Assembly: GCA_000004985.1 (NCBI GenBank) | Contig: GG738876.1 | Source of the DNA: Naegleria gruberi | Taxonomy: Eukaryota | Length of the DNA stretch: 64,000 bases | Direction: 5' to 3' (one strand) | Shown: positions 1-64,000 of the stretch, piece by piece | How the letters are laid out: each line of letters starts with the position of its first letter | Position numbering within the stretch: the first letter of the stretch is position 1 | Notes under the pieces: model-generated | What the model was told of the DNA's origin: nothing | The model's input: the letters and a program-made list of their open reading frames with translations, nothing else | Databases searched by the model: none | Program-made: the position numbers and the translations under genes

Positions 1-1287
1 GACACTGAAAGACATGAGTAAGAATGCAGCTGGGAAAACCAAGAAAGATCCAAGAATTATGAAACGAGTCCAGAATGCACTCCTCACTGATCTTCTTATA
101 CGATTTCCAAAAGTTAATTCGAATAACATTGGAGCTAAACCTGATCCAACGCCAAATAGACAGTAAGCAATGGTATTAGTGAGCTTGGCTCCTCCTTCAT
201 CATTAAATAATTGCATTGATGGTAATTCGGATAATTTAACATTGATAAATTCAATACTGGCCCAAACTGATGATCCCAATAATTTCATAACAACAAAACT
301 CAACAAGTAACCCTTTCCACTGAATAATAACTTGAAGCCAGCAATTAATTCCTTCACAGAATGTTTCATCATTGGTAATGGTTTAGTTGGGAAATCGGCT
401 GGTTTCGGTGGATTCAAATCAGGGAACCACAACAAGGCAATTGACAATGCCAACGCAATCAAGAACAAAACTCCATTCAATACATAACAAGTAATCAATC
501 CAAATGCAACTCTCACAGCTCCACCAATGGCACCACCTGTATACGAACAAAACAACCATGTCAAACTATCCAATGCATTACACGCGACCAAATCATTGTG
601 ATCGACACAGAGTGGCATCATGCATCCTCTCGAAGCATCATAAAATGCATTAAGGAAAAATATTAAGGCAAGGATGATGTAATAGAAGGAGAAGAGGACT
701 GCCTTATTTTCCATAAAGCAACCACCAATGAGGACGAAAGCTAGAATGGCTCTCAGGACATTGCAGACAATCAAGACCTTTCGTCTATCGAAAATATCAG
801 AAACTACACCTGCGAATGGAGTAGCAACACATGACGGTAAAAAGATACAGAGAAATACAGCACTTGTGGCAAATCCAACAGTTGTACGTTCTTCCACTTC
901 ATAAGCAATACCAATTTCTGAAAAGTAATTTCCCATTCCTGACAAGACACCTGCCATCCAAATAATTAAAAATCTCTTATTATGAAATAGAAGTGAAATA
1001 TAGGGATTTCTTGCAAGTTTCGGCTTTGAACTTTCCTGATCCAATTGTGCATAGTTTCCAATAGTATGTGGTGCTTCCAAACTTTCCATTGACGGTCTAG
1101 GTTCAGAGTTTAGTTCAATATCGTCCAATGATTTTCTAGATAAATCCTGATCATGACTTGTCGCTTCATCATGATCTTCAATGGAAATCCTCTCTCCACC
1201 TGCAACCACTCCTCCATCCTCTTGATTCCAATCTTCATCTCCTCTTGCATGTCTTTGTTTGTCCATCACTTTCAATTCTTCTTCCAT
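1..1287 (-). CDS. Major facilitator superfamily (MFS) transporter, 3'-partial (runs off window start); ATG at 1285-1287
   Basis: Reverse-strand frame is open from the ATG at 1287 to position 1 (429 codons, spot-checked, no stops). It was not in the ORF track because there is no in-window stop. Translation has multiple hydrophobic TM segments and MFS-like motifs (e.g. ...GVVSDIFDRRKVLIV..., ...FGVGSGLAPMLFE...). Confidence 0.55.
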   Translation of the reverse strand, partial: MEEELKVMDKQRHARGDEDWNQEDGGVVAGGERISIEDHDEATSHDQDLSRKSLDDIELNSEPRPSMESLEAPHTIGNYAQLDQESSKPKLARNPYISLLFHNKRFLIIWMAGVLSGMGNYFSEIGIAYEVEERTTVGFATSAVFLCIFLPSCVATPFAGVVSDIFDRRKVLIVCNVLRAILAFVLIGGCFMENKAVLFSFYYIILALIFFLNAFYDASRGCMMPLCVDHNDLVACNALDSLTWLFCSYTGGAIGGAVRVAFGLITCYVLNGVLFLIALALSIALLWFPDLNPPKPADFPTKPLPMMKHSVKELIAGFKLLFSGKGYLLSFVVMKLLGSSVWASIEFINVKLSELPSMQLFNDEGGAKLTNTIAYCLFGVGSGLAPMLFELTFGNRIRRSVRSAFWTRFIILGSFLVFPAAFLLMSFSV

Positions 1288-1668
1288 TTTTGTTGTGGTC
1301 ACAAAATTGTAAATATTAATTAAAAAAGATGTGTTTGGTTATGTGGTGATAATTAAACAAGTGTTGGTTGTTGTGTTGTTTTTTTTGTTTTTTGAATTGG
1401 CGTAATTTTAGAATCCTTAAATAAATTCAATAAGTCCTAAGGACCGCGGCTTTGCTAAACGTTGCTCGTCCTGCATTGTTGGACTTTACAATGGAAATAT
1501 AATTGGAAAAGGCGACAATTCAGGTAACAACAAATATATTATTAAATTTTCGATGCTGATTTATCAAATCTATTTGCATTCTAATTAAGATAATGGAATG
1601 TGTGGTTTCATTGGAAGTGTTGGCAAATGAAATAATAAGAATTTTGAATTGTAATTTCACACACAAAT

Positions 1669-4005
1669 TTATTTTCTTTCATATCTTCTAAAACGAAGGG
1701 CAAGATAAATGGCAATTCTCAAAATTAGTAACATTCCCAATAGAATGAGAACGTTACCCCAAATTGGAATATGATTACTTCCTTCAAAGAAATAATTAAG
1801 AGCTGACTCTCCAGATTTGTAACATGCTTCAGATGCAATGGCAGATACAGTTTGATTCCAATTGAGTTCGGAACACAACTTTTCAGTGTATGGTTCAAGT
1901 GAAACAAGTTGATTTCCAATCGTGATGGCGCTTCCATTATTGAATGAGCAAATTTCAGTCATGTTAAAACTTGAGAGTGTTTTGGAAGAAGTAGAGCATT
2001 CAAAGGCCATTCTACTCAACTCAACCTGTGCCAATGCATGCACAGAATATCTGAATAAACTAGTGTATGCAAATGGATAGAACCATCCTCCGATTTGTGT
2101 ATTTCTTATAAGGAAACCACTGAAACACCTGTCATAAACGTTAAAATTAGAAATGGTCAGTCCAATACGTATTTAAAATGTCCAAACTTACATCCAAACA
2201 GTCATTACAACAGATATTACTAAATTTCCAACATCTACTGATTCAAAGAGGGCTCCAACAAATAATCCAATAGATTCACTCAACCATTGAACAATAATCA
2301 TAATACCAGCAAAAATGAAAAAGTTTCCAGGATTATTTTGAAATCCAATCAGCCAATAGGCACAAATTAAATTCACCACTGGAAAAATAGCTTCCACTGG
2401 TATGTGAACAATAGAATAGGAAGCATAATAGGTGAATGTTCCATAGAGATTTGATTCTCGTTCTCTAGTGAAAAGTAATCTCTGTTGAGGGAATGTAGCC
2501 ACAACTGATGCTGCAGGAACAAATGAAATGGCAGCCACAATAAAGAAAATAGCACTAATTCTATCAGTGATACCTTGTTGATCTGTAGCTAGTTTGAAAT
2601 ACAAGAGTCCACAAAATATTCCAAGAAATACAGATTGAAACAGTTCAGAAAGTAGAATCATTGGATCTCTGAATGTTGTCCTCAAATTTCTATAAATTAA
2701 AACCAAAAGTTTAAGAATATTCTCCACCAAGTAGGCATTGAGTGAGAATTTGTCATCATCCTGCGAGTCTGCTTTGCTCAATATGGTATTGGATGGAGAT
2801 TGATACAGATTACTATAAAACTTTGCAAGCCAATCAATTCTATTCTTAATCACATCCAATTCGTTTGATAATTGTTCCTTTGCTGACTTTCCTTCATTAT
2901 CAATCAAAATTTCTATGGCTGATTCAGATTTTTCTACAGCATGCAAATTGATAGCAGAGGCAGACATTAATTTTTCTTGCTTCAAGAATGGATTAGAAAC
3001 AATGGAAATGAGAAAATCTGCAGGATTGGTGTCCTCTGGCATTGGATATCCAACCATTTTCAAATAGTTTTTAACTTGAGCAACTGGTCCTGAATAAACA
3101 AGTTTGCCATGTGCCAAGAGGATTACATTGTCGAATAAGCTAAACAATGCTGAAGAAGGTTGATGTACAGTGGCAACAATGGTCTTGCCTTGATCGTGAG
3201 CCAAGGTCTGGAGCTTTTTTCCAATTTCAAGTGCTGTATATGAATCCAATCCAGAGCTATATTCATCCAACAATAACAAATCTGGATTATTAATTAATTG
3301 AATAGAGAGTGAAGTTCTCTTTTTCTGACCACCTGAGGCTCCCTTCTTTTGTTCAGTTCCAATCTTAACCTTCCTATGTGAATAAAGTCCAATATCATTC
3401 TCTACTTTGAAAGTTCTCTCACTACATGATTTCCAAATCTCAGTCAACTTGTTTCCCTTTTTGTGTTTGTACTTGAGCAGAGAAGATTCCATCAAAATTT
3501 CATGAATCGAATCTGTTGCCCTTTTTGAAAATTAAGTTATTATTCTTCTCAATACTTACAGCAAAATATCATCCTGAAAGACATAGCCACCTTGCTTTTG
3601 AAATAATTTCTTTGTCAATGGTTGACCTTTAAATGTAACAGTGCCTGTACATTCCTTAGGATTCGAAACTCTTCTAGAAATTATATCTAAAAGTGAACTT
3701 TTACCACCTCCAGAGCCACCAATTATCATTGTGAGTTGACCAGATGGTATTGTACATGAAATCTCACTCAAAATTTGTTTCTTCTTCTTTTTAAATCCTA
3801 AACCATCTAAAACCAAAGCATGTGTTGAATTGTAATTTGGTAACTGAAAATCAAAGCCTTGTTGTTGTTGATTTTTAATAACAACCACTTCATCTAATAA
3901 ACTACCCGATGATGAGGATGAAGTTGTTGTTGTGGTTGTGTTTGTTTGTTGTTCTATAAGAGCCGATGATGAGGCTTGTTGCAATTCAATTTCTCTAGTC
4001 ATCAT
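1669..4005 (-). CDS. ABC transporter G-family (White/ABCG) half-transporter; 3 exons: 3560..4005, 2192..3520, 1669..2128 (~744 aa)
   Basis: Exon 1 carries the Walker A (GGSGGGKSSLL). Exon 2 carries the ABC signature SGGQKKR, the Walker B LLLLDE, the H-loop ATVHQPS and TM helices. Exon 3 carries the last TM segments. Introns are 39 nt (gtaagt...aaaaag) and 63 nt (gtaagt...tgacag), with consistent phases (2 and 2). The three ORF-track ORFs (3556..4005, 2188..3495, 1669..2043) are joined by these introns. Confidence 0.8.
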
Positions 4006-4302
4006 TGATCGGAAGAGTATATATTCTTTTTTATGATTTAATTTTAATACTAAATGGCCGCTTCTTAAAGGAATGTGGTTGATGAGATGATCCGTTCAAT
4101 GTTTATGTTGGATTCATGGTATTAATACTAGAAGCTTCCAGCAGCCAGGACATTCTCGAGATGCATGTGCTCGGAGTGGCGCCAATTTATTTCTAGTTTG
4201 CCGTTACGATATTTGAGTTTTTAATTAGATTTTTAAAATATTTATTTTAAAAAGAAAAAAATGGGTGACTGCTTGCAGCATTATGTTTGGCTAGATTTAT
4301 CA

Positions 4303-5715
4303 TCATTGTCGATAAATAAAACCTTCAATATCACACAATCGTGCGTAGTATCTTTTCATCAATGATGGTTCTCTTTCTTGCAACTTGTTCCATACTTCAT
4401 CACCACTATAATCGGAACACTCGAGGAGGTACTCCAAAAAGGTTAAATCCAAACCACCATCACGAGCATTGAACATGGAGTAATAGACACGTTCATCATC
4501 ATGAATACCAATTTCCTCTGCCTTAAATTTGGGAGGAAGACCTCTATAATTGCGAAATAGCTCGAGCATTGCCACTAATTTCTCATAAGCACCTTCTCTT
4601 ATCTTGGTGATGATTATTTGTCTGATGAGCTCGGTTTGATAGGTCTTGTATGGTTTGGATTGGAGGAAAATATTAAGATAGGGTTTCACCTTTTGGAATG
4701 ATTCATATTCTTGATATTGAGAAAATATATGTTCCAACTTGTAATATCTAACAATGTATGCTTCTAGTTGAGGATTTTCAATATCAAATATTCTTTCACA
4801 TTTTCCAAGTCTCTCACCTAAAAGTACATATACTCCTCTTGGTGATCTTTTTGAAACTTCCTCAATTGCAATTTGAAAGAAATCAAACCTTGCATTGAAT
4901 AATTCTGAGAGGTCGTGACGATATGGCATACGTAATGAGATACGTTTCATCATTTCACGAAACAAGCAACAACTACAATCTTCAAGATTTGGTATCTGGG
5001 TAATGGGAATCTTTTCAAAGAGTTCGAGTGTTGGATTTTTTAGTATGGAAATTTCAATGCACTCTAGGTCATAATTGACAGTTTTCAAAAGAGCATTATG
5101 AAAACTTGATCCATAATTGAAATTCTCACTTTGCAGTACCCTCTCCACTCCTTTCGAATAAATATGAGACAATTTCGCAAAGTTTACCAAAAAGTCCCTT
5201 GTACAAACTTCCATATCACTTCGAGGAATGTAATTCAAATTCCTACAAAACAAAATTTCCTTAACATCTTGACTATTCAAGCACCACTTAATTTCTTGAA
5301 AACTAATTCTAAAGTGGTGAAACAAATAATACCACTCATGTGCCATTATTCTCATCAGAACAACCTGACAAGAGGCAACATTTTCCAAAAATTCATCATC
5401 CTCCAATTTCCTTCTCAATTGTTTTGCTCTCTTCTTATAGATTCCTCTCATTCCCTTCGGACTCTGCTGATAATTGTGAAAATCATCATTCGGAAGAATT
5501 AATTCAGACTCGTGTTGAAGAGAGGAGGCTACTAAATCTTCATATCTACTAGCTGTCTGTTCTAGAAAGCATCTAATATGTCGTAGCCAATTTATTTGTT
5601 GTGTCTCAATGATGGAGAACCAATTCTTGTTAACCAACGCTGCTCGGAGAAGTAAATCACCAAGTGGAAGGAAGGAAAGAATTTCACTGATGCAATCATC
5701 ACCTGGTTCAATCAT
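4303..5715 (-). CDS. F-box-like domain protein (470 aa), otherwise unknown
   Basis: Uninterrupted 470-codon ORF with ATG at 5713-5715. The N-terminus (CISEILSFLPLGDLLLRAALVNKNWFSII) fits the F-box consensus (LP.E.L..IL..L....L.....VCK.W). No other recognisable domain. Confidence 0.5.
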   Translation of the reverse strand: MIEPGDDCISEILSFLPLGDLLLRAALVNKNWFSIIETQQINWLRHIRCFLEQTASRYEDLVASSLQHESELILPNDDFHNYQQSPKGMRGIYKKRAKQLRRKLEDDEFLENVASCQVVLMRIMAHEWYYLFHHFRISFQEIKWCLNSQDVKEILFCRNLNYIPRSDMEVCTRDFLVNFAKLSHIYSKGVERVLQSENFNYGSSFHNALLKTVNYDLECIEISILKNPTLELFEKIPITQIPNLEDCSCCLFREMMKRISLRMPYRHDLSELFNARFDFFQIAIEEVSKRSPRGVYVLLGERLGKCERIFDIENPQLEAYIVRYYKLEHIFSQYQEYESFQKVKPYLNIFLQSKPYKTYQTELIRQIIITKIREGAYEKLVAMLELFRNYRGLPPKFKAEEIGIHDDERVYYSMFNARDGGLDLTFLEYLLECSDYSGDEVWNKLQEREPSLMKRYYARLCDIEGFIYRQ

Positions 5716-6129
5716 TATTTTTTTTTGTAATGTTTTTTTGTTGATCTTTTCTTAATTGAATGTGAATTGAATAGTTTACAACAAGATCCAATCGTGTGGA
5801 ATGGTTTATTAAATAGATTTAAAGATAAAATGGATTGTTCTTAATGCTGTCTTTAGGATCATTTCTGGTCAAACTTTTTGCGTCATTTGACTTTTTGGCA
5901 TGTAATAAGCAAGTTGGCATTTTGACAGATCCATTCCAATTATAATACAAATGAGTTTGAAGGTTAGCTCAATAATAGTATCCAAATTAATTTTAAATTC
6001 TTTTTCTTCCTTCACAACCTGTATCTTCATATTTTGGTAAAAGTTACTTGACTTTTGTTTAATTTCATATCTGACAGGTTTGCTCTGTCCCATGTTACTT
6101 GAAATTCTACAAGAATTCAAATAAAATTC

Positions 6130-6594
6130 TCAACATCAACTGCCCCAAACTTTTGTCCCTCATCAAAATCGAATTATCAATACTCGGATGCTGTCAATTT
6201 GATTAATGTGTTGAATTCTAATCAAATCCATTCTTTGTCAGTGGTGAAAGCTATGGTATGTTTCAACAAAATATTTGTCGATCTAAATTGACTATTTTCA
6301 GGTGGTAATTATGTTCCATTGCTCGCCAGAGAAATTTTAAAGTACAATACTAACAGTCAAAAGAAGATTTCATTCAAAGGATTGAGTGTTGGTAATCCAA
6401 CAATGGATAATGATTTGGATGCTAATGCCTATCTCCCATTCATGTTCCATCATGCTTTGGTTGGAAGTGAAGAATTTGATCTCTATCAAAAACAATGTCC
6501 AAACTTTAATACGGCTTTGATTGGTTGTACAATTCATACATGGATTTATTTTTATTGGAAAGGTTACAATTCCAATAAAAATAAATCCTTTCAA
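6130..6594 (+). pseudogene. Serine carboxypeptidase (peptidase S10) gene fragment / pseudogene, truncated and frameshifted
   Basis: Region 6290-6594 encodes ...GESYG|G NYVPLLAREILKYN...ISFKGLSVGNPTMDNDLDANAYLPFMFHHALVGSEEF.... This holds the S10 catalytic-Ser motif GESYAG-like and the INLKG/IGNG region, and a small gtatgt...ttttcag intron splits GESYG/GNYVP. Upstream (6130-6270) S10-like sequence (DAVNLINVLNSNQ ~ DVYNFLELFFDQF) lies in a different frame, with an in-frame TAA before the active-site exon. The downstream half is missing: the convergent gene ending at 6607 abuts it. Confidence 0.45.
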
Positions 6595-6606
6595 ATAATA
6601 AATATT

Positions 6607-7897
6607 TCATTGAAAAATTATAATATCCGAAAGATTGCCATCAATTACTCTATTCTTAAGATTTTCTCCTTGTTCCTTCAGATTCTTTGATTCTGAATTT
6701 GTTTCCCAATAAGCAATTAAATTGTCTCTTGCTGAAGTTATTTGAAGATGTTGATTTGGTTTTGGATTGGTAACTTTGTGAATGAGTTTGAATTTTGATT
6801 GAGAATCTAAGGAGTAAATTTGTGAATTATTGATCACTAGGAAAAAGGTTTTGTTTGAGCTACACATTCTACAGGAAATAACAGGTTCACCACATATTTT
6901 AGCAAGGTTGCTATGAAACTTATCAACCAAATATAAATTGAATTTGTCTGGAAATGTTGAATAAATTAGTAGTATCTCAAATATACTTACTTGTGAGATA
7001 AATCCAACTGTAATAGGATGCACAAATGTCTATAAAGTATTCATCTTCTCCCATTAAACTTATTGGTGCCAATTGTTTCATCATTGGCAAATTATTACCA
7101 TTATTTCCCATAGAATATCCACAATAGAAAATATTGTGATCCCTTGTTAAGGCAATAATATTGTGATCTCCATTCACTGTCTTGGTAAAGAAAGGTTCTT
7201 TGCACTCATTGGAAGGGTCAAGACAACAACATTGGATAGCTGGAATATTATTATCACTAGATGGTTGAGCTATCTCAAAAAATTGATTACTTCCACATGC
7301 CAAAAGCCTTCCATGTGATGTCAGAAAACAACAAGTAAATGCAGCACATGAAGTCTTTGTAATAAATTCCCCATCTTGTAATTGAAAATCCTCCAAGCAA
7401 GTCCATTCAATTTCTGAATTCTCAATTCCACTCTGTGAAAAAGTCTCAACTCTTTCTGTAAATTTTGTTTTCCTCACTCCAAACTCATTCCTATTCGCTG
7501 AATAACAAACAAACACTCTCGTTCTAATTAAATTCATCCCACCAGTACTTCCAGCACCACCACCACTAACAGATTGAAGCACCAAAACACAAGCATGATA
7601 ACTGACACTAATATTCACAATTCTTTCATTTGGAAATTTAAAGCTAATTTTATAATATTTCCAATTCCTGTTTTTATCAAGAGAAAATACTTCATCATCT
7701 TCCGACACTACAAAACAAGTTAATTCTCTACAGGAAATAAATTTAATTCTCCCAAATCGTTGCAAGTAATTGTTCGGAATGTTTGATGTTGGTTGATTTT
7801 TAAATCGGCTACTAGTAACGGTGTTGGTAAAAAATTCGATGGAATCTTGATAATGATTGAAGAGAGAAAATGTTTCTGCTGTTAGATTTAGAGACAT
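6607..7897 (-). CDS. RCC1-like / beta-propeller repeat protein (2 exons: 6991..7897, 6607..6947; ~416 aa)
   Basis: ATG at 7895-7897 (MSLNLTAETF...). A 43-nt intron 6948..6990 (gtaagtatatttgag...catttccag) in phase 1 joins ORFs 6977..7939 and 6607..7023. Repeated blade-like segments: CCFLTSHGRLLACGSNQFFEI, HNIIALTRDHNIFYCGYSMGNNG, ICGEPVISC, IAYWETNS. Paralogous to the gene at 19532..21040 (shared C.FLTS.GR.L..GS motif). Confidence 0.5.
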
Positions 7898-7968
7898 TTT
7901 TTTGTGAACTTTTACAATTTTTATTCCATGTGTACACAACTATATATTGTATTGCTGTTTCTGATCTA

Positions 7969-8420
7969 GTTAGAAAGAAAAGGAAAGGTAAAGAATATAG
8001 AAAGATGAAGAAAAAAAAAGAATTACAGCAGTTCATCAATTGGCACACAGATTTTGTGCCAACACATTACCTAAAGCGTAACCCTTCAATCAAAGGTACA
8101 CGAGCTACACAATGACCGTCAGATTTTGCTTTTAGTCTGAGCATCTTTTTTATTAGAAACTAATGTAATTCCCAATTGAATTGTAATTGTTTTCAAGGTA
8201 ATAATCATGAACGCAATAAGAATGAATATCAAATTGTGGTTTTATTCTTTTTAAAATGTTGCACATTTTCAATCCCCAAACTGAAACTACAAATTTTGCA
8301 ATTTATTTTTGTAAGCAATTTCAAACAATCCATATTATTTGCGAACAACCTAATATTAGAATTGTTCTCAATTATCAATAGTCAGAATTGTAATAACTGA
8401 TATTTGGATCAAGAGTCAAT
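7969..8420. repeat. Left arm of a long inverted repeat (pairs with 10130..10597)
   Basis: The reverse complement of 10130-10597 aligns with 7969-8420. Checked segments are ~95-97% identical (e.g. attggcacacagattttgtgccaacacattacctaaagcgtaacccttcaatcaaaggtacacgagctac vs the same with 2 substitutions). Identity decays toward the inner ends (~8330-8420 / 10130-10250). Confidence 0.75.
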
Positions 8421-8600
8421 GATGACATTTGTTAAATTTTTTGTAAAGTTTCATGTTCCGATTTTCAAAACCTTCCAATCAAGCAAAAACGGAAGGTTTG
8501 GAAAATCGAATAAGTTGAAACGAAACAATTTTTTGTTTTCCAACACAAAAAAAAACTAAAATCTGATCACAACATAACAACAACAAGAAGCTTCTTTAAC

Positions 8601-9266
8601 ATGATGATGGACCCGGAAACAGCCAGGTTGAAGGCCTATTTTGATGATTATTACGATCAATTCATTGATGGCCACATGGATGAGAATTTTACTAATACCA
8701 ATATTGACCATTACATTTCAACTCTTTTCAGCCGAATGGAATCAGATAAACCACCACTACCACCTGCGACTGTTGCCACTGAATGTGTTATTAGTATTGC
8801 AAATGAGAAGGATGATAGTCATAATTGTAACAATAAGATCATCATTGAATTATTAAGCTCCTTCTACTTGCAAACTCGTCGTGATCAACAAGAGGTTGAA
8901 ATTTGTGTCTACTTTGAAAAAACAAATGCAGAGCAGTGGCAACGAGTGTTTACTGCCACTGCTACCCTTGAAAAGAAGGGTCGATATAATATGAAAGCTT
9001 TTAGCAGAAAAGAACTCAAGAAGAGGCTTAAAGATCAACCTGGGTATAAGGTAAATCAAAAAGACAAATTCTATTTAGTGATTGGTCAATTCAAATTCGT
9101 ACTGGTTTCGAAACAACGTGATAAGGTACCAAAATGGCACAATCTAATTGTTGTCAGTAATAGAGAAGTCGTTTCTTCCGAATACTCTTTCACTAATTTC
9201 ACTAATAAGGCCCTTATCCCAGAATTCAACTTTGCTAAAGTTAATGATCAGCTTAGCTTTCATTGA
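8601..9266 (+). CDS. Orphan hypothetical protein (221 aa) inside the inverted-repeat cassette
   Basis: Clean ORF beginning ATGATGATGGACCCG in an A-rich context and ending in TGA. No motif I recognise (MMMDPETARLKAYFDDYYDQFIDGHMDENF...KFYLVIGQFKFVLVSKQRDKVPKWHNLIVVSNREVV...). Not transposase-like (no DDE/RNase H-like or zinc-finger signature). Confidence 0.45.
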   Translation: MMMDPETARLKAYFDDYYDQFIDGHMDENFTNTNIDHYISTLFSRMESDKPPLPPATVATECVISIANEKDDSHNCNNKIIIELLSSFYLQTRRDQQEVEICVYFEKTNAEQWQRVFTATATLEKKGRYNMKAFSRKELKKRLKDQPGYKVNQKDKFYLVIGQFKFVLVSKQRDKVPKWHNLIVVSNREVVSSEYSFTNFTNKALIPEFNFAKVNDQLSFH

Positions 9267-9407
9267 TGAGTTCGATTGCCAATACTACTTATAATTAGTT
9301 TAGTTTGGTGATCACTACATACTTTATATATTCTATATGTATCCATTCCTCTATCTATCCATACTATATATATTACTATCTATCCATCCAAGAGTATTCG
9401 AAATTTC

Positions 9408-9474
9408 AATTAATGGTAGTGGTTGGTGTTATTTAGAACCCATTTGAATAACAAGCGAACCACTACCATTAATT
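9408..9474. repeat. Perfect 17-bp stem / 33-nt loop hairpin (aattaatggtagtggtt ... aaccactaccattaatt)
   Basis: Direct inspection: 9408-9424 is the exact reverse complement of 9458-9474. It sits ~140 bp downstream of the stop of ORF 8601..9266. Confidence 0.8.
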
Positions 9475-9559
9475 GGAATTTTGATTGCTGCAGATGTTCA
9501 TGCTAGTATCTATAATCCATCCTTATTCAAATCCAGTCTTATTGATTGGTAATTTTCAA

Positions 9560-10050
9560 TTTTATGCATTAAAACCTGTAGGGACATCATCAATCAAACA
9601 CCTTACAGAGTGAAAGATAACAAGGAACTGATCTGTGATTAGTTTCTTGTTGAGTGGACCAAAGAGTGAGGTTGTCCAAACAATAACATAAGGCAACTTC
9701 TCTCATCCACTCTATTCGAATTGCTGTTATGCCATTCGAATCACAGCTGTACTCATTAGGGAGCATTAGTCTATTTTCGATTAAGTAATTGAGTATTTGC
9801 AATCTGTTGCTTGTCGCTGTTGGTAAAGTTTCAGATAATATCATACTTATTACACCTTAGTGATAGATCCATGATTAGTTTTCAGTTTACTATTTAATTT
9901 GGGCAACTTACTTTCCTTAATGTTATTGTTTGGACAACCTCACTCTTTGGTCCACTCAACAAGAAACTAATCACAGATCAGTTCCTCGTTATCTTTCACT
10001 CTGTAAGGTGTTTGATTGATGATATCCCTACAGGTTAATGCATATAAAAC
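9560..10050. mobile_element. Nested MITE-like element: ~130-bp near-perfect terminal inverted repeats (9560-9689 / 9920-10050) flanking a 230-bp non-coding core
   Basis: The reverse complement of 9920-10050 matches 9560-9689 at ~97% (ttttatgcattaaaacctgtagggacatcatcaatcaaacaccttacagagtgaaagataacaaggaactgatctgtgattagtttcttgttgagtggaccaaagagtgaggttgtccaaacaataacat). No coding capacity. Confidence 0.55.
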
Positions 10051-10129
10051 TAATAAAAATTGATTCAAATCAATTTGAATTTATTTGTTTAATTATTTTT
10101 CCTTGAAAATCTTGGAAAATCTTCAAATT

Positions 10130-10597
10130 ATTCTGCCGAGATTTGCAGCGAATATTGACTCCTTGTTTGAATATCAACCATAAAGAACAATTAGAATTGT
10201 TTCATTCAATTTTTCAATATATAGGTGAAAGAAAAAACTGTAAATTTGAAATTGATTACAAAAATAAATTTCAAAATTTGTAGTTTCAGTTTGGGGATTG
10301 AAAATGAGCAACATTTTAAAAAGAATAAAACCACAATTTGATGTTCATTCTTATTGAGTTCATGACAATTACCTTGTAAATATCACTATTCAATTGGGAA
10401 TTACATTAGTTTCTAATAAAAAAGATGCTCAGACTAAAAGCAAAATCTGACGGTCATTGTGTAGCTCGTGTACCTTTGATAGAAGGGTTACGCTTTAGGT
10501 AATGTGTTGGCACCAAATCTGTGTGCCAATTGATGAACTGCTGTAATTCTTTTTTTTCTTCATCTTTCTATTCTTTACCTTTCTTTTACATTCTAAC
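10130..10597. repeat. Right arm of the long inverted repeat (pairs with 7969..8420)
   Basis: See left arm. Confidence 0.75.
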
Positions 10598-10716
10598 ATC
10601 TCTGATATTCGAAACTTGAAAGTTTTCATTTAATTTCGAATTGATTGGAACGAAACAATCATTTTTGAATTTAATAGAACTTTCTCAAAATCAATCAATT
10701 TCAATTGACCAAAAAA

Positions 10717-11631
10717 ATGTCTCAAGACAATCTCACAGATGAAGAATCGACATATTTCATTAGAAATTATCCATTAACTCATCCTTTCATCATGGCACAC
10801 TATAAGAAACAACGAACCATTCCTGTATTGGCTGCTCCTCTTTCTAGTTTTGCAGTTAGTTGTGCTACCATCTCGTACTTTGCCTTTAGTTTAACCTTTC
10901 CCGAGAAGAGATTAGTAATGGATTATGTACATGATGAATATTCGAATAATGGAAGTGGAAAGCCCAGATATAGTGGTGGAATTGTGGATGTGGTGAGGAA
11001 GATTTATGCTGAAGAAGGAATTGCTGGAGTTTTGGGGAAGAAAGAGGCTGTAGCAGCATTGATTGAAATGGGAGCTACCATTGGATATTTTGCAACTATT
11101 GGAAATGTTGTGAAATCTTTTACTGTACCGAATAGTTGGTTAGAATTTGCTATTGACACTTTCTTAATGAATACTGTGATTCATCCAATTTTAGTCGTTT
11201 CGTTTGCCCTTCATAAGAGATTTGACGACAAAACGAAAGATAATAGGGGATTTATTGAGACTGCAAAGAAGATTTATTCAGAAAGTGGTGTGAAAGGATT
11301 TTATCGTGGTTTTGGTTGGTCTTTTTTATTCCACCTTGAAAAGGTTTACAAAAAAGGTTTAGCTTGGGTAATTCGTTCAGGAGTGGAATTTTTTCTTGAC
11401 ATTGAACATGAAAACTTGGATGCTGAAACACACTTTACATTGAAACATATTGAAATTAATTTAGTTAAAATCCTTTACGATGTGATAATGCCATTCTCAT
11501 CATCCTTGGGTAGATATGTTGGAGATCAGGGAGCTACCTATTCCAATTACTTTGATTGTGTGAAAAAGACTTACCAACAAGAAGGATTGAAAGGATTGTA
11601 TAAGGGTTCATGGGTGGCAATCTTTTTGTAG
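10717..11631 (+). CDS. Mitochondrial carrier (SLC25)-like protein, divergent (304 aa)
   Basis: First ATG is at 10717 (aaaaaaATGTCTCAAGAC); the track's 'MTKK' start is a TTG. There are three carrier-like repeats ending in G(I/V)xGxxxG-type motifs (GIAGVLGK, GVKGFYRGFGWSF, GLKGLYKGSWVAI). The canonical Px(D/E)xx(K/R) motifs are degenerate, so the call is tentative. Confidence 0.5.
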   Translation: MSQDNLTDEESTYFIRNYPLTHPFIMAHYKKQRTIPVLAAPLSSFAVSCATISYFAFSLTFPEKRLVMDYVHDEYSNNGSGKPRYSGGIVDVVRKIYAEEGIAGVLGKKEAVAALIEMGATIGYFATIGNVVKSFTVPNSWLEFAIDTFLMNTVIHPILVVSFALHKRFDDKTKDNRGFIETAKKIYSESGVKGFYRGFGWSFLFHLEKVYKKGLAWVIRSGVEFFLDIEHENLDAETHFTLKHIEINLVKILYDVIMPFSSSLGRYVGDQGATYSNYFDCVKKTYQQEGLKGLYKGSWVAIFL

Positions 11632-11671
11632 TCTATCACCAAGAAGCTCTTTACAAGGGTGTATTTTGATG

Positions 11672-14600
11672 TTAAAACTTTAATCCTAACTGTTCCAACA
11701 TTTTTTTCATCTTTGCATGCTCCCTTCTCAATTGTTCCACTTCATCAATTTCCTCCATAATGATTGATGATGACTCTGCATTGTTGGTAGTAATAACTTC
11801 ATTGAATGGAATGTCCAAATCTCTGAATCTTTCCTTCATTGATTCATAAATATCCTTCTCCTCAATAATGAGTGGAAAATTTTGTCCAAAATAATTTAGT
11901 GTTAGTAAATTGGCCTTTACAAGGAATGGATTCTCTAACAGTATATTGGTGGCCGTTAAGGTTGTACTCAATTTCTCATCTACCATTTTCTTTATGAGTT
12001 TGAAGAACATGGAAAATGGTTTAAAATGTTCAAAGTTTTCCACACATGCAAGACAATTATCGTAATATTCGCATTTTTCTTTCAATAATCTCAAAATTTC
12101 ATCTCTCGACTCTCTATAGTTGTGAATTGTGGTGAGTGGATTTAATATTACTTCAATAAGAGTGCAGCCCAAACTCCAGAAATCAACTTCCTTTCCATAA
12201 TGATGATTCAAAACGCTTGGTGATTGATATCTGGGAGTTCCGTTTCCATATGACGTAGAAAATTGAGCATCCACAATTCTTGCCAATCCAAAATCTCCTA
12301 AAACATAATATTTCAAATCATTGGTAAAGTGGAAGAGAATATTTTCTGGTTTGATATCACGATGGATCATTGAATGTCTTTCATGAATGTGAATGAAGGC
12401 ATTCATTATGTGAATCGTCACATCAGAAATTAATGAAAGTAGATGTATGGCAAACTTTGAAGGAGAATAATCGAAAATTAATTTCTCATGGAAAATTTCA
12501 ATTTCATCTCTAAGAGTTCCTCCATTCATGTATTCCATAACTAGACATTCAGGGTCACAATCTTTCAATTTTGTTTTACTTTTTACCAAGCTGATACAAG
12601 TAACAATGTTTGGGTGATATCTGCATTTTTCCATCATTTTGAACTGTTTAAATAATAATGACTTTTTAGTCCTCATAATATTGCTACTTACCTCATCGAA
12701 TTTAGTTGTGCTCAATCCACTATCATCAAATTTGTAGAATTTGAAAACAAATAAACGTTTGGATTGGATGTGATAAAAAATGAATACTTTTCCTTGACTT
12801 CCTGTTTTCCCAAATTCCTTGATTTGCACAAATTCAGATTCCCGTTCTCTATTCAATAATAGAGATTCCTTTGATTCTCTTTCATTTTCGACAGTAATTA
12901 TAAAGGGTGTTGGTTCAGTAAATGATAAATATTCATCACTCTCATAAGATACTTGTGGCCTTGATTCTGCATTTGTAATATATGCTGAAAGAAATCCATA
13001 GTATTTCCCTTTCTCAAGTTCTGAAATTGGATATTTATGGAATGGAATAGAATTTTGTGTTACCCATGTCAATAAATTGGTTTGTTGTGTCATATCCTCT
13101 TCCAATAGTGATTTTCCGTTTACCAAGAAATCAAGTATTTTGATAAGAACTCTTTCATAATATTCCTTATCACTTCCCTTTTTTCCATTTTCAATAACTC
13201 TGTAGAGAAGATTTCTTTGGTAAGCATCTTTCTTTTCAACAAGTTGCTTCACAAGCTCACCCAAATTTTCAGAATATCCCATCTGTTCCAATAAATATTG
13301 AGCCACTTTGAAATATCCGTGCTCGATGGCTAAATCTACTGCTCTCAATCCGTTTCGTGTCTTTGTGTCCATGGAAAGCTTATACTTTTCCACCAACAAC
13401 TTGACTATTTCTAAAGCTCCAACAACTGATGCTCCATGAAGGAAAGTATTTCCCTCCAAAGTGGTCATGTTATTATCTGCTCCACGATCCATTAACCATT
13501 CAACAATATTGGCCTTGCCATAATATATCGCATAGTTAACAGGACTGGAATGTTTAACATTGGTAATTTGATTCATTAGCTTGTGCAGAGTTTCTTTTGA
13601 AAGTTTGGTTTCCAAATATTCCAAAACATTCAAGTGACCATGAATAGCTGCAGCATGAAGGATATTCTCACCATTGTTATCAATTTGTGGATCAGCGCCA
13701 TGTTCCAACAAAAATTGAAGACATTCCAATTGGCCCATAGTACTAGCTTGCAAAACAGGTGGTTGATAGGGATGAGTAGAGAAGTTTGGATCCACCTGCA
13801 AGTCTTCTATCAAATACTTTAAAATATCAATTCTTCCAACAGAACAAGCAGCAGATAGGCATCTTTGTACTGATTTTAGGTTGGTTTGCATAAAATCATC
13901 TCTTCTTGGCAAAACCAATTTGAAAATAGAGACATCCAAGCTGTTGAGTGGCACATATTCTAGAGGGAGGTTTCCAGATTTGTCAATTTTCAATGCCAGA
14001 TGAGGATATTTTTGTAGAATATACTCTATGAGATCCTTATTCTTTGATCCAATACTCAAGTGGGCAATATTCTTGTCTGCTTGGTATTCAACCTGTTCAG
14101 GATTAATATTTAATTCCTCGATAAGATACTTGACAATTCTTAAATGACCAAAATTGGCTGCCGTTGAGAGACAATCCAATTGGTTAAATTGACGTAATGT
14201 GAAAGTCTCCTTGTATTTGGTCAAATATTGTAATATTTCTAAATGGCCAAGTTCAGCATAAAGATTGGGAAAGTTTGCATTTGAGTTATTCAAATAGTAA
14301 AATCCATTCCTCATGAAATAATCTGCCAAATAAATATTCAATCCAAGTTCGGCACACCACAAAGTTGGATACTTGTTATTCACATCTTTGAATTTCTCAA
14401 CTGGATATTTATCCCTATTTGAAAGGAAATAGTAGAGAATTTTCATAGATCCATACATGGATGCCAAATGGTAACATGTTGGTTTCCTTGGATGATTGGC
14501 AGGTTCTAACAATGAAATTTCATTATGAATTGAAAGAATGTACTCGAAAATTTCCACTTGATCATAAATTGAAGCTAAAAACAGTGGAGAATAACCATCT

Positions 14601-15397
14601 ATATCTGAGCAAGAACAACTCAAGCCACCTTGTTGTTCATCAGCAATTAAATACTTGAAAATTGATAATGATCCATGCATGGCAGAATAATGCAAAACAT
14701 TCCTGCCTCTATGATCTATAAATTGCAAAGCCTCCTTGCCAAATTTTCCAACCAATTGTTGGAAAAGGCTTAAATTATCATTCATTGAAGCAATCATTAG
14801 AAGATTTCTACCCTCGGAATCTCTCATATCCTTCAAACTCTCCCAACATTCTTCAATCCACTCGAGAGGCACCATAAACAACAAATGCAATGGATGGCAC
14901 TCTTTGCAATCAATCACTGATTTTTCTGCTAATTTACACAATCTAACAAAAGACTCCTTCTCTTGTTTCACAATGGCATTCACGAACAATTGATGAACAT
15001 TATCATCATGATTAAATTTCTTTACATTGATCAATATTTCAACCATTGATTTCCTCTCGGAAATAATCATCCAATCTAACCAATTAAAATCCACGAGAGA
15101 AATTGACAAATCTACCAACTTGGTCAAATAAAACAATCTCAAGATGAAATTTGCTAAACTTGACTTTCTTCTCGTGATTAACTTGTTCAGGTAATTGTTT
15201 AATTTTCCCTCCAACATTAAGTAATTAATTAAATTTTGATTTAAATATAAATTCTGACCAACATTGATTGTATGTTGCTCATCCGAACAATTTCTCAGCA
15301 AGGCATTGGGTGAATCCTCCACGTACGCCTTCTCAAAGAGTAGAATTTCAGTGTTGAAATGATCTTCAAGAGGTGAAGGAGTGACTTTTCTTTCCAT
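11672..15397 (-). CDS. Ankyrin-repeat protein kinase (1241 aa, single exon): N-terminal ankyrin repeats (15 or more), C-terminal Ser/Thr-type kinase domain
   Basis: ATG at 15395-15397. Many ankyrin consensus units (G.N.LH.A...GH..IVKYLIE...). The kinase domain has a divergent Gly-loop (EFGKTGSQGKV), VFK lysine, HRDIKPENILF catalytic loop, DFGLAR, and GTPRYQSPS. A convergent 3' end lies 40 bp from the previous gene. Confidence 0.85.
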   Translation of the reverse strand: MERKVTPSPLEDHFNTEILLFEKAYVEDSPNALLRNCSDEQHTINVGQNLYLNQNLINYLMLEGKLNNYLNKLITRRKSSLANFILRLFYLTKLVDLSISLVDFNWLDWMIISERKSMVEILINVKKFNHDDNVHQLFVNAIVKQEKESFVRLCKLAEKSVIDCKECHPLHLLFMVPLEWIEECWESLKDMRDSEGRNLLMIASMNDNLSLFQQLVGKFGKEALQFIDHRGRNVLHYSAMHGSLSIFKYLIADEQQGGLSCSCSDIDGYSPLFLASIYDQVEIFEYILSIHNEISLLEPANHPRKPTCYHLASMYGSMKILYYFLSNRDKYPVEKFKDVNNKYPTLWCAELGLNIYLADYFMRNGFYYLNNSNANFPNLYAELGHLEILQYLTKYKETFTLRQFNQLDCLSTAANFGHLRIVKYLIEELNINPEQVEYQADKNIAHLSIGSKNKDLIEYILQKYPHLALKIDKSGNLPLEYVPLNSLDVSIFKLVLPRRDDFMQTNLKSVQRCLSAACSVGRIDILKYLIEDLQVDPNFSTHPYQPPVLQASTMGQLECLQFLLEHGADPQIDNNGENILHAAAIHGHLNVLEYLETKLSKETLHKLMNQITNVKHSSPVNYAIYYGKANIVEWLMDRGADNNMTTLEGNTFLHGASVVGALEIVKLLVEKYKLSMDTKTRNGLRAVDLAIEHGYFKVAQYLLEQMGYSENLGELVKQLVEKKDAYQRNLLYRVIENGKKGSDKEYYERVLIKILDFLVNGKSLLEEDMTQQTNLLTWVTQNSIPFHKYPISELEKGKYYGFLSAYITNAESRPQVSYESDEYLSFTEPTPFIITVENERESKESLLLNRERESEFVQIKEFGKTGSQGKVFIFYHIQSKRLFVFKFYKFDDSGLSTTKFDEVSSNIMRTKKSLLFKQFKMMEKCRYHPNIVTCISLVKSKTKLKDCDPECLVMEYMNGGTLRDEIEIFHEKLIFDYSPSKFAIHLLSLISDVTIHIMNAFIHIHERHSMIHRDIKPENILFHFTNDLKYYVLGDFGLARIVDAQFSTSYGNGTPRYQSPSVLNHHYGKEVDFWSLGCTLIEVILNPLTTIHNYRESRDEILRLLKEKCEYYDNCLACVENFEHFKPFSMFFKLIKKMVDEKLSTTLTATNILLENPFLVKANLLTLNYFGQNFPLIIEEKDIYESMKERFRDLDIPFNEVITTNNAESSSIIMEEIDEVEQLRREHAKMKKMLEQLGLKF

Positions 15398-15897
15398 TTT
15401 TTAATGATAGATGTTCTGGTCATCAAGATATGGATAATTATTGGTTGTCATTGATAAGGGAGAGTACAAGATGAATCCTATGGCTTTTCTCTTTGTTCGG
15501 ATGTTTCTCTTCTTTCACAAGTTCTTGTTTGTTGGTAGGAAGGAAAAATTGAAACATTTTTTTCCAAGTTGAATTGATTAAGGCGCGAAATTTATTAAAT
15601 TATTTTCAATTTAATAATTGTAAATACATGTATTGAAAGGTACTGTACATTATTGTTCATAGGTTACTCGGAAAACAATTCCTTCTTTAAATTCCCTCAG
15701 AGGATATTTAAGATGAGCTACTTCATTTCAAAAAAGTAAATTTCCAAGTCGTCATCCATTCGGAGAAAACCATCAACTCAAAGGATATTAAATACTCGTG
15801 TCCTAAATACCCTCTGCGCTTATTTACTATCCAATCAACTAAATGCATTTATGAACACAAGTTAGAGTGGAAACTTCAAGAAACAATTCAAAAAAAA

Positions 15898-17615
15898 ATG
15901 TATCTTATTGAACTGTTGCTTGCAATTCTACTTGTCATTGCAACCATTATCATTGTGAGAGTTTATACGAGTTATAGAAAGGTTTCACACATTCCTGGAG
16001 GTTGGCAAATAACCAGTTTTCTATTTAGAATTCCAATTGTGGCAGAGTATGTCTTTATTAATAATCCGAGAAGAATTCTTCAATTGGTAAAGGAGAAGAG
16101 TGAGAAGGAGAATGGAAATGTTGTGAGAGTTAGTTTGATGGGTAGAAATATTGTCTATATCAATGATAAAGAGTTACTGAAAGAGGTTATTGTGACGAAA
16201 GGTCATAATTTCCCAAAACATAAGGCGCCTTATGAAGGATTTACTATATTTGGTGAGAATATATTGACCATTGAGGATTCTGCTGATGAAAATTTAAGAA
16301 ATCATCACAAGGTTTGTTCCCCTGCATTCACAAATCAAAATTTGGAATATCTTGTAGATTATTCTTCTAAAAGTATCGGAAAGTTGTTCGATAGATGGCA
16401 GAAACAAACTAAAGAATACACAATCAATGGAAAAACTGTACAAGGTTACTCACCTGCAGATATCAAGAATGATTTCAGTGATTTGACTCTTGATATTTTA
16501 GGACAAGTTGGTTTTGGTTTGGATTTTGACATTTTCTCTGCTAATGAACATTCTGAAGGCATTGAATTTAGAAAAAGTCTTGAATTACTTTTCACAACTG
16601 GTGTATTTGTTAAATTATATGTTGGAATGAATCCTCTCCTTAAATGGGCTCATCCACTAGCTCAACAATATTTTGGAATTGACCATGCATTGAAGTATGT
16701 GAGTTCCAAATTGGATGACATGATTTCTGTGAGAAAGAATGAAATTGAACATCAATTTAGTTTATCTGGTGAAGGTTCTGATAGAAGAGACTTGTTGAGT
16801 TGCTTGATTGAAGCAAATTATCTTCAAAAAGGTTTATTGACTGATGATGAAGTCAAGTCTGATGCGTTTATTTTTTCGCTAGCCGGCCACGATACTACTT
16901 CAACAACCTTCCAATGGGTAAGTTTTAATTTTTTTATTGTTATTTAAATTTTTTTTATTTTTTTAAAATTTTCAAATTCCATAAATAGTGTTGTTATGAA
17001 TTAGGAAAGAGATTGGATGTTCAACAAAAAGTTCGTGAAGAAGTCAATTCCATCTTGAAAGGAAGAAAGCCAGTCTTTGATGACTTTACCGAAATGAATT
17101 ATTTGAATTGTGTTGTTATGGAAACTTTAAGATTGCATCCACCAGTTCCAGCTGGTTTCCGTGTGGCCAAGAAATCAACCAACATTGGAAAATATCAAAT
17201 TCCAAAGGGTACCATTATTGCACTCGATTTGGCTAATACCAATTGGAATGAAAAACATTGGGAGAAACCTTTCGAATTTATTCCAGAAAGATTTGCTATG
17301 AATTTTGATGAAAGACAAAAAACTGAAAGTGATTTTACGTGGGTTCCATTCTCTATGGGTAACAGAAAGTGCATTGTAAGTTTGAAAATCTATATTTCAT
17401 TTATTTAGGCATTTAAATAATTCCAAATTTGTAAATTTTAGGGATTTAAATTTTCCAGATATGAATTATTCACCCTATTGAGCAATATGATGCAAAAATA
17501 TGAAATTATCACATTGAATGATGAATCTAATCCAAAAGATAGAGTATATGAAGTCCCTGGTCCAACCATCAATCCAGGAAATTTAAGATTGCTATTTAAG
17601 GAAATTTCCAATTAA
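15898..17615 (+). CDS. Cytochrome P450 monooxygenase (3 exons: 15898..16917, 16989..17375, 17442..17615; ~526 aa)
   Basis: N-terminal membrane anchor (MYLIELLLAILLVIATIIIV), I-helix AGHDTTSTTFQW, ExxR/PERF region (ETLRLHPPVP), and heme loop FSMGNRKCI|G split by intron 2. Introns are 71 nt (gtaagt...aaatag) and 66 nt (gtaagt...ttttag), both phase 0. Exon 3 ends ...LRLLFKEISN*. Confidence 0.85.
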
Positions 17616-17680
17616 TTAAAAAAATAATTTAATAAATAAATTGAGAAACACAAGAAATCAAATCTTGATCTCAAGTTGAA

Positions 17681-18883
17681 CTACCACATTTGGAATAAAT
17701 CATCAGCATTTGTTGGTAACATTGTGAGTCTCTTCTTCTTTTGCTCTATAAAATCTTGCAAGTCAACTGGATCACTATTTGCTGGACTCACGTCACTTTT
17801 TCTTGGAGTTCTATTAGAAAAACTATTCAATGGAGTGGATGTAATCGTACCAGGTGTTGGGAGTGGTCTTTCCTTAAGAGGTTTTCCACTAATTTGAACG
17901 GTTGGAGTTGTTGGAAGATTCGTCTTTTCCTTTTCAAGTTCCTTATTGAGAAAATCATTTCGTTCTTGTTTAATCTTATCCATCAGATTGCTGGTGTGGA
18001 GAGTTTTAATGTTAGTGCCTGTTACTGTTGATGTGCTTGGTTTTGGTGAGGTTAGTGCTGAGCTAGTGGTATAGTCAACATTCGAATAAGATTTCGAATG
18101 GACTGGACTTGAAGGTAATTGTACGGATTCTCTTTCTTTTCTTATCATATTTTCCAATAATTCTAAACGTTTCATTTCTTCTTCTCTCAATAATCTTAAC
18201 AATTCTTGTAAGCGATCTTCTTCAGAATTCGACCAATTTTCGGATGAAGAAGGTGTGAATCGAATAGACTTTCTTTCAAATAATTGCATTGCTTCCTTGT
18301 AATTTGATGAATCCAACTTTTCATTTTCAAATTGTTGCAATAATTTTGAGAATCTTTCTGTCATTTTACTGTCAGCTGTCGAGACATTCTTTCTAATATT
18401 GAAATTTCTCTTAACTCTGTCATGATGGAAAGCTGTGGTGGATTGTTGTTTTGGTTTTCTTTCAATTCTTGCAATTTTCTCGCTTACACTTGAAGTTGGT
18501 GGAGAGTTTCCTCCAGTTTCGGTTAATTGTTCGAAATTACCAATTGTCTTTCTGATGGAAGAATTAGTTTTGATATTTCTTGAAATTCTGTGATCCGAAG
18601 ATGGGGAATGATTCTTTGGTGATGAAGATAAATTTGGTGAAGAGGACATTCTATTCAAATTATTATTCGAATGTGGTTTAATCATCACAGAGGAAGAATT
18701 TGAACGATTTAATATTGGTACATTCGAATCATCCTTTGCTGATGGTTGAGTTGGCGATGATCCTTGCTTTTCAAAAATGTCAATTCTTTCTTTCGTCTTG
18801 TTGGAAATCGAAACTGTATGTCTCTTATTCGAATCATCAAACTTTTGAGCAAGGGATGAAACTTTTTTCACTCCAGGTGACAT
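17681..18883 (-). CDS. Ser/Asn/Pro-rich low-complexity protein with central coiled-coil (400 aa), unknown function
   Basis: ATG at 18881-18883, continuous ORF. Basic, S/T/P-rich flanks and a heptad-like segment (EEDRLQELLRLLREEEMKRLELLENMIRKERE). No catalytic motif. Confidence 0.5.
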   Translation of the reverse strand: MSPGVKKVSSLAQKFDDSNKRHTVSISNKTKERIDIFEKQGSSPTQPSAKDDSNVPILNRSNSSSVMIKPHSNNNLNRMSSSPNLSSSPKNHSPSSDHRISRNIKTNSSIRKTIGNFEQLTETGGNSPPTSSVSEKIARIERKPKQQSTTAFHHDRVKRNFNIRKNVSTADSKMTERFSKLLQQFENEKLDSSNYKEAMQLFERKSIRFTPSSSENWSNSEEDRLQELLRLLREEEMKRLELLENMIRKERESVQLPSSPVHSKSYSNVDYTTSSALTSPKPSTSTVTGTNIKTLHTSNLMDKIKQERNDFLNKELEKEKTNLPTTPTVQISGKPLKERPLPTPGTITSTPLNSFSNRTPRKSDVSPANSDPVDLQDFIEQKKKRLTMLPTNADDLFQMW

Positions 18884-19056
18884 GTTGTGATAGGATTGGT
18901 GTAAATTTTTTTCTTATTGGCTTGACGAAACCTTTCTAATAACTTTGCTAAGACTGCGGAGTGCAAAAACGACAATTTTTTGAGAATCATTGAAAAGGAT
19001 CCAAGAACCAAATCAGGCCAATAATTAAAGGTATTTAATGGATATTAAACGGCGAA

Positions 19057-19404
19057 ATGAAAGGTCCGAAAATCAATATTTTCAAAAAGAGATTCTTTAA
19101 GATTGAAGGTCATAATCTAATATATCAAACGGATAGTAAGGATTGCAAAGCTCTTGGTTCAATTGATTTGAGAACAGCTCTCACTGATATTGCTCCTGAA
19201 AAATCGAGTAATAAGAGAAAATATGTTTTCAGAGTAGAAATTCCAGGAAGAACCTACTTTATGTCAGCACCATCCAAATTGGAATGGAGAAGGAAATGTT
19301 ATGGATTAGTTCTTTCACTTTCTAATTTGTTAATTTATATGAAGAACTGTAAAGCAGTTATTGTAAACTTCAAAATATTCCGCATTCCAATGATATTCTA
19401 TTGA
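19057..19404 (+). CDS. Small PH-domain-like protein (115 aa)
   Basis: ATG at 19057. Sequence KINIFKKRFFKIEGHNLIYQTDSKDCKALGSIDLRTALTDIAPEKSS.KRKYVFRVEIPGRTYFMSAPSKLEWRRKC fits a PH/GRAM-type fold with the C-terminal helix Trp. Confidence 0.4.
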   Translation: MKGPKINIFKKRFFKIEGHNLIYQTDSKDCKALGSIDLRTALTDIAPEKSSNKRKYVFRVEIPGRTYFMSAPSKLEWRRKCYGLVLSLSNLLIYMKNCKAVIVNFKIFRIPMIFY

Positions 19405-19531
19405 AAATTGTTGAATTTAAACTTTCCACTGCTTTCTAATAATAAATTGACCTTTCGTCCATCATCAACTCCAAATAGTTCATCAATTAATTCATTGTAA
19501 TCAATAATTGTTCAACTTTCCACAAAAAAAA

Positions 19532-21040
19532 ATGTCTCAATTTCCACTCCCAATCTCCCACTTTCTCATCCGAAACCAAGTTGAATTTCTTCTTCTCACC
19601 TCCGATGGTAAACTCTTCATCTCCCCTCACATGCACAATACTCGTCACATTCACATGATCCGATCACAATATTTACAAGATTTATCATCCGAAAATTTTT
19701 ATATCACAATGACGGATAGAAATTTACATCAGAAAGATGTCGTGATGGAAAATACAAGTCTTGTAGAGTTTCGGTTGAAATCAATTGATTTGCTAAATGT
19801 GGAGAAGGTTAAGAAGATGAATGAGAATAGGAATGAGAAGGTGATTTTGATTAATGATGCTCATCAGGTTATTGGAAAGAATGTTAATGGAAAGGTTTCG
19901 TATTTGAGTGAAATGGAAAGTTTGATAGTGAGAGCATCAAGTTGGGAACCAATTATTTTGGAAAATTGGATATATGCTACAGAAATGTATCCTGCCTTGG
20001 ATTTCTTATGGAATTGTGAGAGAGTGAGATGTTTCAGTGTGTCTGTGAATGGAAATATTTCTCTAGTCACTGAATCAAACTCAATTTATATATTTGGAAA
20101 TGTGGAAAATTTTATTGGAAAGAAGTGTGAATTCAGAGGAGAGTACGAGAGAGATGGATTGAGATTTGTTCGATTGAGGCCACCAAAATTGGCCTGCACA
20201 AAGAGTCAATATTGTGAGAATGAATTTTCCACGAGTAATGACTTTCAAATCACTCAGATAGAATGTGGAATTTCACATGTTATTGTGCAATGTAAGAATA
20301 GAGATATTTATGTGGTGGGAGAAAATTCTGCCATGCTCATTGGATTGGAACATCGATCTCTGTATAGAATGTTAACTCCTCTTAGAATTTCTGTATTGAA
20401 CGATCTTGAGTATGTGGTGCAAATTGTTTGTTTGACATCTTGCACTCTTTTCTTGACAAGTGAAGGTCGCGTCCTATTTACTGGATCGTTTAAGAGCAAA
20501 TCAAATGGAATTGAAGTATTTAAACAACTAGTGGGAAGAGTTTCTAAAATTTCAGGAGAATCTTCATATGTCGCATTCCTAATGGAAGACAATCAAACAA
20601 TTTGCTTGTTTAATGTATCTCTACGATTTGGAGAAATGATTTTTGAAACAAATTTGGAAAAGGGTCAAATTGCTGACATTAATTGTTCTTCTTCTGGAAT
20701 TGAAATATTAACAAGTGAGGGAGACATTGAGAATATTTGCTTTTCCCACCAAGGAATGAAAGATATGGATGAAAACTATGGAATGATTCCAACAAAGGTG
20801 GTACCAGTCACTGTGAAAGAATGCTACAATATTACACCTTATTATTTCGAACACACAGAAAGTGACCTCTCTCCAATTCATCCCTGTACAAGAATTGCCC
20901 AATTTCTCATTTACAATCAAACACCATCCTACATTACAAGTATAGAAACAAGAAATGTCAAATATTTCAAAGAAAATTTACATTCAAATTTGAAATCCCT
21001 CTTAGAAACCTTCTCTGATATATCACTTTCCACAATTTAA
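19532..21040 (+). CDS. RCC1-like / beta-propeller repeat protein (503 aa), paralog of 6607..7897
   Basis: First ATG at 19532 (aaaaaaaaATGTCTCAA; the track's start is upstream and non-ATG). Blade-like repeats: CGISHVIVQCKNRDIYVVGENSAMLIGL, CLTSCTLFLTSEGRVLFTGSFKSKSNG, CSSSGIEILTSEGDIENICFSHQG. Confidence 0.55.
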   Translation: MSQFPLPISHFLIRNQVEFLLLTSDGKLFISPHMHNTRHIHMIRSQYLQDLSSENFYITMTDRNLHQKDVVMENTSLVEFRLKSIDLLNVEKVKKMNENRNEKVILINDAHQVIGKNVNGKVSYLSEMESLIVRASSWEPIILENWIYATEMYPALDFLWNCERVRCFSVSVNGNISLVTESNSIYIFGNVENFIGKKCEFRGEYERDGLRFVRLRPPKLACTKSQYCENEFSTSNDFQITQIECGISHVIVQCKNRDIYVVGENSAMLIGLEHRSLYRMLTPLRISVLNDLEYVVQIVCLTSCTLFLTSEGRVLFTGSFKSKSNGIEVFKQLVGRVSKISGESSYVAFLMEDNQTICLFNVSLRFGEMIFETNLEKGQIADINCSSSGIEILTSEGDIENICFSHQGMKDMDENYGMIPTKVVPVTVKECYNITPYYFEHTESDLSPIHPCTRIAQFLIYNQTPSYITSIETRNVKYFKENLHSNLKSLLETFSDISLSTI

Positions 21041-21314
21041 TCCTCAATCCACTCATCCCATTCAAATTTCCTCAATAAATCCTCTCCTAATCTTTAGTTC
21101 ACCTTCAACAATGAAAACGCCATTCTTCAACAAGGCAAAAACTTTTCATTGTAAAATCTGTCGCCCCTCCTTCAACAATTTTTTGGTTGGTTCCAATTTT
21201 TTCCAACCGCTCTTGTTCCCGTAATCATCAGGGTGAATAATTGGTGAAAAATTAAAAAATACCTCAACAATATTTAACAAACTCTTTCCCGAATATATAA
21301 TAATACCTAATTAC

Positions 21315-22926
21315 AATGGCCAACAAGACTAAACGTCCACAACAACAAGATGAATGGGAAGATGAATCTACCCTCAAGAAGGTTCCAGTTACCTTGTTGA
21401 GTGGTTTCTTGGGAGCAGGTAAGTAATTTCACATTGTCATCTTTGTATTCGATATTGATGATGTTTCTTGTGATTGTGAAATGGAAATTGGATAGGTAAG
21501 ACAACACTGCTGAGACACATCCTAAAGAATAGAAATAACCTCAGAGTTGCTGTAATTGTCAATGATATGGCTGCATGTAAGTAATTTCCCCTCCATTCAA
21601 TTTTTCACACCAACATCATGGTCAATTGCTGCAAATTTTAACACAACATGTTGAAATTCAATTCAATCACCACCAACAGTGAATATTGATGAAGCTCTTG
21701 TCGAAAAATCAGGAGTCAAACTCAAACAATCAGAAGAGAAACTTGTCTCGATGAAAAATGGTTGCATTTGCTGCACTCTTCGTGAAGATTTACTCGTAGA
21801 ATTATATGAATTGGCACAAGAAGGAAAGTTCGATTATTGTGTGATTGAATCGACGGGAATTGGTGAGCCAATGCAAGTGGCAGAAACTTTCACATTCGAT
21901 GTTGGTATTCAAATTGAACAAGACGAAAAGAGTGGAAAGAGAAAGAAGAAGAACAAGAAGGAAAAGAAGACTTTCATCTTGTCAGATTTTGCACAATTGG
22001 ATACTTGTGTGACAGTGGTAGATTGCAACAGTTTCTTCCAAGATTTGAAATCAGTCGAAACATTGGCCGAAAGATACAACAAGCAAAATGATGAAGAATA
22101 TGAAAGAAATTTGGCAAACTTGCTGATTGACCAAATTGAATTTGCCAACGTCATCCTCTTAAATAAGACAGATCTCGTCACTCCGGACGAATTGACCAAG
22201 ATTAAGGGTGTCATTTCCAAACTAAACCCAGACGCAACCGTACACGAAACCCAAAACTCTACCGTTCCATTGGAGAAGATTTTAAACACTGGACTATTTG
22301 ACTTTGAAAAGGCAGCATGCAATCCAGGTTGGCTTAAAGAAATTCGTGGCTCTCACAATCCTGAAACTTTAGAATATGGCATCTCCAGTTTCGTCTATAG
22401 ACGTAGAAAGCCATTCAACACCAAACTCTTATTCGATTTCTTCTATTCTGAAAAGTACATGCAACAAAACGTGCTCAGATCGAAAGGTTACTGTTGGCTT
22501 AATACAAGAAATGATTACTGCGGAGATTGGGAACAAGCAGGAAACCAAATTACCATCCACGATGGAGGACTTTTCTTTGCAGCACTCGGTGAAGAACAAG
22601 GAAAATCAATGTACGGAGAGGAAGTCTTTGAAAGGGTCAAGAAGGAGGATTTTAAGGACGGAGTTGGGGATCGTCGTCAGGAGTTGGTGATTATTGGACA
22701 GAATTTGAATGAGGAGGAAATAACTAAGAGATTGGATGCCTTATTGATTAGTGATGAAGATTTTGCTAAGGGAGTTGAGTATTATTCAACTCAATTGTGT
22801 GGTGATGAGGGATTATTTGCTCCGTTCAATAGTTTTGAACAAAATGAAGAGATGGAATGGGAAACTGATGAAGAGGAAGAAGAAAAGGTTGTACCAGAAA
22901 AAAAGAAGAATCAAAAGAAGAAATAA
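21315..22926 (+). CDS. CobW/ZNG1-family (COG0523) metallochaperone GTPase (3 exons: 21315..21417, 21495..21575, 21680..22926; ~476 aa)
   Basis: Exons 1 and 2 encode P-loop GFLGAG|[10 protein letters not shown] across a 77-nt intron (gtaagt...ggatag). Exon 3 has the CobW motif GCICCT and the CobW C-terminal domain. Both introns are phase 1 and consistent. The acidic/lysine-rich tail is typical of ZNG1/CBWD. Confidence 0.85.
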
Positions 22927-22970
22927 ATATTTTGTAAATAATTAAATAATTTAAATATTTATTAAAAAAA

Positions 22971-24182
22971 ATGAATGAAAGCGAAAAGAAGAGAAAATTT
23001 GATGAATTTAATGAAGCGAATAATTGTATTGAATCGTCATCAGCATCAGCACCATTAATTGGTTTATCTTCGGAAGAGTTTCATCTCCAAGTAGTAGAGG
23101 AAAATAATTTAAAAACTTCATCATCGGAAGAAGAAACAACGAAGAAGGCTTTGCCATCATTAGTAGATACATCCTCTCCATCATCAAAATTATTTACCAT
23201 TCTCTATCAGGATAAAGACGTAGTCATCATTGATAAGCCTCCAAATTTAAGGCTCTACGCAAGTGAACATTATTCAATGGAAACGGTAGAAAAACTTGCA
23301 AAGGAACAATTTGCTTCCATGTTGATGGATAAGGACCCACAGAATTCTTGTTCTTCTTCTGGTAAAATTGAGGATGATAATTCTTGTAAAGGAAGTAATA
23401 AGAAAAGGAAAATTCAATCACGTACTGGTAGTAGTGATGAGAGGAAAATTAGATTTCCTCACCGATTGGATATGGCCACTTCTGGAGTGTTGTGTTTGAG
23501 CATGACAAGGGAGAGCTGTGCTTGTTTGAGTACAAGTTTTGAAGACAAGACGAGTAGGAAGTTTTATTTGGCCTTGTTGAGTGGAGATGTGAATTTGGAA
23601 GAGTTGAAAATGAATGAAAAATTGAGGAATAATGTCAAGGTCGTGAATGAAAATGATTGCTCGAAAATTATCATAACATCATTCATTGGAAGAGATGATG
23701 GAGGAAATAATGAAAATGAAGAGTATGATCCAACTGGAAGAGGATTTGTCATGAAACAAACATTGGAAAAACCTATTGAAGATTTGAGTAAATACAAGAC
23801 TAAGCAGGAGAGACAGCAACATCAATTTAGAGAAGGGACGTCAGAGATGATCATTCTCAGTTATGGACAAGTGGAAAATAAGCCAGTTACAAAGGTGCTG
23901 CTGAGGCCACTCTCTGGTAGAAAACATCAATTGAGATTGCATTCACTCCTCTTAGGACATGCCATTATTGGAGATGAAATGTATGGAGAAAATGATGGAT
24001 TTTCAAGATTAATGTTACATGCCTATTCGTTGCAAATTCCAATTGATAAGGAATATCTTTCAGGAGAGAAGAGTAAACGAAGTATCAATGTGAGAACACA
24101 AGATCCATTTGACAAGATTTATGTGGAAAAGCAAGTATTGGTAGATGAATCTAAATTGGTAGAAATTTTGGGAACTAGATAG
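22971..24182 (+). CDS. RluA-family pseudouridine synthase (RPUSD-like; 403 aa)
   Basis: Catalytic motif [11 protein letters not shown] (HRLDxxTSG) and GRKHQLRLH (GRxHQIR.H). Confidence 0.8.
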
Positions 24183-24232
24183 TTATTAATTCTAGATAGT
24201 TATTCAAACTTGTTCTTGTTATGAAAATTTTA

Positions 24233-27200
24233 TTAACAAATGATGGATAGGCATGCCATTATCAAAAGCGCAACCAAAACCAGAGAAACATGTGCAATAG
24301 GAGAGGCATGTGAAAGAGATTGAGACGGATTGATAATATTACTAACTTCTAGTTCAATATTTTCACCAGTAACAACCAGAGCATAACTCTGTGGTCTGAA
24401 AATGTAACTTGCCGACACCTTAATGATAATTCCAACACTGCTTTCATCAATCCAAACTTGTTCAACATTATTTCTAAAATCACGTTCTCCTGCTGTTGAT
24501 CCAACACCACTATTCTTTTCCTTGAGTTGTGAATTTCCGTAATATTGTTGAGTTCCAACTTGTACCAATAAATCCAAATCATTGACAAGTTGGCTAGAGG
24601 AAGAAGGACTTCCTGGATAATCTGCCCACACCAATGTTATTTTCACATTTGAAATCTTATTCTTCTCATTCAAAGCTTTCAAATAATAATAGTGATAGGT
24701 TTTCACACTATCAATAACTGGATCTCCAAATTCGGTGGTAACATTTGTGCTTCCAACTTGAGTATTGAATCGATTATCTGTATTATGAATGTGTTTCACT
24801 CTTCCAATTTGAAGAATTCTCTTACTTTCCTCAAATGCAAGCACTTTATCCAATTGAACTCTTCCAAATCCTTGATAGAAGCATCCAATTTCAGTACGTG
24901 GCAAAATTTTGAAAGAGGTCAGATAGTCATTACTCACTGTCTGTAAATCAGTTCCAGAATTAATGACTGAGGCCTTCAATAAGGCAGATGATGGAATAAA
25001 ACCATCCTGTGCTTGTTTCTTCTTACTTGGATAATAGCCCTCTCTGTAATATTGACGAACGATAGCAACAAGACCAGCTGTTGTTGGTGTGGCCATACTG
25101 TTGTTTTGTACAATTGATTGATAAATTAATTGATAGATTAAATACTATTTTCAAAATATTAAACTAACCTTGTTCCACGAGTTGCTCTGATGGCATCAAC
25201 TGGCGATTTGTAAGTATCTGAACAAGTCAATCGAGGTGAATATTTTGTACTGCTGTATGATCTGGCACTCAAAACGTCAGCTCCAGGAGCATTCACGTCA
25301 GGTTTAATTCTCAAATCTGGTGTTGGTCCTCTACTGGAAAATGTTGCCATCGAATCAATTTGTAGACCTTTTGTATTGAGTGAATCAAAGACACACTTTC
25401 CACAAAACCTGTCTCCACTAGCACCAGCAGCACATCCACAATTTCCAGTTGCATAACTAATATTCGATCTGGCACAGAAACCATCCGTTGAACAAACATT
25501 GAAATCAGTCATGAAGAATGCACACTCCTCCACGGCAACACTACAATTGAGAGATGCCAAAATTTCCTTCCTAATATCATCCAAAGCAGGTGGTTGTTTG
25601 AACATTAATTCGTGTTCTCTTCTGGCCTGGAATGAATTATGACTTGCTCCAACTGCCAATCCATTCTTTGTTTGAGCTTGAGCTCCAATTGACTTGAATC
25701 CATCATTTCCTGAATTTCCAGCTGAGAAGAGAACTATCAAATCCTTGTGTTGCCAAATATATCGATCAGTGTACATGGCATAGAGATTGTAAGAAGTTCC
25801 TCCTCCCCAACTATTGGTCTGAATTCTACTATTCATCATTTCATATGTGAATATGTGAACACTCTTGTGTGGCTCCAATGGTTGATAGGTGGCACCTCTC
25901 CTCTGTGGACAAGTTGAGTTGGCATAACTCTTACAGGCACATCCTGGAATGGAATCACATGTGCATCCACCTGGTTTGGCACATCCCAATTGAACGAGTG
26001 CCAACTTGGCCTCTGAGGCAATTCCACGATAATCGTACAGTTCTGGAATTGAGGAATATCCAGCAACAGTTGCAGCAACATGAGTTCCATGATCATAATC
26101 ATTCGAATTGAGATCGATTAAACCAAAATGCATTTTGACTTTTCGATGATTGGACGAAAGATTAATATTTGACTCATTCAGAGTTCTAATTTGCTCAACC
26201 TTCTCATTAGGATCATAAAAGAAACAAGATAATGTGTCAAACGTTCCATCCACAACAGTAATCACTTCATCTTTCCCAGTTAATCCATTAAAATATGATT
26301 TCCCCTGTTCTGGAACTGCATCCGATCCATAATTAATAATTCTCTTTGAATACTTGTTCATTTCATAATTGGCATGCATTGGTTCAATCCAAATAACTGA
26401 AGATAACTTTCCAATTTCATAAGCAATAGCAAGAGCATGGTCTTTCCTCACAGTTATGGCAATACTCTCAGAATGTTCGACTAATTTGGAAATTATCAAT
26501 TGACCATTGTTAATGGATTGAGTGAAATGTCTCAATTGTTCACTCACTGTTTCAATTTCTTGATTCATTTCAAGGAGAATGGTCATGGAAATGAATTGTA
26601 TTGGAGTTTCTTGTTGGGATTTTGTAGATTCTGAACTTTCTTGGGATTGAGTTTCTAATAATTCTTGATCTTGAAATTCGCCAATGTGAAACTTGAAAAT
26701 TGGATCAATTTGACCTATCCATTCGATATTGTCATTAGAAAGTAAATCTTTAACATTCTCCAAGCTAGCTCTCATGGAAAATGTGTTCATTGCCAAATGC
26801 GAAACCTTTCCGCTTTCCAATAAACTTTCGTCCATTGAATTTCTCAGCAGAATTGGTTTCTCAACGTTTCTACATTTAAAAAGAATGTGGAAATTATAAT
26901 CACCCAAACTGGAATGATCCACATTCCTTTCCTTGTTATTGTGAATGAACGGATTCGAATAGTGTAAATAATTTCTTCTAATTTCGTTGATATTTCTAAT
27001 ATTTTGCAAAGATGATAGAGTAAACATATTCTTTTGGTAAATATCATCCAAAGCCTTCATTCCCAATCTTTTCAAATTTTCTTCTCCTCTCAAAATCCCT
27101 CCATTCATACGAAAGGTTTCGTCTAATGATTTTGTCAAGTAATTACTTTCGTCTAACTGCAACTGTAAACCATCAACATTCGATGCTGCAAGTGTTACAC

Positions 27201-27267
27201 TCCACAACATGCACTGGAAGAATAGAATACACAAGAGACCAAATAATTCGAAAGGTTTGGAGGACAT
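24233..27267 (-). CDS. Subtilisin-like serine protease (peptidase S8) with signal peptide, long propeptide and C-terminal TM anchor (2 exons: 25169..27267, 24233..25097; ~987 aa)
   Basis: Signal peptide MSSKPFELFGLLCILFFQCML. Catalytic motifs: Asp in VVDGTFDT, His HGTHVAATVAG, Asn LFSAGNSGNDG, and Ser GT|SMATPTTAGLVA. The Ser codon is split by a 71-nt phase-2 intron 25098..25168 (gttagt...aacag). C-terminal hydrophobic anchor SLVLVALLIMACLSIIC. Confidence 0.85.
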
Positions 27268-27496
27268 TTTTTTTAACTTCCGAAATGATGTTCTCCTTTG
27301 AATTGTTTCATTGATTTTTAGGAGATATTTGTTTGATTTAGTTGGGATAAAAGGATGTTTATTGGTCGATTTAGTAATTGAATGGTTTATTGTATGTTGA
27401 AATTATTAGAAATGAAGAAGTTATTGACATGGGGTAAAATAGAGAACTTGTTGAATGTTTGTTTTTGTTTAACATTTTATATTCATAAAATGTGAA

Positions 27497-27567
27497 TCGG
27501 GTGTGGTATAGTGGTAGCATTCCAGACTGTCACTCTGGCGACCCGGGTTCAATTCCCGGCACTCGAG
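27497..27567 (+). tRNA. tRNA-Asp (anticodon GTC)
   Basis: Acceptor TCGGGTG/CACTCGA+G. D region GGTATAGTGGTAGCATTCC matches the conserved eukaryotic tRNA-Asp D arm. Anticodon stem-loop CCAGA-CTGTCAC-TCTGG; T arm CCGGG-TTCAATT-CCCGG. Confidence 0.8.
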
Positions 27568-27764
27568 ATCAAATTTTTACTTCATCACTGTATTTTACTT
27601 TTCAATATTGTCATAATATCAAGAAAAGCATCTAATCTACCTAATTCTGAAATTTCATATGATCATCTCTTAAAACCATATAGAAAATAACCTCGTACTA
27701 AACTGACCTATTTTATTCAAAAATATCTTCTCTAATTGAACTTTGAATTTTCATTTTAAAAAAA

Positions 27765-28721
27765 ATGATTAAACCCAATACCACATCGTCCCTCGATCAT
27801 GAAAATAATCACAACTCCACTAGAAGTGTCATACAACAAGATGATTCGGAATCTAAACCAATCCAACTCTCAGAAAATCTGCATTTCAATTATTTGTACC
27901 TATCGGACGATGTAATTGGTGAAATTCTATCTTTTCATGATGATTTTCAATTTGTAGTAATGAATTGTGCATTGGTTTCAAAACAGTGGTTGAAAGTCAT
28001 TTCGGAACGATCAAAACTTTCATTGGAATGGAATAACTTGAAGAAATTGAAGGGAAGATTTTTACAGAATATCACAACTTTCACAGTGAGGGCTATTGAA
28101 GGAATTGGATTGATTAGTGACATACTGAAACAATTGAAATTTCTGGATATTTCTACTAATGCTATTGGATATAAAGGAGCTAGATATATTGGCCAATTGG
28201 AACAATTAAATCATCTTGAAATTAGAAATTGTAATATTGGAGTGGAGGGAGATAAATATATTCGTCAATTGCAACATTTGACTCATCTTGATATTGGATG
28301 CAATAACATTGGTGATGAAGGAGTCAAATATATTAGTCAATTGAAACCATTAACTAATCTAAATGTTTATTTAAATAATATTGGTGTTGAAGGAGCGAAA
28401 TATATTAGTGAGCTTAAACAATTAACTCATCTTGATATTGGGTGCAATGACATTGGTGGTGAAGGTGCCAAATATATTGGTACACTTGAAAATGTAACTC
28501 ATCTCAGTATGTCAGATAATAATATTGGTTGTGAAGGTGCAAAATATATTAGTGGAATGAAACATCTAAGTTTTCTCGATATTGCTACCAATCGTATTAG
28601 AGATGAGGGAGCGAAATATATTGGTGAAATGGAACAATTATCATTTCTGTTTATGAGATACAATATTATTAGTGATGAAGGAGCAAAATATTTAAGCGAA
28701 AGAGGATTCAATAATTGTTGA
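27765..28721 (+). CDS. F-box / leucine-rich-repeat (RNI-like LRR) protein (318 aa)
   Basis: ATG at 27765. F-box-like N-terminus (YLYLSDDVIGEILSFHDDFQFVVMNCALVSKQWLKVI), then ten or more 24-25 residue repeats of the form LxxLxIxxNxIGxEGAKYI. Confidence 0.7.
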   Translation: MIKPNTTSSLDHENNHNSTRSVIQQDDSESKPIQLSENLHFNYLYLSDDVIGEILSFHDDFQFVVMNCALVSKQWLKVISERSKLSLEWNNLKKLKGRFLQNITTFTVRAIEGIGLISDILKQLKFLDISTNAIGYKGARYIGQLEQLNHLEIRNCNIGVEGDKYIRQLQHLTHLDIGCNNIGDEGVKYISQLKPLTNLNVYLNNIGVEGAKYISELKQLTHLDIGCNDIGGEGAKYIGTLENVTHLSMSDNNIGCEGAKYISGMKHLSFLDIATNRIRDEGAKYIGEMEQLSFLFMRYNIISDEGAKYLSERGFNNC

Positions 28722-28800
28722 TCTAGAGAAATGCAACACACTCTAGTTTCCAAAAATGTGTGTTTAATGTATATGTTCAAATGATATATTTCAAAAAATA

Positions 28801-29871
28801 TCATTCTCCAATAAATTTAAGACCAATATCAGATCTAATCTTATCCATAATTTTCAATGTGTTAATTGTTACATTAGACGAAACTATTTCACTCTCGAGT
28901 TTACTTTCTAATAAACAATCAATGACATGTTCAATTTCGTATGCAAGTCCTTCAGAATTAGGGAAATTAAATTGTGAAAATTCAGTTTTTCCATAAAGTG
29001 GCTCTTCTAATTCAATAGTTTCGTGACCTTTCGAATAATTTGTCCAAGTCAACTTGGTAGGACAACAATGCATACCACCTAAATGAATTTTACCTAAACT
29101 TCCATGAATAGTTGCACTACTATCCAAGAATGCATTAATACTTGTCGAAACCTTTCCAATTCTATTTCCAGAAAATTTAAATTGACATTCCACACTTTCG
29201 TCCACATTATTAACAAATGTTCCAATCGATTGAATAGTTTCTGGTGAGAAATCATTCATCACCATACAAACGAAAGAAATAGGATAAATTCCACAAGCCA
29301 ACAATGCACCTCCTCCCAATGAATTTTCAATTAATCCACTATTCGAAACATGATTATTCTTAAAACCCAATTGAGCATGAATCAAATGAACCTGTCCAAT
29401 CTCTCCACTTTCGATCAATTGTTTAGCCTTCTTGAAAAGTGGAAAGAATGGCATCCAATTAGCTTCCATCAAGAATAATTTTCTTTCTCTTGCCATTTCG
29501 AATAATTCACTAGCTTGTTTTTCATTCAAGGTAAAAGTCTTTTCGCATAGAACTGACTTTCCACTTTCCAAACACAATTTAACATTTGAATAATGTTCGG
29601 AATTTGGTGTTGCAACATAGACAATGTCAATATTCGAATCTTGCAACATTTTTTCATACGAATCGAAACTCTTTCCAATATCGTGTTCCTTTGCAAATTG
29701 ATCAGATTTTGATGAATTTCTCGATGCTACTCCATAAATTCTACACTCCCGAATGGTTTCGTATTTTGTTGACTTATTTTCATGATGAAATTTATGCATG
29801 GATTGAAAAGCAAGTGAAAAATCATGAGCTATACGCCCTGTTCCCATTATTCCAAACGAAACTCGTCTCAT
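28801..29871 (-). CDS. Gfo/Idh/MocA-family NAD(P)-dependent oxidoreductase (dihydrodiol dehydrogenase-like; 356 aa)
   Basis: N-terminal Rossmann GIMGTGRIAHDF and the family EKP-type motif (LCEKTFTLN). Overall length and layout are typical. Confidence 0.8.
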   Translation of the reverse strand: MRRVSFGIMGTGRIAHDFSLAFQSMHKFHHENKSTKYETIRECRIYGVASRNSSKSDQFAKEHDIGKSFDSYEKMLQDSNIDIVYVATPNSEHYSNVKLCLESGKSVLCEKTFTLNEKQASELFEMARERKLFLMEANWMPFFPLFKKAKQLIESGEIGQVHLIHAQLGFKNNHVSNSGLIENSLGGGALLACGIYPISFVCMVMNDFSPETIQSIGTFVNNVDESVECQFKFSGNRIGKVSTSINAFLDSSATIHGSLGKIHLGGMHCCPTKLTWTNYSKGHETIELEEPLYGKTEFSQFNFPNSEGLAYEIEHVIDCLLESKLESEIVSSNVTINTLKIMDKIRSDIGLKFIGE

Positions 29872-31796
29872 CTCTTTAATTCACTCCACAGAAAATGTGC
29901 AATTCCAAATTGTTCCAATTTTTTTTTTCACTTTTGAAAAATCTTATTGTAAAAAATTTTTAAGAATCCCAATAGTGCGCCCTTCTCCAACCCTTATCAT
30001 CCTGTGATGGAAGTTGTAAATGGATGCAGTTGATATCTTTGAGATGATGGATCAGAAAGAATCTTTCAGAGATATGCATATGAACAATAGACACATCTAT
30101 GTCAATAAGTATAATTGGTGAGAGATGTGCGTTCGATACTTACTGCAGTATCGTTTACCAAATCTTGCAGATTCTTATTCCACCACCACCAAGGGAATAA
30201 TTTCAGTTAGCATGCTTTGCCTCTCGAACAGCTGTAGATTTTTTTCATTGAATAGTTTTTTTATTGAATTTATCCTATTTCTTGGGATCACTTTACAATA
30301 ATATATTATCGAAAGCAAGAAATAATAAAAAGAGAAGTGGTATATGATTCTTACATTTTGAAAACATCCTGCCAATCTTGCTCAGTTATTTCAATTTGTG
30401 TCTTTAAAACTGTCAAACGACATAATTATAAAATGGCTCATTTCCATTTATGTGAAAAGTTTAACAAAAGAAATACCTCAATGATTCGTAAGGAGATTCT
30501 TGATGATTCTTTTTGATATCTAAGATTTGGAATGATCGTTTATCCTGAAGTAACACCTTCAATCAAACTAAACTCCCAAGATTACAATTTTTTTCATTAT
30601 TCACCATTGGTTGACCATTGAAATGATTCTCAATGGGCAGTGCAACAATATTATTGAAAGTTCTAGATGCAATTTTGTAACACATTCGTATTTACTTCTT
30701 TCCAACATCATTAGTGTTCCATACCGAATGTTATGTTCACATACCAAATGGAATTGTTGTACCTCCCAAATCATATTCAATAATCATTGTCATCTTTAAC
30801 ATGTTATTTACATATTGTATATTCTCTCATAAGAATCCATTAGTTTAGTTTATCCTTGGTTGACTTGTTGAGATTCTGTTTCAATAACTGTTCAGAACTT
30901 TAAAGATTTTCAGATAACACTTGCTAAATCATCAAAAGACTTCCTTGTTGTGTGAATTTTCTCACCAAACGTGTGAAAACTATCCATTAAAACCAAATTT
31001 CTTTTATTTAGACCATCACCTGCCAAAAATCAATAACAATCCCATTCAGAAACCACTAACCGTTTTATTATTGAATTTTGACATTTTTTCATAAATGTCT
31101 AGTTTTTATAAAAGTATCCTACCACTTTTTAGTATCACTTCAACCATTTTCATATCGACACTTGAAAGGTTTTCCTACGGAAAAGTGATGGACTTGCAAT
31201 TTATTCTAATACCGAACAGCGCTTTGATCAAAAACCTCAAGAGCAACCTCGATTAACCAAGACTTTCTCCTCTTGCTTTTTGATTATATTTTCACAACAG
31301 TTGGTCGATGCAGAGATTTTGAGCGTTTAAAATGATCTTGGTGTTGAAACTCTGAGGGAACTAACACTTTGAAAAAAACAACTTGATACCCAACCATTCA
31401 ACGGTTTTAATATTTTGTGCCGGCAATAACACACAACACTCAGAAGAAGAAGCGTTATCTTATATATTGAAACATTAATCTGTTGATCATATTATCAATA
31501 GTGATTTTGTGTGCGCTTTTATATTTGATTCATTATCATCAACAAGAAGACTGTTGTTGAAATTTTGCTACCTCATTAATCATTCCTTTTCCCTCTCCCG
31601 TAAATATTTATCTTTAAACGTTTGTGTTCTCTCTCCTTTCAAGAAGAAGCAAAAACCAGAAGAATAATAACAACAACAATACCTTTCCCTATCTCCCATC
31701 AACACGTGTAAACAGCCCTTTCAATATTTCAGCACATAATATTGCTAAATAGACCTCCCTGCTAACATTACTTCCATAATATACTACTCGAAAACA

Positions 31797-33416
31797 ATGT
31801 CCTCATCAATTGCCCTGAATAATTCTAATACCTCTACCACTACTACTACCAATCCTCCTTTTGATATTTCCAAGCTTGTTACTCAAGCAGTTTTGTTACC
31901 TTCCTCCTCATCGTCATCCTTCCATAACAACCTCCCTAAATCATCATCATCATCCCCCTGTGCATTGGATAATAATACCAATGAACAACAACAACAACAA
32001 CCATTGAGTGATGATTCGATCATTCTCGAAGAAACAACCACCACCGACGTTGATAATACAGTAATTGCCACCATAACGACAAAAGCTGCTCTAGGCAGTG
32101 GTGCTTTGATGGTTGAAGGAGTTGCCCTTGTCGACGATGAAGATGACGAAGAATCAACACCTGCCACACCAGAAGCTAATGGAGAATCCCAGCAAGAATC
32201 TTCTCAACAAGAACACCAAGAATCTGGCCTTTTAAAAGCCAAGAAGAAGAAGAATTCATTGACTAATAGTGCAGCAGCTCTTGAAGATTTGGAAACTATT
32301 TCAACCATGACAACTGTCAAGACTACAAGTACAACAAAGAAGGTTGTCAAGAGACATTCATCGCTCTCTGCTCAAACTATGAACCAAGCAATGGATCAAT
32401 CAATGAATCAATCAGCTCAACAAGAAGAACAATACACCACTCTTAAATCATCCACTCCAACAAAGAAGCAGAACAAGGAAAAGAAAGCAAGTCCTATCAA
32501 TAATCTCTTCAAATCCATCAAGGGTGTCATTAAATCTTTAAAGAAGAATAAGAATAACAAGAGCACTTCTAGCTCAACGACTTCACATAATAATAGCAAG
32601 CAAGATGGTGATTTAATCCATCAATTCTGTANNNNNNNNNNNNNNNNNNNNNNNNNNNNNNNNNNNNNNNNNNNNNNNNNNAACAAGGTGAAGCACTCAC
32701 TGGTTTCTCAACAAGACGAAGAAGTCAAGACAAATAAGAAGAGAGCTCACAAGCAAGCTCCACAAACTGCTCTTCTCCCACCTCAACGACCACACGTTCA
32801 AGGCAAGAAGACTCTTGTACTTGACCTTGATGAAACATTGGTTCACTCTGTCTTTGTACATACTGACCAAGCTGACTTTGTGATTCCAATTGAAATGGAT
32901 GGTAGAACATACTCTTGTTATGTTCTCAAGAGACCTGGAGTTGACGAATACTTGAGAGAACTCGGTCAATACTATGAAATTATCATCTTTACTGCTTCTC
33001 TCTCCCTGTATGCCAACCCACTTCTTGACATTCTTGATAAGCATGGTGTCATTGAAGGTAGATTATTCCGTGAACATTGTACAAAGGTTGGTGATACTTA
33101 CATTAAGGATCTCTCAAGATTGGGTCGTGATTTAGATCAAACCATTATTGTAGATAATTCTCCAAGTTGCTATGCAATGCAACCACAAAATGCTTTGGCT
33201 TGTACCACATGGTACGATGATCCAAACGATAGAGAGCTGGGTCTTCTTGCTGATTGTCTCAAACGACTTGAAAGAGAAAAGGCTGTCTATGATGGTCTCA
33301 AGTCATGGAAGGAATTAATTTCATCAGGTGTTAATGTTACCTCATGGAATGGCGGATCAGCAATGACAGTATCCTCGACGTCTCACCATCATCAAGTAAT
33401 AAAGAAAAGAATGTAA
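31797..33416 (+). CDS. SCP/FCP-type (NIF domain, DxDxT) protein phosphatase with long low-complexity N-terminus; CDS interrupted by a 50-N assembly gap
   Basis: C-terminal domain KKTLVLDLDETLVHS (DxDxT catalytic motif), ...IIFTASLSLYANPLLDILD..., ...IIVDNSP... is typical of CTDSP/Dullard-like phosphatases. The N-terminal half is S/T/Q/N-rich. Ns at 32632-32681 fall inside the reading frame, so the protein is incomplete in the middle. Confidence 0.75.
   Translation: MSSSIALNNSNTSTTTTTNPPFDISKLVTQAVLLPSSSSSSFHNNLPKSSSSSPCALDNNTNEQQQQQPLSDDSIILEETTTTDVDNTVIATITTKAALGSGALMVEGVALVDDEDDEESTPATPEANGESQQESSQQEHQESGLLKAKKKKNSLTNSAAALEDLETISTMTTVKTTSTTKKVVKRHSSLSAQTMNQAMDQSMNQSAQQEEQYTTLKSSTPTKKQNKEKKASPINNLFKSIKGVIKSLKKNKNNKSTSSSTTSHNNSKQDGDLIHQFCXXXXXXXXXXXXXXXXXNKVKHSLVSQQDEEVKTNKKRAHKQAPQTALLPPQRPHVQGKKTLVLDLDETLVHSVFVHTDQADFVIPIEMDGRTYSCYVLKRPGVDEYLRELGQYYEIIIFTASLSLYANPLLDILDKHGVIEGRLFREHCTKVGDTYIKDLSRLGRDLDQTIIVDNSPSCYAMQPQNALACTTWYDDPNDRELGLLADCLKRLEREKAVYDGLKSWKELISSGVNVTSWNGGSAMTVSSTSHHHQVIKKRM
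32632..32681. other. Assembly gap (50 N)
   Basis: Run of n characters inside a low-complexity coding region. Confidence 1.
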
Positions 33417-33968
33417 ATAACAAATCATTTTCACAACTATTATTGTTGAACTGTTAGCTAAAAGTGTAAAATATTTGTCAGTTTTCTTTACAAAGTTCAT
33501 GAGTACCGGCAAATACCTTCGCATGAGCGAATTGCTTATTGTAAACGTTACAATTTTGTAATCAAGATGTCAATCACTGTAGTTTATCTCTAAATAACTG
33601 TAAATGCATTGTATAATCTGTCTCACAGTGAATTTGCTAGATATTGTCATTCTTTATTCAATCTTTCTGGAGAGTGATAACCAGAGTTTTGAATAAGTGT
33701 TTAAACAGCTAAATTTGTCAGCATCTTCAAGTTGTGCAAGAAATTCAAAACTCTGGTTACGATAGGTTTGGTAATAAAGCAGTGATAAAGCTCCACAATT
33801 TTTGAATAATAAGTTACTGCAATTTTTTAGAACCACTTATCATTAATGATTAACTTTTTAAATACAAAATATGAAGAGGCCTTATATTATAAACTAGACA
33901 TTAGGGGGAAGATATTTATCTATAAATATAAGGTGCTGTCATTAAGGAAAAAGAATAGGAAGAAAAAT

Positions 33969-34049
33969 TGCAGAAGGTGGGATTTGAACCCACGAAGCTT
34001 GCGCAGTAGAACTTGAGTCTACCCCCTTTGACCACTCGGGAACCCCTGC
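33969..34049 (-). tRNA. tRNA-Leu (anticodon CAA), class II with long variable arm, no intron
   Basis: Reverse complement: GCAGGGG-TT-CCCGAGTGGTCAAAGGG-G-GTAGA-CTCAAGT-TCTAC-TGCGCAAGCTTC-GTGGG-TTCAAAT-CCCAC-CTTCTGC-A. Acceptor pairs with 2 G-U. 81 nt. Confidence 0.8.
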
Positions 34050-34196
34050 TTCACATTCATGATGAAAATTATCCTGATTTGACATTACCCAAGACACTAA
34101 GGCACTAGGTTTGAAATGGTTGCCTTAATTTTCCAGTTCCTTGTATTAGTAGTTATTTTTATATTATTAGAGTTTTTATTTACAATTTATTCATTG

Positions 34197-35498
34197 TTAT
34201 TGATTGAATGCCTCAGAGAATGCTGCCCAATTAGGACTTTCTTCCAAGTCGAAAACAGCAAAAATAACTTGTTTGAGGCATGAGTTTTCATACTTTTTCA
34301 AACATTTTCTCCACAATTTGGCTTCTCTGAATGGATCATGTAAGAATGCTCCACATCCACTGGCACCTGTTACAAGTGTGTGAATATTCTGATCGGCACA
34401 CGTCTTGAGAACTCCCTCAATATCTAGAATGAGTCGTTGTTCCAATTCCTTTTCATTTGTAATATTTCCATAACCATACCAGGAGTAAAAGTAATTTCTC
34501 TCCGAGTATGGAGTAAAGAAGGGAACAAATGGTCTGAAATCTGCAAATGCAGCAGCAATCATGTAGCAATCGACTGGCTCACTACCAGTCACGAATTTTG
34601 TCTTGGTAAAGTAATTGCCACCTGGAGGCAAATGAAGACCCTTCTTGTAAGAAACCCACCTTCCTCTCACAAAGCTCTTCATTCCAGTATCAATTAATTT
34701 TCCAACAGTTCCCAATAGAGCAGCACCATCACAATTGGTTGCAACTTCTTCCTCTTGAGATCCTCCATAATCAACACAATATGTTCCACATACATTGTGT
34801 GCATTAGCAAAATTGACCCAGGCAACTTTCTTACTAGAATCATTTAATTCCTTTGAAACCAGCTCAACAACTTCTTGTGTTCCCATTCTCAGTGACCTGG
34901 TTTTTAGTAGGTTTGAATCTAAAAGCTCATCAATTAAAAGAGGAGCTTCAGGTTTCAATTCAGGACAAAACCAATCATATAAAGTGAGAGAGCTCAAATG
35001 GTCAATTAATTGAGAACGTTTCTCCTCTACCTGTTCTTCACTCAAGTTCATAGTACCGTCCCAAGCTACATCTACTCTCGATCCAATAGCATATACTCTT
35101 CCTCTCAATAATCTTTTATCTGCATGACTTTTCGAATAGCTCAACTTTCGAACATTCTCTCTCGACATTCTATTCGTCACTCTCAAGCAAAAGTTTTGGA
35201 ATTCCTCTCCATGTAAATCAAAACTTCTCGATCCAATTCTATGAAATGCTTCTCTGTACTTTTTGAGAATTTCCTCAACAGATAATGAAGATTCACAAGG
35301 TTGAATATCATTTAACCAATTTAAACAAGTTTGATCTTCCACCAATTTTAAATATAATTTTTCATTAATTATTGTTTTGATCTTGTTGTTTTCCTGATCC
35401 GATTCTTGTTGATGAATTATTGTTTTAAATTGTTTCAAACCGGAAGGAAATTCAGCTGGATAATCATTACGAAGTTTTGGCAATGTCGAGTTGATCAT
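34197..35498 (-). CDS. Microbial-type poly(ADP-ribose) glycohydrolase-like macrodomain protein (TIGR02452/DUF2263-like; 433 aa)
   Basis: Segments ...WVNFANAHNVCGTYCVDYGGSQEEEV... (compare NFANA...GGG-x-QEE of bacterial-type PARG) and ...HTLVTGASGCGAFLHDPFREAKLW...VIFAVFD (compare LVLGAWGCGVFGNDP...VVFAV.D). The family assignment is from memory of the signatures. Confidence 0.5.
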   Translation of the reverse strand: MINSTLPKLRNDYPAEFPSGLKQFKTIIHQQESDQENNKIKTIINEKLYLKLVEDQTCLNWLNDIQPCESSLSVEEILKKYREAFHRIGSRSFDLHGEEFQNFCLRVTNRMSRENVRKLSYSKSHADKRLLRGRVYAIGSRVDVAWDGTMNLSEEQVEEKRSQLIDHLSSLTLYDWFCPELKPEAPLLIDELLDSNLLKTRSLRMGTQEVVELVSKELNDSSKKVAWVNFANAHNVCGTYCVDYGGSQEEEVATNCDGAALLGTVGKLIDTGMKSFVRGRWVSYKKGLHLPPGGNYFTKTKFVTGSEPVDCYMIAAAFADFRPFVPFFTPYSERNYFYSWYGYGNITNEKELEQRLILDIEGVLKTCADQNIHTLVTGASGCGAFLHDPFREAKLWRKCLKKYENSCLKQVIFAVFDLEESPNWAAFSEAFNQ

Positions 35499-35721
35499 TT
35501 TTTTCTATTATTATTAATATTATGAATAAACCACCATTTTCTTATCAGTTCCATGAAGAAGTATTTTCAGAAGAGTTATTTCCCAATGTGCTGAGAATTG
35601 ATGATATCATCAAAAAGATGACGTCATTTTGCCGCCATTTTTTTCACGGGTGGCCGACGCATATTCAAAATGGCCTGAAATCGTCACTGGGAAAACATGG
35701 GCCAAGTTGACTTCCAACGAT

Positions 35722-36879
35722 ATATATAATATCACACCACATAAAATTAACAGTACGTGACGGTCATATATAAACTACTATTCATGAATTGTAATGGTTT
35801 CAATCGTTGTATTACACGAGTAAATAATCAATTTGTCATTTTGAAAAATTACAATTTTAATTACAACAACTTAAAAACCACATTTTCTAAATTTCATATG
35901 GTAATCTCTCTGAATTATATTGTATACATACCAAAAAGTAATGTATCAATTATTTGCTATTTAAAACCTTGTATTTTTAAATATTTATCTATTAAACTTT
36001 AACTACTATATTTGGAATAAAATTTTCAATATTCTCAAGAAATAATTAACCAATGTTTTCATGGTTAATGTTAAATTATATAAAGATGATAATCAAGCAA
36101 AATAATATAAATTGTTAATGATTTAGTGTTTCAGGATTCAAATCTTATGTTTTTGTCAATTTATCTTCCTTATTTTTCAGTATTTTAAAAAAAGCCGAAT
36201 CAGAAAGATTGTAATTGTAATTTAATTTAGTTTCGTATATTGTTGGAGATGTAAATCATTAAGAATAAAAACTAGATACGAAAAAACATTGAAATTCTTG
36301 CTGGGCTAGTGGTAAATTTTTAACTTGGTCAAAATTCAAAAAATGCCACCAAAGCCAAGCAAGTTCATGCTTCGATCAAAAATTATGAAATCAACAAGAT
36401 CCAAGAACAAGAATGATGATGATGATCTCTCTAATATTTGTCCTGGTATTGATTTAAAAAGAATTGGTGATGTAAAATTGATTAATTTAATTGGAAAGAA
36501 AGTTTTTATTCGTGATGGTCGTTTATTCACCCATTCCGAACCTATTACAATATCATCTAGACAATGTACATGTTCTTCTTGTGGAAAATTGTATAGAAAT
36601 TCATTACGAAAGTACCATGACAGAACATTAGCAAAGAAAAATCAACAGTTCCGTAAAACAATCAAATCACTCAAAAGGAAAGTCAAAATATTGTCACATA
36701 ATGATGATGTTATTGTAGAAAAATTGAGATCACTGTTGGAACGTAATATTATCACACCAAATCATTTCTTTTATAGATTTATATCTAACACGATCCTCAA
36801 TGCCGACAAATCTTCACATTACTTCATGAATAGTAGTTTATATATGACCGTCACGTACTGTTAATTTTATGTGGTGTGA
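35722..36879. mobile_element. Candidate DNA transposon remnant: perfect 57-bp terminal inverted repeats (35722-35778 and 36823-36879) flanking ~1 kb with one ORF; right TIR abuts an assembly gap
   Basis: tcacaccacataaaattaacagtacgtgacggtcatatataaactactattcatgaa at 35722-35778 is the exact reverse complement of 36823-36879. Ns begin at 36880, so the true right boundary and any TSD are unknown. Confidence 0.4.
36343..36864 (+). CDS. Hypothetical basic protein (173 aa from first ATG) encoded inside the TIR-bounded element; its last ~14 codons run into the right TIR
   Basis: First ATG at 36343 (aaaaATGCCACCAAAG). Basic N-terminus, Cys cluster (CTCSSCGKLYRNSLRKYHDR) and a K/R-rich helical segment (KTIKSLKRKVKILSHNDDVIVEKLRSLLERNII). 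It is vaguely like the post-THAP region of P-element-type transposases, but without an intact zinc finger I can verify. Confidence 0.3.
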   Translation: MPPKPSKFMLRSKIMKSTRSKNKNDDDDLSNICPGIDLKRIGDVKLINLIGKKVFIRDGRLFTHSEPITISSRQCTCSSCGKLYRNSLRKYHDRTLAKKNQQFRKTIKSLKRKVKILSHNDDVIVEKLRSLLERNIITPNHFFYRFISNTILNADKSSHYFMNSSLYMTVTYC

Positions 36880-36929
36880 NNNNNNNNNNNNNNNNNNNNN
36901 NNNNNNNNNNNNNNNNNNNNNNNNNNNNN
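36880..36929. other. Assembly gap (50 N)
   Basis: Run of n characters immediately after a perfect inverted repeat. Confidence 1.
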
Positions 36930-37001
36930 CTGAAATTTTATTAATTTTATCTTTTTTTGCTTAATCATCATCATCCTAGGATGAAAATGCATAATTTATT
37001 A

Positions 37002-37508
37002 TTACAAGACATACATACACACGATGGTATAAATGGCCAAGCAAACAGTACTCAATAATCCCCATAACCAAACCAATGTTCTCAATGGAGGCAAATTGAA
37101 CCAGTACATGAAAAAGTAGACCATTCTAGAGAGGGTAAAGCTTGCCATCAGAATATTCCCCACAATGGCATTCCACAAGGAATATTGAGGATCGGTGATT
37201 GATGTATAACTCATTGTAGAGATGATAACGTATGGAATTGCAATCATGATGAATGGCACAACATTTTCAATGTCATTTCTGTGAATGTTGCCAGCCAATT
37301 CGGCACGAGAGGCCCATGAGGATGGTTTCTGATCTTCGAGGGAGTAATTGCTATTGTTGAGTGCTTGTTTTTGCTTTTTAGTCGACATGGCATCTATCAT
37401 TTTAGAAATACCTGTTATTTGAGCAGCAATGAATAGACGAAACATTAAGAGAAAGACATTATAGACAAATCCTTGAAGGACAGGATTGTAGAGAATGAGT
37501 GGTTGCAT
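37002..37508 (-). CDS. Microsomal glutathione S-transferase (MAPEG family, MGST1-like; ~168 aa)
   Basis: First ATG at 37506-37508 (MQPLILYNPV...); the track's longer N-terminus starts at GTG. Four TM segments and the MGST1-type motif R.HLNDLENIIPF, here HRNDIENVVPF. Confidence 0.7.
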   Translation of the reverse strand: MQPLILYNPVLQGFVYNVFLLMFRLFIAAQITGISKMIDAMSTKKQKQALNNSNYSLEDQKPSSWASRAELAGNIHRNDIENVVPFIMIAIPYVIISTMSYTSITDPQYSLWNAIVGNILMASFTLSRMVYFFMYWFNLPPLRTLVWLWGLLSTVCLAIYTIVCMYVL

Positions 37509-37776
37509 TTTGTTTTGTTGTGTGAGTTTTTCTCTTTTACAAAGAGTTGAGCTATTTGAATGAAATATTGTGTTGTTCACAACTCAATGCATCCTCCCGG
37601 ATCTTTTAGTGTACGTCCACAGGTCAACCTACTCTCACAAATAACAATGTTTCTTCTTCAAGTGTATGTGCTGATGCTAATTTCCAAGGGATCTCATTTC
37701 TATGTGTTATTAAAAACAGCAATGAAAGATTGTTAAATTTCTGAAAATTTAACATATTAAAGAAATTTAATTTACA

Positions 37777-38748
37777 CTACAATTTAATATTGGTAATATC
37801 TCTGAGAACTCTATCAATTTGTGGACTGTTCAACACTGAAGAATCCACAAAGATGACCTTCTTGTTGGATTTCATCTTGCCTGACTTGACAATTCCCTTC
37901 TTTCTCGGTGTTGGAGTTTTTGGTGATGTTGGAGAGAGAAGTGAATTATTCAAAGTTGTGCTCGTTTCAATGATACTTCGTTCTCCAAATTTGAATTCAT
38001 TCCAAGGTCTAACTTCTGCACAATTGGCCAAGTTCAACAAATAATCCACATCGTGATTATTTCTTCTGCCAATGAAATCATATAAGTAAATAATTAATGT
38101 ACAAATGTCACGGGTTGAATCCAATTCCAATTCTTGAATGAATTCAAACTTTTCATTACTTGAATTTTCCTGATTTTCAATTCCAATGCAATTGAACAGG
38201 TAGATGAATTTGAAACTCTTCAAAAAGGAAAATTGTGCTTGAATAGAGTTTGTTGCCTTTTCATTCAAGGTAAAGTACATTTCGAACAATTCATGTTCTG
38301 TTAATTGTTTTTCGAATAGAAAACCAGAGATTCCACACGAAGAAGAAACTTGTTGAAAATCTAAATGATTTTCAACCTGTCCAGAATGCCCAAATATTTG
38401 TTGAATTAAATGTAAGCAGGAGAGAAGATGAAAGCTTGTTCGTGATGAATTCAAATCCGAAATCCAAACTCTAATTTCGGTTATTAACGGATTCAACACT
38501 TGAAACTCTGCGCTAAATTGAACAAACATGGTCAGATATTCATTATCAAGTAAGGCTTTGAGGAAATCTACTTTTTGTTCAAAGGGTTTCGGATAGCTTT
38601 TAGAGAGAATAAAAGTATTTTCTGAGGTTGGAGGCGAGCCAATAAAGGCATCATTCAACATGGACTGCATTGATAATAACTTGGATGGATGAATTGTTTT
38701 ACTAGGAGTACTAACTTGTGATATTTTATCATTGGAAAAGGAAAACAT
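37777..38748 (-). CDS. Hypothetical protein (323 aa), possibly cyclin-fold-like; lysine-rich C-terminus
   Basis: Clean ORF with ATG at 38746-38748. No motif I can name with confidence. Confidence 0.4.
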   Translation of the reverse strand: MFSFSNDKISQVSTPSKTIHPSKLLSMQSMLNDAFIGSPPTSENTFILSKSYPKPFEQKVDFLKALLDNEYLTMFVQFSAEFQVLNPLITEIRVWISDLNSSRTSFHLLSCLHLIQQIFGHSGQVENHLDFQQVSSSCGISGFLFEKQLTEHELFEMYFTLNEKATNSIQAQFSFLKSFKFIYLFNCIGIENQENSSNEKFEFIQELELDSTRDICTLIIYLYDFIGRRNNHDVDYLLNLANCAEVRPWNEFKFGERSIIETSTTLNNSLLSPTSPKTPTPRKKGIVKSGKMKSNKKVIFVDSSVLNSPQIDRVLRDITNIKL

Positions 38749-39322
38749 TGTGATGAGAATGATTGAGAATTTTTTTTAAGGTTTTTTGGAGGTTTTTCAA
38801 AATGTTGGCGGGAAATTTGAATTAAGTTCTTTTGAGGTCAAGCTTTTGTTGAATATTTAAATTGTAAAAATGAGAAAATTGTAAATAAATTGAAGAGATT
38901 ATATAGAAACACCAACTAAAATCTTCTTCCAAGTTGTGCAATAACGAACAGCAATTTCTATGTTATTTTCACTATTGAAGTATGTCCAAAATAATCTTGG
39001 TACAAAATTGTGTTTTGCACAAACATTGAAACAACCCATGGTCATACAGTGGACATATGATATTCAGAACATTGAAACTCTTTCGAACGCATCATTTCCT
39101 TCCCTATCCAACTGCACAACTTTCAGAATCTAATTCCAATTCCGCAATAATTCCACCTCCTTAAATGTTAATTGTTTAGAACCGCCTGATAGAACATGAG
39201 ATAAGTTACAAGCTGGAACTTTTGGCGCCAACCTCAAAAGTGTCGTTGCAACCAACATCTTCTTTCAGTAAAAAAAACAAACAAGAAAAAAAAGTGGCGT
39301 TTTCCAATCAGCAAAAAAACCA

Positions 39323-41751
39323 ATGAAAAGAGAAACTTTTAAGGTTCATGCAATACAACAAGGAAGAAGGAATAATGATTCAACTCCTTCTTCTTCCTAC
39401 TCGGAAGGATTTTTAAAGATGAAGAAGAATGTAAATAATAGCTTGATGATGCTGGTTGCATTAATATCAATCATGCTGCTGTTGGGTTTCTCTCAATATG
39501 TTGAAGCATTGAATGGTGAGGGAGTTGATGTATCCAAGTGCACTTATCAGAGTTCTGTCTCATTGGGCTCTACCATGACTTTAAAGTGGAATGTTTTGAA
39601 GAATCCTAGTGATGCCTCCAATTATATTCTCGAATTTGGTTTAATTTGCACAAAGGCAGGTTATTGTTCCATTGGATTTGATCATCCGTATGGGCAGGGC
39701 ATGCAAAGTATTGATACCTTGTTTGCTTTTGTGAGTTCTGGAGTTGCCAATGTTCAGGATTGTTACTGCACCAATAAGCATTCAATTCCAACCATCGATT
39801 CGAACAATGGAGGTTCTAATGACTTTTTGGAAACTAATGGTGGAGTTGTGAATGGACAGTATCATTATAGATGGAGTAGAAAGATGAGTACTGGAGATTC
39901 ACAGGATGCAACCTTTAAGAATTCAAATGTTTATGTGAGTTGGGCCTATCATTCATCCTCTACCTCAATTTCTTCAACTCACACCGACTATGGAAGAAAT
40001 ATTGCAGTTAATTTCCTTTCCAATACACCAACTGAAACCTATGTGAAAGGAATGATTAATAATGGAGCTAGTAGTTCATCCTCTTCTTCCTCAAATTCAA
40101 CAAGTACTAGTAGCTCCACTTACACACAAGTTCCATCTCTATGCCCTTGCCATTGGTATTGCTTCACTAATCATGGCTGGATTAATTGTGACTTATTTGC
40201 CAACTGCTTTCAAATCCAACATTATTACTCACTTTTTATTTTATAGAAAGATTTCCAAGGTTATTCCATATGATTTTCCATTAGTTTCTTATGTGAATCA
40301 ATTCCTTGATTTGACAATTGGTGAAGTATTGGTGATTATTGTCTATTTGGCTATGAAGGTTGTTTGGTTTGTTTATGGATTTCTTACTCAAACTGATGAT
40401 TCTACAGCAAAGAAGGTAGCCTCTGGATTTACTCAATTAATTGTGTTTAACTATATTTTCCTGTTCATTCCAGTGACAAGATATTCAGTTTTACAAGCAT
40501 TATTTGGAATTTCATTCGAAAGATCAATCAAATTCCATAAATGGATTGGTGTCATGGTTTTCCTCTCTGCAACTGCTCATGGTATAGTGGAATTTATTGC
40601 GTACAGGGACAATATTCCATATATATTCTCGGTTGGTGATGGTTTTCCATTACTGGGAATTATTGCTTGGTTGACTCTTGGATTGCTTCTTTTATTCTCA
40701 CTTGAGCCAATCAGAAGAAAATTATATGAATTGTTTTTGGTATTCCACATTCCATTGACCTTTATCACAGTCACATTCTCAATTATTCATGGTGAAGGTT
40801 GGATTAATTTACTTCCATATATGGCATTCTCACTCTTTTTAATGGTAGTGGATTTTCTTTTGAGAGCAATAATTGGATTTGGCGTTCCAACCAAGTTGGT
40901 TCAGATTTCATATGATGAAGATGCTGAGGTTACAACTTGTGTATTCGAAAAGAGATTCTTGACCCTGTTCCACAATCCAAATCATGCTCACTTTGTCTTT
41001 GTTTACATTCCACAAGTTTCCATTTATCAACTCCATCCAATGACAATTAGTTCATGTGTTAAGTTGCATGATGGTAGTCATCAATTTACATGCCACATCA
41101 AACGAATGGAAGGAGGTTCTTGGTTAACCAAATTGGCCAACCTAGCCAAGTCAAAGAATGATTGATGAATATTTTGGCGTTAGAGTTGAAGGAGCATATG
41201 GAAATCTTTCCATTCCATTCTTCAATTCAGGACTATTCTCAAAAATAGAAGATCCAAAGCGTACCATTGTCTTTATCGTTGCTGGAATTGGAGCCACTCC
41301 TGCCAATGCTATCCTTACAGCTCTGGAAGATCCAAAATATAATGAACCAACTCCTTACAAGGTCTTTGTTAACTTTACAATGAGAAATGAAGCTCTCCTT
41401 CCTCACTTGACCAAAATTATTCAACAAAAACCCAATGTTGAAAGTTCCTTCTATATTACTGGTTCCAAATCAAAATCTCACAATGCCAATCAGATTGAAA
41501 TGCTAGAGAAGGGAAGAAGTACTGGAATAGATCATAGTAATGATAGAAGATTTATCAAGGGATCAAGACCAGTCTATGAAGAGTATCTTCATAAGGTGAA
41601 ACAATATGTTGCCCAATCTAAATCAAAGCCATACGTTTCAGTGTTTGCCTGTGGTCCAGCAGCCATGATGAATGCAGTTCATAATGCTGTAATTTCAGCT
41701 AGTGATATGGATTGTCGATTTGAACTTCATAAGGAAGAATTTGAATTTTAA
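39323..41751 (+). pseudogene. DOMON-domain ferric reductase / NADPH-oxidase-like gene, copy 1 of a tandem pair; reading frame broken by two single-nucleotide frameshifts (~40130 and ~41162)
   Basis: Three overlapping ORFs (39323..40246, 40062..41165, 41158..41751) together encode a signal peptide, a DOMON-like extracellular domain (YCSIGFDHPYGQGMQSIDTLFAF...YHYRWSRKMSTGDSQDATF), a six-TM ferric-reductase domain with heme-binding His residues (HKWIGVMVFLSATAHG; IHGEGW), the FAD motif HPMTISS and NAD(P)H motifs (FIVAGIGATPANAIL; FACGPAAMMNAV). Successive ORFs are offset by +1. Copy 2 is colinear without these shifts. These are either real pseudogene lesions or indel errors in low-complexity sequence. 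Confidence 0.55.
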
Positions 41752-42042
41752 TTTATAAACTATTTTGTTTTAAGGTAATAAAAGCATCTTGGAATTCCAA
41801 GAGGAAGTTTTTTCCTCTGTTGTTGAAAAATATGGACTTTTTTGGAACTTTTACGACAAGAATATGTTGTTAAGGATGCATCCTTCCCTTTTAATCTTCT
41901 TATTTTCCATTATTCCACATGAATCATTGTAAATTGCGCTGGTGTTTTTAAAAATTGGCGTTTTGCATGGCCTCCTCTCCTCAAAACCAAGAAGACAACT
42001 GGAAAAAATCTTTAACACAACCATTGAATAGGATTTTCACAC

Positions 42043-44474
42043 ATGTGGATATTAAGGCAGCAGCAGAATCATCCAATAAAACATTTAGAGAGTGTTAACT
42101 ACTCTCTTTCATCAAATAGAACACAAAAATGTTCGGAAAGAGGATTATTAAAATTAACTGTCATGTGTTTGATAATATTCATGATAAATATCACTCATAT
42201 ACAACATGTTGAGGCATTGAACAGTGCAGGAAATGATGTGTCCAAATGTACCTATCAAAAATCAGTAAAACTTGGCTCTACCATGACTCTCTACTGGAAT
42301 GTTTTGAAAAATCCCAATGATGCCTCCAATCCCATTCTTGAATTTGGTTTAATTTGCACAAAAGCAGGTTACTGTTCCATTGGATTTGACCATCCATTTG
42401 GAAAAGGTATGCAAAGTATTGATACCTTGTTTGCTTATACTTCCAATGGAGCTGCATATGTTCAGGATTGTTATTGCACCAATAAGAAATCCATTCCAAC
42501 CATCGACTCGAACAATGGAGGTTCTAATGACTTTTGGAAACTAATGGTGGAGTTGTGAATGGACAGTATCATTATAGGTGGAGTAGAAAGATGAGCACTG
42601 GAGATTCACAGGATGCAACCTTTAAGAATTCAAATGTTTATGTGAGTTGGGCCTATCATTCATCCTCGACTTCAATTAGGTCAACTCACACGGCCTATGA
42701 TAGAAATATTGCCATCAACTTTCTTTCTGTCTCGCCAACTGAAACCTACTCAACTGGTATGATTAATTCTGGAACTAGTAACAATAATAATGGAGGTGGT
42801 AATAATAATGGTGGCAATGATGACAATGAAGGAGACAATGATGATGACCATGACAGTGGAGATTCAAAGAAGCACTTGTATCATTTGTATGCTTTGGGAA
42901 TTGCTGTATTTTCCTTAATGGTATTAGGAATTATTACCACTATCTTACCAGCTTCTGTCAAATCTAATATCTTTACTCACTTTTTGCTGTACAGAAAGGT
43001 TTCGAAAGTTATTCCATATGATTTTCCATTAGTTTCCTATGTGAATCAATTCCTTGATCTGACTCTTGGTGAGTTGGTTATCATTTTAGTATATGCTGGA
43101 TTGAATGTTATTTGGTTTGTTTATGGATATTTGGAAAGTCAAAAGGTTTCGTCTGCATTTGCAAAGGTGATTGTATTTAACTATATTTTCCTGTTCATTC
43201 CAGTGACAAGATATTCAGTTTTACAAGCATTATTTGGAATTTCATTCGAAAGATCAATCAAATTCCATAAATGGATTGGTGTCATGGTTTTCCTCTCTGC
43301 AACTGCTCATGGTATAGTGGAATTCATCGAATTTAAAGATAACATTCCATTCATGTTTTCAGTGGAGGATGGATATCCATTGTTGGGAATTATTGCATGG
43401 CTAGCTCTTGGATTATTATTGCTATTTTCAATGGAGCCAATCAGAAGAAAATTATATGAATTGTTTTTGGTTTTCCATATTCCATTGACATTTATCACAG
43501 TCACATTCTCAATTATTCATGGTGAAGGTTGGATTAATTTACTTCCATACATGGCATTCTCTATTATTTTAATGGTAATTGACTGGACTTTAAGAGCAAT
43601 TATTGGATTTGGTCTTCATACACAACTAGTCCATATATCCTATGATGAAGAGTCTGAAGTGACCACTTGTGTATTCGAAAAGAGATTCTTGACCCTGTTC
43701 CACAATCCAAATCATGCTCATTTTGTTTTTGTTTACATTCCACAAGTTTCCATTTATCAACTCCATCCAATGACAATTAGCTCATGTGAAAAACTTGCAG
43801 ATAGTAACCATTACCGATTCACATGCCACATCAAAAGAATGGAAGGAGGTTCTTGGTCAACCAAATTGGCCAATCTTGCAAAATCCAACAAACCAATCGA
43901 TTCATATCATGGTGTTAGAGTTGAAGGAGCTTACGGAAATCTTTCCATTCCATTCTTCAATGACAGTCTCCTCTCCAGAAGTGAAGATAAAAAGAGAACC
44001 ATTGTCTTTATCGTTGCTGGAATTGGAGCCACTCCTGCCAATGCTATCCTTACAGCTCTGGAAGATCCAAAATATAATGAACCAACTCCTTACAAAGTCT
44101 ATGTGAATTTAACTTCAAGAAATGAAGCAATTCTCAAGCACTTTAGAATACTGGTCCAACACAAACCAAATGTAGATTGCACATTCTACATAACAGGAAC
44201 TAAACCATCCAAATCTATAGAAATGTTAGAAAAAGGGCAAAGTACTGGAATTGACCATAGTACAGATAGAAGGTTTATCAGAGGATCAAGACCAAATTAT
44301 GTTGATTACTTGAATGGTGTGAAAGCACAAGTCAATCAATCAAAATCGCTCCCTTACGTTTCAGTGTTTGCCTGTGGTCCTTCTTCAATGATGAATTCTG
44401 TTCATAATGCTGTGTGGTCATGTAGTGATATGGATTGTCGTTTCGAATTACATAAAGAAGAATTTGAATTTTAA
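42043..44474 (+). CDS. DOMON-domain ferric reductase / NADPH-oxidase-like protein, copy 2 (intact except for a 1-nt deletion in a T-run at ~42525 that splits it into ORFs 42043..42558 and 42534..44474)
   Basis: Same architecture as copy 1: signal peptide, DOMON-like domain, FRD TM domain HKWIGVMVFLSATAHG, HPMTISS, FIVAGIGATPANAIL and FACGPSSMMNSV. Copy 1 has gactttttggaaa (T5) where copy 2 has gacttttggaaa (T4), so a homopolymer indel (sequencing error or real) is likely. Confidence 0.6.
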
Positions 44475-44804
44475 ATTGTTGATGAAATTAAATGATAATT
44501 TTCTGTGTCATTGTGTGAAGATCACTGAAGCGCTGTTGATTTTTTTTAAGTGATCACACAATTTAGAGCAAACATAACCTATTTCCAAACACTGACATTT
44601 GACGTCGTCATTAAAACAATCGAACAGTCAAAAAAAATCACCCATCTGTCCAACATCAAAGTTGTCAAAATTACGATAGAAAACAACCAAGTCATCCGTA
44701 ACAAGAGATAGTTTTCTTCTTCTTCATCTTTAAATTATAATCTTTTTTCAACAACACATCATCATATCCAACACAACCATTGGATATATTCACATCATAA
44801 GAGA

Positions 44805-46837
44805 ATGGGAAATGGAAAATCAAAGGAAGGAGGAAAAGGTGGTTTGTTAGCCGTGTCGAGAAATTCCCTCGATGAAGGTCCTCCTGCAAAATCCTCTTCC
44901 AGTGTAAAACCAAATCAAAGAGTTAATATCTATGTTGATGAAACGTCGGTTAAGAATAATAATAATACTACTACTACATCTAATATGAATAATAATAATA
45001 ATAACAATACTAATAATAATAATAGCCTTCATCAGAGTCAACTTTCCAATGATTCATCATCAACTAATAATAATACAACAACAACAACAGCAACTCCACC
45101 CTCCAATAATCAAAATCCAAACACAGCAACAGGAACAACAATTTCCAATACCAATACAGATAGTACCACATCATCATCACCCAACGCGTCGACTAACAAT
45201 TCTGTTCTCACTCCTTCGAATCAGCAACAACAACATCATGTAACTTTTGGCGCCAATACTGGTTCTTCTTCGTCTATTGTTTTTGGTGTTGATGTGAGTG
45301 TGGCGGTTCAGAGAAGCTGTAAATTAATTCTCAAAATGTTACTCCAGAAAAAACAACAAGAATCAGGCGCTGCTGCTGCTGATAGTTCTCCTCCTCCTCC
45401 TCAGGAAAGTATTTCGGAAGAAAAAGTATGTTAATTTAATTATTATTTCAAGTGTTCTAATAGAATTTTATTATTTTGATATTATTGTTATTGTTATCGT
45501 AATTGATTACGATGATGATGATTTTAATTATTATGAATGATGATTTTAATAGAAGAATGAATATAAACATCCATTGGCAAGTGATGAAGAAATAGAAGCC
45601 ATAGAGAAAGTATGTGCCAATCTAGAAACTTTATTCATTCCGGAAGTATTACGTCAATGTCTTAGATTTTTAAATTACTATTCATCTCTTCTTGAACAAG
45701 GTGTCTATCGTATACCTGGAGATACACAGAAAATGAAAGAATATAGAGAAGTATTTGATAAAGGTCAGTCCATTGACTTTTTGGCAGAGAATCGAGAAAT
45801 TGATAGAAAGAGAAAGGAAGCACAAGAAAATGGAGTTACTGTTGATATAGTGCATCACGGAGTAAGTATTTATTCGAAAGTATAATATTCTCATTATCAT
45901 CATTATAATCACAATGAACATCATCACAACAATAGATTAAACATGATGCTCATGATGTGGCTGGTCTCATTAAATTGTTCTTGAGAGAGCTTCCTGGAGA
46001 TTATCATTTATTTACATCACAAACAGCTCCTGAATTTTCCATTTCACATTTGAAGAATTTTGCAACAGAGGAAGAAAAAGTTGAATCAGTGAGGACAAGT
46101 TTACTTCGAGTACCAAGAGCTAATAGAGATACTTTGAAAGCTCTGTGTGAACACTTTAGACTGATAATCAAATACGAGAAATCTAACAAGATGACAACTG
46201 ACAATTTACTCAAATGGTATGTTTTAATTTTTCACATAATTTTTCAATAACATTTGATCCTATTCAAATGAAATTATCGCAACAATCTTCTTTCATCATC
46301 TGGAACAATAACAGTATATGTGGAACATCACCTTATGTATTGGCTTTCTATTTTATGGTTCAATTCTATGATATAGTTTTCAGAGAGGAGGAAAAGAAAG
46401 AACCATCTAAACCATTAACAGAAGAGGAAATGAACTCGACCAAGAATATTGAATGGTTGCTAAGAGCTCAAAATGATAACAAAAATGTACTCAGTCTGGG
46501 TAATCTTTCACACCTCACTGGAGGAAATAACAATTTATCAAATGAAGCACTTGCAGGTAAAGCCATGAGTGCTAGGGAAAGTAGAAGAAAGTCGTACTAT
46601 CAAAGACAGCAAAGAAATGACAGCACAGCATCTGAAGATACACCAACTACTGCCACTGACCAATCTGATTTTGCCTCCCCAGCAACAAATGATAATTCCA
46701 ATTCTGATTTAGATCCAATAACTTTAGCACTATTGAAAATGAAAAAGGACAAGGATACACAAAACGAAAACACAATTGCCACAGACAATGTAGACTCACA
46801 AGAACAAAATGATTCTTCGATTACAGTTGAGATGTAA
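44805..46837 (+). CDS. RhoGAP-domain protein with N-myristoylation signal (4 exons: 44805..45425, 45553..45861, 45936..46216, 46315..46837; ~577 aa)
   Basis: Start MGNGKSKEGGKGG (MGxxxS plus polybasic). Poly-N/T linker. RhoGAP motifs GVYRIPGDTQKMKEY (arginine finger), DAHDVAGLIKLFLRELP, and NKMTTDNL. Introns 1 and 2 are well supported (gtatgt...ttaatag and gtaagt...aacaatag, both phase 0). Intron 3 (46217..46314, gtatgt...aataacag, phase 2) is inferred to restore the frame, so the exon 3/4 junction is less certain. Confidence 0.65.
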
Positions 46838-47603
46838 AATGTGAATGTTGCCATGTTTCCAATTTAACCTTTTTCGTAGTGTTATTGAAAAGGTACATTA
46901 TGAATTTCGAGTTAATGCAAATATAAACTATTAAATTTTCTTTAAAGTTTCTTTAAAAATTATGAAAAGCGCAATAACAATTAATAATTAATGTTTGGAT
47001 TCTTCACGAAAAAAGTGATAGAAGGCTCAGGTAGACCTCTTTTCACAGCAATCCAATCTTCCTGACTTCTGCCACCCATATTGTATTGGTATATTTCGTT
47101 TGCTGAATAGATTGCTGACAATCTTATTAAAGGTATTATTAACAACAATGATGGCAACAATTGAGATTGCAACATTTTGGTTTTCCTTTAATTTGTTTGA
47201 AGATTTTGTATCCAATTTGAACTTTCATTGAATGAAGATCTTGTAATCTTCCCATTTGAATTCCTATCCCACTCCTTTTGATTCCAAGTTTCAGTTGCAA
47301 CAGTAATTATCAAAGTATCTCGATATGGAAATGATTGAAAATATCACACAGAACTCAGCATGTCTTTTTTCACATGTGCATTACAACATCCACCTCTGCA
47401 TCCAATTGTAAATGATCCTTCACATTGAAAAATTCCACACTTCTCTTCATAGTTTCCACTTCTTATTCGGACTCTAAATTATTTCGATAATTTTCAAAAA
47501 TTAAAAATTTAAAAAAACTCGTTGAAAAAAAAGCGAAAAAACCTCAAACCGAATTTTTTGTGGAATATTTTTCATCACCCTTTATCGTCATCTTCATCAT
47601 AAT

Positions 47604-48833
47604 ATGTCTTCCTCCGCACCACCAGTTCTTCCAAAGGGAAGTACCATGAGAGATATTTTCGATTATTGCGAAAAGAATGGATTAGATTCTGTTGCGCAAG
47701 GTATGATTGAATTGGCTCCTCCTATTAAATTGAGAGGTTTGCTTCAACATATTACTATGGATGATTCTGTCCATCAATATAGATTACGTATGGGTCAACC
47801 AATTTATAGAGAAGGCTTGTTGAACATGTTGCATAATCACTATGGAATGAAGAATTTAACAGTTGATAACATTTTGGCTGTTCAAGGTGTTACTGCTGGA
47901 TGTCTTTCTACATTGTTGTGGTTGAAGGAACAAGGTAAATCACAAATCGGATTAATGACACCATTCTATACTTATCACTTGCGTGATATTGAAAGTGTTT
48001 TTGGTAATACTAAAGAAGCTTTGGAAAAGCATGCCAGATTCATTAAATTAGGTCCTGCTCCAAACTTTGATATTGATTTTGATGATATTGAAGAAAATTA
48101 TTTAAAGAAGGGATTGTTGGACTGTTTAATGATTTGTAACCCAGGTAATCCAACTACTCGTGTCTATGAAAAGGATGAATTGGAAAGACTTGTTCGTTTG
48201 TGTGCCAAATATGATTGTTATGTCTTGTTGGATGAATGTTATTGTGACATGGTTTGGAGAAGGGATGAAAATGGAAAGACTACCATTGATTTTGTTTATT
48301 GTCCACAAGCTAACGATGAAATTTTGAATACTTTGAAGAATGTTATTGTCTGTAGAGGTTTCTCAAAGAATATGGGATGTCAATCATGGCGTTGTGGTTA
48401 TGTTATTGCTCATCAAGATGTTATTAATTCATTGATGCGTACTCATGATCCATTGTACATTTGTGTTCCATATTTCCAACATGCTTTGGGTGAATATTTG
48501 AAGGATGATTTGCCAGATTTTGCTAGACATGTTAGAGAAACAGGTCAATTGATGCTTGATAACTTGGAAGTTTTGAAGGAAGCTTTCTCAAAGAGTTTGG
48601 GTTGGAAATTATATCAACCAAGTGGTTCCATGTATGCTTTATTCCAACATGAATCTGCTTCTGATTTGGATGCTGTTGTTGAAGCTCTTAAATTGGGTGT
48701 TGGTGTCTCTCCTGCCAGCATTTTCTATCCACCAGGTGTTGATAATAGTGGAATGATTAGAATTCACTTGGGTATTTCACACGAAAAGGCCAAGAGAATT
48801 GCTAAACAATTGGTTGAACGTTCTCAAAAGTAA
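47604..48833 (+). CDS. PLP-dependent aminotransferase, class I/II fold (409 aa)
   Basis: NPGNPTT motif and PLP-lysine motif FSKNMGCQSWRCGY (SxSKxxG.xGxRxG). Length is typical. Confidence 0.8.
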   Translation: MSSSAPPVLPKGSTMRDIFDYCEKNGLDSVAQGMIELAPPIKLRGLLQHITMDDSVHQYRLRMGQPIYREGLLNMLHNHYGMKNLTVDNILAVQGVTAGCLSTLLWLKEQGKSQIGLMTPFYTYHLRDIESVFGNTKEALEKHARFIKLGPAPNFDIDFDDIEENYLKKGLLDCLMICNPGNPTTRVYEKDELERLVRLCAKYDCYVLLDECYCDMVWRRDENGKTTIDFVYCPQANDEILNTLKNVIVCRGFSKNMGCQSWRCGYVIAHQDVINSLMRTHDPLYICVPYFQHALGEYLKDDLPDFARHVRETGQLMLDNLEVLKEAFSKSLGWKLYQPSGSMYALFQHESASDLDAVVEALKLGVGVSPASIFYPPGVDNSGMIRIHLGISHEKAKRIAKQLVERSQK

Positions 48834-49000
48834 ATTGATTGTTCTTTATTAGCAGTTTATTGGAATTTCTATATGGACTAGAGTGAAACTTCTTTGTCTA
48901 TTCCTTGTACAATCAACGAATAAGTTTAAAAACTGAATCAGAATCAGTGAAAACCTCTCCTAGATGAAATATTGTGAGGGAACTTTTCCTTAATAAAAAA

Positions 49001-49585
49001 ATGTCCATTCTCTATGCAGCCATCTACCAATTTCAATCTTCAGATAATCCAGTTCTTCTCGGAGAGGGTCCAAAATCGAGTGAATTAAGCACGACCATTT
49101 CCAAGAAGGTATTGCCTTTGTGTTTATTTTCTTCATCATCAAAGACCGATGATCAAAAGCAAGCCATCACACATGGTCCTATTCAATATTCCTATGTGGT
49201 CTCCAAGCAGGTAATTTATGTGGTGGCCGCAGAGAAGGGAACCAAGTTGAGAGTGCTCTCGGATTTTCTCAGAGTTTTGGAAGATAAATTTACATGTATT
49301 AATGATAAGAAACAACCAGGAAGAGTTTCAAAATTCATCTTGGCCTGTGTTAAGCAATACAATACAGATCCTACCAAGATGGATAAGATTGCACAAATGG
49401 AGGAAAAGATTGAGACAGTTAAGGATAGTATGATGAATAATATTGATGAAGTTTTAAAGAGAGGAGAACGTGTGGAAAAGCTACAAGGTGATACTGGTGA
49501 GTTGGAGGACATAACAGCTGATTTTAAGAAGAATACTAGAAGTGTAAAGAGAAGACAAGTTGGTAATTCATGTCAAATCCTATAA
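49001..49585 (+). CDS. YKT6-like longin R-SNARE with C-terminal CAAX box (194 aa)
   Basis: First ATG at 49001 (MSILYAAIYQF...; the track start is GTG upstream). Longin domain, SNARE heptads (DKIAQMEEKIETVKDSMMNNIDEVLKRGERVEKLQ), no TM, C-terminus ...NSCQIL (CaaX, geranylgeranyl-type). Confidence 0.75.
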   Translation: MSILYAAIYQFQSSDNPVLLGEGPKSSELSTTISKKVLPLCLFSSSSKTDDQKQAITHGPIQYSYVVSKQVIYVVAAEKGTKLRVLSDFLRVLEDKFTCINDKKQPGRVSKFILACVKQYNTDPTKMDKIAQMEEKIETVKDSMMNNIDEVLKRGERVEKLQGDTGELEDITADFKKNTRSVKRRQVGNSCQIL

Positions 49586-49657
49586 TTGTACATTAATATA
49601 TTAATTTCTTCACATATTATAGCTTGGTCCAAATCCTCTTTTAAAAGATAGTGAACT

Positions 49658-52600
49658 TTAAATGTCAAGTCGAACATCATCTGCAGTTTCGACAACCTTC
49701 TTGACTAAAACTTCCTTATGTAATTGTCCAATAAGTCTTCCCATCCAAACAACAAACAAATCGTCAATTCTCAATTGAGAGAAGAGAAGGTGAGCAATGA
49801 GGGCTGGTGTATCTTCACTTATGGCAACAGGACATGTTTGATAATCGAGCGAAATCCTTTCACTTCTTGGATTATTATTGTCTTGTAACTCGATAGTGTG
49901 ATTGGAATTTTGATTTTCTTCAGTGAGGGCAGGCTCCCACCCAAAATATAATGATTCACCTCTTGACAAGAGTTTGGTTGACAAATTCTCTTTTTCTTCT
50001 TGATGTTCTGGATGTTCTTGAGTATTACCACTATTACTGTGGCTAGACTCCTCCTGTTCGATTGCTTGCTTTTTCAAATTGTAAATATTTTGTAATTGAA
50101 TTAAAGAAATAGTACCCAATAAGAACATATCCTTCTTGCTATTGACAACTGGGAATGTCTTTGGCAGAACCTTTCTATTTTCTAAAATAGTTTCCAACTC
50201 ACTAAATGAAGCATTTTCCTCAAAAACTATTAAAGAATCTGCATAATTCATAATATCCTTAACAGTGAAATTATCATTGTCCGTTTGTGCTTCCAACAAT
50301 GCTGGCCAACCTTTGAGTTTGATAATTGAATCATAAATGTTCAAAGTTAAGGATCTACTAATCTTGACTGCAATAATGGCTGCCATTAGAGAGGGTAAAT
50401 AGACTCCAGTACCAGCCACTTCCAATAAGATAAATACTGTACTAAAAGCATGAGTAGCACTAGCAGACAGGGCAACAGCACCAACAATTGCATAGCCTCC
50501 AGCATTGATAGCATATTCTGAATTGGTGTATCCATTTTGGAACATAAAGTGCATCACTTCACCCCAGAAACGACCAACACCAGCACCCATAACAACGAGA
50601 GGTACGTAAATACCTGCAGGGATTGGTAAGGAAACTGAAATAAAGCTAAGCAAAATTCTGAAAACGAGGAAAATACTCAAGTGGGCAAAAAGCTCATTAT
50701 AATAATTTACACCTTTTGTTCCTTCACTGATCCATGCTCCAATTGCTCCATTTTCTGGTAGTAATTGTTGTCCGTAAAATAAGCTTTCCAATGTTTGACT
50801 AACAGAAAGTGACATGAATTTTCCAAACAAATAAGGGAATGTTATAACACTAGTAATGATTGCAATCAAAACAGACCAAAGGAAAATATTTTGGAGTGGA
50901 TACAAGTATTTCTTTCCATTCAGTTTTCCAAATTTGAAAAATCCCAAATAATATCCTCCAAATCTATTTCTCAATCGAAGAAGTTTGTCATTGATAAAAA
51001 CAAATCCTACGCCCATAAGTCCAAGGAATGCTCCTAAAAGTGCATATGAAATTAAATCTGGAATGGTATATGCTGGCAATGAAAATCTAATGTGCCAAAC
51101 AAATGACAAGTAAATAGTGCCATCAGTTGCAGCGTGTAAAAGACGAGAAGTAAGAGCAGCAACTACGGCCACATAGAAAGACTTGATATAAGTTCTCAAT
51201 GAATAGTATGTACCGATAGCTTCCAGAGCTAGTAATACACCACCTCCAGGTGTACCAAAGTTTGCACCAACACCCATGGCCTAATGAAATTATAGTTCAT
51301 TCAACAACCAGAAAGAGAAAATCAACTTACACAACCACAGGCAATCATTTGAGCTCTCAAGGTCTTACTATCCTTAATGCCTTTGAATATTTTCAATTTC
51401 AGTAAATTATCAGCCAGTGAAGCTCCTATGGTGATTACAGGACCAACTCGACCTACAAACATGCTCGCTCCAATCACTAGAGGCAAACAAAATACTCTTA
51501 CAAATAAAGTTTTAAATGCTACTGGATCTTTGAGTGAATCGACACCAGTCTGAAATATTGAATCAGTTTCTGTTATCAATAAATTTGAAATATATCATGA
51601 TAAACATACCAAAATTGCTTTGATTGCTGGAACACCACTTCCTTCAGCAGTTGGAGCGACCCAAGCAGTCATGAATAAACAAAATATAATAAAGGTAATA
51701 TTATACAAGACCCACATTACCATCTTGACAGCATTTCTTGACGTTTCATCTGTTATGTAATTGAATTGTTCAATTAGTTCCCATCTCCCAATTTCCATAT
51801 ATGTTATAACAATATCCTGTACAAAGACAATCAAACCTCCCAAGAGCCCTAAAATACTCAAGAATGTCCACACATATTTCTGTGCTGCGAAATCAGTGTA
51901 CTTTTTAAATAACCTCTTGATATCAAATCTTCCTCCACTGGAAACAGTGGCAAGTCCTCGTTCCTTTAACTCTTTCACTTTCATTTCAAAATCGTGAGCT
52001 GTGTGCAGAATTTTAAGCATTGTGTAAGTATTAATTTGGTCAAATGAGGCACTTGTTGAAATGTTAAAATTACTAAATGCTGATTTCTTTTGTACTGTTG
52101 GTGGTGTCTGCAATCCAATATCTCTATCATCATTAAAATCCTCATTCGTTTCATTATTTCTTCTATTAAATATTGTGGTCATTTGTCCATATCTTGTTTT
52201 CGTTGTATCCTCTATTCCTAATTTCACCTCATTCTCATCCAACATGGGTACATCGGAAAAGTTTAATTTATCAGAACATGATGAACTACTCCTACTATGA
52301 TCTGTTCCTGCTGAATTAGGAGTAATGATAACTCCAGAATTTACAGAATTTGCAGAGTTTGTTCTACTGTGAGAGGGAGGTTTTTGAGTTTTTGATTTTT
52401 CCTCTTCCTTCTTCGGAATTGCTTTCATTCCAGGAGGAGGCATAATATATGTAGTACTTGGAGAACTTGGGCTCTCCACAACAATTACTTCCTCATCCTC
52501 CGAATCATCTGCATAATCATAGAATGGATTTCTTTCCAGAACAGCATTAATTACATCATTGTTGAGGTAGGAAGGTGTTGCTGGAGTTTTTACAGAATTA

Positions 52601-52680
52601 GTAGAACCACTTGCTCCTCTATTATTGCTATTCAAACTATTTGTACTAGCAGCCTTTGAGCCACCAAATCTAAAGGACAT
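49658..52680 (-). CDS. CLC-family chloride channel / H+-Cl- exchanger with C-terminal CBS domains (3 exons: 51610..52680, 51331..51549, 49658..51280; ~970 aa)
   Basis: CLC selectivity motifs GSGVP (exon 1), GRVGPVI (exon 2), GANFGTPGGGVL and PIPAGIYVP (exon 3). Introns are 60 nt (gtatgt...tttcag) and 50 nt (gtaagt...cattag), both phase 0. Long S/N-rich N-terminus. Confidence 0.85.
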
Positions 52681-53046
52681 CCAAAATTATAATATATATA
52701 TTTAATAATATTGATAATAATAATAATGATGATAAATTGGAATAAGATGATGCAGAAGTGTATTACACTGCGTGCCAATAATATGCTGTTTGAAAAAACA
52801 GTGCACAAACTAACAACAAAATTATTCAAATTCCGATGTTGAAAGTTGCTGACCAAAGATGATGAAATATTTTTTCTGTTGTGGTGATCTTCTCCAAATT
52901 ACAAATTATCCGTAAATTCATATTCTCGCCAATTCATCAAATTAAAAAATAATTGAGCTGTAGTTGATATTTGTAATCTTTGGAACAAACAATGTTCTCA
53001 GAACATTCAATAAACTCGTTTACAATTTCTGGTTTGTTAGTGAAAT

Positions 53047-56000
53047 ATGGGAGCTGTGCGTTTAGAATCGAAAAAAAAAATGGCCGATAATCTTTCCACT
53101 GTCTCTGTTGCACGTGGAGGTGAGGATGATGGCACTGGTTTGATTGGTCAATTGCCGAATGAATTGATCAAACAAATATTTTACTATTGTAGTGGGAAGG
53201 AGGAAGTACAAAATTTAGCACTCACCAACAAGCTTTTATATTCAATTTTTGATGCCGAGATGGAATTGAATTTAGATCGGCTAAGATTGGGATTTTTGAA
53301 TGGAAGAGTAAAAAAGGAGAGTAGACTTTCACGTCTATTGGAGTTGTACAATTCTAATAATGGTGAAATGTTGACATATGACCAATACTTTGTGGATAAG
53401 AATTTAATGTACAAGGAGGCCTATACTGATAGAATTCAAGTACCTTCTCTGGATGCTGGTGATGAAGAAATTAATAGAGAGGATTTTATTAAGTCCATGC
53501 TATGTGATATTCCAGCCTCTCGTAATATGAAATTGAATGAAGATGATGAAGATAATGAGAAAGAAGATGAGGAAAAGGAGGATAAGGATAGTGATGAAGA
53601 GGAAGAAGCTCCAAAAAAGAAGAAACGAAAACTTTCTAAAAAAGCAAGGAAAAGATTTGACGATGAAGATATGAATGATGACGAAGATGAAGAACAAGAT
53701 GATGAAGAAGGGGATAGTGACGACGAAGAAGAAGCAAAAGTTGCCAAAGCAAAGAAAGGATTTGAAGCTAATACTCTCAATGAATTCAAGACTAGAATTA
53801 ACAAATTGCTCAAGAAAAACACTTTGGCTGCAACAATTTCGAACATCATCTTTGAATTCAACAAGTCTTCCAATATCAAATTCATTATTGCAGGTGGTTT
53901 TGTGCTTCATTGCATTACTGGGTGTAGTTCATGTGATATTGATATTTTCTGTATCAATAATGGAGAAGATGACAAGAGTGTGGATATTGCTTTCAAGAAG
54001 GTTCTTGCTATCATTGAAAAGAAATTGAAAGAAGAATCTATCGAGTATAGAGTGTTGAAAACTAATGGTACACTCAACATTATGCCTAAGATTAGTGGAG
54101 AACGAACAAAATTCCAAAACAAGTATCCAGACTCAAGCACACCAGATAATAAGTTGGGCGTTCAATTTGTTTTGAGAAGAGTTGCCTCTATTGAAGAGCT
54201 TATGTGTTTTTTCGATATTGACGCATGTAGATTTTCATTTGATGGTGAAAAGGTCTATACTATATTGGAAGGGTTACGTGCTTTGCAGTACAATATGAAT
54301 TTTATTGGAAGAGAACATATTTCAACTATTCTCTATTATGATAGAGCTATCAAGTATAGCAGAAGAGGCTTTGGAACTTTCAGTGTTGACTTTCATCACC
54401 CACTCCAACACCGTTTGCACATTCAACCTTTTGTGACTTGGTTGAGAAAATTCTTTGGTGAACATTACTTTAATGATGATCCACAAGTTATTGAAGATGA
54501 TCCTTATTATTCAGGATATTCTAATTGGGATGAATATTCTCATTTAGCACCTTATATGTTTGTTCACATTTATGGCAACGGAGACGAAGAACAAAATTAT
54601 GGAAATAGAGATATTGATGAAGACAATTATTACACTGTCATTTTAAGAAGTGTAGACTATTGGTTGATTGACAAGTTTTGCAATCATCCAATCAGAACCG
54701 TTCTTTCTAGCTTGTGGGAATATTATTCAGATGGTAGATATATTAATGATTTAAAAAAGGTTAAAGTAGAGGATAACGTAGACGGAGATGAGGAATTGAT
54801 TGAATCAATTGCAACACACATTGAAAAGCATGATGTTCACTATTTTTGTAAAGACATTTCAGAATTGTTGCAAAAGAACCAATCTATTTACATTACCGAG
54901 GGCTATTTAGATAGTCACTTGATGAAAAAGTACAAGTATTACAAGTGCTATATTTGTGGAAAGTATTCTCATATTACAAAGAAGAAGAAGTGTGAAAATA
55001 CAGATTTTTGTTCGGAATGTCACAAATTCAATGAGAGAGCCAAGTCACTCCGTAGAGATTTGAATGATAAGGTAGCCATAGTAACAGGTGCTAGAGCCAA
55101 GATTGGTTATGAAACTGCCTTGTTATTGCTTAGAATGAAATGTACTGTTGCTGCTACTTCCAGATTTGCACACAATGCCTTTGACAAGTTCAAGTTAGAG
55201 AAGGATTTTAATGACTGGAAAGATAGATTACTTGTTTATCCATTAAATTTGAAAGATGGTAAATCAGTGATGGAATTTATTGAATTTATCAAGAAGAAAT
55301 TCAAGCATATCGATATCATTATTAACAATGCAGCTCAAACCGTCCGAAGACCAGTCACTTATTATCAACCTCTTATTGAAATTGAATTGAAAAATTGTGA
55401 TAGTCCTCTTCCTCTTTCCCTTCCAACTGAAAATAAGGATGTCAAGGAATTGCAAGTACTCAGCAATAATTTGATTGAACAAACCATTCGATGCACCAAA
55501 GAGACAAGTCTTCCTGAGGATTTATCTTACATACCAACTAGTGAGAAGGATAAGTTTGGAGAGTTTATTGATAAGAGAAAGCTCAACAGTTGGAATCAAT
55601 CGTTGACTGATACTTCGACTATTGAATTGGTAGAGGCTCAAATGATTAACAATGTTGCTCCAACTCTTATTGTTTCAAATTTGCAGGGAGTCATGACACC
55701 TGACTATGATAAGGCTGATGGCGATAGTAATCCAAATGATTCTCTTGCATTGGGCTATTCTTTCATTATTAATGTGAGTTCTCACGAAGGTCAATTCAAC
55801 ACAACTGGAAAGACAGACAATCACATCCATACCAACACTTCCAAAGCATCATTGAACATGCTTACCAGATCTGGTGCTAATCAATTTGCCAAGAGTGGTA
55901 TTTTGATGAATAGTGTTGATACTGGATGGGTTTCATCAGCAATCAAAACATTCAAAGATCCTGTACTAAATTGTGAAGATGCTGCCTACAGAATTTTATA

Positions 56001-56067
56001 CCCAATCCTTTCAGGATCTTTGGATTATGGTAAATTGTACAAAGATTACAAAGTGGTAGATTGGTAA
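53047..56067 (+). CDS. Large multidomain protein (1006 aa): F-box-like N-terminus, acidic/KKKRK linker, Cys-rich zinc-ribbon-like segment and C-terminal short-chain dehydrogenase/reductase (SDR) Rossmann domain
   Basis: N-terminal LPNELIKQIFYY (F-box-like). D/E-rich linker with KKKRKLSKKARKR (NLS-like). CxxC...CxxC at YKCYICGK...CSECHKF. SDR motifs VAIVTGARAKIGYETAL (TGxxxGxG), NNAAQT, and SKASLNML, in which the canonical catalytic Tyr appears replaced (HTNTSKASL). An in-frame ATG also occurs at 53080. Confidence 0.6.
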   Translation: MGAVRLESKKKMADNLSTVSVARGGEDDGTGLIGQLPNELIKQIFYYCSGKEEVQNLALTNKLLYSIFDAEMELNLDRLRLGFLNGRVKKESRLSRLLELYNSNNGEMLTYDQYFVDKNLMYKEAYTDRIQVPSLDAGDEEINREDFIKSMLCDIPASRNMKLNEDDEDNEKEDEEKEDKDSDEEEEAPKKKKRKLSKKARKRFDDEDMNDDEDEEQDDEEGDSDDEEEAKVAKAKKGFEANTLNEFKTRINKLLKKNTLAATISNIIFEFNKSSNIKFIIAGGFVLHCITGCSSCDIDIFCINNGEDDKSVDIAFKKVLAIIEKKLKEESIEYRVLKTNGTLNIMPKISGERTKFQNKYPDSSTPDNKLGVQFVLRRVASIEELMCFFDIDACRFSFDGEKVYTILEGLRALQYNMNFIGREHISTILYYDRAIKYSRRGFGTFSVDFHHPLQHRLHIQPFVTWLRKFFGEHYFNDDPQVIEDDPYYSGYSNWDEYSHLAPYMFVHIYGNGDEEQNYGNRDIDEDNYYTVILRSVDYWLIDKFCNHPIRTVLSSLWEYYSDGRYINDLKKVKVEDNVDGDEELIESIATHIEKHDVHYFCKDISELLQKNQSIYITEGYLDSHLMKKYKYYKCYICGKYSHITKKKKCENTDFCSECHKFNERAKSLRRDLNDKVAIVTGARAKIGYETALLLLRMKCTVAATSRFAHNAFDKFKLEKDFNDWKDRLLVYPLNLKDGKSVMEFIEFIKKKFKHIDIIINNAAQTVRRPVTYYQPLIEIELKNCDSPLPLSLPTENKDVKELQVLSNNLIEQTIRCTKETSLPEDLSYIPTSEKDKFGEFIDKRKLNSWNQSLTDTSTIELVEAQMINNVAPTLIVSNLQGVMTPDYDKADGDSNPNDSLALGYSFIINVSSHEGQFNTTGKTDNHIHTNTSKASLNMLTRSGANQFAKSGILMNSVDTGWVSSAIKTFKDPVLNCEDAAYRILYPILSGSLDYGKLYKDYKVVDW

Positions 56068-56485
56068 ATTATCTATTTATGGTAACAACTCAAAATGAAT
56101 AAACTACTTTTTAACACCTTTGATTTATCTTCCTTTTCTTTATTAGAAGCATCAAACTTTAATAAATACAATTCGTTTCTTGCTAACCGAATCAATTATC
56201 ATTACAAAAAAACCAAAACAATTAATCTACTGAGAAGTTGAAGATGGTTCTCTCCAATTTAATTTTGATCATTTTGGCAATCCTTCTACCACCTGTACCT
56301 GTTGCCATCAAGGTAAGTGTTTAAATTGATTCTATTCGAAACTAAACAATAACTATAGACTGGCTGCAGTTTCCACCTCTTGATTAACATTATTCTCCTC
56401 ATTCTAACGGTTTACATAGGGGCACTAATACACGCGATATACGTCATTGTAGCAGTTCATTAGCTGAAATAAAAGTTTATTTTGA

Positions 56486-57082
56486 TTAGTCATGAATTTT
56501 ACCATTTGCAATCACAGAAAGATTGGAAACCAATCCATCCAATTGAGAATGTTGTCTTCCTCCTCCATTATAAATGATCTTTCCAATAGAAATCTTGTCA
56601 GATCTTGAATATTCCAAATTTCCTTGATATGCCTTAACAGAACCAACAACATTACCATTGACAGTAAGAATGGATCCATGGTGCTTATTATATCTCCATT
56701 CTATGTGATGTTTCTCATTTAATCTCAAAGGTTCACTGTCATTGGTCAAGGCAATCAATTTTCCGTTTATATTTCCATAAACACCAACAACTCCAGGTTT
56801 TTTATCAGAATCTTTTCCAAACAAGTAGAAGGTAAAGACCCATTTTGAACTATCTGATAAATCTCCCATGCTAATAATCATGGAACAATACTTGTTGGCG
56901 AAAGAATTGATAACCACATCAAACGAAACCAAAACTTCACCTCTAATCACGCTGTATAGAAAGGAAACTTCCTTTTTCAAAGAATCAACTTGTTGTTCAA
57001 GAGATGGTTGAAATGAATCCTGTTGAGATTGTGTAATTTGCATACTGGACTTTTTTTTTGGTGTTTGAGAGCTTTTGAACAT
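56486..57082 (-). CDS. Hypothetical beta-rich protein (~198 aa from first ATG), possibly lectin/jelly-roll-like
   Basis: The ORF 56486..57115 starts at a GTG; first ATG is at 57080-57082 (MFKSSQTPKKK...). No motif identified. Confidence 0.35.
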   Translation of the reverse strand: MFKSSQTPKKKSSMQITQSQQDSFQPSLEQQVDSLKKEVSFLYSVIRGEVLVSFDVVINSFANKYCSMIISMGDLSDSSKWVFTFYLFGKDSDKKPGVVGVYGNINGKLIALTNDSEPLRLNEKHHIEWRYNKHHGSILTVNGNVVGSVKAYQGNLEYSRSDKISIGKIIYNGGGRQHSQLDGLVSNLSVIANGKIHD

Positions 57083-57176
57083 ATTAGAGGTCGAATGAAA
57101 CGTGAAAAATACCAAACGTGATGAATCACTGATTGAAGATGTGAATGAGTGTTTAGCTAGTCATTTATTCATTGTA

Positions 57177-58280
57177 TTAGCAGCTATTATGCTTAATAGA
57201 TGATTGTTGTGTTAGACCATCCTTTGTAACTTTCCAAAACGAAAGAGTGTTGTCATATGCTCCAGCAACAAATCCTCCTCTTGGTGATTCTACAATATTC
57301 AAAATTCTATTATCTGTAATTTCATCACTGACCAACAATTCTTCACCTTCCTCTTTTGTAATGTCAAATACTCTAATAGCATTATTTTCTGCTGCATTGT
57401 TTTTTGACATTGCCGAACCAATTAGCAAGTTTGAATATACCTTAGACCATACCAATCCAAATACTCGTGAATTGAGGTGTTTAATTTTCCTTATTAATTT
57501 GCCAGTTTCGGTTTCCCAAATGCAAATCTTTCCATCACCGACTCCACCACCACTTGCTAGCTTGGGTGATTGATAATTATGAGACCAAGATAATGCCTTA
57601 ACAGTGCTGTTATGCTTTTGAAGTCTGAATTCAGGTTGTTCAACATTGACTTTCCATATTTGGATTTCGTTATCTGAACCTGAGCTAGCCAATTGTTGTC
57701 CATTTGGAGACCATTCTAAGCCGCAGATTTTTGCACAGTTACCTGCAACTGAACTAATTACTTCTCCAGAACGAATATCATGAGTCATAATATTTCCAAA
57801 ATTATCCGATCCTGATGAAATCAAGTGCTTTTGAACTGGATTCCAAGATATAACTGGCACTCTGTCCCTGTGTCCACTAATTTGTCCAATTTTAATAGTC
57901 CTCTCAATGTCCCAAAGGTGAATTTGTCCAGAATTGAAACCTATGGCCAAAATGGATCCATCCTTGTTCCAGGAAACGCTCGTAGTGATATCACTTTCTT
58001 GTTTCAATTCACAAACACTCCCCAAATTAGCATTCCACAAATTAACTGCCTTATCCTCCGTTGCTACAGCAAGTATATTTCCTCCACTCCAACAAATATT
58101 ATTCGTATAATAATCATTCACATAATCAGACTTCATCAAATTCCGATATTCAAACTTCATATGAAAACTTTTTTCCTTCATTTTCAATTGTAATAGTTTG
58201 AAACTTTCATTGTGAGAAGAAGGAAATGAATTGAAATCGGTGAGAGGGATGCAAGCAATGTTGGGGTTTGATTGATTCAT
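57177..58280 (-). CDS. Cdc20/Cdh1 (Fizzy)-family WD40 protein, short form (367 aa) lacking an N-terminal C-box region and IR tail
   Basis: WD40 blades closely track the Cdc20 pattern (VSWNKDGSILAIGFNSGQIHLWDIE..., ISSGSDNFGNIMTHDIRSGEV..., LEWSPNGQQLASSGSDNEIQIWKV...). ATG at 58278-58280, only 87 bp downstream of the stop of the upstream HECT gene on the same strand. Confidence 0.65.
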   Translation of the reverse strand: MNQSNPNIACIPLTDFNSFPSSHNESFKLLQLKMKEKSFHMKFEYRNLMKSDYVNDYYTNNICWSGGNILAVATEDKAVNLWNANLGSVCELKQESDITTSVSWNKDGSILAIGFNSGQIHLWDIERTIKIGQISGHRDRVPVISWNPVQKHLISSGSDNFGNIMTHDIRSGEVISSVAGNCAKICGLEWSPNGQQLASSGSDNEIQIWKVNVEQPEFRLQKHNSTVKALSWSHNYQSPKLASGGGVGDGKICIWETETGKLIRKIKHLNSRVFGLVWSKVYSNLLIGSAMSKNNAAENNAIRVFDITKEEGEELLVSDEITDNRILNIVESPRGGFVAGAYDNTLSFWKVTKDGLTQQSSIKHNSC

Positions 58281-58367
58281 TGAATGAACGTTCTGGTATT
58301 TTTTTTGGTTTAATTTCTTACAATGGTTTAATTTATTTTTGATTTTAGAAATGTTACAAAAATTATA

Positions 58368-61325
58368 TTATGTGAGACCAAATGATTGAGTACCTTGTTC
58401 AATGGCTTGAATCAATTTTTCCTTCAAGGTTTCTCTATCTCTATAGCTTGGAAGTTTCAAAAGAGAGTAGCAAGTACTGGAAGTTGGTAAACGAGAGGTG
58501 TCAGTCACTCTTTGAATACAAATCTTTGGGTGCATATCTTTAAATCCGAGCAGTGGTGGTCTTGAAATTGAACTAATGAATTTGAGTAACAAGACGTGTT
58601 GTGAAGAGGTCAAATCATTAAAGACAACATCCCAAAACATTTGAATGGTTGGATGTTCTTGACTGTAACCACTTCCATACTCTGTATTGGCATATAGGTC
58701 ATCAATATCGATTGGACTATCACTTCCACAGATAATATCAATAAATTCATTTTCATCAAAAAGAGAAATCCATGATGAAGGTACAATTTCATTCAATCCC
58801 TTCATGAATGCATCTGATTGACTCTTAATTTGGTGGTTGAGCTTATAATTAGCAACTCTGAAAATAAAGGAGAGTTTGTTGCTGTCAGTCACTGCAATAT
58901 TTTCACCATTTGGTATCAATTGTCTTGCAATTCTGCCAGATAATTCATCTCCATCCACAATAGTAAAATTCAATCCCAAATCTCCTGCATTATTATTATT
59001 TTTCAAAAAGAGCAAGTTACGATGTAATTCCTTGTCAAATGTAGCCAAATCATTAATTAAATCATTGTTGTTACCCTTCATTAATTTTGAAACGAAAAAT
59101 TTGGCAAATGGTAAGTCAATAACAATGGCATCATAAATTGCCTTGCCTAATATCTTCCCCAAAAAGTTATAAAATCTCAAATCAAGACCATCTGGATAAA
59201 TTATTGAGGAATTAGGATTTGGATATAAACGACCATCATCGGTTGCTTTGAAAAGTCCATAGCTATTGCTGAATGCAAGTTTGCTCAATTCGAACAAGTA
59301 TTCTCTCAATGGGCCAAGGCCAATACCATCCTCTACAGTGTTATGTTGATCAATAAATTGCACTCTTACTCTTCCTTTCAATTGAAGAGGGGAAAGGTTG
59401 TTCAATTTGGCATAAGAATCCTCAAATATTTGTTCCCTTCTTATTCCAATAGGTTCTATGAAATGCTGTAAATCATAACAATAGTCTCTATCCATTGCAA
59501 TAACTTCCTTGAATATCTTTAATCTTATTTCTAAAGGTACTAAGAAGGGTAATTTCTCGATAAGCTCTTTCGTCTTGTTAAATGCCTGAGCCTCTTTGAA
59601 TGATGATGTTTTTCTGGACATGGCTTCTCTTAAGGCTTGAATTCGTTGTAATCTGAGAGGAATATATTCCCCTGTAACCATTGGAGAGTCATCATCAACC
59701 ATTTCATCACCTCTAAATATAAACTCGGAAATCTTTTCAATATCAAGATTAGATGCCTCAGTTATAGTGAAATGATTCTTTGGACAAAAGTTTAGCCTAA
59801 CATCTCTGTTGTGTAATTTGGTGAGTAAATCACAGAGGCCGGCTTTGAGTGTGAGTTTCGAATTATTCCACACCAACTCAAAACATAAGGGAATGAGAAG
59901 TGCTGATATTTGAACATTTTCCTCCAATGAAAATGGTTTTGTCTTGAAGCTTTCATCATCCATAAAGGCAAGAATATTGTCATATACTTTACAAAATAGA
60001 GCTAGAATTTCAATATTTTCCAACAGGTCATTCTTGATAGCACTCCACATTAATTTGACTAATTTAAAATCATCAGAACAATAGGAAATAATATTCAATA
60101 TGGTACTTGTATGTTTGCTTTCATCATGCATTAGGAAAAGAAAAATGTTTGAAAAGTCTACAAGACTTTCCTTATTTTCATCCACTGACAAAATAGCATC
60201 AATGATACGTTTGAGGTGAACACCTTTCATTAAGAGTTCGACTTGCTGCCTGATATCGGAAAGTGTTGAAAATTGTTCATCACTTTCTTCAGATACCACT
60301 GATTCATTTATGGAAATCAAATCAAAGTTCACTTGAGGCAAAATGGTAGCTACAATACGAAGATAATTAACAATGCTTTGAGGGGAGATCTTGTTCTCTT
60401 TCATGAATCCATGTACAAGCTCTATTAAATTTCCACAAAAATAGAGTCTTCTCTTACTTTCCTTCTCTTCTGATTTGAATTTTTCAATGACATCTTGAGG
60501 ATTCAATTTGGAAAACAATGTATCAATATCAATCTGAAGAAGAGAACTTGTAGAAAAGTGTGTAAAAATGAATGGAAGAGAAAAGAGCTCCAACAAAAAA
60601 GACAGTGACAGCTGTGGATCAAATACACAACCTGACAATGTCAATCCCAATATGCTAGCAGCATAATTCTTTGATTTTTCTTGGTGATGTGTCACAAATT
60701 GATGAATAATTGAGATGATGTTACAGTCCTTTGTACAAATAATCTTTCCTAAAAACTTGGCAAAACTCAAGTCATTAGTGAAATACTTCCTATCAAGAAG
60801 GCAAGTTAGTGATTGTGTCGCAAGAATTAATCTCTTGTTTGATGAGAGATCCAACTCATTGTCGTTTGTTCTACTAATAAAGTCCAATACTAATCGAGCT
60901 AATTTAGAATATTTGAAATGAGCAGCATCTTCAGAAATGATGGCGGAACTATTTCTTATTGTTCTTATCAGAAAATTCAAAATAATCAACAATCTGTTGA
61001 AATCCTTTTCATCTCGTTTAGGATTATAAAAATACAAGAGTTTGTTCAGTAGTTGTATAAATTTCGACAAATCCAATCCTGATTTCATATATTGTTGTAC
61101 CAATTCATCAAAGGCTAACCGTTGTCTATTTTTCTCCTTTCTACTATTCAAAAACTTTCTAGCAACCCTCACCAACAAGGCTCCTGATTGTTCTTCAAGC
61201 TTTGATTGCCGATTCCTCTCTCTTTCTCTTCTAGCATTTTCCAATATTTCCTCTCGGGATAAATTCTTTGATCCTCCCATGGAAACTTTCTTTCCACTTG
61301 CTCCACCACCAAAAGAAAAATTCAT
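58368..61325 (-). CDS. HECT-domain E3 ubiquitin ligase, UBE3C/Hul5-like (~985 aa)
   Basis: First ATG at 61323-61325 (MNFSFGGGASGKKVSMGGSKNLSREEILENARRERERNRQ, which is like the UBE3C/Hul5 N-terminus MFSFEGDF..VSLGG). The track start at 61379 is TTG. C-terminal HECT lobe with catalytic Cys in ...LPTSSTCYSLLKLPSYRDRETLKEKLIQAIEQGTQSFGLT*. Confidence 0.85.
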   Translation of the reverse strand: MNFSFGGGASGKKVSMGGSKNLSREEILENARRERERNRQSKLEEQSGALLVRVARKFLNSRKEKNRQRLAFDELVQQYMKSGLDLSKFIQLLNKLLYFYNPKRDEKDFNRLLIILNFLIRTIRNSSAIISEDAAHFKYSKLARLVLDFISRTNDNELDLSSNKRLILATQSLTCLLDRKYFTNDLSFAKFLGKIICTKDCNIISIIHQFVTHHQEKSKNYAASILGLTLSGCVFDPQLSLSFLLELFSLPFIFTHFSTSSLLQIDIDTLFSKLNPQDVIEKFKSEEKESKRRLYFCGNLIELVHGFMKENKISPQSIVNYLRIVATILPQVNFDLISINESVVSEESDEQFSTLSDIRQQVELLMKGVHLKRIIDAILSVDENKESLVDFSNIFLFLMHDESKHTSTILNIISYCSDDFKLVKLMWSAIKNDLLENIEILALFCKVYDNILAFMDDESFKTKPFSLEENVQISALLIPLCFELVWNNSKLTLKAGLCDLLTKLHNRDVRLNFCPKNHFTITEASNLDIEKISEFIFRGDEMVDDDSPMVTGEYIPLRLQRIQALREAMSRKTSSFKEAQAFNKTKELIEKLPFLVPLEIRLKIFKEVIAMDRDYCYDLQHFIEPIGIRREQIFEDSYAKLNNLSPLQLKGRVRVQFIDQHNTVEDGIGLGPLREYLFELSKLAFSNSYGLFKATDDGRLYPNPNSSIIYPDGLDLRFYNFLGKILGKAIYDAIVIDLPFAKFFVSKLMKGNNNDLINDLATFDKELHRNLLFLKNNNNAGDLGLNFTIVDGDELSGRIARQLIPNGENIAVTDSNKLSFIFRVANYKLNHQIKSQSDAFMKGLNEIVPSSWISLFDENEFIDIICGSDSPIDIDDLYANTEYGSGYSQEHPTIQMFWDVVFNDLTSSQHVLLLKFISSISRPPLLGFKDMHPKICIQRVTDTSRLPTSSTCYSLLKLPSYRDRETLKEKLIQAIEQGTQSFGLT

Positions 61326-61711
61326 AGTGAAAGATAACAGCAATAGAAAAACGGAAAACACAACAGAAAGATTGAACAAGTTGTGTTGCTATTTTTTTCA
61401 AGTTATTTTTAAATTGAAATGTTCCGTTCTTCAATTAGTGCCTACAAGAAATAAAACACAATAAAAAAATTAAACAATGATCCTTTGTTGATTTTCGGAG
61501 GGGTTTTTCATGATGAAACCACCAAACTTTCATATCATCATCTCAACAAGATCTAAATAGTAGTAATAGTAGTAATTTTTATTAGTGGATTATCATCATT
61601 AAATTGTAATTTACTTTTCATGATGGACATAAATTCAAGTTGGTGTTCATCCTATCATTCACCCACCATCACCATACAATAATATTATTTGTAGAAATTA
61701 ATTTTAAAAAA

Positions 61712-63523
61712 ATGTCATTACGCAATAATGCTTCATCTTCGTTACTTCAACTTCCGCCAGAAATAACTTTCAAAATACTTGAATTTATTATTTCAGAAGA
61801 GTTCTACTGTTCGGATATTTGTGATCAAGATGAAACGAAACTAATGGAAATGATTCAGAGAAAAGTTGTTTCCAACACTATTTATAATCTCTTTGAAGAA
61901 TTAAAAGATTACCTATTAGTACATAGAGATTTATTTTACAATAATTTTATTAATATTCATTGTAATAGGCAGTTTCTAATAATTTGGAAAAGAATTCTCT
62001 ATTCATTCGAATATCATTACAAAAAGGAATTTAAAAAAGAGTTTATTCTCGCTGATCAAGTTCTTTCATTAATTAGGGAATGTAAAACTGGAGATGAACT
62101 TTCTACCAAAAAATTAATAATTGCTGTGTTTTCAAGATTTAATAGTCCTGAATGCATATTAGAAACGTTCTTTAATGTGAAATGCTCTTCATCAAATTCA
62201 ATTTTATATTTTAGTGGATATAATGGTATTCTTGGAGAATTGATGTGTAAGGATCATGATTGTGAGAATTGGAAGGAACAGTTACATAAATTGGATCAGT
62301 TATTGATTCAATACCCTTCATTGACTCAGAATCCGAAATATTCAATGGTTATTATTCAAAAAATGTGTATTTTCTTAATCTCAAAGCAAATCTATTCTAA
62401 TATTATTCGAGCGACAAAGAAGAAACGAGATAAAACTTGGAAAAAGAAAGCTGAAATAATAGGTAATGTCTTTACTATGATATTTAGTAAAGATTTCATA
62501 GTTGAAAATTCACTGTCCTCCTCTCAAATGCAATCATTAAGTATAGTTCTAGCGACTATTAAGGTTGTGTGCTCGAGTGATCTATTTGATAAGATATTTT
62601 CCAGGTGGATTCTTAATAGTTCGAATAGGTCATGTTACTTGAATAATTTACTGTTTACCAATACTTTCTCTGGCGATTGCAAAAGATTTAAATATTGCAT
62701 AATTGAATCATTTATAGTACATGGTCAGTTTAAAGAGCTTGAAAGGCTTATTGAAACGGTTTCCAAGCTCCCATCTCAGCCATCTAGTGTAATTTCCAGT
62801 ACAATATCTGAAATACTGTCAATCTACTTTGATAAGATTGAATTGTTCCAATTAGAAGTAGAGAAATATACCCAACAAGTTATTGACCTAATATTAGCAT
62901 GTTGGAATTTGAAAGCCAGTTTAAGAAATGAGGATGTTATTGATATTCTTCAGAGTTTGACAAGTACTGTATGTACAAAGGCGTTACAGGTGAAAGATGA
63001 TAATTTCTTGGTAGAATTATTTGATAAGTTTTACTTCACATTATTCTCAAAAGAGTTTCTGTGTAATAGGCTAATATTAATGGAGTCTATACTTCTCCAA
63101 TCAAATATACTCTTACATGCAATTCAGAACGTTAGAATTTTTGAACATTTGATGAATAATGTTGGAAATCAGAACACTTTCAAAAAGCAGTTGACCTGCA
63201 TTTGTCAGGATTCAACCATCTATTCCAAGGTACTTTCCTTTTCTGTCAGTTATGAATCTACCTTTTATTTACATAATGAAATTTACAAAATGAGAACAGA
63301 GAGTCCCTTCCATGATACTATTGAATTATTTGAGAAGAGATTGAGGGTAATTAAGAAATACCTTAACAACATTTCAATTTTCAAAAACACTATCACTGAT
63401 CAATCTTCAAAATTCAACGAAACTCTCGAACAGTATACTAGAAAACATAATAGTGAATGGAAAAAGAACATAGACAAACTGAAAGGAATTATTACAATAT
63501 TGAAGGATGAATTTTGTGATTAA
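61712..63523 (+). CDS. Hypothetical large protein (~604 aa) with F-box-like N-terminus
   Basis: First ATG at 61712 (aaaaaaATGTCATTACGC). LQLPPEITFKILEFI resembles an F-box; the remainder is alpha-helical-looking with no motif I recognise. Confidence 0.4.
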   Translation: MSLRNNASSSLLQLPPEITFKILEFIISEEFYCSDICDQDETKLMEMIQRKVVSNTIYNLFEELKDYLLVHRDLFYNNFINIHCNRQFLIIWKRILYSFEYHYKKEFKKEFILADQVLSLIRECKTGDELSTKKLIIAVFSRFNSPECILETFFNVKCSSSNSILYFSGYNGILGELMCKDHDCENWKEQLHKLDQLLIQYPSLTQNPKYSMVIIQKMCIFLISKQIYSNIIRATKKKRDKTWKKKAEIIGNVFTMIFSKDFIVENSLSSSQMQSLSIVLATIKVVCSSDLFDKIFSRWILNSSNRSCYLNNLLFTNTFSGDCKRFKYCIIESFIVHGQFKELERLIETVSKLPSQPSSVISSTISEILSIYFDKIELFQLEVEKYTQQVIDLILACWNLKASLRNEDVIDILQSLTSTVCTKALQVKDDNFLVELFDKFYFTLFSKEFLCNRLILMESILLQSNILLHAIQNVRIFEHLMNNVGNQNTFKKQLTCICQDSTIYSKVLSFSVSYESTFYLHNEIYKMRTESPFHDTIELFEKRLRVIKKYLNNISIFKNTITDQSSKFNETLEQYTRKHNSEWKKNIDKLKGIITILKDEFCD

Positions 63524-63729
63524 TAGTACATCACGATATCGATTAAAACCATAGTGATGATTTACTGTGATTTTACATGATGAAAATTTCAAATGAAAAT
63601 TCACTAATATACATTACAATTGGGTTTCATAGGAGATGTGAAACTTTTATGCACCAATTTTAATTGCACAGTAGTCCATTCCAATTTTCAAAAAATTAAG
63701 GACTTGGAAATCTATAAGCGTTGATGAGA

Positions 63730-64000
63730 TCAATCATTAATTTTGGAACATTTGTGCATTAGTAATTCAGCTGCCACATCATTGTTGAGTTCATGATATT
63801 CTTTGAAGAGTTCTTTTGCTTCGTCGAATTGATTTGAGAAGAAGAGTATGCAAGCTTGATTGTATTTGGTCCATTTGGCTTTCTTTTCCTTTTCTTTTAA
63901 CTCATACATCCATTCTGTTAAAAAAGAATAGTTAAATATTTTAAATATTTTCAAAATTATTACTTACCATCCATGCCAACATGTAAACTTTCACCCAATT
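63730..64000 (-). CDS. 3' end of a minus-strand gene continuing beyond the window (partial; last exon 63730..63908 plus upstream exon from 63958)
   Basis: A 49-nt intron gtaagtaataatt...ttttttaacag (63909..63957) joins ...LGESLHVGMD to EWMYELKEKEKKAKW...KCSKIND*. Function unknown (TPR-like helices possible). Confidence 0.3.

What the first reader, a model, noticed from the sequence alone, without database searches (positions are those of the whole stretch)
7969..10597. A ~2.6-kb cassette bounded by ~450-bp inverted repeats, carrying an orphan 221-aa ORF, sits between two divergently transcribed host genes
The arms 7969-8420 and 10130-10597 are inverted copies with ~95-97% identity in the checked segments, so the duplication is recent. 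The left arm lies immediately upstream of the minus-strand RCC1-like gene (ATG 7897). The right arm lies immediately upstream of the plus-strand carrier-like gene (ATG 10717). Each arm therefore also serves as the 5' flank of an unrelated host gene. Inside are an orphan ORF (8601-9266) with no recognisable domain, a perfect hairpin and a nested MITE-like element. Two readings are possible. It may be a long-TIR or foldback-type DNA transposon carrying a passenger ORF. Alternatively an inverted promoter duplication has captured a novel gene. Either way this is structure that ordinary gene annotation does not explain.
Basis: seen in the sequence. Interest (0 to 1): 0.75.

Follow-up and report, generated by a model that had tools for sequence, protein, structure and literature searches.

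The report
Inverted 357-bp repeats around orphan gene
In the amoeba Naegleria gruberi, two inverted 357-bp copies of gene-upstream DNA flank a species-specific gene of unknown function; it is most likely an old local duplication or a dead transposon relic, which makes it a modest curiosity.

Summary
The inverted repeat is real but shorter than reported. The arms are 7969-8325 and 10245-10597: 357 columns, 94.4% identical, with sharp ends on all four sides and no similarity beyond them. The window is the Naegleria gruberi NEG-M reference. The 221-aa ORF is the annotated gene NAEGRDRAFT_50113. It has host-like codon usage and no homolog among about 15 billion proteins. A 488-bp foldback element (9560-10047) is nested in the spacer.

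Every transposon hallmark I could test failed or was inconclusive. There is no significant target-site duplication, no further copy in the window or in the searchable collections, and no transposase, RT or recombinase relic. There is also no DIRS-type internal complementary region and no paralog of the ORF.

A metagenome contig from a second strain, about 1% diverged, carries the right arm at the same junction. Most arm-to-arm differences therefore predate the strain split. That contig also reveals a 162-nt identical core, which points to gene conversion.

I favour a fixed local inverted duplication of 5'-intergenic DNA, kept partly uniform by gene conversion (0.45). A relic long-TIR element comes second (0.33). 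Copy number in the full genome, which I could not obtain, would decide between them. Interest is low to moderate.

The parts
7969..8325 (.). Left arm of the inverted repeat (357 nt), non-coding. Its outer end lies 71 nt upstream of the RCC1-like ATG (7897, minus strand). Its inner end lies 275 nt upstream of the ORF221 ATG.
   Evidence: boundaries and identity; stop codons in all frames; arm ORFs have no protein match, though the positive control also failed
10245..10597 (.). Right arm of the inverted repeat (353 nt). Its outer end lies 119 nt upstream of the carrier ATG (10717, plus strand). It is present at the same junction in a second strain.
   Evidence: (metagenome contig L001 carries 10359-10597 joined to the same flank and carrier gene)
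8012..8181 (.). Homogenised core of the arms (partner 10388-10557). It has 2 differences in 170 nt, against 18 in the other 187 columns. Of this stretch, 162 nt are identical to the right arm of the second strain. I infer a gene-conversion tract.
   Evidence: Fisher p = 3.7e-4; 162-nt identical run, permutation P = 4.5e-5; the two core differences are private to the window's right arm
8601..9266 (+). ORF221 = NAEGRDRAFT_50113 / XP_002675739.1 (the annotated model starts at 8604). It is an orphan protein-coding gene with host-like codon usage and unknown function.
   Evidence: identity; exhaustive phmmer search finds only itself; no domain or PDB match; codon log-odds 0.21 in frame, against -0.13 to 0.04 in the other frames; AlphaFold2 pLDDT 36, not usable
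9560..10047 (.). Nested foldback or MITE-like element: 137-nt inverted arms at 95% identity around a 215-nt centre. It has no coding capacity and no clear TSD.
   Evidence: fold -155.8 kcal/mol, z = -26; no TSD; no other copy in the window; no match in JGI metagenomes
9393..9489 (.). Imperfect 97-nt hairpin (32-nt arms, 88% complementary) downstream of ORF221.
   Evidence: only sub-threshold miRNA-model noise in Rfam
8459..8508 (.). Near-perfect 18-nt-stem hairpin (one mismatch) 93-142 nt upstream of the ORF221 ATG.
8506..8537 (+). About 30-nt motif TCGAATnnnTTGnAACGAAACAAT(n)TTTTTG, with its AACGAAAC core 82 nt upstream of the ORF221 ATG. It is a direct repeat of 10636-10667.
   Evidence: score 18; 1 of 1000 shuffles; 16 of 2826 random genomic windows
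10636..10667 (+). Second copy of the same motif, outside the cassette, with its core 68 nt upstream of the carrier ATG.
   Evidence: also present in L001
6977..7897 (-). First long exon of the RCC1-like gene. It is the left neighbour and is transcribed away from the cassette.
   Evidence: PF25390, PF13540
10717..11631 (+). Mitochondrial-carrier-family gene (304 aa). It is the right neighbour and is transcribed away from the cassette.
   Evidence: PF00153, E = 1e-18; 99% identical protein in an ENA metagenome

Best explanation
This is a fixed, non-mobile local rearrangement in Naegleria gruberi. A 357-bp stretch of gene-upstream intergenic DNA was copied once, in inverted orientation, about 2 kb away. 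One copy now sits between the RCC1-like gene and the orphan gene NAEGRDRAFT_50113. The other sits just upstream of the mitochondrial-carrier gene. On this reading the orphan gene is a resident lineage-specific gene that happens to lie between the copies, and the 488-bp foldback element inserted into the spacer later. Intrachromosomal gene conversion between the closely spaced inverted copies has since kept a core of about 170 nt nearly identical, while the arm edges diverged by about 10%.

Shown: the repeat, its sharp ends, its age relative to a second strain, the uneven identity, and the coding signal and orphan status of the ORF.

Inferred: the duplication mechanism, gene conversion rather than selection as the cause of the uniform core, and any promoter or 5'-leader role of the arms for the outward-facing genes.
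For: - Exactly two copies exist, with sharp boundaries at all four ends and no similarity beyond them.
- There is no significant TSD around the cassette or around either arm alone, and the arms have no terminal repeats of their own.
- No transposase, RT or YR relic appears in the five non-ORF221 reading frames of the cassette or in ORF221 itself. There is no DIRS-type internal complementary region.
- ORF221 is single-copy. It has no paralog or homolog in the word-indexed search or the exhaustive search. Its codon usage matches neighbouring genes in the correct frame only.
- The spacing looks normal without invoking an insertion. The RCC1-to-ORF221 distance is 703 bp, or 346 bp without the arm. 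Six other divergent gene pairs in the window are 366-648 bp apart (ORF coordinates). The empty site required by the transposon model would be only about 190 bp.
- In a second strain about 1% diverged, the right arm sits at the same junction, and the arm-to-arm differences in the covered part are already present.
- That strain's right arm has a 162-nt run identical to the window's left arm, flanked by dense differences (permutation P = 4.5e-5). The window's right arm has since gained 2 private changes in this core, about 1.2%, close to the background rate. This argues for gene conversion rather than strong constraint.
Against: - Copy number in the full 41-Mb genome was not obtainable. The 61 kb of remaining window excludes only very abundant families.
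- A dead element of this age could have lost a short TSD, and some elements make none.
- The cassette fills a divergent intergenic region exactly, with both outer ends 71-119 nt from start codons. A single insertion into a bidirectional promoter explains this neatly.
- The window holds two other inverted-repeat-bounded elements. One of them (35732-36879) also carries a single small orphan ORF and shares the rare 9-mer TGACSGTCA with the arms.
- No microhomology is visible at the duplication junctions (read directly from the sequence).
- The direct 30-nt motif shared by the ORF221 and carrier upstream regions is not explained by a simple inverted duplication.
Confidence: 0.45

Rival explanations
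1. It is a relic of a non-autonomous long-TIR DNA transposon (MULE-like or foldback-like) of about 2.63 kb. The element inserted into an intergenic region of about 190 bp between the divergent RCC1-like and carrier genes, bringing ORF221 with it. It has since decayed, losing or blurring its TSD.
For: - It has 357-bp terminal inverted repeats with sharp outer ends.
- The cassette exactly occupies a divergent promoter region.
- A weak flanking direct repeat exists: TCTGAT, or the 8-mers TTTCTGAT/TCTCTGAT with one mismatch.
- TIR-bounded elements occur nearby: the nested foldback at 9560-10047, and the element at 35732-36879, which abuts an assembly gap and also carries one small orphan ORF.
- The 9-mer TGACSGTCA occurs only in the arms of these two repeat pairs. 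There are 4 hits against 0.23 expected.
- N. gruberi carries about 5% repeats, including DNA transposons.
Against: - The TSD is not significant and needs 3-bp shifts past the end of the repeat.
- The terminal 50 nt are the least conserved part of the arms.
- There is no transposase relic.
- There are no other copies in the window or in the searched collections.
- ORF221 has no paralog, no parent gene and host-like codon usage, so it is neither a Pack-MULE-type capture nor a multi-copy element gene.
- The implied empty site of about 190 bp is shorter than the six other divergent intergenic regions in the window.
Confidence: 0.33
2. It is an internally deleted DIRS1-like (tyrosine-recombinase) retroelement. 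Such elements have inverted terminal repeats of up to about 316 bp, with a divergent outer part and a conserved inner part. They make no TSD and carry a poorly conserved Gag-like first ORF.
For: - The inverted-repeat architecture matches the published description: outer part 75% identical, inner part 94-98% (compared with PMC3266345).
- The lack of a TSD is expected.
- N. gruberi has 7 DIRS1-like copies.
- ORF221 sits in the position of a Gag-like ORF1.
Against: - No internal complementary region matches the termini or a circular junction.
- There is no RT, RNase H, methyltransferase or tyrosine-recombinase relic in any frame.
- The low identity of the outer arm is explained by a slippage-prone 15-nt repeat tract and by an 11-bp indel between strains.
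- The arms, at 357 bp, exceed the reported 66-316 bp range.
Confidence: 0.05
3. The two arms are independent insertions, in opposite orientations, of a 357-bp dispersed repeat such as a solo LTR, a SINE or a MITE. Together they mimic a cassette.
For: Each arm has sharp ends on both its inner and outer sides.
Against: - There is no TSD around either arm and no terminal repeat within an arm.
- There is no poly(A)-type 3' tail in the right orientation (read directly from the sequence).
- There is no third copy in the window.
- Two copies of a rare repeat within 2 kb would be an unlikely coincidence.
Confidence: 0.07
4. It is an assembly artefact, for example a mis-joined or chimeric Sanger contig that created a false inverted duplication.
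For: No positive evidence. The scaffold does contain gaps elsewhere, for example 36880-36929.
Against: - The arms differ at 20 columns, so they are not one collapsed sequence.
- An independent metagenome assembly reproduces the junction of right arm, flank and carrier gene.
- There are no N runs in 7900-10720.
Confidence: 0.03

Closest known systems
Small inverted segmental duplications homogenised by intrachromosomal gene conversion (the principle known from palindrome arms and from plastid and 2-micron inverted repeats)
   Same: There are two inverted copies close together with sharp ends and no TSD. A central tract is kept near-identical while the edges diverge.
   Different: This one is much smaller (357 bp). 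The arms are non-coding 5'-intergenic DNA. No evidence was obtainable for inversion isomers or for any function.
Long-TIR non-autonomous DNA transposons such as MULEs or Pack-MULEs and Foldback elements
   Same: It has terminal inverted repeats of several hundred bp around a non-transposase ORF, and it lies in the 5' region of genes.
   Different: There is no 9-11-bp TSD. There is no parent gene for the ORF. No other copies were found. There are no subterminal tandem repeats and no transposase relic.
DIRS1-like tyrosine-recombinase retrotransposons (PMC3266345)
   Same: It has inverted terminal repeats with a divergent outer part and a conserved inner part, and no TSD. The family is present in N. 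gruberi.
   Different: There is no internal complementary region and there are no RT or YR genes. It is only 2.6 kb long.
MITE or foldback elements (applies to the nested 9560-10047 element only)
   Same: It is 488 bp long, has 137-nt inverted arms, has no coding capacity and forms a very stable hairpin.
   Different: No TSD is recognisable, and its copy number is unknown.

Membership tests
TIR (class II) DNA transposon, long-TIR type (MULE or Foldback) | Terminal inverted repeats | tested here: met
   357-nt arms, 94.4% identity
TIR (class II) DNA transposon, long-TIR type (MULE or Foldback) | Target-site duplication directly flanking the termini | tested here: not met
   The best perfect repeat is TCTGAT, offset 3 bp on each side. 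23 of 300 random position pairs do as well.
TIR (class II) DNA transposon, long-TIR type (MULE or Foldback) | Multiple dispersed copies in the genome | not testable with these tools
   No further copy was found in the 64-kb window, in JGI metagenomes or in GTDB genomes. The N. gruberi genome itself was not searchable.
TIR (class II) DNA transposon, long-TIR type (MULE or Foldback) | Transposase gene or recognisable relic (or, for Pack-type elements, a captured fragment with a parent gene) | tested here: not met
   ORF221 has no Pfam or PDB hit. The five other frames of the cassette have no Pfam hit. ORF221 has no paralog or homolog.
DIRS1-like retrotransposon | Inverted terminal repeats with a divergent outer part and a conserved inner part; no TSD | tested here: met
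   The outer 50 nt are 75% identical and the inner part 94-98%. There is no TSD. The outer divergence has a simpler cause, repeat slippage.
DIRS1-like retrotransposon | Internal complementary regions matching the element termini or circular junction | tested here: not met
   Local alignments of both termini and of the circular junction against the spacer score 12-19, against a shuffled mean of 12-13 (maxima 16-22). The best hits fall in low-complexity sequence.
DIRS1-like retrotransposon | RT/RNase H, tyrosine recombinase (and methyltransferase) ORFs | tested here: not met
   No Pfam hits in ORF221 or in the five other frames
Local inverted segmental duplication with gene conversion | Exactly two nearby copies with sharp ends and no TSD | tested here: met
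   (two copies within the window only; genome-wide status is untested)
Local inverted segmental duplication with gene conversion | Patchy identity: a homogenised tract flanked by older divergence | tested here: met
   2/170 against 18/187 differences. There is a 162-nt identical run against the second strain's arm, P = 4.5e-5.
Local inverted segmental duplication with gene conversion | Junction signature of the duplication mechanism (microhomology or template switch) | tested here: not met
   No microhomology was seen at either junction when I read the flanks printed.
MITE or foldback (nested element 9560-10047) | Short, non-coding, long inverted arms | tested here: met
MITE or foldback (nested element 9560-10047) | TSD and multi-copy family | tested here: inconclusive
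   No TSD of 4 bp or more lies at the ends. AT-rich termini make 2-3-bp TSDs undecidable. No other copy was found in the window or in JGI metagenomes.

The most novel reading that the evidence does not exclude
The cassette could be one member of an undescribed family of heterolobosean mobile units that make no TSD. Each unit would be bounded by inverted repeats and carry a single small orphan ORF. The element at 35732-36879 would be a second member, and the shared TGAC(C/G)GTCA site in the repeats would be a recognition motif. Alternatively, the arms could drive flip-flop inversion of the orphan gene between two gene neighbours.
Probability: 0.1. Interest if true: 0.55.

Novelty: new member of a known kind. 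Interest (0 to 1): 0.25.

Why it matters
If it is a local duplication, it is a small, clean example of gene conversion keeping inverted intergenic copies alike in a compact protist genome. It may also show two unrelated genes sharing duplicated upstream sequence. If it is a transposon relic, it adds a long-TIR element to the poorly catalogued repeat set of Naegleria. Either way the consequences are local. The orphan gene NAEGRDRAFT_50113 remains without function, and nothing here bears on a long-standing open question.

Tried and rejected
1. A small RNA gene in the arms. Rfam at E up to 5 gave only sub-threshold miRNA-model noise, and that lay outside the arms. There are no tRNAs in the region. 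Folding the arm gave z = -2.3 and -1.2, which is unremarkable. Rejected.
2. Coding arms. All frames contain stop codons, and the shared short ORFs merely reflect DNA identity. Rejected.
3. Fold-based annotation of ORF221. The single-sequence AlphaFold2 model had pLDDT 36, so I ran no fold search. No alignment is possible because there are no homologs.
4. Viral origin. There is no relative of ORF221 in IMG/VR.
5. Finding the locus in other assemblies. Exact look-ups of ORF221 with three alternative starts and of the Ank-kinase gene found nothing on record. Only the carrier protein led to a second-strain contig.
6. A chimeric query made of the RCC1-like N-terminus plus 17 small ORFs from the arms, spacer and foldback, meant to catch called ORFs from other copies. 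It gave no hits. The intended positive control, the RCC1-like N-terminus, also failed, so this negative result is weak.
7. Cluster-member look-ups. P0008 proved to be a spurious low-complexity cluster mate on unrelated Logan contigs. Dead end.
8. Literature. No paper mentions NAEGRDRAFT_50113, XP_002675739 or D2VJR2, and none describes this repeat.
9. Similarity between ORF221 and the 173-aa ORF of the second inverted-repeat element. None.
I repeated it with stops replaced by X.
Full report
ORIGIN OF THE WINDOW. The window is eukaryotic, with about 33% G+C. The 221-aa ORF is 100% identical to 'predicted protein [Naegleria gruberi]'. Exact look-ups place it as NAEGRDRAFT_50113 / XP_002675739.1 / D2VJR2. 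They also place the F-box gene at 4303-5715 as NAEGRDRAFT_50112 on the same 396,977-bp scaffold. The neighbours of the cassette are an RCC1-like gene on the minus strand (ATG 7897), a mitochondrial-carrier-family gene on the plus strand (ATG 10717) and an ankyrin-kinase gene.

THE OBSERVATION. The inverted repeat is real and far beyond chance: 7969-8325 against 10597-10245, 357 nt, 94.4% identity, E = 3e-156. A global alignment has 357 columns, of which 20 differ. The arms are not about 450 bp long. Local alignments of the next 125 nt on the inner side and of the outer flanks score no better than shuffled sequence (96/500 and 301/500). All four ends are therefore sharp.

Identity across the arms is patchy. 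The outer 50 nt are 75% identical with indels, 8012-8187 is 98% identical, and 8190-8325 is 94%. The outer stretch is a slippage-prone 15-nt repeat tract. The arms carry stop codons in every frame. They match no Rfam family and no tRNA, and they do not fold unusually well.

The spacer holds four features:
- ORF221 at 8601-9266;
- an 18-nt-stem hairpin at 8459-8508;
- a 97-nt imperfect hairpin at 9393-9489;
- a 488-bp foldback element at 9560-10047, with 137-nt arms at 95% identity and a DNA fold z of -26.

THE ORF. ORF221 has no Pfam or PDB match. It has no relative in IMG/VR. Its only hit is itself, both in the word-indexed search of 5.8 billion clusters and in the exhaustive phmmer search of 1.84 billion representatives. 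It is therefore single-copy in the annotated N. gruberi proteome and absent from other sequenced Naegleria species as far as sequence search can see.

Its codon usage scores 0.21 bits per codon in frame, against -0.13 to 0.04 in its other five frames. The long ORFs scored from the window range from 0.10 to 0.33. It therefore looks like a genuine host-adapted coding sequence. AlphaFold2 without an alignment gave pLDDT 36, so a fold comparison would have been meaningless and I did not run one.

A SECOND STRAIN. The carrier protein has a 99% identical match in an ENA metagenome. Its 2,355-bp contig, L001, is about 1% diverged from the window over coding and intergenic DNA. L001 begins inside the right arm, at window position 10359, and continues through the same arm-to-flank junction into the carrier gene. 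Three conclusions follow.
- The right junction is not an assembly artefact.
- Across the part L001 covers, it shares the window's right-arm state at 11 of the 14 columns where the window's two arms differ. The arms had therefore already diverged before the strains split.
- At the two core positions where the window's arms differ (10481 and 10514), L001 carries the left-arm state.

Comparing L001's right arm with the window's left arm gives a 162-nt run with no difference, flanked by 7 differences in 30 nt on the inner side and several on the outer side. A permutation test gives P = 4.5e-5. Within the window alone the contrast is 2/170 against 18/187 differences (Fisher p = 3.7e-4, with post hoc boundaries).

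The window's right arm has since picked up two private changes in that core. That is about 1.2%, close to the background rate, so strong purifying selection is unlikely. I read the core as a gene-conversion tract between the two closely spaced inverted copies. This is an inference.

TRANSPOSON TESTS.
- TSD: the best perfect flanking direct repeat is TCTGAT. It requires moving both boundaries 3 bp beyond the end of the repeat, and 23 of 300 random position pairs do as well.
- Neither arm on its own has a TSD or its own terminal repeats.
- Copies: blastn and nhmmer find no other copy of the arm or the foldback in the window. Exact-pattern scans of JGI metagenomes and GTDB genomes were empty. The N. 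gruberi genome itself could not be searched. The window-level negative only excludes families of thousands of copies.
- Coding relics: the five non-ORF221 frames of 7969-10597 have no Pfam hit at E up to 0.1.
- DIRS1-like model: published DIRS1-like elements have inverted terminal repeats with a divergent outer part and a conserved inner part, make no TSD, and occur in N. gruberi (PMC3266345). That resembles this case. However, their defining internal complementary regions are absent, and so are RT and recombinase genes.
- Pack-MULE-type capture: this requires a parent gene, and none exists.

SPACING ARGUMENT. Six other divergent gene pairs in the window are 366-648 bp apart from ATG to ATG (coordinates). 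Under a local-duplication model the RCC1-to-ORF221 interval is 703 bp with the arm, or 346 bp without it. The ORF221-to-carrier interval, minus the foldback and the arm, is about 600 bp. All of these are ordinary. Under the insertion model the empty site would be about 190 bp, shorter than any of the six. This is weak evidence, but it points the same way.

WHAT DOES NOT FIT NEATLY.
- A motif of about 30 nt, TCGAATnnnTTGnAACGAAACAAT..TTTTTG, occurs in direct orientation upstream of both ORF221 and the carrier gene. Its AACGAAAC core lies 82 nt and 68 nt upstream of the two ATGs. One copy is inside the cassette and the other outside. The match scores 18, reached by 1 of 1000 shuffles and by 16 of 2826 random genomic windows. 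Its AACGAAAC core lies in sense within 300 nt upstream of an ATG only at these two genes. It may be a shared regulatory site or chance. A simple inverted duplication does not explain it.
- The 9-mer TGAC(C/G)GTCA occurs four times in the window against 0.23 expected. All four are in the arms of this repeat and in the terminal repeats of a second inverted-repeat-bounded element at 35732-36879. As a post hoc shared word, its chance probability is roughly 0.05-0.15 by my estimate.
- That second element abuts an assembly gap and carries a single 173-aa ORF without Pfam hits. The ORF is unrelated to ORF221.
- These points keep a mobile-element reading alive.

VERDICT. The structure is real, somewhat smaller and older than described, and fixed in at least two strains on its right side. 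I favour a local inverted duplication of 5'-intergenic DNA, partly homogenised by gene conversion, around a resident orphan gene (0.45). Next come a dead long-TIR element (0.33), a deleted DIRS-like element (0.05), two independent insertions of a dispersed repeat (0.07) and an artefact (0.03).

Any promoter role of the arms, transcription of ORF221 and inversion of the spacer are all untested. The decisive computation is a search for the arm in the complete N. gruberi genome and in related Naegleria genomes. Published resources exist for follow-up: repeat content is about 5.1%, and methylome, chromatin and Nanopore data are available.

Interest is low to moderate. It is a tidy local example of known processes, not a new kind of system.

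Noticed in passing
window 35732-36879: A second cassette bounded by inverted repeats. It has terminal repeats of at least 65 nt at 97% identity (35732-35796 and 36817-36879) around about 1 kb of AT-rich DNA (26% G+C). It carries a 173-aa ORF (36343-36864) with no significant Pfam hit (best E = 0.011, below threshold), and this ORF runs into the right repeat. The right repeat ends exactly at a 50-N assembly gap, so the element may be larger or repeated elsewhere in the genome.
   Followed up: partly
window 8113-8121, 10448-10456, 35758-35766, 36845-36853: The near-palindromic 9-mer TGAC(C/G)GTCA, which extends to the 10-mer TGACGGTCAT, occurs only four times in 64 kb against 0.23 expected. All four lie in the arms of the two unrelated inverted-repeat pairs. 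It could be a shared protein-binding site or coincidence.
   Followed up: partly
window 8506-8537 and 10636-10667: A direct repeat of about 30 nt, with its AACGAAAC core 82 nt and 68 nt upstream of the ORF221 and carrier ATGs. It was reached by 1 of 1000 shuffles and by 0.6% of random genomic windows. It is not found upstream of the other 24 gene starts tested in the window.
   Followed up: yes
window 39494-41754 and 42202-44477: A tandem (direct) duplication of about 2.2 kb at 80-85% identity that covers two long plus-strand ORFs. It looks like a paralogous gene pair.
   Followed up: no
window 28126-28691: An array of diverged direct repeats with a 72-nt offset, 69-77% identical, inside the 27765-28721 ORF. 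It encodes an internally repetitive protein.
   Followed up: no
L001 (ENA ERZ929261, contig k127_62562) and L002: An environmental metagenome contains a N. gruberi-like organism about 1% diverged from the reference. It also holds a 49% identical carrier homolog on a separate short contig. The first contig ends inside the right arm, as expected if the assembler broke at the inverted repeat.
   Followed up: partly
window 10717-11631, 6977-7897, 11672-15397: The plain ORF translations of the carrier, RCC1-like and ankyrin-kinase genes are not present as exact sequences in the protein collection. The neighbouring F-box gene and ORF221 are present. The reference gene models for the three genes therefore differ from the simple ORFs or are missing.
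   Followed up: partly
window 6542-6588: A 47-nt near-perfect palindrome (89%) between the two RCC1-like ORF segments, possibly within an intron.
   Followed up: no

Follow-up and report, generated by a model that had tools for sequence, protein, structure and literature searches.

A long spaced inverted repeat in a cluster of unrelated palindromes of Naegleria gruberi, tentatively read as a local inverted duplication

Introduction

Spontaneous palindromes arise from template switching during replication or from fold-back repair, accompanied by modification of the centre. The hpRNA/endo-siRNA genes of Drosophila and the plant proto-miRNA genes of the inverted-duplication type originate from the inverted duplication of a target gene and keep complementarity to this target. 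MITEs usually carry terminal repeats of 10-40 bp. The Thug elements belong to Dictyostelium discoideum (PMC5633606). In Trypanosoma brucei, small RNAs arise from each of the seven long unique inverted repeats (PMC3447711). The genus Naegleria is described as transposon-poor, with transposable elements making up 0.28% of the N. gruberi genome (bioRxiv 10.64898/2026.06.24.734286), all repeats taken together accounting for 5.1% of it and a few dozen PiggyBac and EnSpm fragments being found in N. lovaniensis (PMC6125883). Dicer-like genes are reported in N. gruberi (PMC4791657) and homologues of both Dicer and Argonaute in N. fowleri (PMC13315211).

Here, we analysed an inverted repeat, termed the foldback in the following, which is located at positions 9560-10050 of a 64-kb stretch of N. 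gruberi DNA; the whole of this stretch is referred to as the window. With spontaneous palindromes the foldback shares the single locus (within the window), the lack of a clear transposition signature, a spacer that appears to break a former palindrome and the clustering with other palindromes. It differs from them in its junctions, since template switching does not classically leave a direct repeat such as GGCAACTT, the mechanism not being demonstrable from one sequence. Like MITEs, Drosophila FB elements and Thug elements, the foldback is small and non-coding, has long terminal inverted repeats, is predicted to fold into a hairpin over the whole unit and resides at an AT-rich intergenic site, its arms of 137 and 139 nt being far longer than the terminal repeats usual for MITEs. 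With hpRNA and proto-miRNA genes it has in common a double-stranded stem of at least about 100 bp, a sizeable loop and a position outside of protein-coding sequence. The inverted repeats of T. brucei are, as the foldback would be on the reading favoured here, unique non-transposon inverted repeats with a spacer, present in a discoban protist possessing Dicer and Argonaute, whereas their arms span 422 bp to 10 kb at 99-100% identity (PMC3447711) compared to 137 bp and approximately 95% in the foldback. By analogy, we regard these siRNA-producing repeats as the best model for how the foldback would behave if it were transcribed.

Results

Geometry of the foldback

A repeat search of the window identified an ungapped core of two arms (9573-9696 and 9913-10036) of 124 nt each, being 96% complementary and 216 nt apart. 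Gapped blastn against the 64-kb window gave arms of 9560-9696 and 9912-10047 with 94.9% identity over 138 columns (E = 4e-57), and when 9560-9696 was aligned globally to the reverse complement of 9912-10050, the arms differed by three substitutions and three small internal indels. The foldback is a genuine and highly significant spaced inverted repeat, composed of the following parts:

9560-9696, no strand: left arm, 137 nt, GC 39% (repeat search, blastn, global alignment)
9697-9911, no strand: spacer, 215 nt, GC 34%, non-coding and unique in the window
9912-10050, no strand: right arm, 139 nt (repeat search, blastn, global alignment)

The first-pass annotation had described arms being reverse-complementary at about 97% around a non-coding core of 230 bp. 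The coordinates of these arms are essentially correct, while the identity was set slightly too high (approximately 95%) and the inner ends of the arms lie a few bases closer to the centre; the core is indeed non-coding, as judged by homology and codon usage, and amounts to the 215 nt given above. Similarity outside of the arms (9528-9559 and 10051-10087) is not significant, as it was equalled by 20% of the shuffled sequences and of the genomic controls. As the outward similarity is no better than in these controls, the foldback ends at approximately 9560 and 10050. Tandem Repeats Finder detected no tandem array within 9560-10050, i.e. no sub-repeats of the FB type.

Predicted folding

Secondary-structure prediction of the unit of about 490 bp, suggested as a check in the first-pass annotation, yielded one stem of approximately 135 bp with a z-score of about -26. 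The plus-strand RNA is predicted to fold into a single long stem at -261.2 kcal/mol (z = -26.8), with 0 of 100 shuffled sequences being as stable, and the minus-strand RNA at -266 kcal/mol. Using DNA parameters, the unit folds at -155.4 kcal/mol (z = -26). The stem of about 135 bp is predicted on both strands and thereby is longer than the 100 bp above which the long dsRNA stems of siRNA-type inverted repeats lie.

Coding capacity and copy number

The foldback is non-coding, as shown by the absence of protein homologues and by a codon usage resembling that of non-coding DNA. The log-ratio of codon usage is 0.00 bits/codon for an 84-aa ORF at 9590-9844 (minus strand) and at most 0.08 for the frames of the arms, compared to 0.15-0.33 for real genes in the window. 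This 84-aa ORF is absent from the protein collection searched, an open 46-aa frame in the arm returned zero candidate homologues in a protein search, and a chimeric query assembled from all other stop-free segments of at least 27 aa gave no protein match at E <= 10. Six-frame translations of the foldback compared with the window resulted in no match, and no family at or near threshold was obtained in Rfam, using both gathering and permissive thresholds.

Neither the arms nor the spacer have a second copy in the 64-kb window, as analysed by blastn with 7-nt words and at the protein level. The window represents approximately 0.16% of the 41-Mb genome, so a single copy therein excludes only families of roughly at least 2,000 copies. 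Exact 20- and 21-mers from the arm had 0 matches in viral contigs and 0 in prokaryotic genomes. Three metagenome matches to a 20-mer of the arm were attributed to chance, the contigs having a GC content of 54-55% and the matches not extending past the 20-mer.

Ends of the foldback

The ends of the foldback read ...TTTTATGCATTAAAACCTGTAGGG ... CCCTACAGGTTAATGCATATAAAAC... and contain several candidates for a target-site duplication, namely TA, TTAA (9569-9572 and 10036-10039) and an imperfect pair:

9561-9569, plus strand: TTTATGCAT, matching TTAATGCAT at 10035-10043 in 8 of 9 positions

The pair TTTATGCAT/TTAATGCAT could be a target-site duplication of 8-9 bp if the element comprised 9570-10034. 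ATGCAT and TTAA are self-complementary, and therefore these bases may equally well belong to the inverted repeat as its outermost portion. Directly at the ends of the repeat proper (9560 and 10050), the flanking direct matches are of 2 bp only. When placements were chosen at random and examined with the search grid used for the candidates, 94% of them had a flanking direct repeat of 4 bp or longer. TTAA adjoins (AA)CCTGTAGGG...CCCTACAGG on both sides, but the inverted repeat runs 9-11 nt beyond both TTAA, so that a piggyBac-type reading would require a palindrome to have existed beforehand and to have been hit precisely at its centre. On direct reading, the termini of the foldback start with CCTG...CAGG and thus fit neither hAT-type termini, which are CAG...CTG, nor canonical piggyBac termini, which are CCC...GGG.

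Junctions between arms and spacer

At the junctions, we observed an exact direct repeat:

9692-9699, plus strand: GGCAACTT, 8 nt, repeated at 9902-9909 and bracketing 202 bp of the spacer

The chance for such a repeat is about 2% for junction windows of 30 x 30 nt, the repeat having been found post hoc. Once the 202 bp and one copy of GGCAACTT are deleted, the arms form a near-perfect palindrome whose loop measures about 5 nt, resembling the 97-nt hairpin located next to the foldback. The presence of GGCAACTT at the junctions is in keeping with a formerly perfect palindrome having received an insertion at its centre, hinting that the 202 bp are an insertion or filler acquired later. On direct reading, this insert shows no terminal repeats and no poly(A) tail.

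Palindrome cluster and outer inverted repeat

The foldback is accompanied by three further palindromes, the outermost of which encloses it:

9393-9489, no strand: near-perfect hairpin unrelated to the foldback, 97 nt, 5-nt loop on a stem of about 45 bp, ending 70 nt before the foldback
8441-8528, no strand: third small palindrome with an 18-bp stem (8459-8476 / 8491-8508), about 90 nt upstream of the start codon of the gene NAEGRDRAFT_50113
7969-8325, no strand: left arm of the outer inverted repeat, ending 71 nt upstream of the first ATG of an RCC1-like ORF (minus strand)
10245-10597, no strand: right arm of the outer inverted repeat, ending 119 nt upstream of the first ATG of a mitochondrial-carrier ORF (plus strand)

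A self-search of the window at E < 1e-7 gave about seven strong independent inverted repeats, and the 2.6 kb of 7969-10597 harbour four of these. These four have no sequence in common and do not recur elsewhere in the window. Strong local hairpins in the 64 kb are limited to the foldback and the 97-nt hairpin; the latter folds at -55.7 kcal/mol (z = -11.2) and occurs once in the window. In Rfam, the 97-nt hairpin gave sub-threshold miRNA-shaped matches only, which we attribute to its hairpin shape.

The outer inverted repeat aligns over 357 columns at 94.4%, including a stretch of 176 nt at 98% (blastn, repeat search). Its centre is located at approximately 9283 and that of the foldback at approximately 9805, i.e. 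about 520 nt apart. Since the centres differ, the foldback is nested in the outer repeat and yet is a separate palindrome. The nested insertion proposed in the first-pass annotation accordingly holds for the nesting, as topology, the insertion being a hypothesis. Its further interpretation of the region as a graveyard of mobile DNA is unsupported; what is found is a local cluster of mutually unrelated palindromes. The outer arms have the same orientation relative to each of the two divergently oriented flanking genes and could represent a duplicated upstream region, either promoter or 5' leader, which fits as well as terminal repeats do. Each outer arm finishes in a pyrimidine-rich tract followed by TTCTAAC. 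The sequence TCTGAT was considered as a target-site duplication of the outer repeat and rejected, as it lies 3 nt off each end and does not abut the repeat.

Genes and genomic setting

The cluster is flanked by two ORFs with Pfam assignments and contains one orphan gene:

6977-7939, minus strand: RCC1-like ORF (Pfam)
8601-9266, plus strand: NAEGRDRAFT_50113 (XP_002675739.1), 100% identity, orphan gene between the outer arms
10705-11631, plus strand: mitochondrial-carrier ORF (Pfam)

The window is gene-dense, with many gaps between long ORFs being merely 40-80 bp. The foldback is located in a gap of 1.44 kb before the mitochondrial-carrier ORF, which is among the longest in the window, and the stop codon of NAEGRDRAFT_50113 precedes its start by 293 nt. 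NAEGRDRAFT_50113 has a host-like codon usage (0.29 bits/codon), belongs to no Pfam family and retrieved only itself among 5.8 billion clusters and 1.84 billion representative proteins. We rejected this gene as a candidate transposase, as it has neither a Pfam family nor a relative among the 1.84 billion representatives. A single-sequence AlphaFold model reached a mean pLDDT of 36 and is unusable. The six neighbouring ORFs scanned with Pfam (F-box, RCC1-like, the orphan, the 84-aa ORF, mitochondrial carrier and ankyrin-repeat kinase) contain no transposon-type domain, and a Pfam scan further out (ABC transporter, P450, RCC1-like, MAPEG and a weak MRG match) showed no transposase, integrase or reverse-transcriptase domain.

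Directly 3' of the foldback we observed the hexamer AATAAA (10052-10057), such hexamers being frequent by chance in AT-rich sequence. Polyadenylation directed by this hexamer would place both hairpins within the 3' UTR of NAEGRDRAFT_50113. A direct repeat of 29 nt with 79% identity (TCGAAT..GAAACGAAACAAT...) is found at 8506-8534 and 10636-10664, i.e. about 55-95 nt upstream of the start codons of NAEGRDRAFT_50113 and of the mitochondrial-carrier ORF, and may be a shared upstream motif.

At a distance from the cluster, a perfect inverted repeat of 57 nt (35732-35788 and 36823-36879; 1034 nt apart) encloses AT-rich DNA with a GC content of about 26%. An ORF of 173 aa (36343-36864) inside it resembles host genes in codon usage and belongs to no Pfam family, and the right arm of the repeat adjoins a run of N starting at 36880. 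Two readings of this element are conceivable, a DNA transposon bounded by terminal repeats and an artefact of the gap edge.

Discussion

We tentatively favour, at a probability slightly short of even, the view that the foldback is a locally generated inverted duplication, which would form dsRNA if transcribed; we infer its origin as well as any transcription and dicing. The inverted duplication would have arisen by template switching at stalled replication forks or by fold-back repair of a break, within an unconstrained stretch of DNA that gathers several unrelated palindromes, as existing palindromes would promote the formation of new ones. The first state was probably a near-perfect palindrome like the 97-nt neighbour, which would then have been stabilised by a central filler of about 200 bp bracketed by GGCAACTT. 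An arrival by transposition is not part of this local-origin model. The model is supported by the finding that four unrelated palindromes, each single-copy in the window, occur together in a transposon-poor genome, making one regional process more economical than several foldback families. The foldback carries no diagnostic signature of a template-switch origin, and several properties count against a local origin: its GC content of 34-39% compared to 24-30% in the flanks, as foreign DNA might look like this, its ends, as they can be read as carrying TA, TTAA or the imperfect duplication of 8-9 bp, and its location in a long intergenic gap, as transposons accumulate in such gaps of compact genomes. 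As for the consequences of a local inverted duplication, single-stranded DNA could extrude a hairpin of 135 bp, and a transcript across the foldback, e.g. a plus-strand read-through from NAEGRDRAFT_50113, would form nearly perfect dsRNA of approximately 135 bp. Such dsRNA would be a substrate for Dicer-like enzymes, and the locus may therefore yield endogenous siRNAs as a by-product. If the foldback is only a local palindrome, its importance is little, i.e. it adds one more long inverted repeat persisting in a compact protist genome. If it is transcribed and diced, it would be a natural source of dsRNA and thereby a concrete handle for testing RNAi in Naegleria, a question that matters in practice for developing genetic tools for N. 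fowleri, a pathogen (PMC13315211).

The first alternative, which we judge to be rather unlikely, is that the foldback is a copy of a non-autonomous DNA transposon of the foldback/MITE type, which would depend for its mobility on a trans-acting transposase that recognises its ends and would have inserted into intergenic DNA inside an older inverted-repeat structure. A length of 465-491 bp, long terminal inverted repeats and the lack of coding sequence agree with this, the size being within the range of MITEs (<800 bp), as do the elevated GC content relative to the flanks, the repeats of PiggyBac class reported in the sister species N. lovaniensis and the element at 35732-36879, which is compatible with DNA transposons being present in the genome and is itself only a candidate. 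The possible end duplications (TTAA, TA or TTTATGCAT/TTAATGCAT) point in the same direction, but every one of them falls in a stretch (TTTTATGCATTAA.../...TTAATGCATATAAAA) which is complementary to itself and may just as well form the end of the repeat, leaving the target-site duplication ambiguous. The foldback further differs from MITE and FB families by occurring as one copy in 64 kb, by arms devoid of the tandem sub-repeats seen in Drosophila FB elements and by termini of neither hAT nor canonical piggyBac type. The neighbouring palindromes show no sequence relationship and occur once each in the window, the scanned neighbouring ORFs lack transposon-type domains, and the genus is poor in transposons. 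Membership in the Thug family, which the first-pass annotation had named as the obvious comparison, is excluded on host taxonomy, N. gruberi belonging to the Heterolobosea (Discoba). Our literature search on Naegleria MITEs and on the identifier NAEGRDRAFT_50113 retrieved nothing specific. Taken together, the partial evidence leans against the MITE/foldback reading, and a single copy is insufficient for calling a MITE. Should many copies exist, the foldback would define a family of foldbacks with long arms, in a genome in which transposons are reported to be nearly absent.

A second alternative, a dedicated hairpin-RNA locus, is improbable. It states that the 97-nt hairpin and the 491-nt foldback are co-transcribed, either by themselves or forming the 3' portion of the NAEGRDRAFT_50113 transcript, and processed by Dicer-like enzymes to miRNA-like RNAs or siRNAs which regulate targets in trans, with selection acting on the stem so that the arms are still complementary at about 95%. 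Two strong hairpins in tandem on one strand, 70 nt apart and the only such in 64 kb, are in agreement with this, as are the Dicer-like genes of N. gruberi and the precedent of the inverted repeats in T. brucei. Both transitions between the arms result in G-U wobbles in a minus-strand transcript, but two wobble-compatible changes amount to a coin toss. No target was identified: nothing complementary beyond chance is present in the window and the arms have no protein-coding relative in any frame, and Rfam offers no family at or near threshold. This sets the foldback apart from hpRNA and proto-miRNA genes, as it has no related gene, neither at the DNA level in the window nor at the protein level in the databases. 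An extended version, according to which the 2.6-kb cassette as a whole is a Naegleria small-RNA locus, its pre-miRNA-like 97-nt hairpin and its 491-nt hairpin being transcribed in tandem downstream of the orphan gene with their complementarity selected, appears decidedly improbable; in such a locus the enclosing outer inverted repeat of 357 bp could itself form dsRNA. If true, and judging from the literature searched, no endogenous locus giving rise to hairpin-derived siRNAs or miRNA-like RNAs would have been described in Heterolobosea before it; for Naegleria, this literature contained no account of small RNAs originating from endogenous hairpins.

An assembly or cloning artefact, i.e. a chimeric inverted join in the draft assembly, has a negligible probability even considering that the scaffold is a draft with gaps and that the other perfect inverted repeat in the window adjoins one of them, since the arms of the foldback differ by substitutions and indels whereas artefactual fold-backs are identical, and since the foldback is set in continuous unique sequence without a nearby gap, runs of N being present in the window only at 32632-32681 and 36880-36929 and none within 20 kb of it.

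Upstream of the cluster, an ORF at 6319-6690 (plus strand, 123 aa) has a gene-like codon usage of 0.28 bits/codon and probably is an exon of an intron-containing gene. A palindrome of 47 nt with 89% identity (6542-6588) is located inside this ORF.

Follow-up and report, generated by a model that had tools for sequence, protein, structure and literature searches.

A candidate internally deleted P-superfamily-like element bounded by inverted repeats at an assembly gap in Naegleria gruberi

Internally deleted copies of 0.5-2.8 kb are the norm among the P elements of Drosophila, and deleted copies have also been found in zebrafish (PMC7776569). The transposase of these elements is ordered as an N-terminal DNA-binding domain, a dimerisation helix, an HTH region and an RNase H domain (PMC7776569), and the catalytic domain of the superfamily carries the signature string D...D...[C/D](2)H...E, with a spacing of 73 and 36 in the Drosophila transposase DmTNP (PMC8230255). 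As far as PMC7776569 relays it from its refs 62 and 64, the product of the deleted element KP comprises only the N-terminal part of the transposase; it binds P-element DNA, forms dimers and inhibits the full enzyme. Kolobok elements, which have TTAA target duplications and 5'-RR...YY-3' termini, have been reported from Naegleria (PMC9587614). In N. gruberi, recognised transposons make up approximately 0.28% of the assembly (bioRxiv 10.64898/2026.06.24.734286), and the repeats that can be assigned to a class are a minor part of the total (PMC12344493); in the literature that we searched, no description of P-type elements in Naegleria was found.

The locus described here lies in a stretch of 64,000 nucleotides of N. 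gruberi DNA (contig GG738876.1), all of which was analysed and which is referred to as the window. Its segment 35732-36879 is probably an internally deleted, non-autonomous cut-and-paste element resembling those of the P superfamily (P-element/THAP9, TNP-like). The segment is delimited by the two arms of an inverted repeat, the left one at 35732-35788 on the plus strand, a candidate left TIR, and the right one at 36823-36879 on the minus strand, a candidate right TIR that is cut by the end of the contig. An earlier inspection of the same DNA, which we call the sequence-only reading, had reported a perfect 57-bp inverted repeat, and in this it was right, since the arms are complementary at 57/57 positions and the right arm lies where it was placed; the left arm, however, had been given as 35722-35778, coordinates that are 10 bases too low. 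The left junction reads ...CAACGATATATATAATA|TCACACC, the left flank is (AT)-rich and its bases 35724-35731 are ATATAATA, while the putative end sequence of the element is TCACACCACATAAAATTAAC. The octamer ATATAATA was not seen in the sequence past the gap, and the immediate right flank is inside the 50 N. With up to three mismatches allowed, a 32-nt core of the arm has only two sites in the 64-kb window, against 0 expected by chance (100 shuffles), and the arm alone contains no hairpin. Gapped blastn lengthens the repeat inward to 35732-35796 versus 36817-36879, by way of a 2-nt indel followed by 6 matching bases, an extension whose probability by chance is approximately 0.003; the inner edge of the repeat decays like that of a natural repeat, with no abrupt stop. 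A 17-nt direct match between 35726-35742 and 36746-36762 was set aside as being at chance level, with an estimated 0.3-1 expected.

As the sequence-only reading had noted, a run of 50 N (36880-36929) begins one base past the right arm. This gap conceals the sequence to the right of the element, and with it a target-site duplication, if there is one, and any outward extension of the repeat. Because the contig stops at the right arm, "57 bp" and "terminal" are to be read as minimum values rather than as measured ones; the repeat may continue outward, in which case the true left terminus could lie to the left of 35732. We infer, nevertheless, that the ends of the repeat are the true termini of the element. 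The gap had also been taken as a sign of a multi-copy repeat, an argument that does not hold, since a repeat of 57 nt alone is too short to halt a Sanger assembly and the gap must have another cause (the N. gruberi assembly is one that we take to be a Sanger draft). That cause may be longer identical arms, in which case the left terminus would lie between 35499 and 35731, or else a flank that is hard to sequence, the left flank being (AT)-rich. The other gap of the window, at 32632-32681, has no repeat at either edge, which leaves the right arm as the sole gap edge bearing one; both gaps are exactly 50 N long, which suggests a conventional and not a measured gap length. An origin of the 57-nt length as a de Bruijn k-mer artefact was dropped, given the Sanger draft and the absence of such a repeat at the other gap. 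This other gap is located inside an NIF/CTD-phosphatase-like ORF (31797-33416), whose reading frame is kept across it.

Between the arms, and extending into the right one, there is an ORF of 173 aa plus stop at 36343-36864 on the plus strand, which runs from ATG to TAA exactly as first described. Its codons 1-160 (36343-36822, plus strand) are the part homologous to a transposase, while it is the right arm that supplies the 13 final codons (FMNSSLYMTVTYC) and the TAA stop. Open frames of at least 173 codons are expected 0.02 times in composition-matched random DNA of 64 kb. With 0.16 bits per codon, the ORF has a better codon-usage score in its own frame than in the other five, but one that is low for the host, most long genes of which score 0.22-0.43; its GC content (31%) is between that of the flanking host genes (37-38%) and that of the adjacent non-coding stretches (21-22%). 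Pfam holds no family for the ORF. The sequence-only reading had proposed comparing it with transposase profiles, and none of those in Pfam is matched by the ORF alone; a weak coiled-coil-type match (DivIC, E 0.011) is below its cut-off. The product, tried with two start codons, is not on record as a gene or protein and corresponds to no annotated N. gruberi protein. Look-ups of the exact products of the ORF and of three neighbouring proteins likewise found none on record, and no alternative assembly across the gap was found.

The identity of the ORF comes from a single relative. In an exhaustive HMMER search over 1.84 billion representative proteins, its only match at E<=0.001 was P0055, a protein of 270 aa (E 2.9e-21), with 41% identity over ORF residues 22-164. 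Neither the ORF nor the spliced relative of 602 aa described below gave any match in word-indexed protein searches, and these negatives are weak, because the index missed P0055, which is in the collection, even with a query containing P0055 itself. P0055 comes from a contig of 1,884 bp and 31% GC (L001) in an ENA metagenome assembly, in which it is followed on the same strand by an ORF of 340 codons. Positions 814-848 of this contig are a 35-nt GT..AG segment, and its removal joins the frame of P0055 with the downstream ORF into a product of 602 aa. Unspliced, the downstream ORF matches PF21787 weakly (17.3 bits, E 0.006), whereas the spliced product of 602 aa reaches 32.8 bits, above the curated Pfam cut-off of 24.6 (E 9.9e-8), in a match that covers profile positions 8-134 of 137 and crosses the splice junction. 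In Pfam, PF21787 stands for the RNase H N-terminal domain (TNP-like) of the transposases of P elements and THAP9. By eye, the residues D272 (SWDEMD), D375 (SSDGANG) and D398-x2-H401 stand in the order of the P-superfamily signature, with an acidic spacing of 103 and 23, and the contig ends before the expected signature E. The 35-nt intron is situated just before the DEM catalytic motif, and a prokaryote-style gene caller has split this transposase into two products without Pfam annotation.

Other searches with the relative were negative: Pfam has no family for P0055 alone; the L001 product has no Pfam matches to THAP, HTH (PF12017), GTP-binding or C-terminal domains; searches of PDB sequences with the relative and with a two-sequence profile gave nothing significant; and phmmer detected no similarity to Drosophila P. 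We take L001, from its sequence, to encode a divergent P-superfamily transposase from an AT-rich eukaryote. The suggestion of a P-type transposase made by the sequence-only reading is thus supported, in that the sole relative of the ORF among 1.84 billion proteins is the N-terminus of a PF21787-bearing gene. The window ORF itself ends at residue ~160 of the homology and has no catalytic domain, so that its membership of the P superfamily is by descent of the N-terminal part only. A classification that consists of one metagenomic relative and one Pfam domain counts against the explanation that we prefer.

The extent of the homology agrees with what an internal deletion predicts. The ORF and P0055 both begin with MP and a basic stretch, and they have in common C33, H64 in LFTHS, C77-x2-C80 followed by KLYRNxLRKY, and a TPNxFFY motif. 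The homology ends at ORF residues ~157-164, or nucleotides 36811-36834, and the repeat starts at 36817 (gapped) or 36823 (perfect); about four codons at most separate the end of the homology from the inner limit of the right arm. The L001 protein continues past this point, toward and then through its RNase H domain, whereas all frames of the window, before and after the gap, are without any further piece of the L001 transposase. The ORF thus has the native start of a P-like transposase and its initial ~160 codons, joined to an inverted copy of the sequence found 611 bp upstream of the start codon; the idea of an internal deletion, raised before the relative was known, is corroborated by a homology that comprises ~160 residues from the N-terminus and goes no further than the right arm.

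A likeness to the linker that follows the THAP finger had been proposed for the basic helical stretch of the ORF; a long helix after a Cys/His N-terminal region is indeed predicted, in models of low confidence, but no THAP finger was detected, the THAP domain having no match at E<=1 in either the ORF or P0055, and the conserved C33...H64...C77-x2-C80 is a ligand order other than C2CH. The AF2 models of both proteins contain one long helix (residues 88-133 in the ORF and 93-133 in P0055) and short strands in the Cys/His region, and they are unreliable, with pLDDT of 47.6 for the ORF and 40.1 for P0055, too poor for a fold search. On these models and on the sequences, the layout of the ORF and L001 together appears to parallel the domain order of the P transposase.

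The region from the left arm to the start codon (35789-36342, plus strand) is an AT-rich leader or subterminal region of 554 bp, with a GC content of 21.8% versus a window median of 34%. It contains most of the sites of ATTGTAAT, which is found at 35788(+), 35848(-), 36208/36214(+) and, inside the ORF, 36544(-). These amount to 5 copies in the element of 1,148 bp versus 0.34 expected from the density in the window, a statistic that is weakened by the AT-rich background. Of the five, the first directly adjoins the left arm on its inner side and two are in tandem at 36208-36227, and it is possible that ATTGTAAT is a subterminal binding motif, for which the sequence makes it a candidate. An ORF of 81 aa at 35757-36002 has no coding signal and no Pfam match; another of 62 aa, to the left of the arm (35522-35710), was rejected, as it has no coding signal and no family.

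The window has 34% GC and is gene-dense, with mostly uninterrupted ORFs. Two genes adjoin the element, which is upstream of NAEGRDRAFT_58416 by 233 bp and directly downstream of a gene of the MAPEG family, whose 3' end resumes 72 nt past the gap. The ORF at 34200-35498 on the minus strand is 100% identical to NAEGRDRAFT_58416 over 433 residues. NAEGRDRAFT_58416 is a microbial-type PARG-like protein, with homologues that are approximately 50% identical over their full length and patchy in distribution, occurring in bdelloid rotifers (Adineta, Rotaria and Didymodactylos), Willaertia, Acrasis and a Physarum transcript. Rfam found only two tRNA genes, tRNA-Leu(CAA) at 33969-34049 (minus strand) and tRNA-Asp(GTC) at 27497-27567 (plus strand), and the former, 1.7 kb to the left of the element, is too far away to suggest a tRNA-targeted insertion. 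Elsewhere in the window there is a tandem duplication of approximately 2.7 kb (39494-41754 and 42202-44477, 73-89% identity) that includes a DOMON-domain gene, as well as an array of 72-nt tandem repeats at 28160-28663. A second segment with inverted repeats, 7969-10597, has arms of approximately 360 nt (7969-8325 versus 10245-10597) with 94-98% complementarity, an inner inverted repeat of 124 nt (9573-9696 and 9913-10036) and an ORF of 221 aa (8601-9266) without a Pfam family; its sequence is unrelated to that of the element at 35732, and it could be a transposon with long TIRs or a local palindrome.

Taken as an internally deleted transposon, the locus would keep its left end, with an arm of at least 57 bp, the AT-rich leader of 554 bp and the first ~160 codons of the transposase. 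The deletion would have joined codon ~160 to the inverted repeat of the right end, adding 13 further codons before the stop, and with it the HTH region and the RNase H catalytic domain would have been lost, leaving a copy unable to move itself. Such a copy could be mobilised only in trans, by a full-length transposase that recognises the repeat arms. If expressed, the ORF would yield a protein with putative DNA-binding and dimerising regions and without a catalytic domain, which is the layout of the KP repressor, and by analogy the product of 173 aa may act as a repressor.

Because the right arm adjoins a gap, the possibility that the truncation is a product of the assembly has to be considered. 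We regard it as unlikely that the gene is undeleted and that the gap hides its remainder, possibly that of a full-length element, the 57-nt tail having come from a chimeric or fold-back read or from a read of another, deleted copy that was merged into this locus. The right arm is, in fact, exactly the last 57 bases of the contig, the homology would break at the same point in this case too, and the 6-nt microhomology between GTAATG (35791-35796) and CATTAC (36817-36822) suits template switching; furthermore, if a repeat of this length is too short to stop the assembly, something else should be in the gap. A random chimera, however, would seldom join points 1 kb apart in a genome of ~41 Mb, and simple snap-back priming predicts CATTAC-AA-TTCATGAA, whereas the observed sequence is without those two bases. 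The resumption of the MAPEG gene so soon after the gap also argues against a long hidden remainder, and the equal length of the two gaps suggests that they are small or unmeasured, and not that one of them conceals 2 kb. The junction at 36822/36823 adjoins the contig end, and read coverage is usually thin at contig ends; even so, we take the truncation for a genuine deletion rather than an effect of the assembly.

The unobserved outer limit of the right arm bears on the suggestion, which seems to us distinctly improbable, that the repeat is the edge of a local palindrome, with its right copy continuing inside the gap as a reverse complement of what lies to the left of 35732, and that it has cut through an old transposase gene. 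Long identical arms would explain the break of the contig, the inverted duplication at 7969-10597 is an example of such a structure in the same window, and no second copy of the arm was found in the window or in the JGI metagenome and IMG/VR contigs. Conversely, the sequence after the gap has no similarity to the reverse complement of 35500-35731, and a repeat that starts a few codons from the end of the homology, with the native start and the leader intact, is better fitted by the end of a transposon. It would be more surprising still, and we consider it very improbable, if the ORF were a gene of the host, derived by domestication from the N-terminal DNA-binding part of a transposase and retained for a cellular role, with a repeat that is incidental or regulatory. 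The frame is intact over 160 homologous codons from a native-looking start and its coding signal is positive; yet a recent deletion would also be expected to leave an intact frame, the ORF falls short of most host genes in both GC content and codon score, and its frame ends in 13 codons and a stop that belong to the repeat arm. In addition, the ORF is absent from the annotated protein set and has no orthologue in the other Naegleria, Willaertia and Acrasis proteomes of the collection searched.

An internally deleted element is the reading that we favour. No second copy of the arm or of the element was found within the 64-kb window, and no paralogous protein among the 1.84 billion representative proteins. 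A 25-mer of the arm had 0 matches in JGI metagenome contigs and a 21-mer had 0 matches in IMG/VR contigs, while scans for protein patterns in contigs from metagenomes, viruses and prokaryotic genomes found no relative. These results fit either a solitary relic or a family missed by annotation and databases; on the reading favoured here, a mobile family would exist. A bolder proposal, which we hold to be doubtful, is that N. gruberi harbours a recently active P-superfamily lineage, with a non-THAP Cys/His N-terminal DNA-binding domain and a KP-like repressor of 173 aa; if true, this repressor would represent an independent origin of deletion-derived self-regulation outside animals. On the internal-deletion reading, the locus would be a heterolobosean P/THAP9-type element with, for the N-terminus of its transposase, exactly one relative known. 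Both the host range of the P superfamily and the diversity of its N-terminal domains would be widened, the latter possibly by a new domain, and annotators would gain a seed from which to search for the family; the understanding of how P-type elements work would be unchanged by it.

Among the systems with which the element can be compared, Kolobok has in its favour that it is a cut-and-paste DNA transposon superfamily already known in Naegleria. It was rejected because the left junction, ATAATA|TCACACC, has no TTAA and no RR start, the arm opening with pyrimidine-C-A (if 35732 is the true terminus), and because the catalytic domain of the relative matches the P/THAP9 profile. With the animal transposases of the THAP9 and Pdre2 type (PMC8230255, PMC7776569) there is a likeness in the sole relative of the ORF, which has PF21787 and the order D...D...D(2)H; the acidic residues of L001 are, however, spaced by 103 and 23, where the Drosophila P transposase has 73 and 36, and the copy in the window is without any catalytic part. 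Members of the P superfamily are expected to have a split RNase H domain of the TNP-like kind, a THAP (C2CH) finger followed by a coiled-coil or leucine-zipper dimerisation region, inverted repeats at their termini, direct target-site duplications of 7-8 bp and dispersed copies, some full-length and some deleted. From the Drosophila P element itself the N. gruberi element differs in having arms of at least 57 bp, as against 31 bp in P, and from both P and KP in that no THAP finger was detected and that its host is a heterolobosean amoeba. The P element makes an 8-bp target-site duplication, which is not visible here, the right flank being in the gap.

The closest parallel is with KP, itself an element of ~1.15 kb. 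Like KP, the N. gruberi element is ~1.15 kb long and bounded by inverted repeats, has preserved its 5' end along with an N-terminal portion of the transposase, lacks the RNase H domain and reaches a stop shortly past the deletion junction.

What the first reader, a model, noticed from the sequence alone, without database searches (positions are those of the whole stretch)
39323..44474. Tandem DOMON-ferric-reductase paralogs show mosaic 100%-identical tracts (gene conversion) and each carries single-nucleotide frameshifts
The two copies are roughly 80% identical overall. They contain blocks of perfect identity: 40446-40593 = 43187-43334 (~148 bp), ~41270-41367 = ~44003-44100 (~98 bp), and further near-identical blocks around 40700-40820 / 43435-43560 and 40940-41060 / 43675-43795. 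This is the signature of ongoing gene conversion between tandem duplicates. Copy 1 needs two +1 shifts to stay in frame (~40130 in a Ser-codon repeat, and ~41162). Copy 2 is interrupted only by T5 to T4 at ~42525. Either both are decaying or, at least for the homopolymer, the assembly has indel errors.
Basis: seen in the sequence. Interest (0 to 1): 0.5.

Follow-up and report, generated by a model that had tools for sequence, protein, structure and literature searches.

The report
Gene-converting, frame-broken tandem ferric reductase genes
Two neighbouring copies of a Naegleria gruberi iron-reductase gene keep copying short stretches of sequence onto each other, and both are broken by small frameshifts that the public annotation hides, which is a tidy example of an ordinary kind of gene-family evolution.

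Summary
The window is Naegleria gruberi, whose only public assembly is a Sanger draft. Two tandem DOMON/ferric-reductase/FAD/NAD genes (39323-41751 and 42043-44474, + strand) are 80% identical over the alignable CDS. That identity is mosaic. Five tracts of 98-161 bp are 96-100% identical (silent divergence dS about 0.09), and they sit in a saturated background (dS about 1.04). Permutation tests on silent codons reject chance. A third paralog differs at 14% of residues inside the tracts, so constraint alone cannot explain them. Interlocus gene conversion is the best explanation.

All three frame breaks are in the sequence:
- Copy 1, somewhere in 40056-40128, in a Ser-rich linker.
- Copy 1, a 2-nt deletion at 41158/41159.
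- Copy 2, a T5-to-T4 change at 42532-42535, inside a converted tract.

Homology runs straight across two of the breaks, so they are not introns. The public models hide them with fake introns of 31 nt and 199 nt, and with an N-terminal truncation. Nothing else suggests decay: omega is about 0.2 and the cofactor motifs are intact. No other frame break appears in about 42 kb of coding sequence in the window. Copy 1 is therefore probably a genuine young null allele. The single lesion in copy 2 could be real or a consensus error. This is ordinary biology and a useful annotation correction.

The parts
39323..41751 (+). Copy 1 of the DOMON / ferric-reductase / FAD / NAD gene. It is read in three frames: frame 2 up to the linker, frame 3 up to 41158, and frame 1 from 41159 to the stop.
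   Evidence: ORFs. Pfam DOMON, Ferric_reduct, FAD_binding_8 and NAD_binding_6. tblastn frames. The public model P0002 equals join(39323..40073, 40105..41049, 41249..41751).
42043..44474 (+). Copy 2 of the same gene. Frame 1 runs to 42535 and frame 3 runs from 42536 to the stop.
   Evidence: The public model P0001 is only 42591..44474, truncated at the N-terminus.
40056..40128 (+). Copy-1 frame break 1 (net +1). It lies somewhere in the Ser-codon-rich, non-conserved linker between DOMON and the first TM helix, and cannot be placed more precisely.
   Evidence: Both frames are open here. Homology in frame 2 ends near 40072 and resumes in frame 3 at about 40128. The public model bridges it with a 31-nt GTTCAT..AAG 'intron' at 40074-40104.
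41154..41163 (+). Copy-1 frame break 2: AAGAA|TGATT, a 2-nt deletion relative to copy 2 and P0003. This could be a contraction of an A run (inference); the missing bases are not known.
   Evidence: Alignment. P0003 aligns continuously at 478/479 across 41149-41156. The segment has the same length in copy 2 and P0003.
42532..42535 (+). Copy-2 frame break: T4 where copy 1 has T5 (39824-39828).
   Evidence: P0003 residues 84/85 abut at 42534.
39800..39960 (+). Conversion tract A, equal to 42508-42667. It covers the DOMON core, has 158 of 161 positions identical, and contains the copy-2 indel.
40446..40594 (+). Conversion tract B, equal to 43176-43324. All 149 positions are identical. It covers TM helices with the first His pair, FHKW...AHG.
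40698..40819 (+). Conversion tract C, equal to 43428-43549. 117 of 122 positions are identical. It covers the TM helix with the second His pair, FHIP...IHG.
40935..41050 (+). Conversion tract D, equal to 43665-43780. 114 of 116 positions are identical. It covers the FAD-binding segment ending in HPMTISS.
41263..41360 (+). Conversion tract E, equal to 43998-44095. All 98 positions are identical. It covers the NAD(P)H-binding GIGATP segment.
41752..42042 (.). 291-bp spacer between the two copies. It shows no homology to the region upstream of copy 1.
   Evidence: Identity falls to 32-44% (background) outside about 39500-41751. Only two copies exist in the window.

Best explanation
These are two old tandem paralogs of a Naegleria gruberi ferric reductase. 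The protein is a DOMON-containing eukaryotic ferric reductase: an extracellular DOMON domain, then a bis-heme transmembrane ferric-reductase domain, then cytosolic FAD- and NAD(P)H-binding domains.

The background silent divergence between the copies is about 1. They repeatedly exchange short stretches by interlocus (non-allelic) gene conversion, that is, homologous-recombination repair that uses the neighbouring copy 2.7 kb away as a template. Conversion succeeds and persists in the cofactor-binding cores. Those are the segments that are still similar enough to recombine, and homogenisation there is harmless. The result is five tracts of about 100-160 bp with almost no divergence.

In the assembled haplotype both copies carry young frame-disrupting indels at slippage-prone sites: a Ser-codon microsatellite, a short A-rich stretch and a T run. 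Copy 1, with two lesions, is most likely a genuine recent null allele or young pseudogene. The single T5-to-T4 lesion in copy 2 postdates the last conversion across that site. It is either a very recent or heterozygous mutation, or a consensus error.

What is shown: the domain architecture, the tracts and their significance, the frame breaks, their non-intron nature at two of three sites, and purifying selection over most of the genes' history. What is inferred: the recombination mechanism, the slippage origin of the indels, and whether the lesions are real.
For: Organism and paralogs: one search gives 100% identity to N. gruberi predicted proteins. The assembly is Sanger-based (PMC9928731 Table 1).

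Architecture: Pfam. The DOMON-containing ferric-reductase clade, with seven N. gruberi paralogs, was described in PMC3591440.

Mosaic identity.

Silent-site tests:
- Longest identical-codon run of 47, P = 5e-5.
- Runs z = -5.0.
- pS 0.089 in tracts against 0.564 outside.

The tracts are not under absolute constraint. P0003 differs from the identical copy 1 / copy 2 pair at 30 of 216 tract columns. Outside the tracts the three site patterns (copy 1 = copy 2 only, copy 1 = P0003 only, copy 2 = P0003 only) occur 66, 38 and 31 times. The longest run of 'copy 1 = copy 2, P0003 different' sites is 16, P = 0.007.

Frame breaks.

Not introns: homology is continuous across two of the breaks. The 199-nt 'intron' in the public model encodes 66 conserved residues, including RVEGAYG. 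It also evolves with pN far below pS (windows starting at copy-1 positions 41064-41203).

Lesions are young:
- Omega is 0.18-0.20.
- Of 89 family-invariant columns, copy 1 deviates at 3 (one of them the start-Met column, where copy 1 is only gapped) and copy 2 at 2. Two of these deviations are shared by both copies.
- Lineage-specific amino-acid changes are balanced, 31 against 38.

Lesions are concentrated here. Every other same-strand frame change in the window is compatible with a GT-AG intron of 43-98 nt or with separate genes. For two of them Pfam matches span the splice junction: a 92-nt GTAAGT intron in a P450 gene and a 71-nt GTTAGT intron in a subtilase gene. That leaves 0 breaks in about 42 kb of other coding sequence against 3 in 4.9 kb.
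Against: No read-level, transcript or second-strain data could be reached, so whether each indel is real is untested.

The window has scaffold gaps (50 N at 36880-36929, 2.4 kb upstream of copy 1), so this is draft sequence.

DNA of the third paralog was not available, so the outgroup test is at protein level only.

The tracts were delimited after the fact, although the run tests do not depend on those limits. GC3 is no higher in the tracts (0.301 against 0.298), so there is no signature of GC-biased conversion.

The copy-1 linker break cannot be placed exactly. A real 31-nt intron there is unlikely but not formally excluded.
Confidence: 0.8

Rival explanations
1. All three frameshifts are consensus or assembly errors in a draft Sanger assembly. 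Both genes are intact and functional in the organism, and gene conversion between them is still real.
For: Both copies look fully constrained: omega is about 0.2, the motifs are intact, and long ORFs follow each break. All three sites are in short repeats or homopolymers. The assembly is a draft with gaps nearby. Paralogous identical tracts could attract misplaced reads.
Against: Sanger data do not carry systematic homopolymer errors (technology per PMC9928731). No other frame break occurs in about 42 kb of coding sequence in the window. Under a uniform error rate, three errors all landing in these 4.9 kb has a probability of about 1e-3 (inference from those counts). One lesion is a 2-nt deletion, which is an unusual base-calling error. 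The identical tracts are much shorter than Sanger reads.
Confidence: 0.12
2. The identical blocks reflect unusually strong local constraint on both protein and synonymous sites (codon usage, mRNA structure, or mutational cold spots) rather than sequence exchange.
For: All five blocks coincide with the most conserved, cofactor-binding parts of the protein.
Against: The third paralog, P0003, has 31 amino-acid differences in the same 216 codons, so the protein is free to vary there. Other segments with conserved protein show saturated silent divergence. The windows starting at copy-1 positions 40569 and 40614 have pS 0.72 with pN 0.11-0.13, and the window starting at 40236 has pS 0.45 with pN 0.04. 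GC3 is the same inside and outside the blocks.
Confidence: 0.05
3. The copies are a recent duplication, and it is the divergent segments that were overwritten, by conversion from other, more distant paralogs.
For: N. gruberi has about seven DOMON-containing ferric-reductase paralogs (PMC3591440). A mosaic alone does not say which parts were replaced.
Against: There are no significant runs of sites where copy 1 or copy 2 alone matches P0003. The longest runs are 4 and 4, with P = 0.28 and 0.13. The remaining paralogs are only about 35% identical, which is too divergent to act as donors. Homology outside the CDS has decayed to background right at the stop codons, as expected for an old duplication.
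Confidence: 0.03
4. The frame changes are bypassed biologically, either by the introns in the public gene model or by programmed ribosomal frameshifting, so full-length protein is made.
For: The public model P0002 uses GT..AG boundaries at 40074-40104 and 41050-41248. The linker break lies in non-conserved sequence, where a tiny intron cannot be excluded by homology.
Against: The 199-nt 'intron' removes 66 conserved residues, including the invariant RVEGAYG motif, and it evolves like coding sequence. The verified or likely introns in the window are 43-98 nt long with GTAAGT, GTATGT or GTTAGT donors, not GTTCAT. No intron can restore copy 2 without deleting conserved DOMON residues. No X XXY YYZ slippery heptamer is present at GAC TTT TGG (read directly from the sequence).
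Confidence: 0.04

Closest known systems
DOMON-containing eukaryotic ferric reductases (Zhang et al. 2013, PLoS One, PMC3591440), a clade with seven N. gruberi paralogs plus oomycete homologues
   Same: Both copies have the same architecture: N-terminal DOMON, a ferric-reductase transmembrane domain with two His pairs, and FAD- and NAD-binding domains. The public models of both copies are N. gruberi predicted proteins.
   Different: In the assembly both genes are frame-disrupted, and the public models are patched or truncated. No biochemical function has been tested for any member of this clade. Ferric-reductase activity in Naegleria is known only at whole-cell level (PMC7326272).
Interlocus (non-allelic) gene conversion between tandem duplicates, as in primate globin and opsin genes and many other tandem gene pairs (from general knowledge)
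   Same: Short tracts of tens to a few hundred bp with near-zero divergence sit in an old, diverged background. The tracts concentrate where residual similarity is highest. The two copies are close together and in direct orientation.
   Different: No population or sister-species data exist to show concerted evolution directly. There is no GC3 enrichment in the tracts. Both partners carry frame lesions.
Gene / pseudogene pairs that exchange sequence, such as GBA1/GBAP1, CYP21A2/CYP21A1P and chicken Ig pseudo-V donors (general knowledge; GBA1 example in PMC12075325, listed)
   Same: A frame-disrupted copy stays recombinationally active with its neighbour. Lesions could be transferred or repaired by conversion.
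   Different: Here neither copy is demonstrably the intact 'gene'. The lesions sit at different, complementary positions. No transfer of a lesion is seen.

Membership tests
DOMON-containing eukaryotic ferric reductase | N-terminal DOMON domain (PF03351) | tested here: met
   copy 1 E = 3.4e-18. Copy 2 E = 8.3e-10 for the part upstream of the frameshift, and the rest of the domain continues in the next frame.
DOMON-containing eukaryotic ferric reductase | Ferric_reduct transmembrane domain (PF01794) with two His pairs for two hemes | tested here: met
   E = 6e-21 and 3e-22. FHKW...AHG and FHIP...IHG are present in both copies and conserved across the family alignment.
DOMON-containing eukaryotic ferric reductase | C-terminal FAD-binding (HP[FM]T) and NAD(P)H-binding (GxGxxP, CGP) dehydrogenase module | tested here: met
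   NAD_binding_6 is above its cut-off. FAD_binding_8 is just below its cut-off (19.4 and 21.7 bits against 22). HPMT, GIGATP and ACGP are seen.
DOMON-containing eukaryotic ferric reductase | A single uninterrupted ORF encoding all the domains | tested here: not met
   Copy 1 is split into three frames and copy 2 into two. In the assembled sequence they are gene relics or null alleles of this family, not intact members.
DOMON-containing eukaryotic ferric reductase | Ferric (or other metal) reductase activity | not testable with these tools
   No biochemical data exist for this clade.
Interlocus gene conversion between paralogs | Discrete tracts whose silent divergence is far below the background between the paralogs | tested here: met
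   pS is 0.089 in the tracts and 0.564 outside. There are perfect runs of 149 bp and 98 bp.
Interlocus gene conversion between paralogs | Clustering of identical silent sites beyond chance (a run or permutation test) | tested here: met
   longest run P = 5e-5, runs z = -5.0, and the top-5 run sum of 141 exceeds every one of 20,000 permutations.
Interlocus gene conversion between paralogs | A third sequence shows that the tracts are free to vary, or shows phylogenetic incongruence between the tracts and the flanks | tested here: met
   Tested at protein level only. P0003 differs at 31 of 216 tract columns. The run of 'copy 1 = copy 2, P0003 different' sites has P = 0.007.
Interlocus gene conversion between paralogs | Concerted evolution shown by comparing orthologous pairs in sister strains or species | not testable with these tools
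   The databases searched hold no other N. gruberi-complex sequence.
Pseudogene (non-functional relic) | Frame-disrupting lesion in the coding sequence | tested here: met
   This describes the assembly only.
Pseudogene (non-functional relic) | Relaxed constraint (omega approaching 1, loss of invariant residues, accumulated stop codons) | tested here: not met
   Omega is 0.18-0.20. Invariant columns are kept. There are no in-frame stops apart from those caused by the frameshifts.
Pseudogene (non-functional relic) | Lesions verified in reads, and no full-length transcript or protein | not testable with these tools
   No reads or transcripts are accessible.
Spliceosomal introns at the frame changes (as in the public model) | The excised sequence is non-coding: a break in homology, a canonical donor, and neutral evolution | tested here: not met
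   Homology is continuous at 41158 and 42534. The 199-nt 'intron' encodes 66 conserved residues and has pN far below pS. Its donor is GTTCAT, against GTAAGT, GTATGT or GTTAGT in the verified or likely introns of the window. The 31-nt linker 'intron' remains inconclusive.

The most novel reading that the evidence does not exclude
The two adjacent copies carry complementary lesions. Copy 2 is broken only in the DOMON domain, and copy 1 is broken only in the linker and at the FAD/NAD junction. They are still exchanging tracts of 100-160 bp, so a single conversion event could regenerate an intact gene. One example is copy 1 donating 39800-39960 to copy 2. The pair could then act as a reversible on/off reservoir for an iron-uptake enzyme, or the whole N. 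gruberi-specific trio (including P0003, whose model is also defective) could be a family caught in the act of being lost after axenic cultivation.
Probability: 0.05. Interest if true: 0.55.

Novelty: new member of a known kind. Interest (0 to 1): 0.27.

Why it matters
The main practical value is as an annotation and data-quality correction. The two public N. gruberi 'predicted proteins' for these genes are artefacts. One has two invented introns that delete 66 conserved residues. The other lacks its signal peptide and half of the DOMON domain. Both have been counted as intact paralogs in surveys of the ferric-reductase / NADPH-oxidase superfamily.

Biologically, the locus is a clean and statistically well-supported example of short-tract interlocus gene conversion in a heterolobosean, a lineage where recombination is inferred mostly indirectly. 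It also shows that the number of functional DOMON-containing ferric reductases in N. gruberi may be lower than reported. It does not reveal a new mechanism.

Tried and rejected
1. DNA of the third paralog (P0003), or independent assemblies of these genes. The look-up of encoding contigs has no record for P0001 or P0003. A metagenome scan with the copy-2 protein found no relatives. As a result the outgroup test could only be done at protein level, and no read or transcript check was possible.

2. Introns as the explanation for the frame changes. I enumerated all frame-compatible GT..AG pairs at each junction. For two of the three sites this is rejected, because homology is continuous and the excised sequence would be conserved coding sequence.

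3. Programmed frameshifting or transcriptional slippage. No slippery heptamer is present, and the T4/T5 and short A runs are too short. Rejected from direct reading of the sequence.

4. GC-biased conversion signature. GC3 is the same inside and outside the tracts, so this is uninformative.

5. Conversion from P0003 into either copy. No significant runs were found.

6. Further copies in the window. None were found.

7. The N. gruberi genome paper and review, sought for assembly depth and heterozygosity figures. Neither is held in the library. The sequencing technology was taken from PMC9928731 instead.

Full report
**Origin of the sequence.** The window is AT-rich (about 34% GC) and eukaryotic. 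The long ORF of copy 2 is 100% identical to a Naegleria gruberi 'predicted protein', P0001. Copy 1 corresponds to P0002, on the same 396,977-bp scaffold. A third close paralog, P0003 (72% amino-acid identity to both copies), sits on another scaffold. The next relatives are Willaertia magna at 41-44% and other Naegleria proteins at 32-40%. The only public N. gruberi assembly (NEG-M) is Sanger-based (PMC9928731 Table 1). The window contains two 50-N scaffold gaps, and the nearer one is 2.4 kb upstream of copy 1.

**What the genes are.** Pfam finds DOMON, then Ferric_reduct, then FAD_binding_8 (marginal), then NAD_binding_6 in both copies. This is the DOMON-containing eukaryotic ferric-reductase architecture already described by Zhang et al. 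2013, who counted seven N. gruberi paralogs (PMC3591440). A family alignment shows that both copies keep the two His pairs of the heme-binding helices, the HPMT and RVEGAYG FAD motifs, GIGATP, ACGP and the C-terminal HKEEFEF. Of 89 columns that are invariant in at least 8 other homologues, copy 1 deviates at 3 (one being the start-Met column, where it is only gapped) and copy 2 at 2. Two of these deviations are shared by both copies.

**The mosaic identity is real.** A global alignment gives 80.4% identity over 39500-41751 against 42208-44474. Homology disappears (32-48%, background) upstream of about 39500/42208 and immediately after both stop codons. Within the CDS there are five near-identical tracts:

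| Tract | Copy 1 | Copy 2 | Identical positions |
|---|---|---|---|
| A | 39800-39960 | 42508-42667 | 158/161 |
| B | 40446-40594 | 43176-43324 | 149/149 |
| C | 40698-40819 | 43428-43549 | 117/122 |
| D | 40935-41050 | 43665-43780 | 114/116 |
| E | 41263-41360 | 43998-44095 | 98/98 |

Outside the tracts, identity is 73%. Tract A was missed.

**The mosaic is more than chance or constraint.** I repaired the frames, built a codon alignment and ran Nei-Gojobori estimates. pS is 0.089 (dS 0.09) in the tracts and 0.564 (dS 1.04) outside. I then restricted the analysis to the 555 codons that encode the same degenerate amino acid in both copies. The longest run of identical codons is 47 (permutation P = 5e-5), the runs test gives z = -5.0, and the five longest runs sum to 141 against a permutation maximum of 117.

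Protein conservation alone does not produce this. Windows with low to moderate pN elsewhere have pS of 0.45-0.72. With P0003 as a third sequence, the 216 tract columns contain 30 sites where copy 1 = copy 2 but P0003 differs, none where only one copy matches P0003, and one where all three differ. So these segments are free to vary by about 14% at the protein level, yet the two neighbours are essentially identical at the DNA level. Outside the tracts the three two-way patterns occur 66, 38 and 31 times. The longest run of 'copy 1 = copy 2, P0003 different' sites (16) has P = 0.007. Runs in which one copy alone matches P0003 are not significant, which argues against P0003 as a donor. GC3 does not differ between tracts and background.

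Short-tract interlocus gene conversion between direct repeats 2.7 kb apart is therefore the best explanation. The tracts coincide with the cofactor-binding cores. That is expected if conversion needs residual similarity to start and is harmless where both copies must stay the same.

**The frame breaks.** ORF listing, the alignment and tblastn with P0003 and the Willaertia protein agree on three breaks.
- Copy 1 runs in frame 2 to the Ser-rich linker, in frame 3 from at most 40128 to 41158, and in frame 1 from 41159.
- Copy 2 runs in frame 1 to 42535 and in frame 3 afterwards.
- The copy-2 break is T4 (42532-42535) where copy 1 has T5 (39824-39828).
- The second copy-1 break is a 2-nt gap (AAGAA|TGATT) relative to copy 2. 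P0003 has the same length as copy 2 there, so it is a 2-nt deletion rather than a single-base event.
- The first copy-1 break lies somewhere in 40056-40128, in unalignable low-complexity sequence.

**The breaks are not introns.** Homologues align without any gap across 41158 and 42534. I reconstructed the public copy-1 model exactly as join(39323..40073, 40105..41049, 41249..41751). Its 199-nt 'intron' deletes 66 conserved residues, including RVEGAYG. That stretch is about 80% identical to copy-2 coding sequence and has pN far below pS. Its 31-nt 'intron' in the linker has a GTTCAT donor. The public copy-2 model simply starts at 42591, which drops the signal peptide and half of the DOMON domain.

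By contrast, the other same-strand frame changes in the window are compatible with GT-AG introns of 43-98 nt or with separate genes. For two of them Pfam matches span the splice junction: a 92-nt GTAAGT intron in a P450 gene and a 71-nt GTTAGT intron in a subtilase gene. No slippery heptamer or long homopolymer that could support recoding is present at any of the three sites (read directly from the sequence).

**Real lesions or errors?** This cannot be settled here, because no reads, transcripts or second assembly were reachable. Indirect evidence points both ways.
- For very young lesions or errors: omega is 0.18-0.20 in every domain, the invariant residues are intact, amino-acid changes specific to copy 1 and to copy 2 are balanced at 31 and 38, and ORFs of 197-646 codons stay open after each break in a 34%-GC genome.
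- Against errors: the data are Sanger, and no other frame break is seen in about 42 kb of coding sequence in the window, against three in 4.9 kb. Under a uniform error rate the chance that all three land here is about 1e-3 (my inference from the ORF lengths). One lesion is also a 2-nt deletion.

My estimate is that copy 1, with two lesions, is a genuine null allele or young pseudogene with probability about 0.8-0.85. The copy-2 lesion is real with probability about 0.5-0.6. Because N. gruberi NEG-M is reported to be heterozygous (cited in PMC9928731), each lesion may be present on only one haplotype.

The copy-2 indel lies inside tract A, which otherwise differs at only 2 of 160 positions. It must therefore postdate the last conversion across that site.

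**Comparison with what is known.** The protein family and its architecture are already known. Gene conversion between tandem duplicates, including pairs where one partner is a pseudogene, is a classic phenomenon. Three things are new here:
- This pair has been identified as a conversion mosaic.
- The public models of both genes, and possibly of P0003, which lacks its N-terminus and first TM helix, mask disruptions.
- The lesions in the two copies are complementary, so a single conversion could in principle restore an intact gene. This last point is speculation.

**Verdict.** The gene-conversion interpretation is supported. The choice between pseudogene and assembly error is unresolved, and there is no sign of long-term decay. 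It is an ordinary but clean case, of modest interest.

Noticed in passing
window 39323-41751 and 42591-44474: The public N. gruberi protein models for these genes are artefacts. P0002 equals join(39323..40073, 40105..41049, 41249..41751), with invented introns of 31 nt and 199 nt that both start GTTCAT. P0001 starts at an internal Met and lacks the signal peptide and half of the DOMON domain.
   Followed up: yes
P0003 (third paralog, another N. gruberi scaffold; no window coordinates): Its 665-aa model also lacks the N-terminus and the whole linker / first TM helix segment that is present in copies 1 and 2 and in all other homologues. The third member of this N. gruberi-specific trio may therefore also be frame-disrupted or mis-modelled. 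Its DNA could not be fetched.
   Followed up: partly
window 32632-32681 and 36880-36929: There are two runs of exactly 50 N (scaffold gaps). The second lies between a 179-aa ORF and a MAPEG-family gene, 2.4 kb upstream of copy 1.
   Followed up: no
window 39323-39500 and 42043-42208: The first ~60 codons (the putative signal-peptide regions) and the upstream DNA of the two copies are unrelated. Homology also stops exactly at both stop codons. Only the mature coding region has stayed alignable.
   Followed up: partly
window 15898-17408 (+), 24233-27267 (-): A cytochrome P450 gene has a 92-nt GTAAGT..AG intron at 16918-17009, and a subtilase gene has a 71-nt GTTAGT..CAG intron at 25098-25168. 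In both, Pfam matches span the splice junction. The P450 match stops at profile position 412 of 462, so a further downstream exon is likely.
   Followed up: partly
window 44805-45434 (+): A 209-aa ORF rich in Asn, Thr, Ser and Gln homopolymer runs lies directly downstream of copy 2. It has no Pfam match.
   Followed up: no
window 56486-58280 (-), 45936-46837 (+), 47604-48833 (+), 37002-37580 (-): The neighbouring genes are a CDC20/Fizzy WD40 protein, a RhoGAP-domain protein, a class I/II aminotransferase and a MAPEG-family protein. None has an obvious functional link to iron reduction.
   Followed up: no
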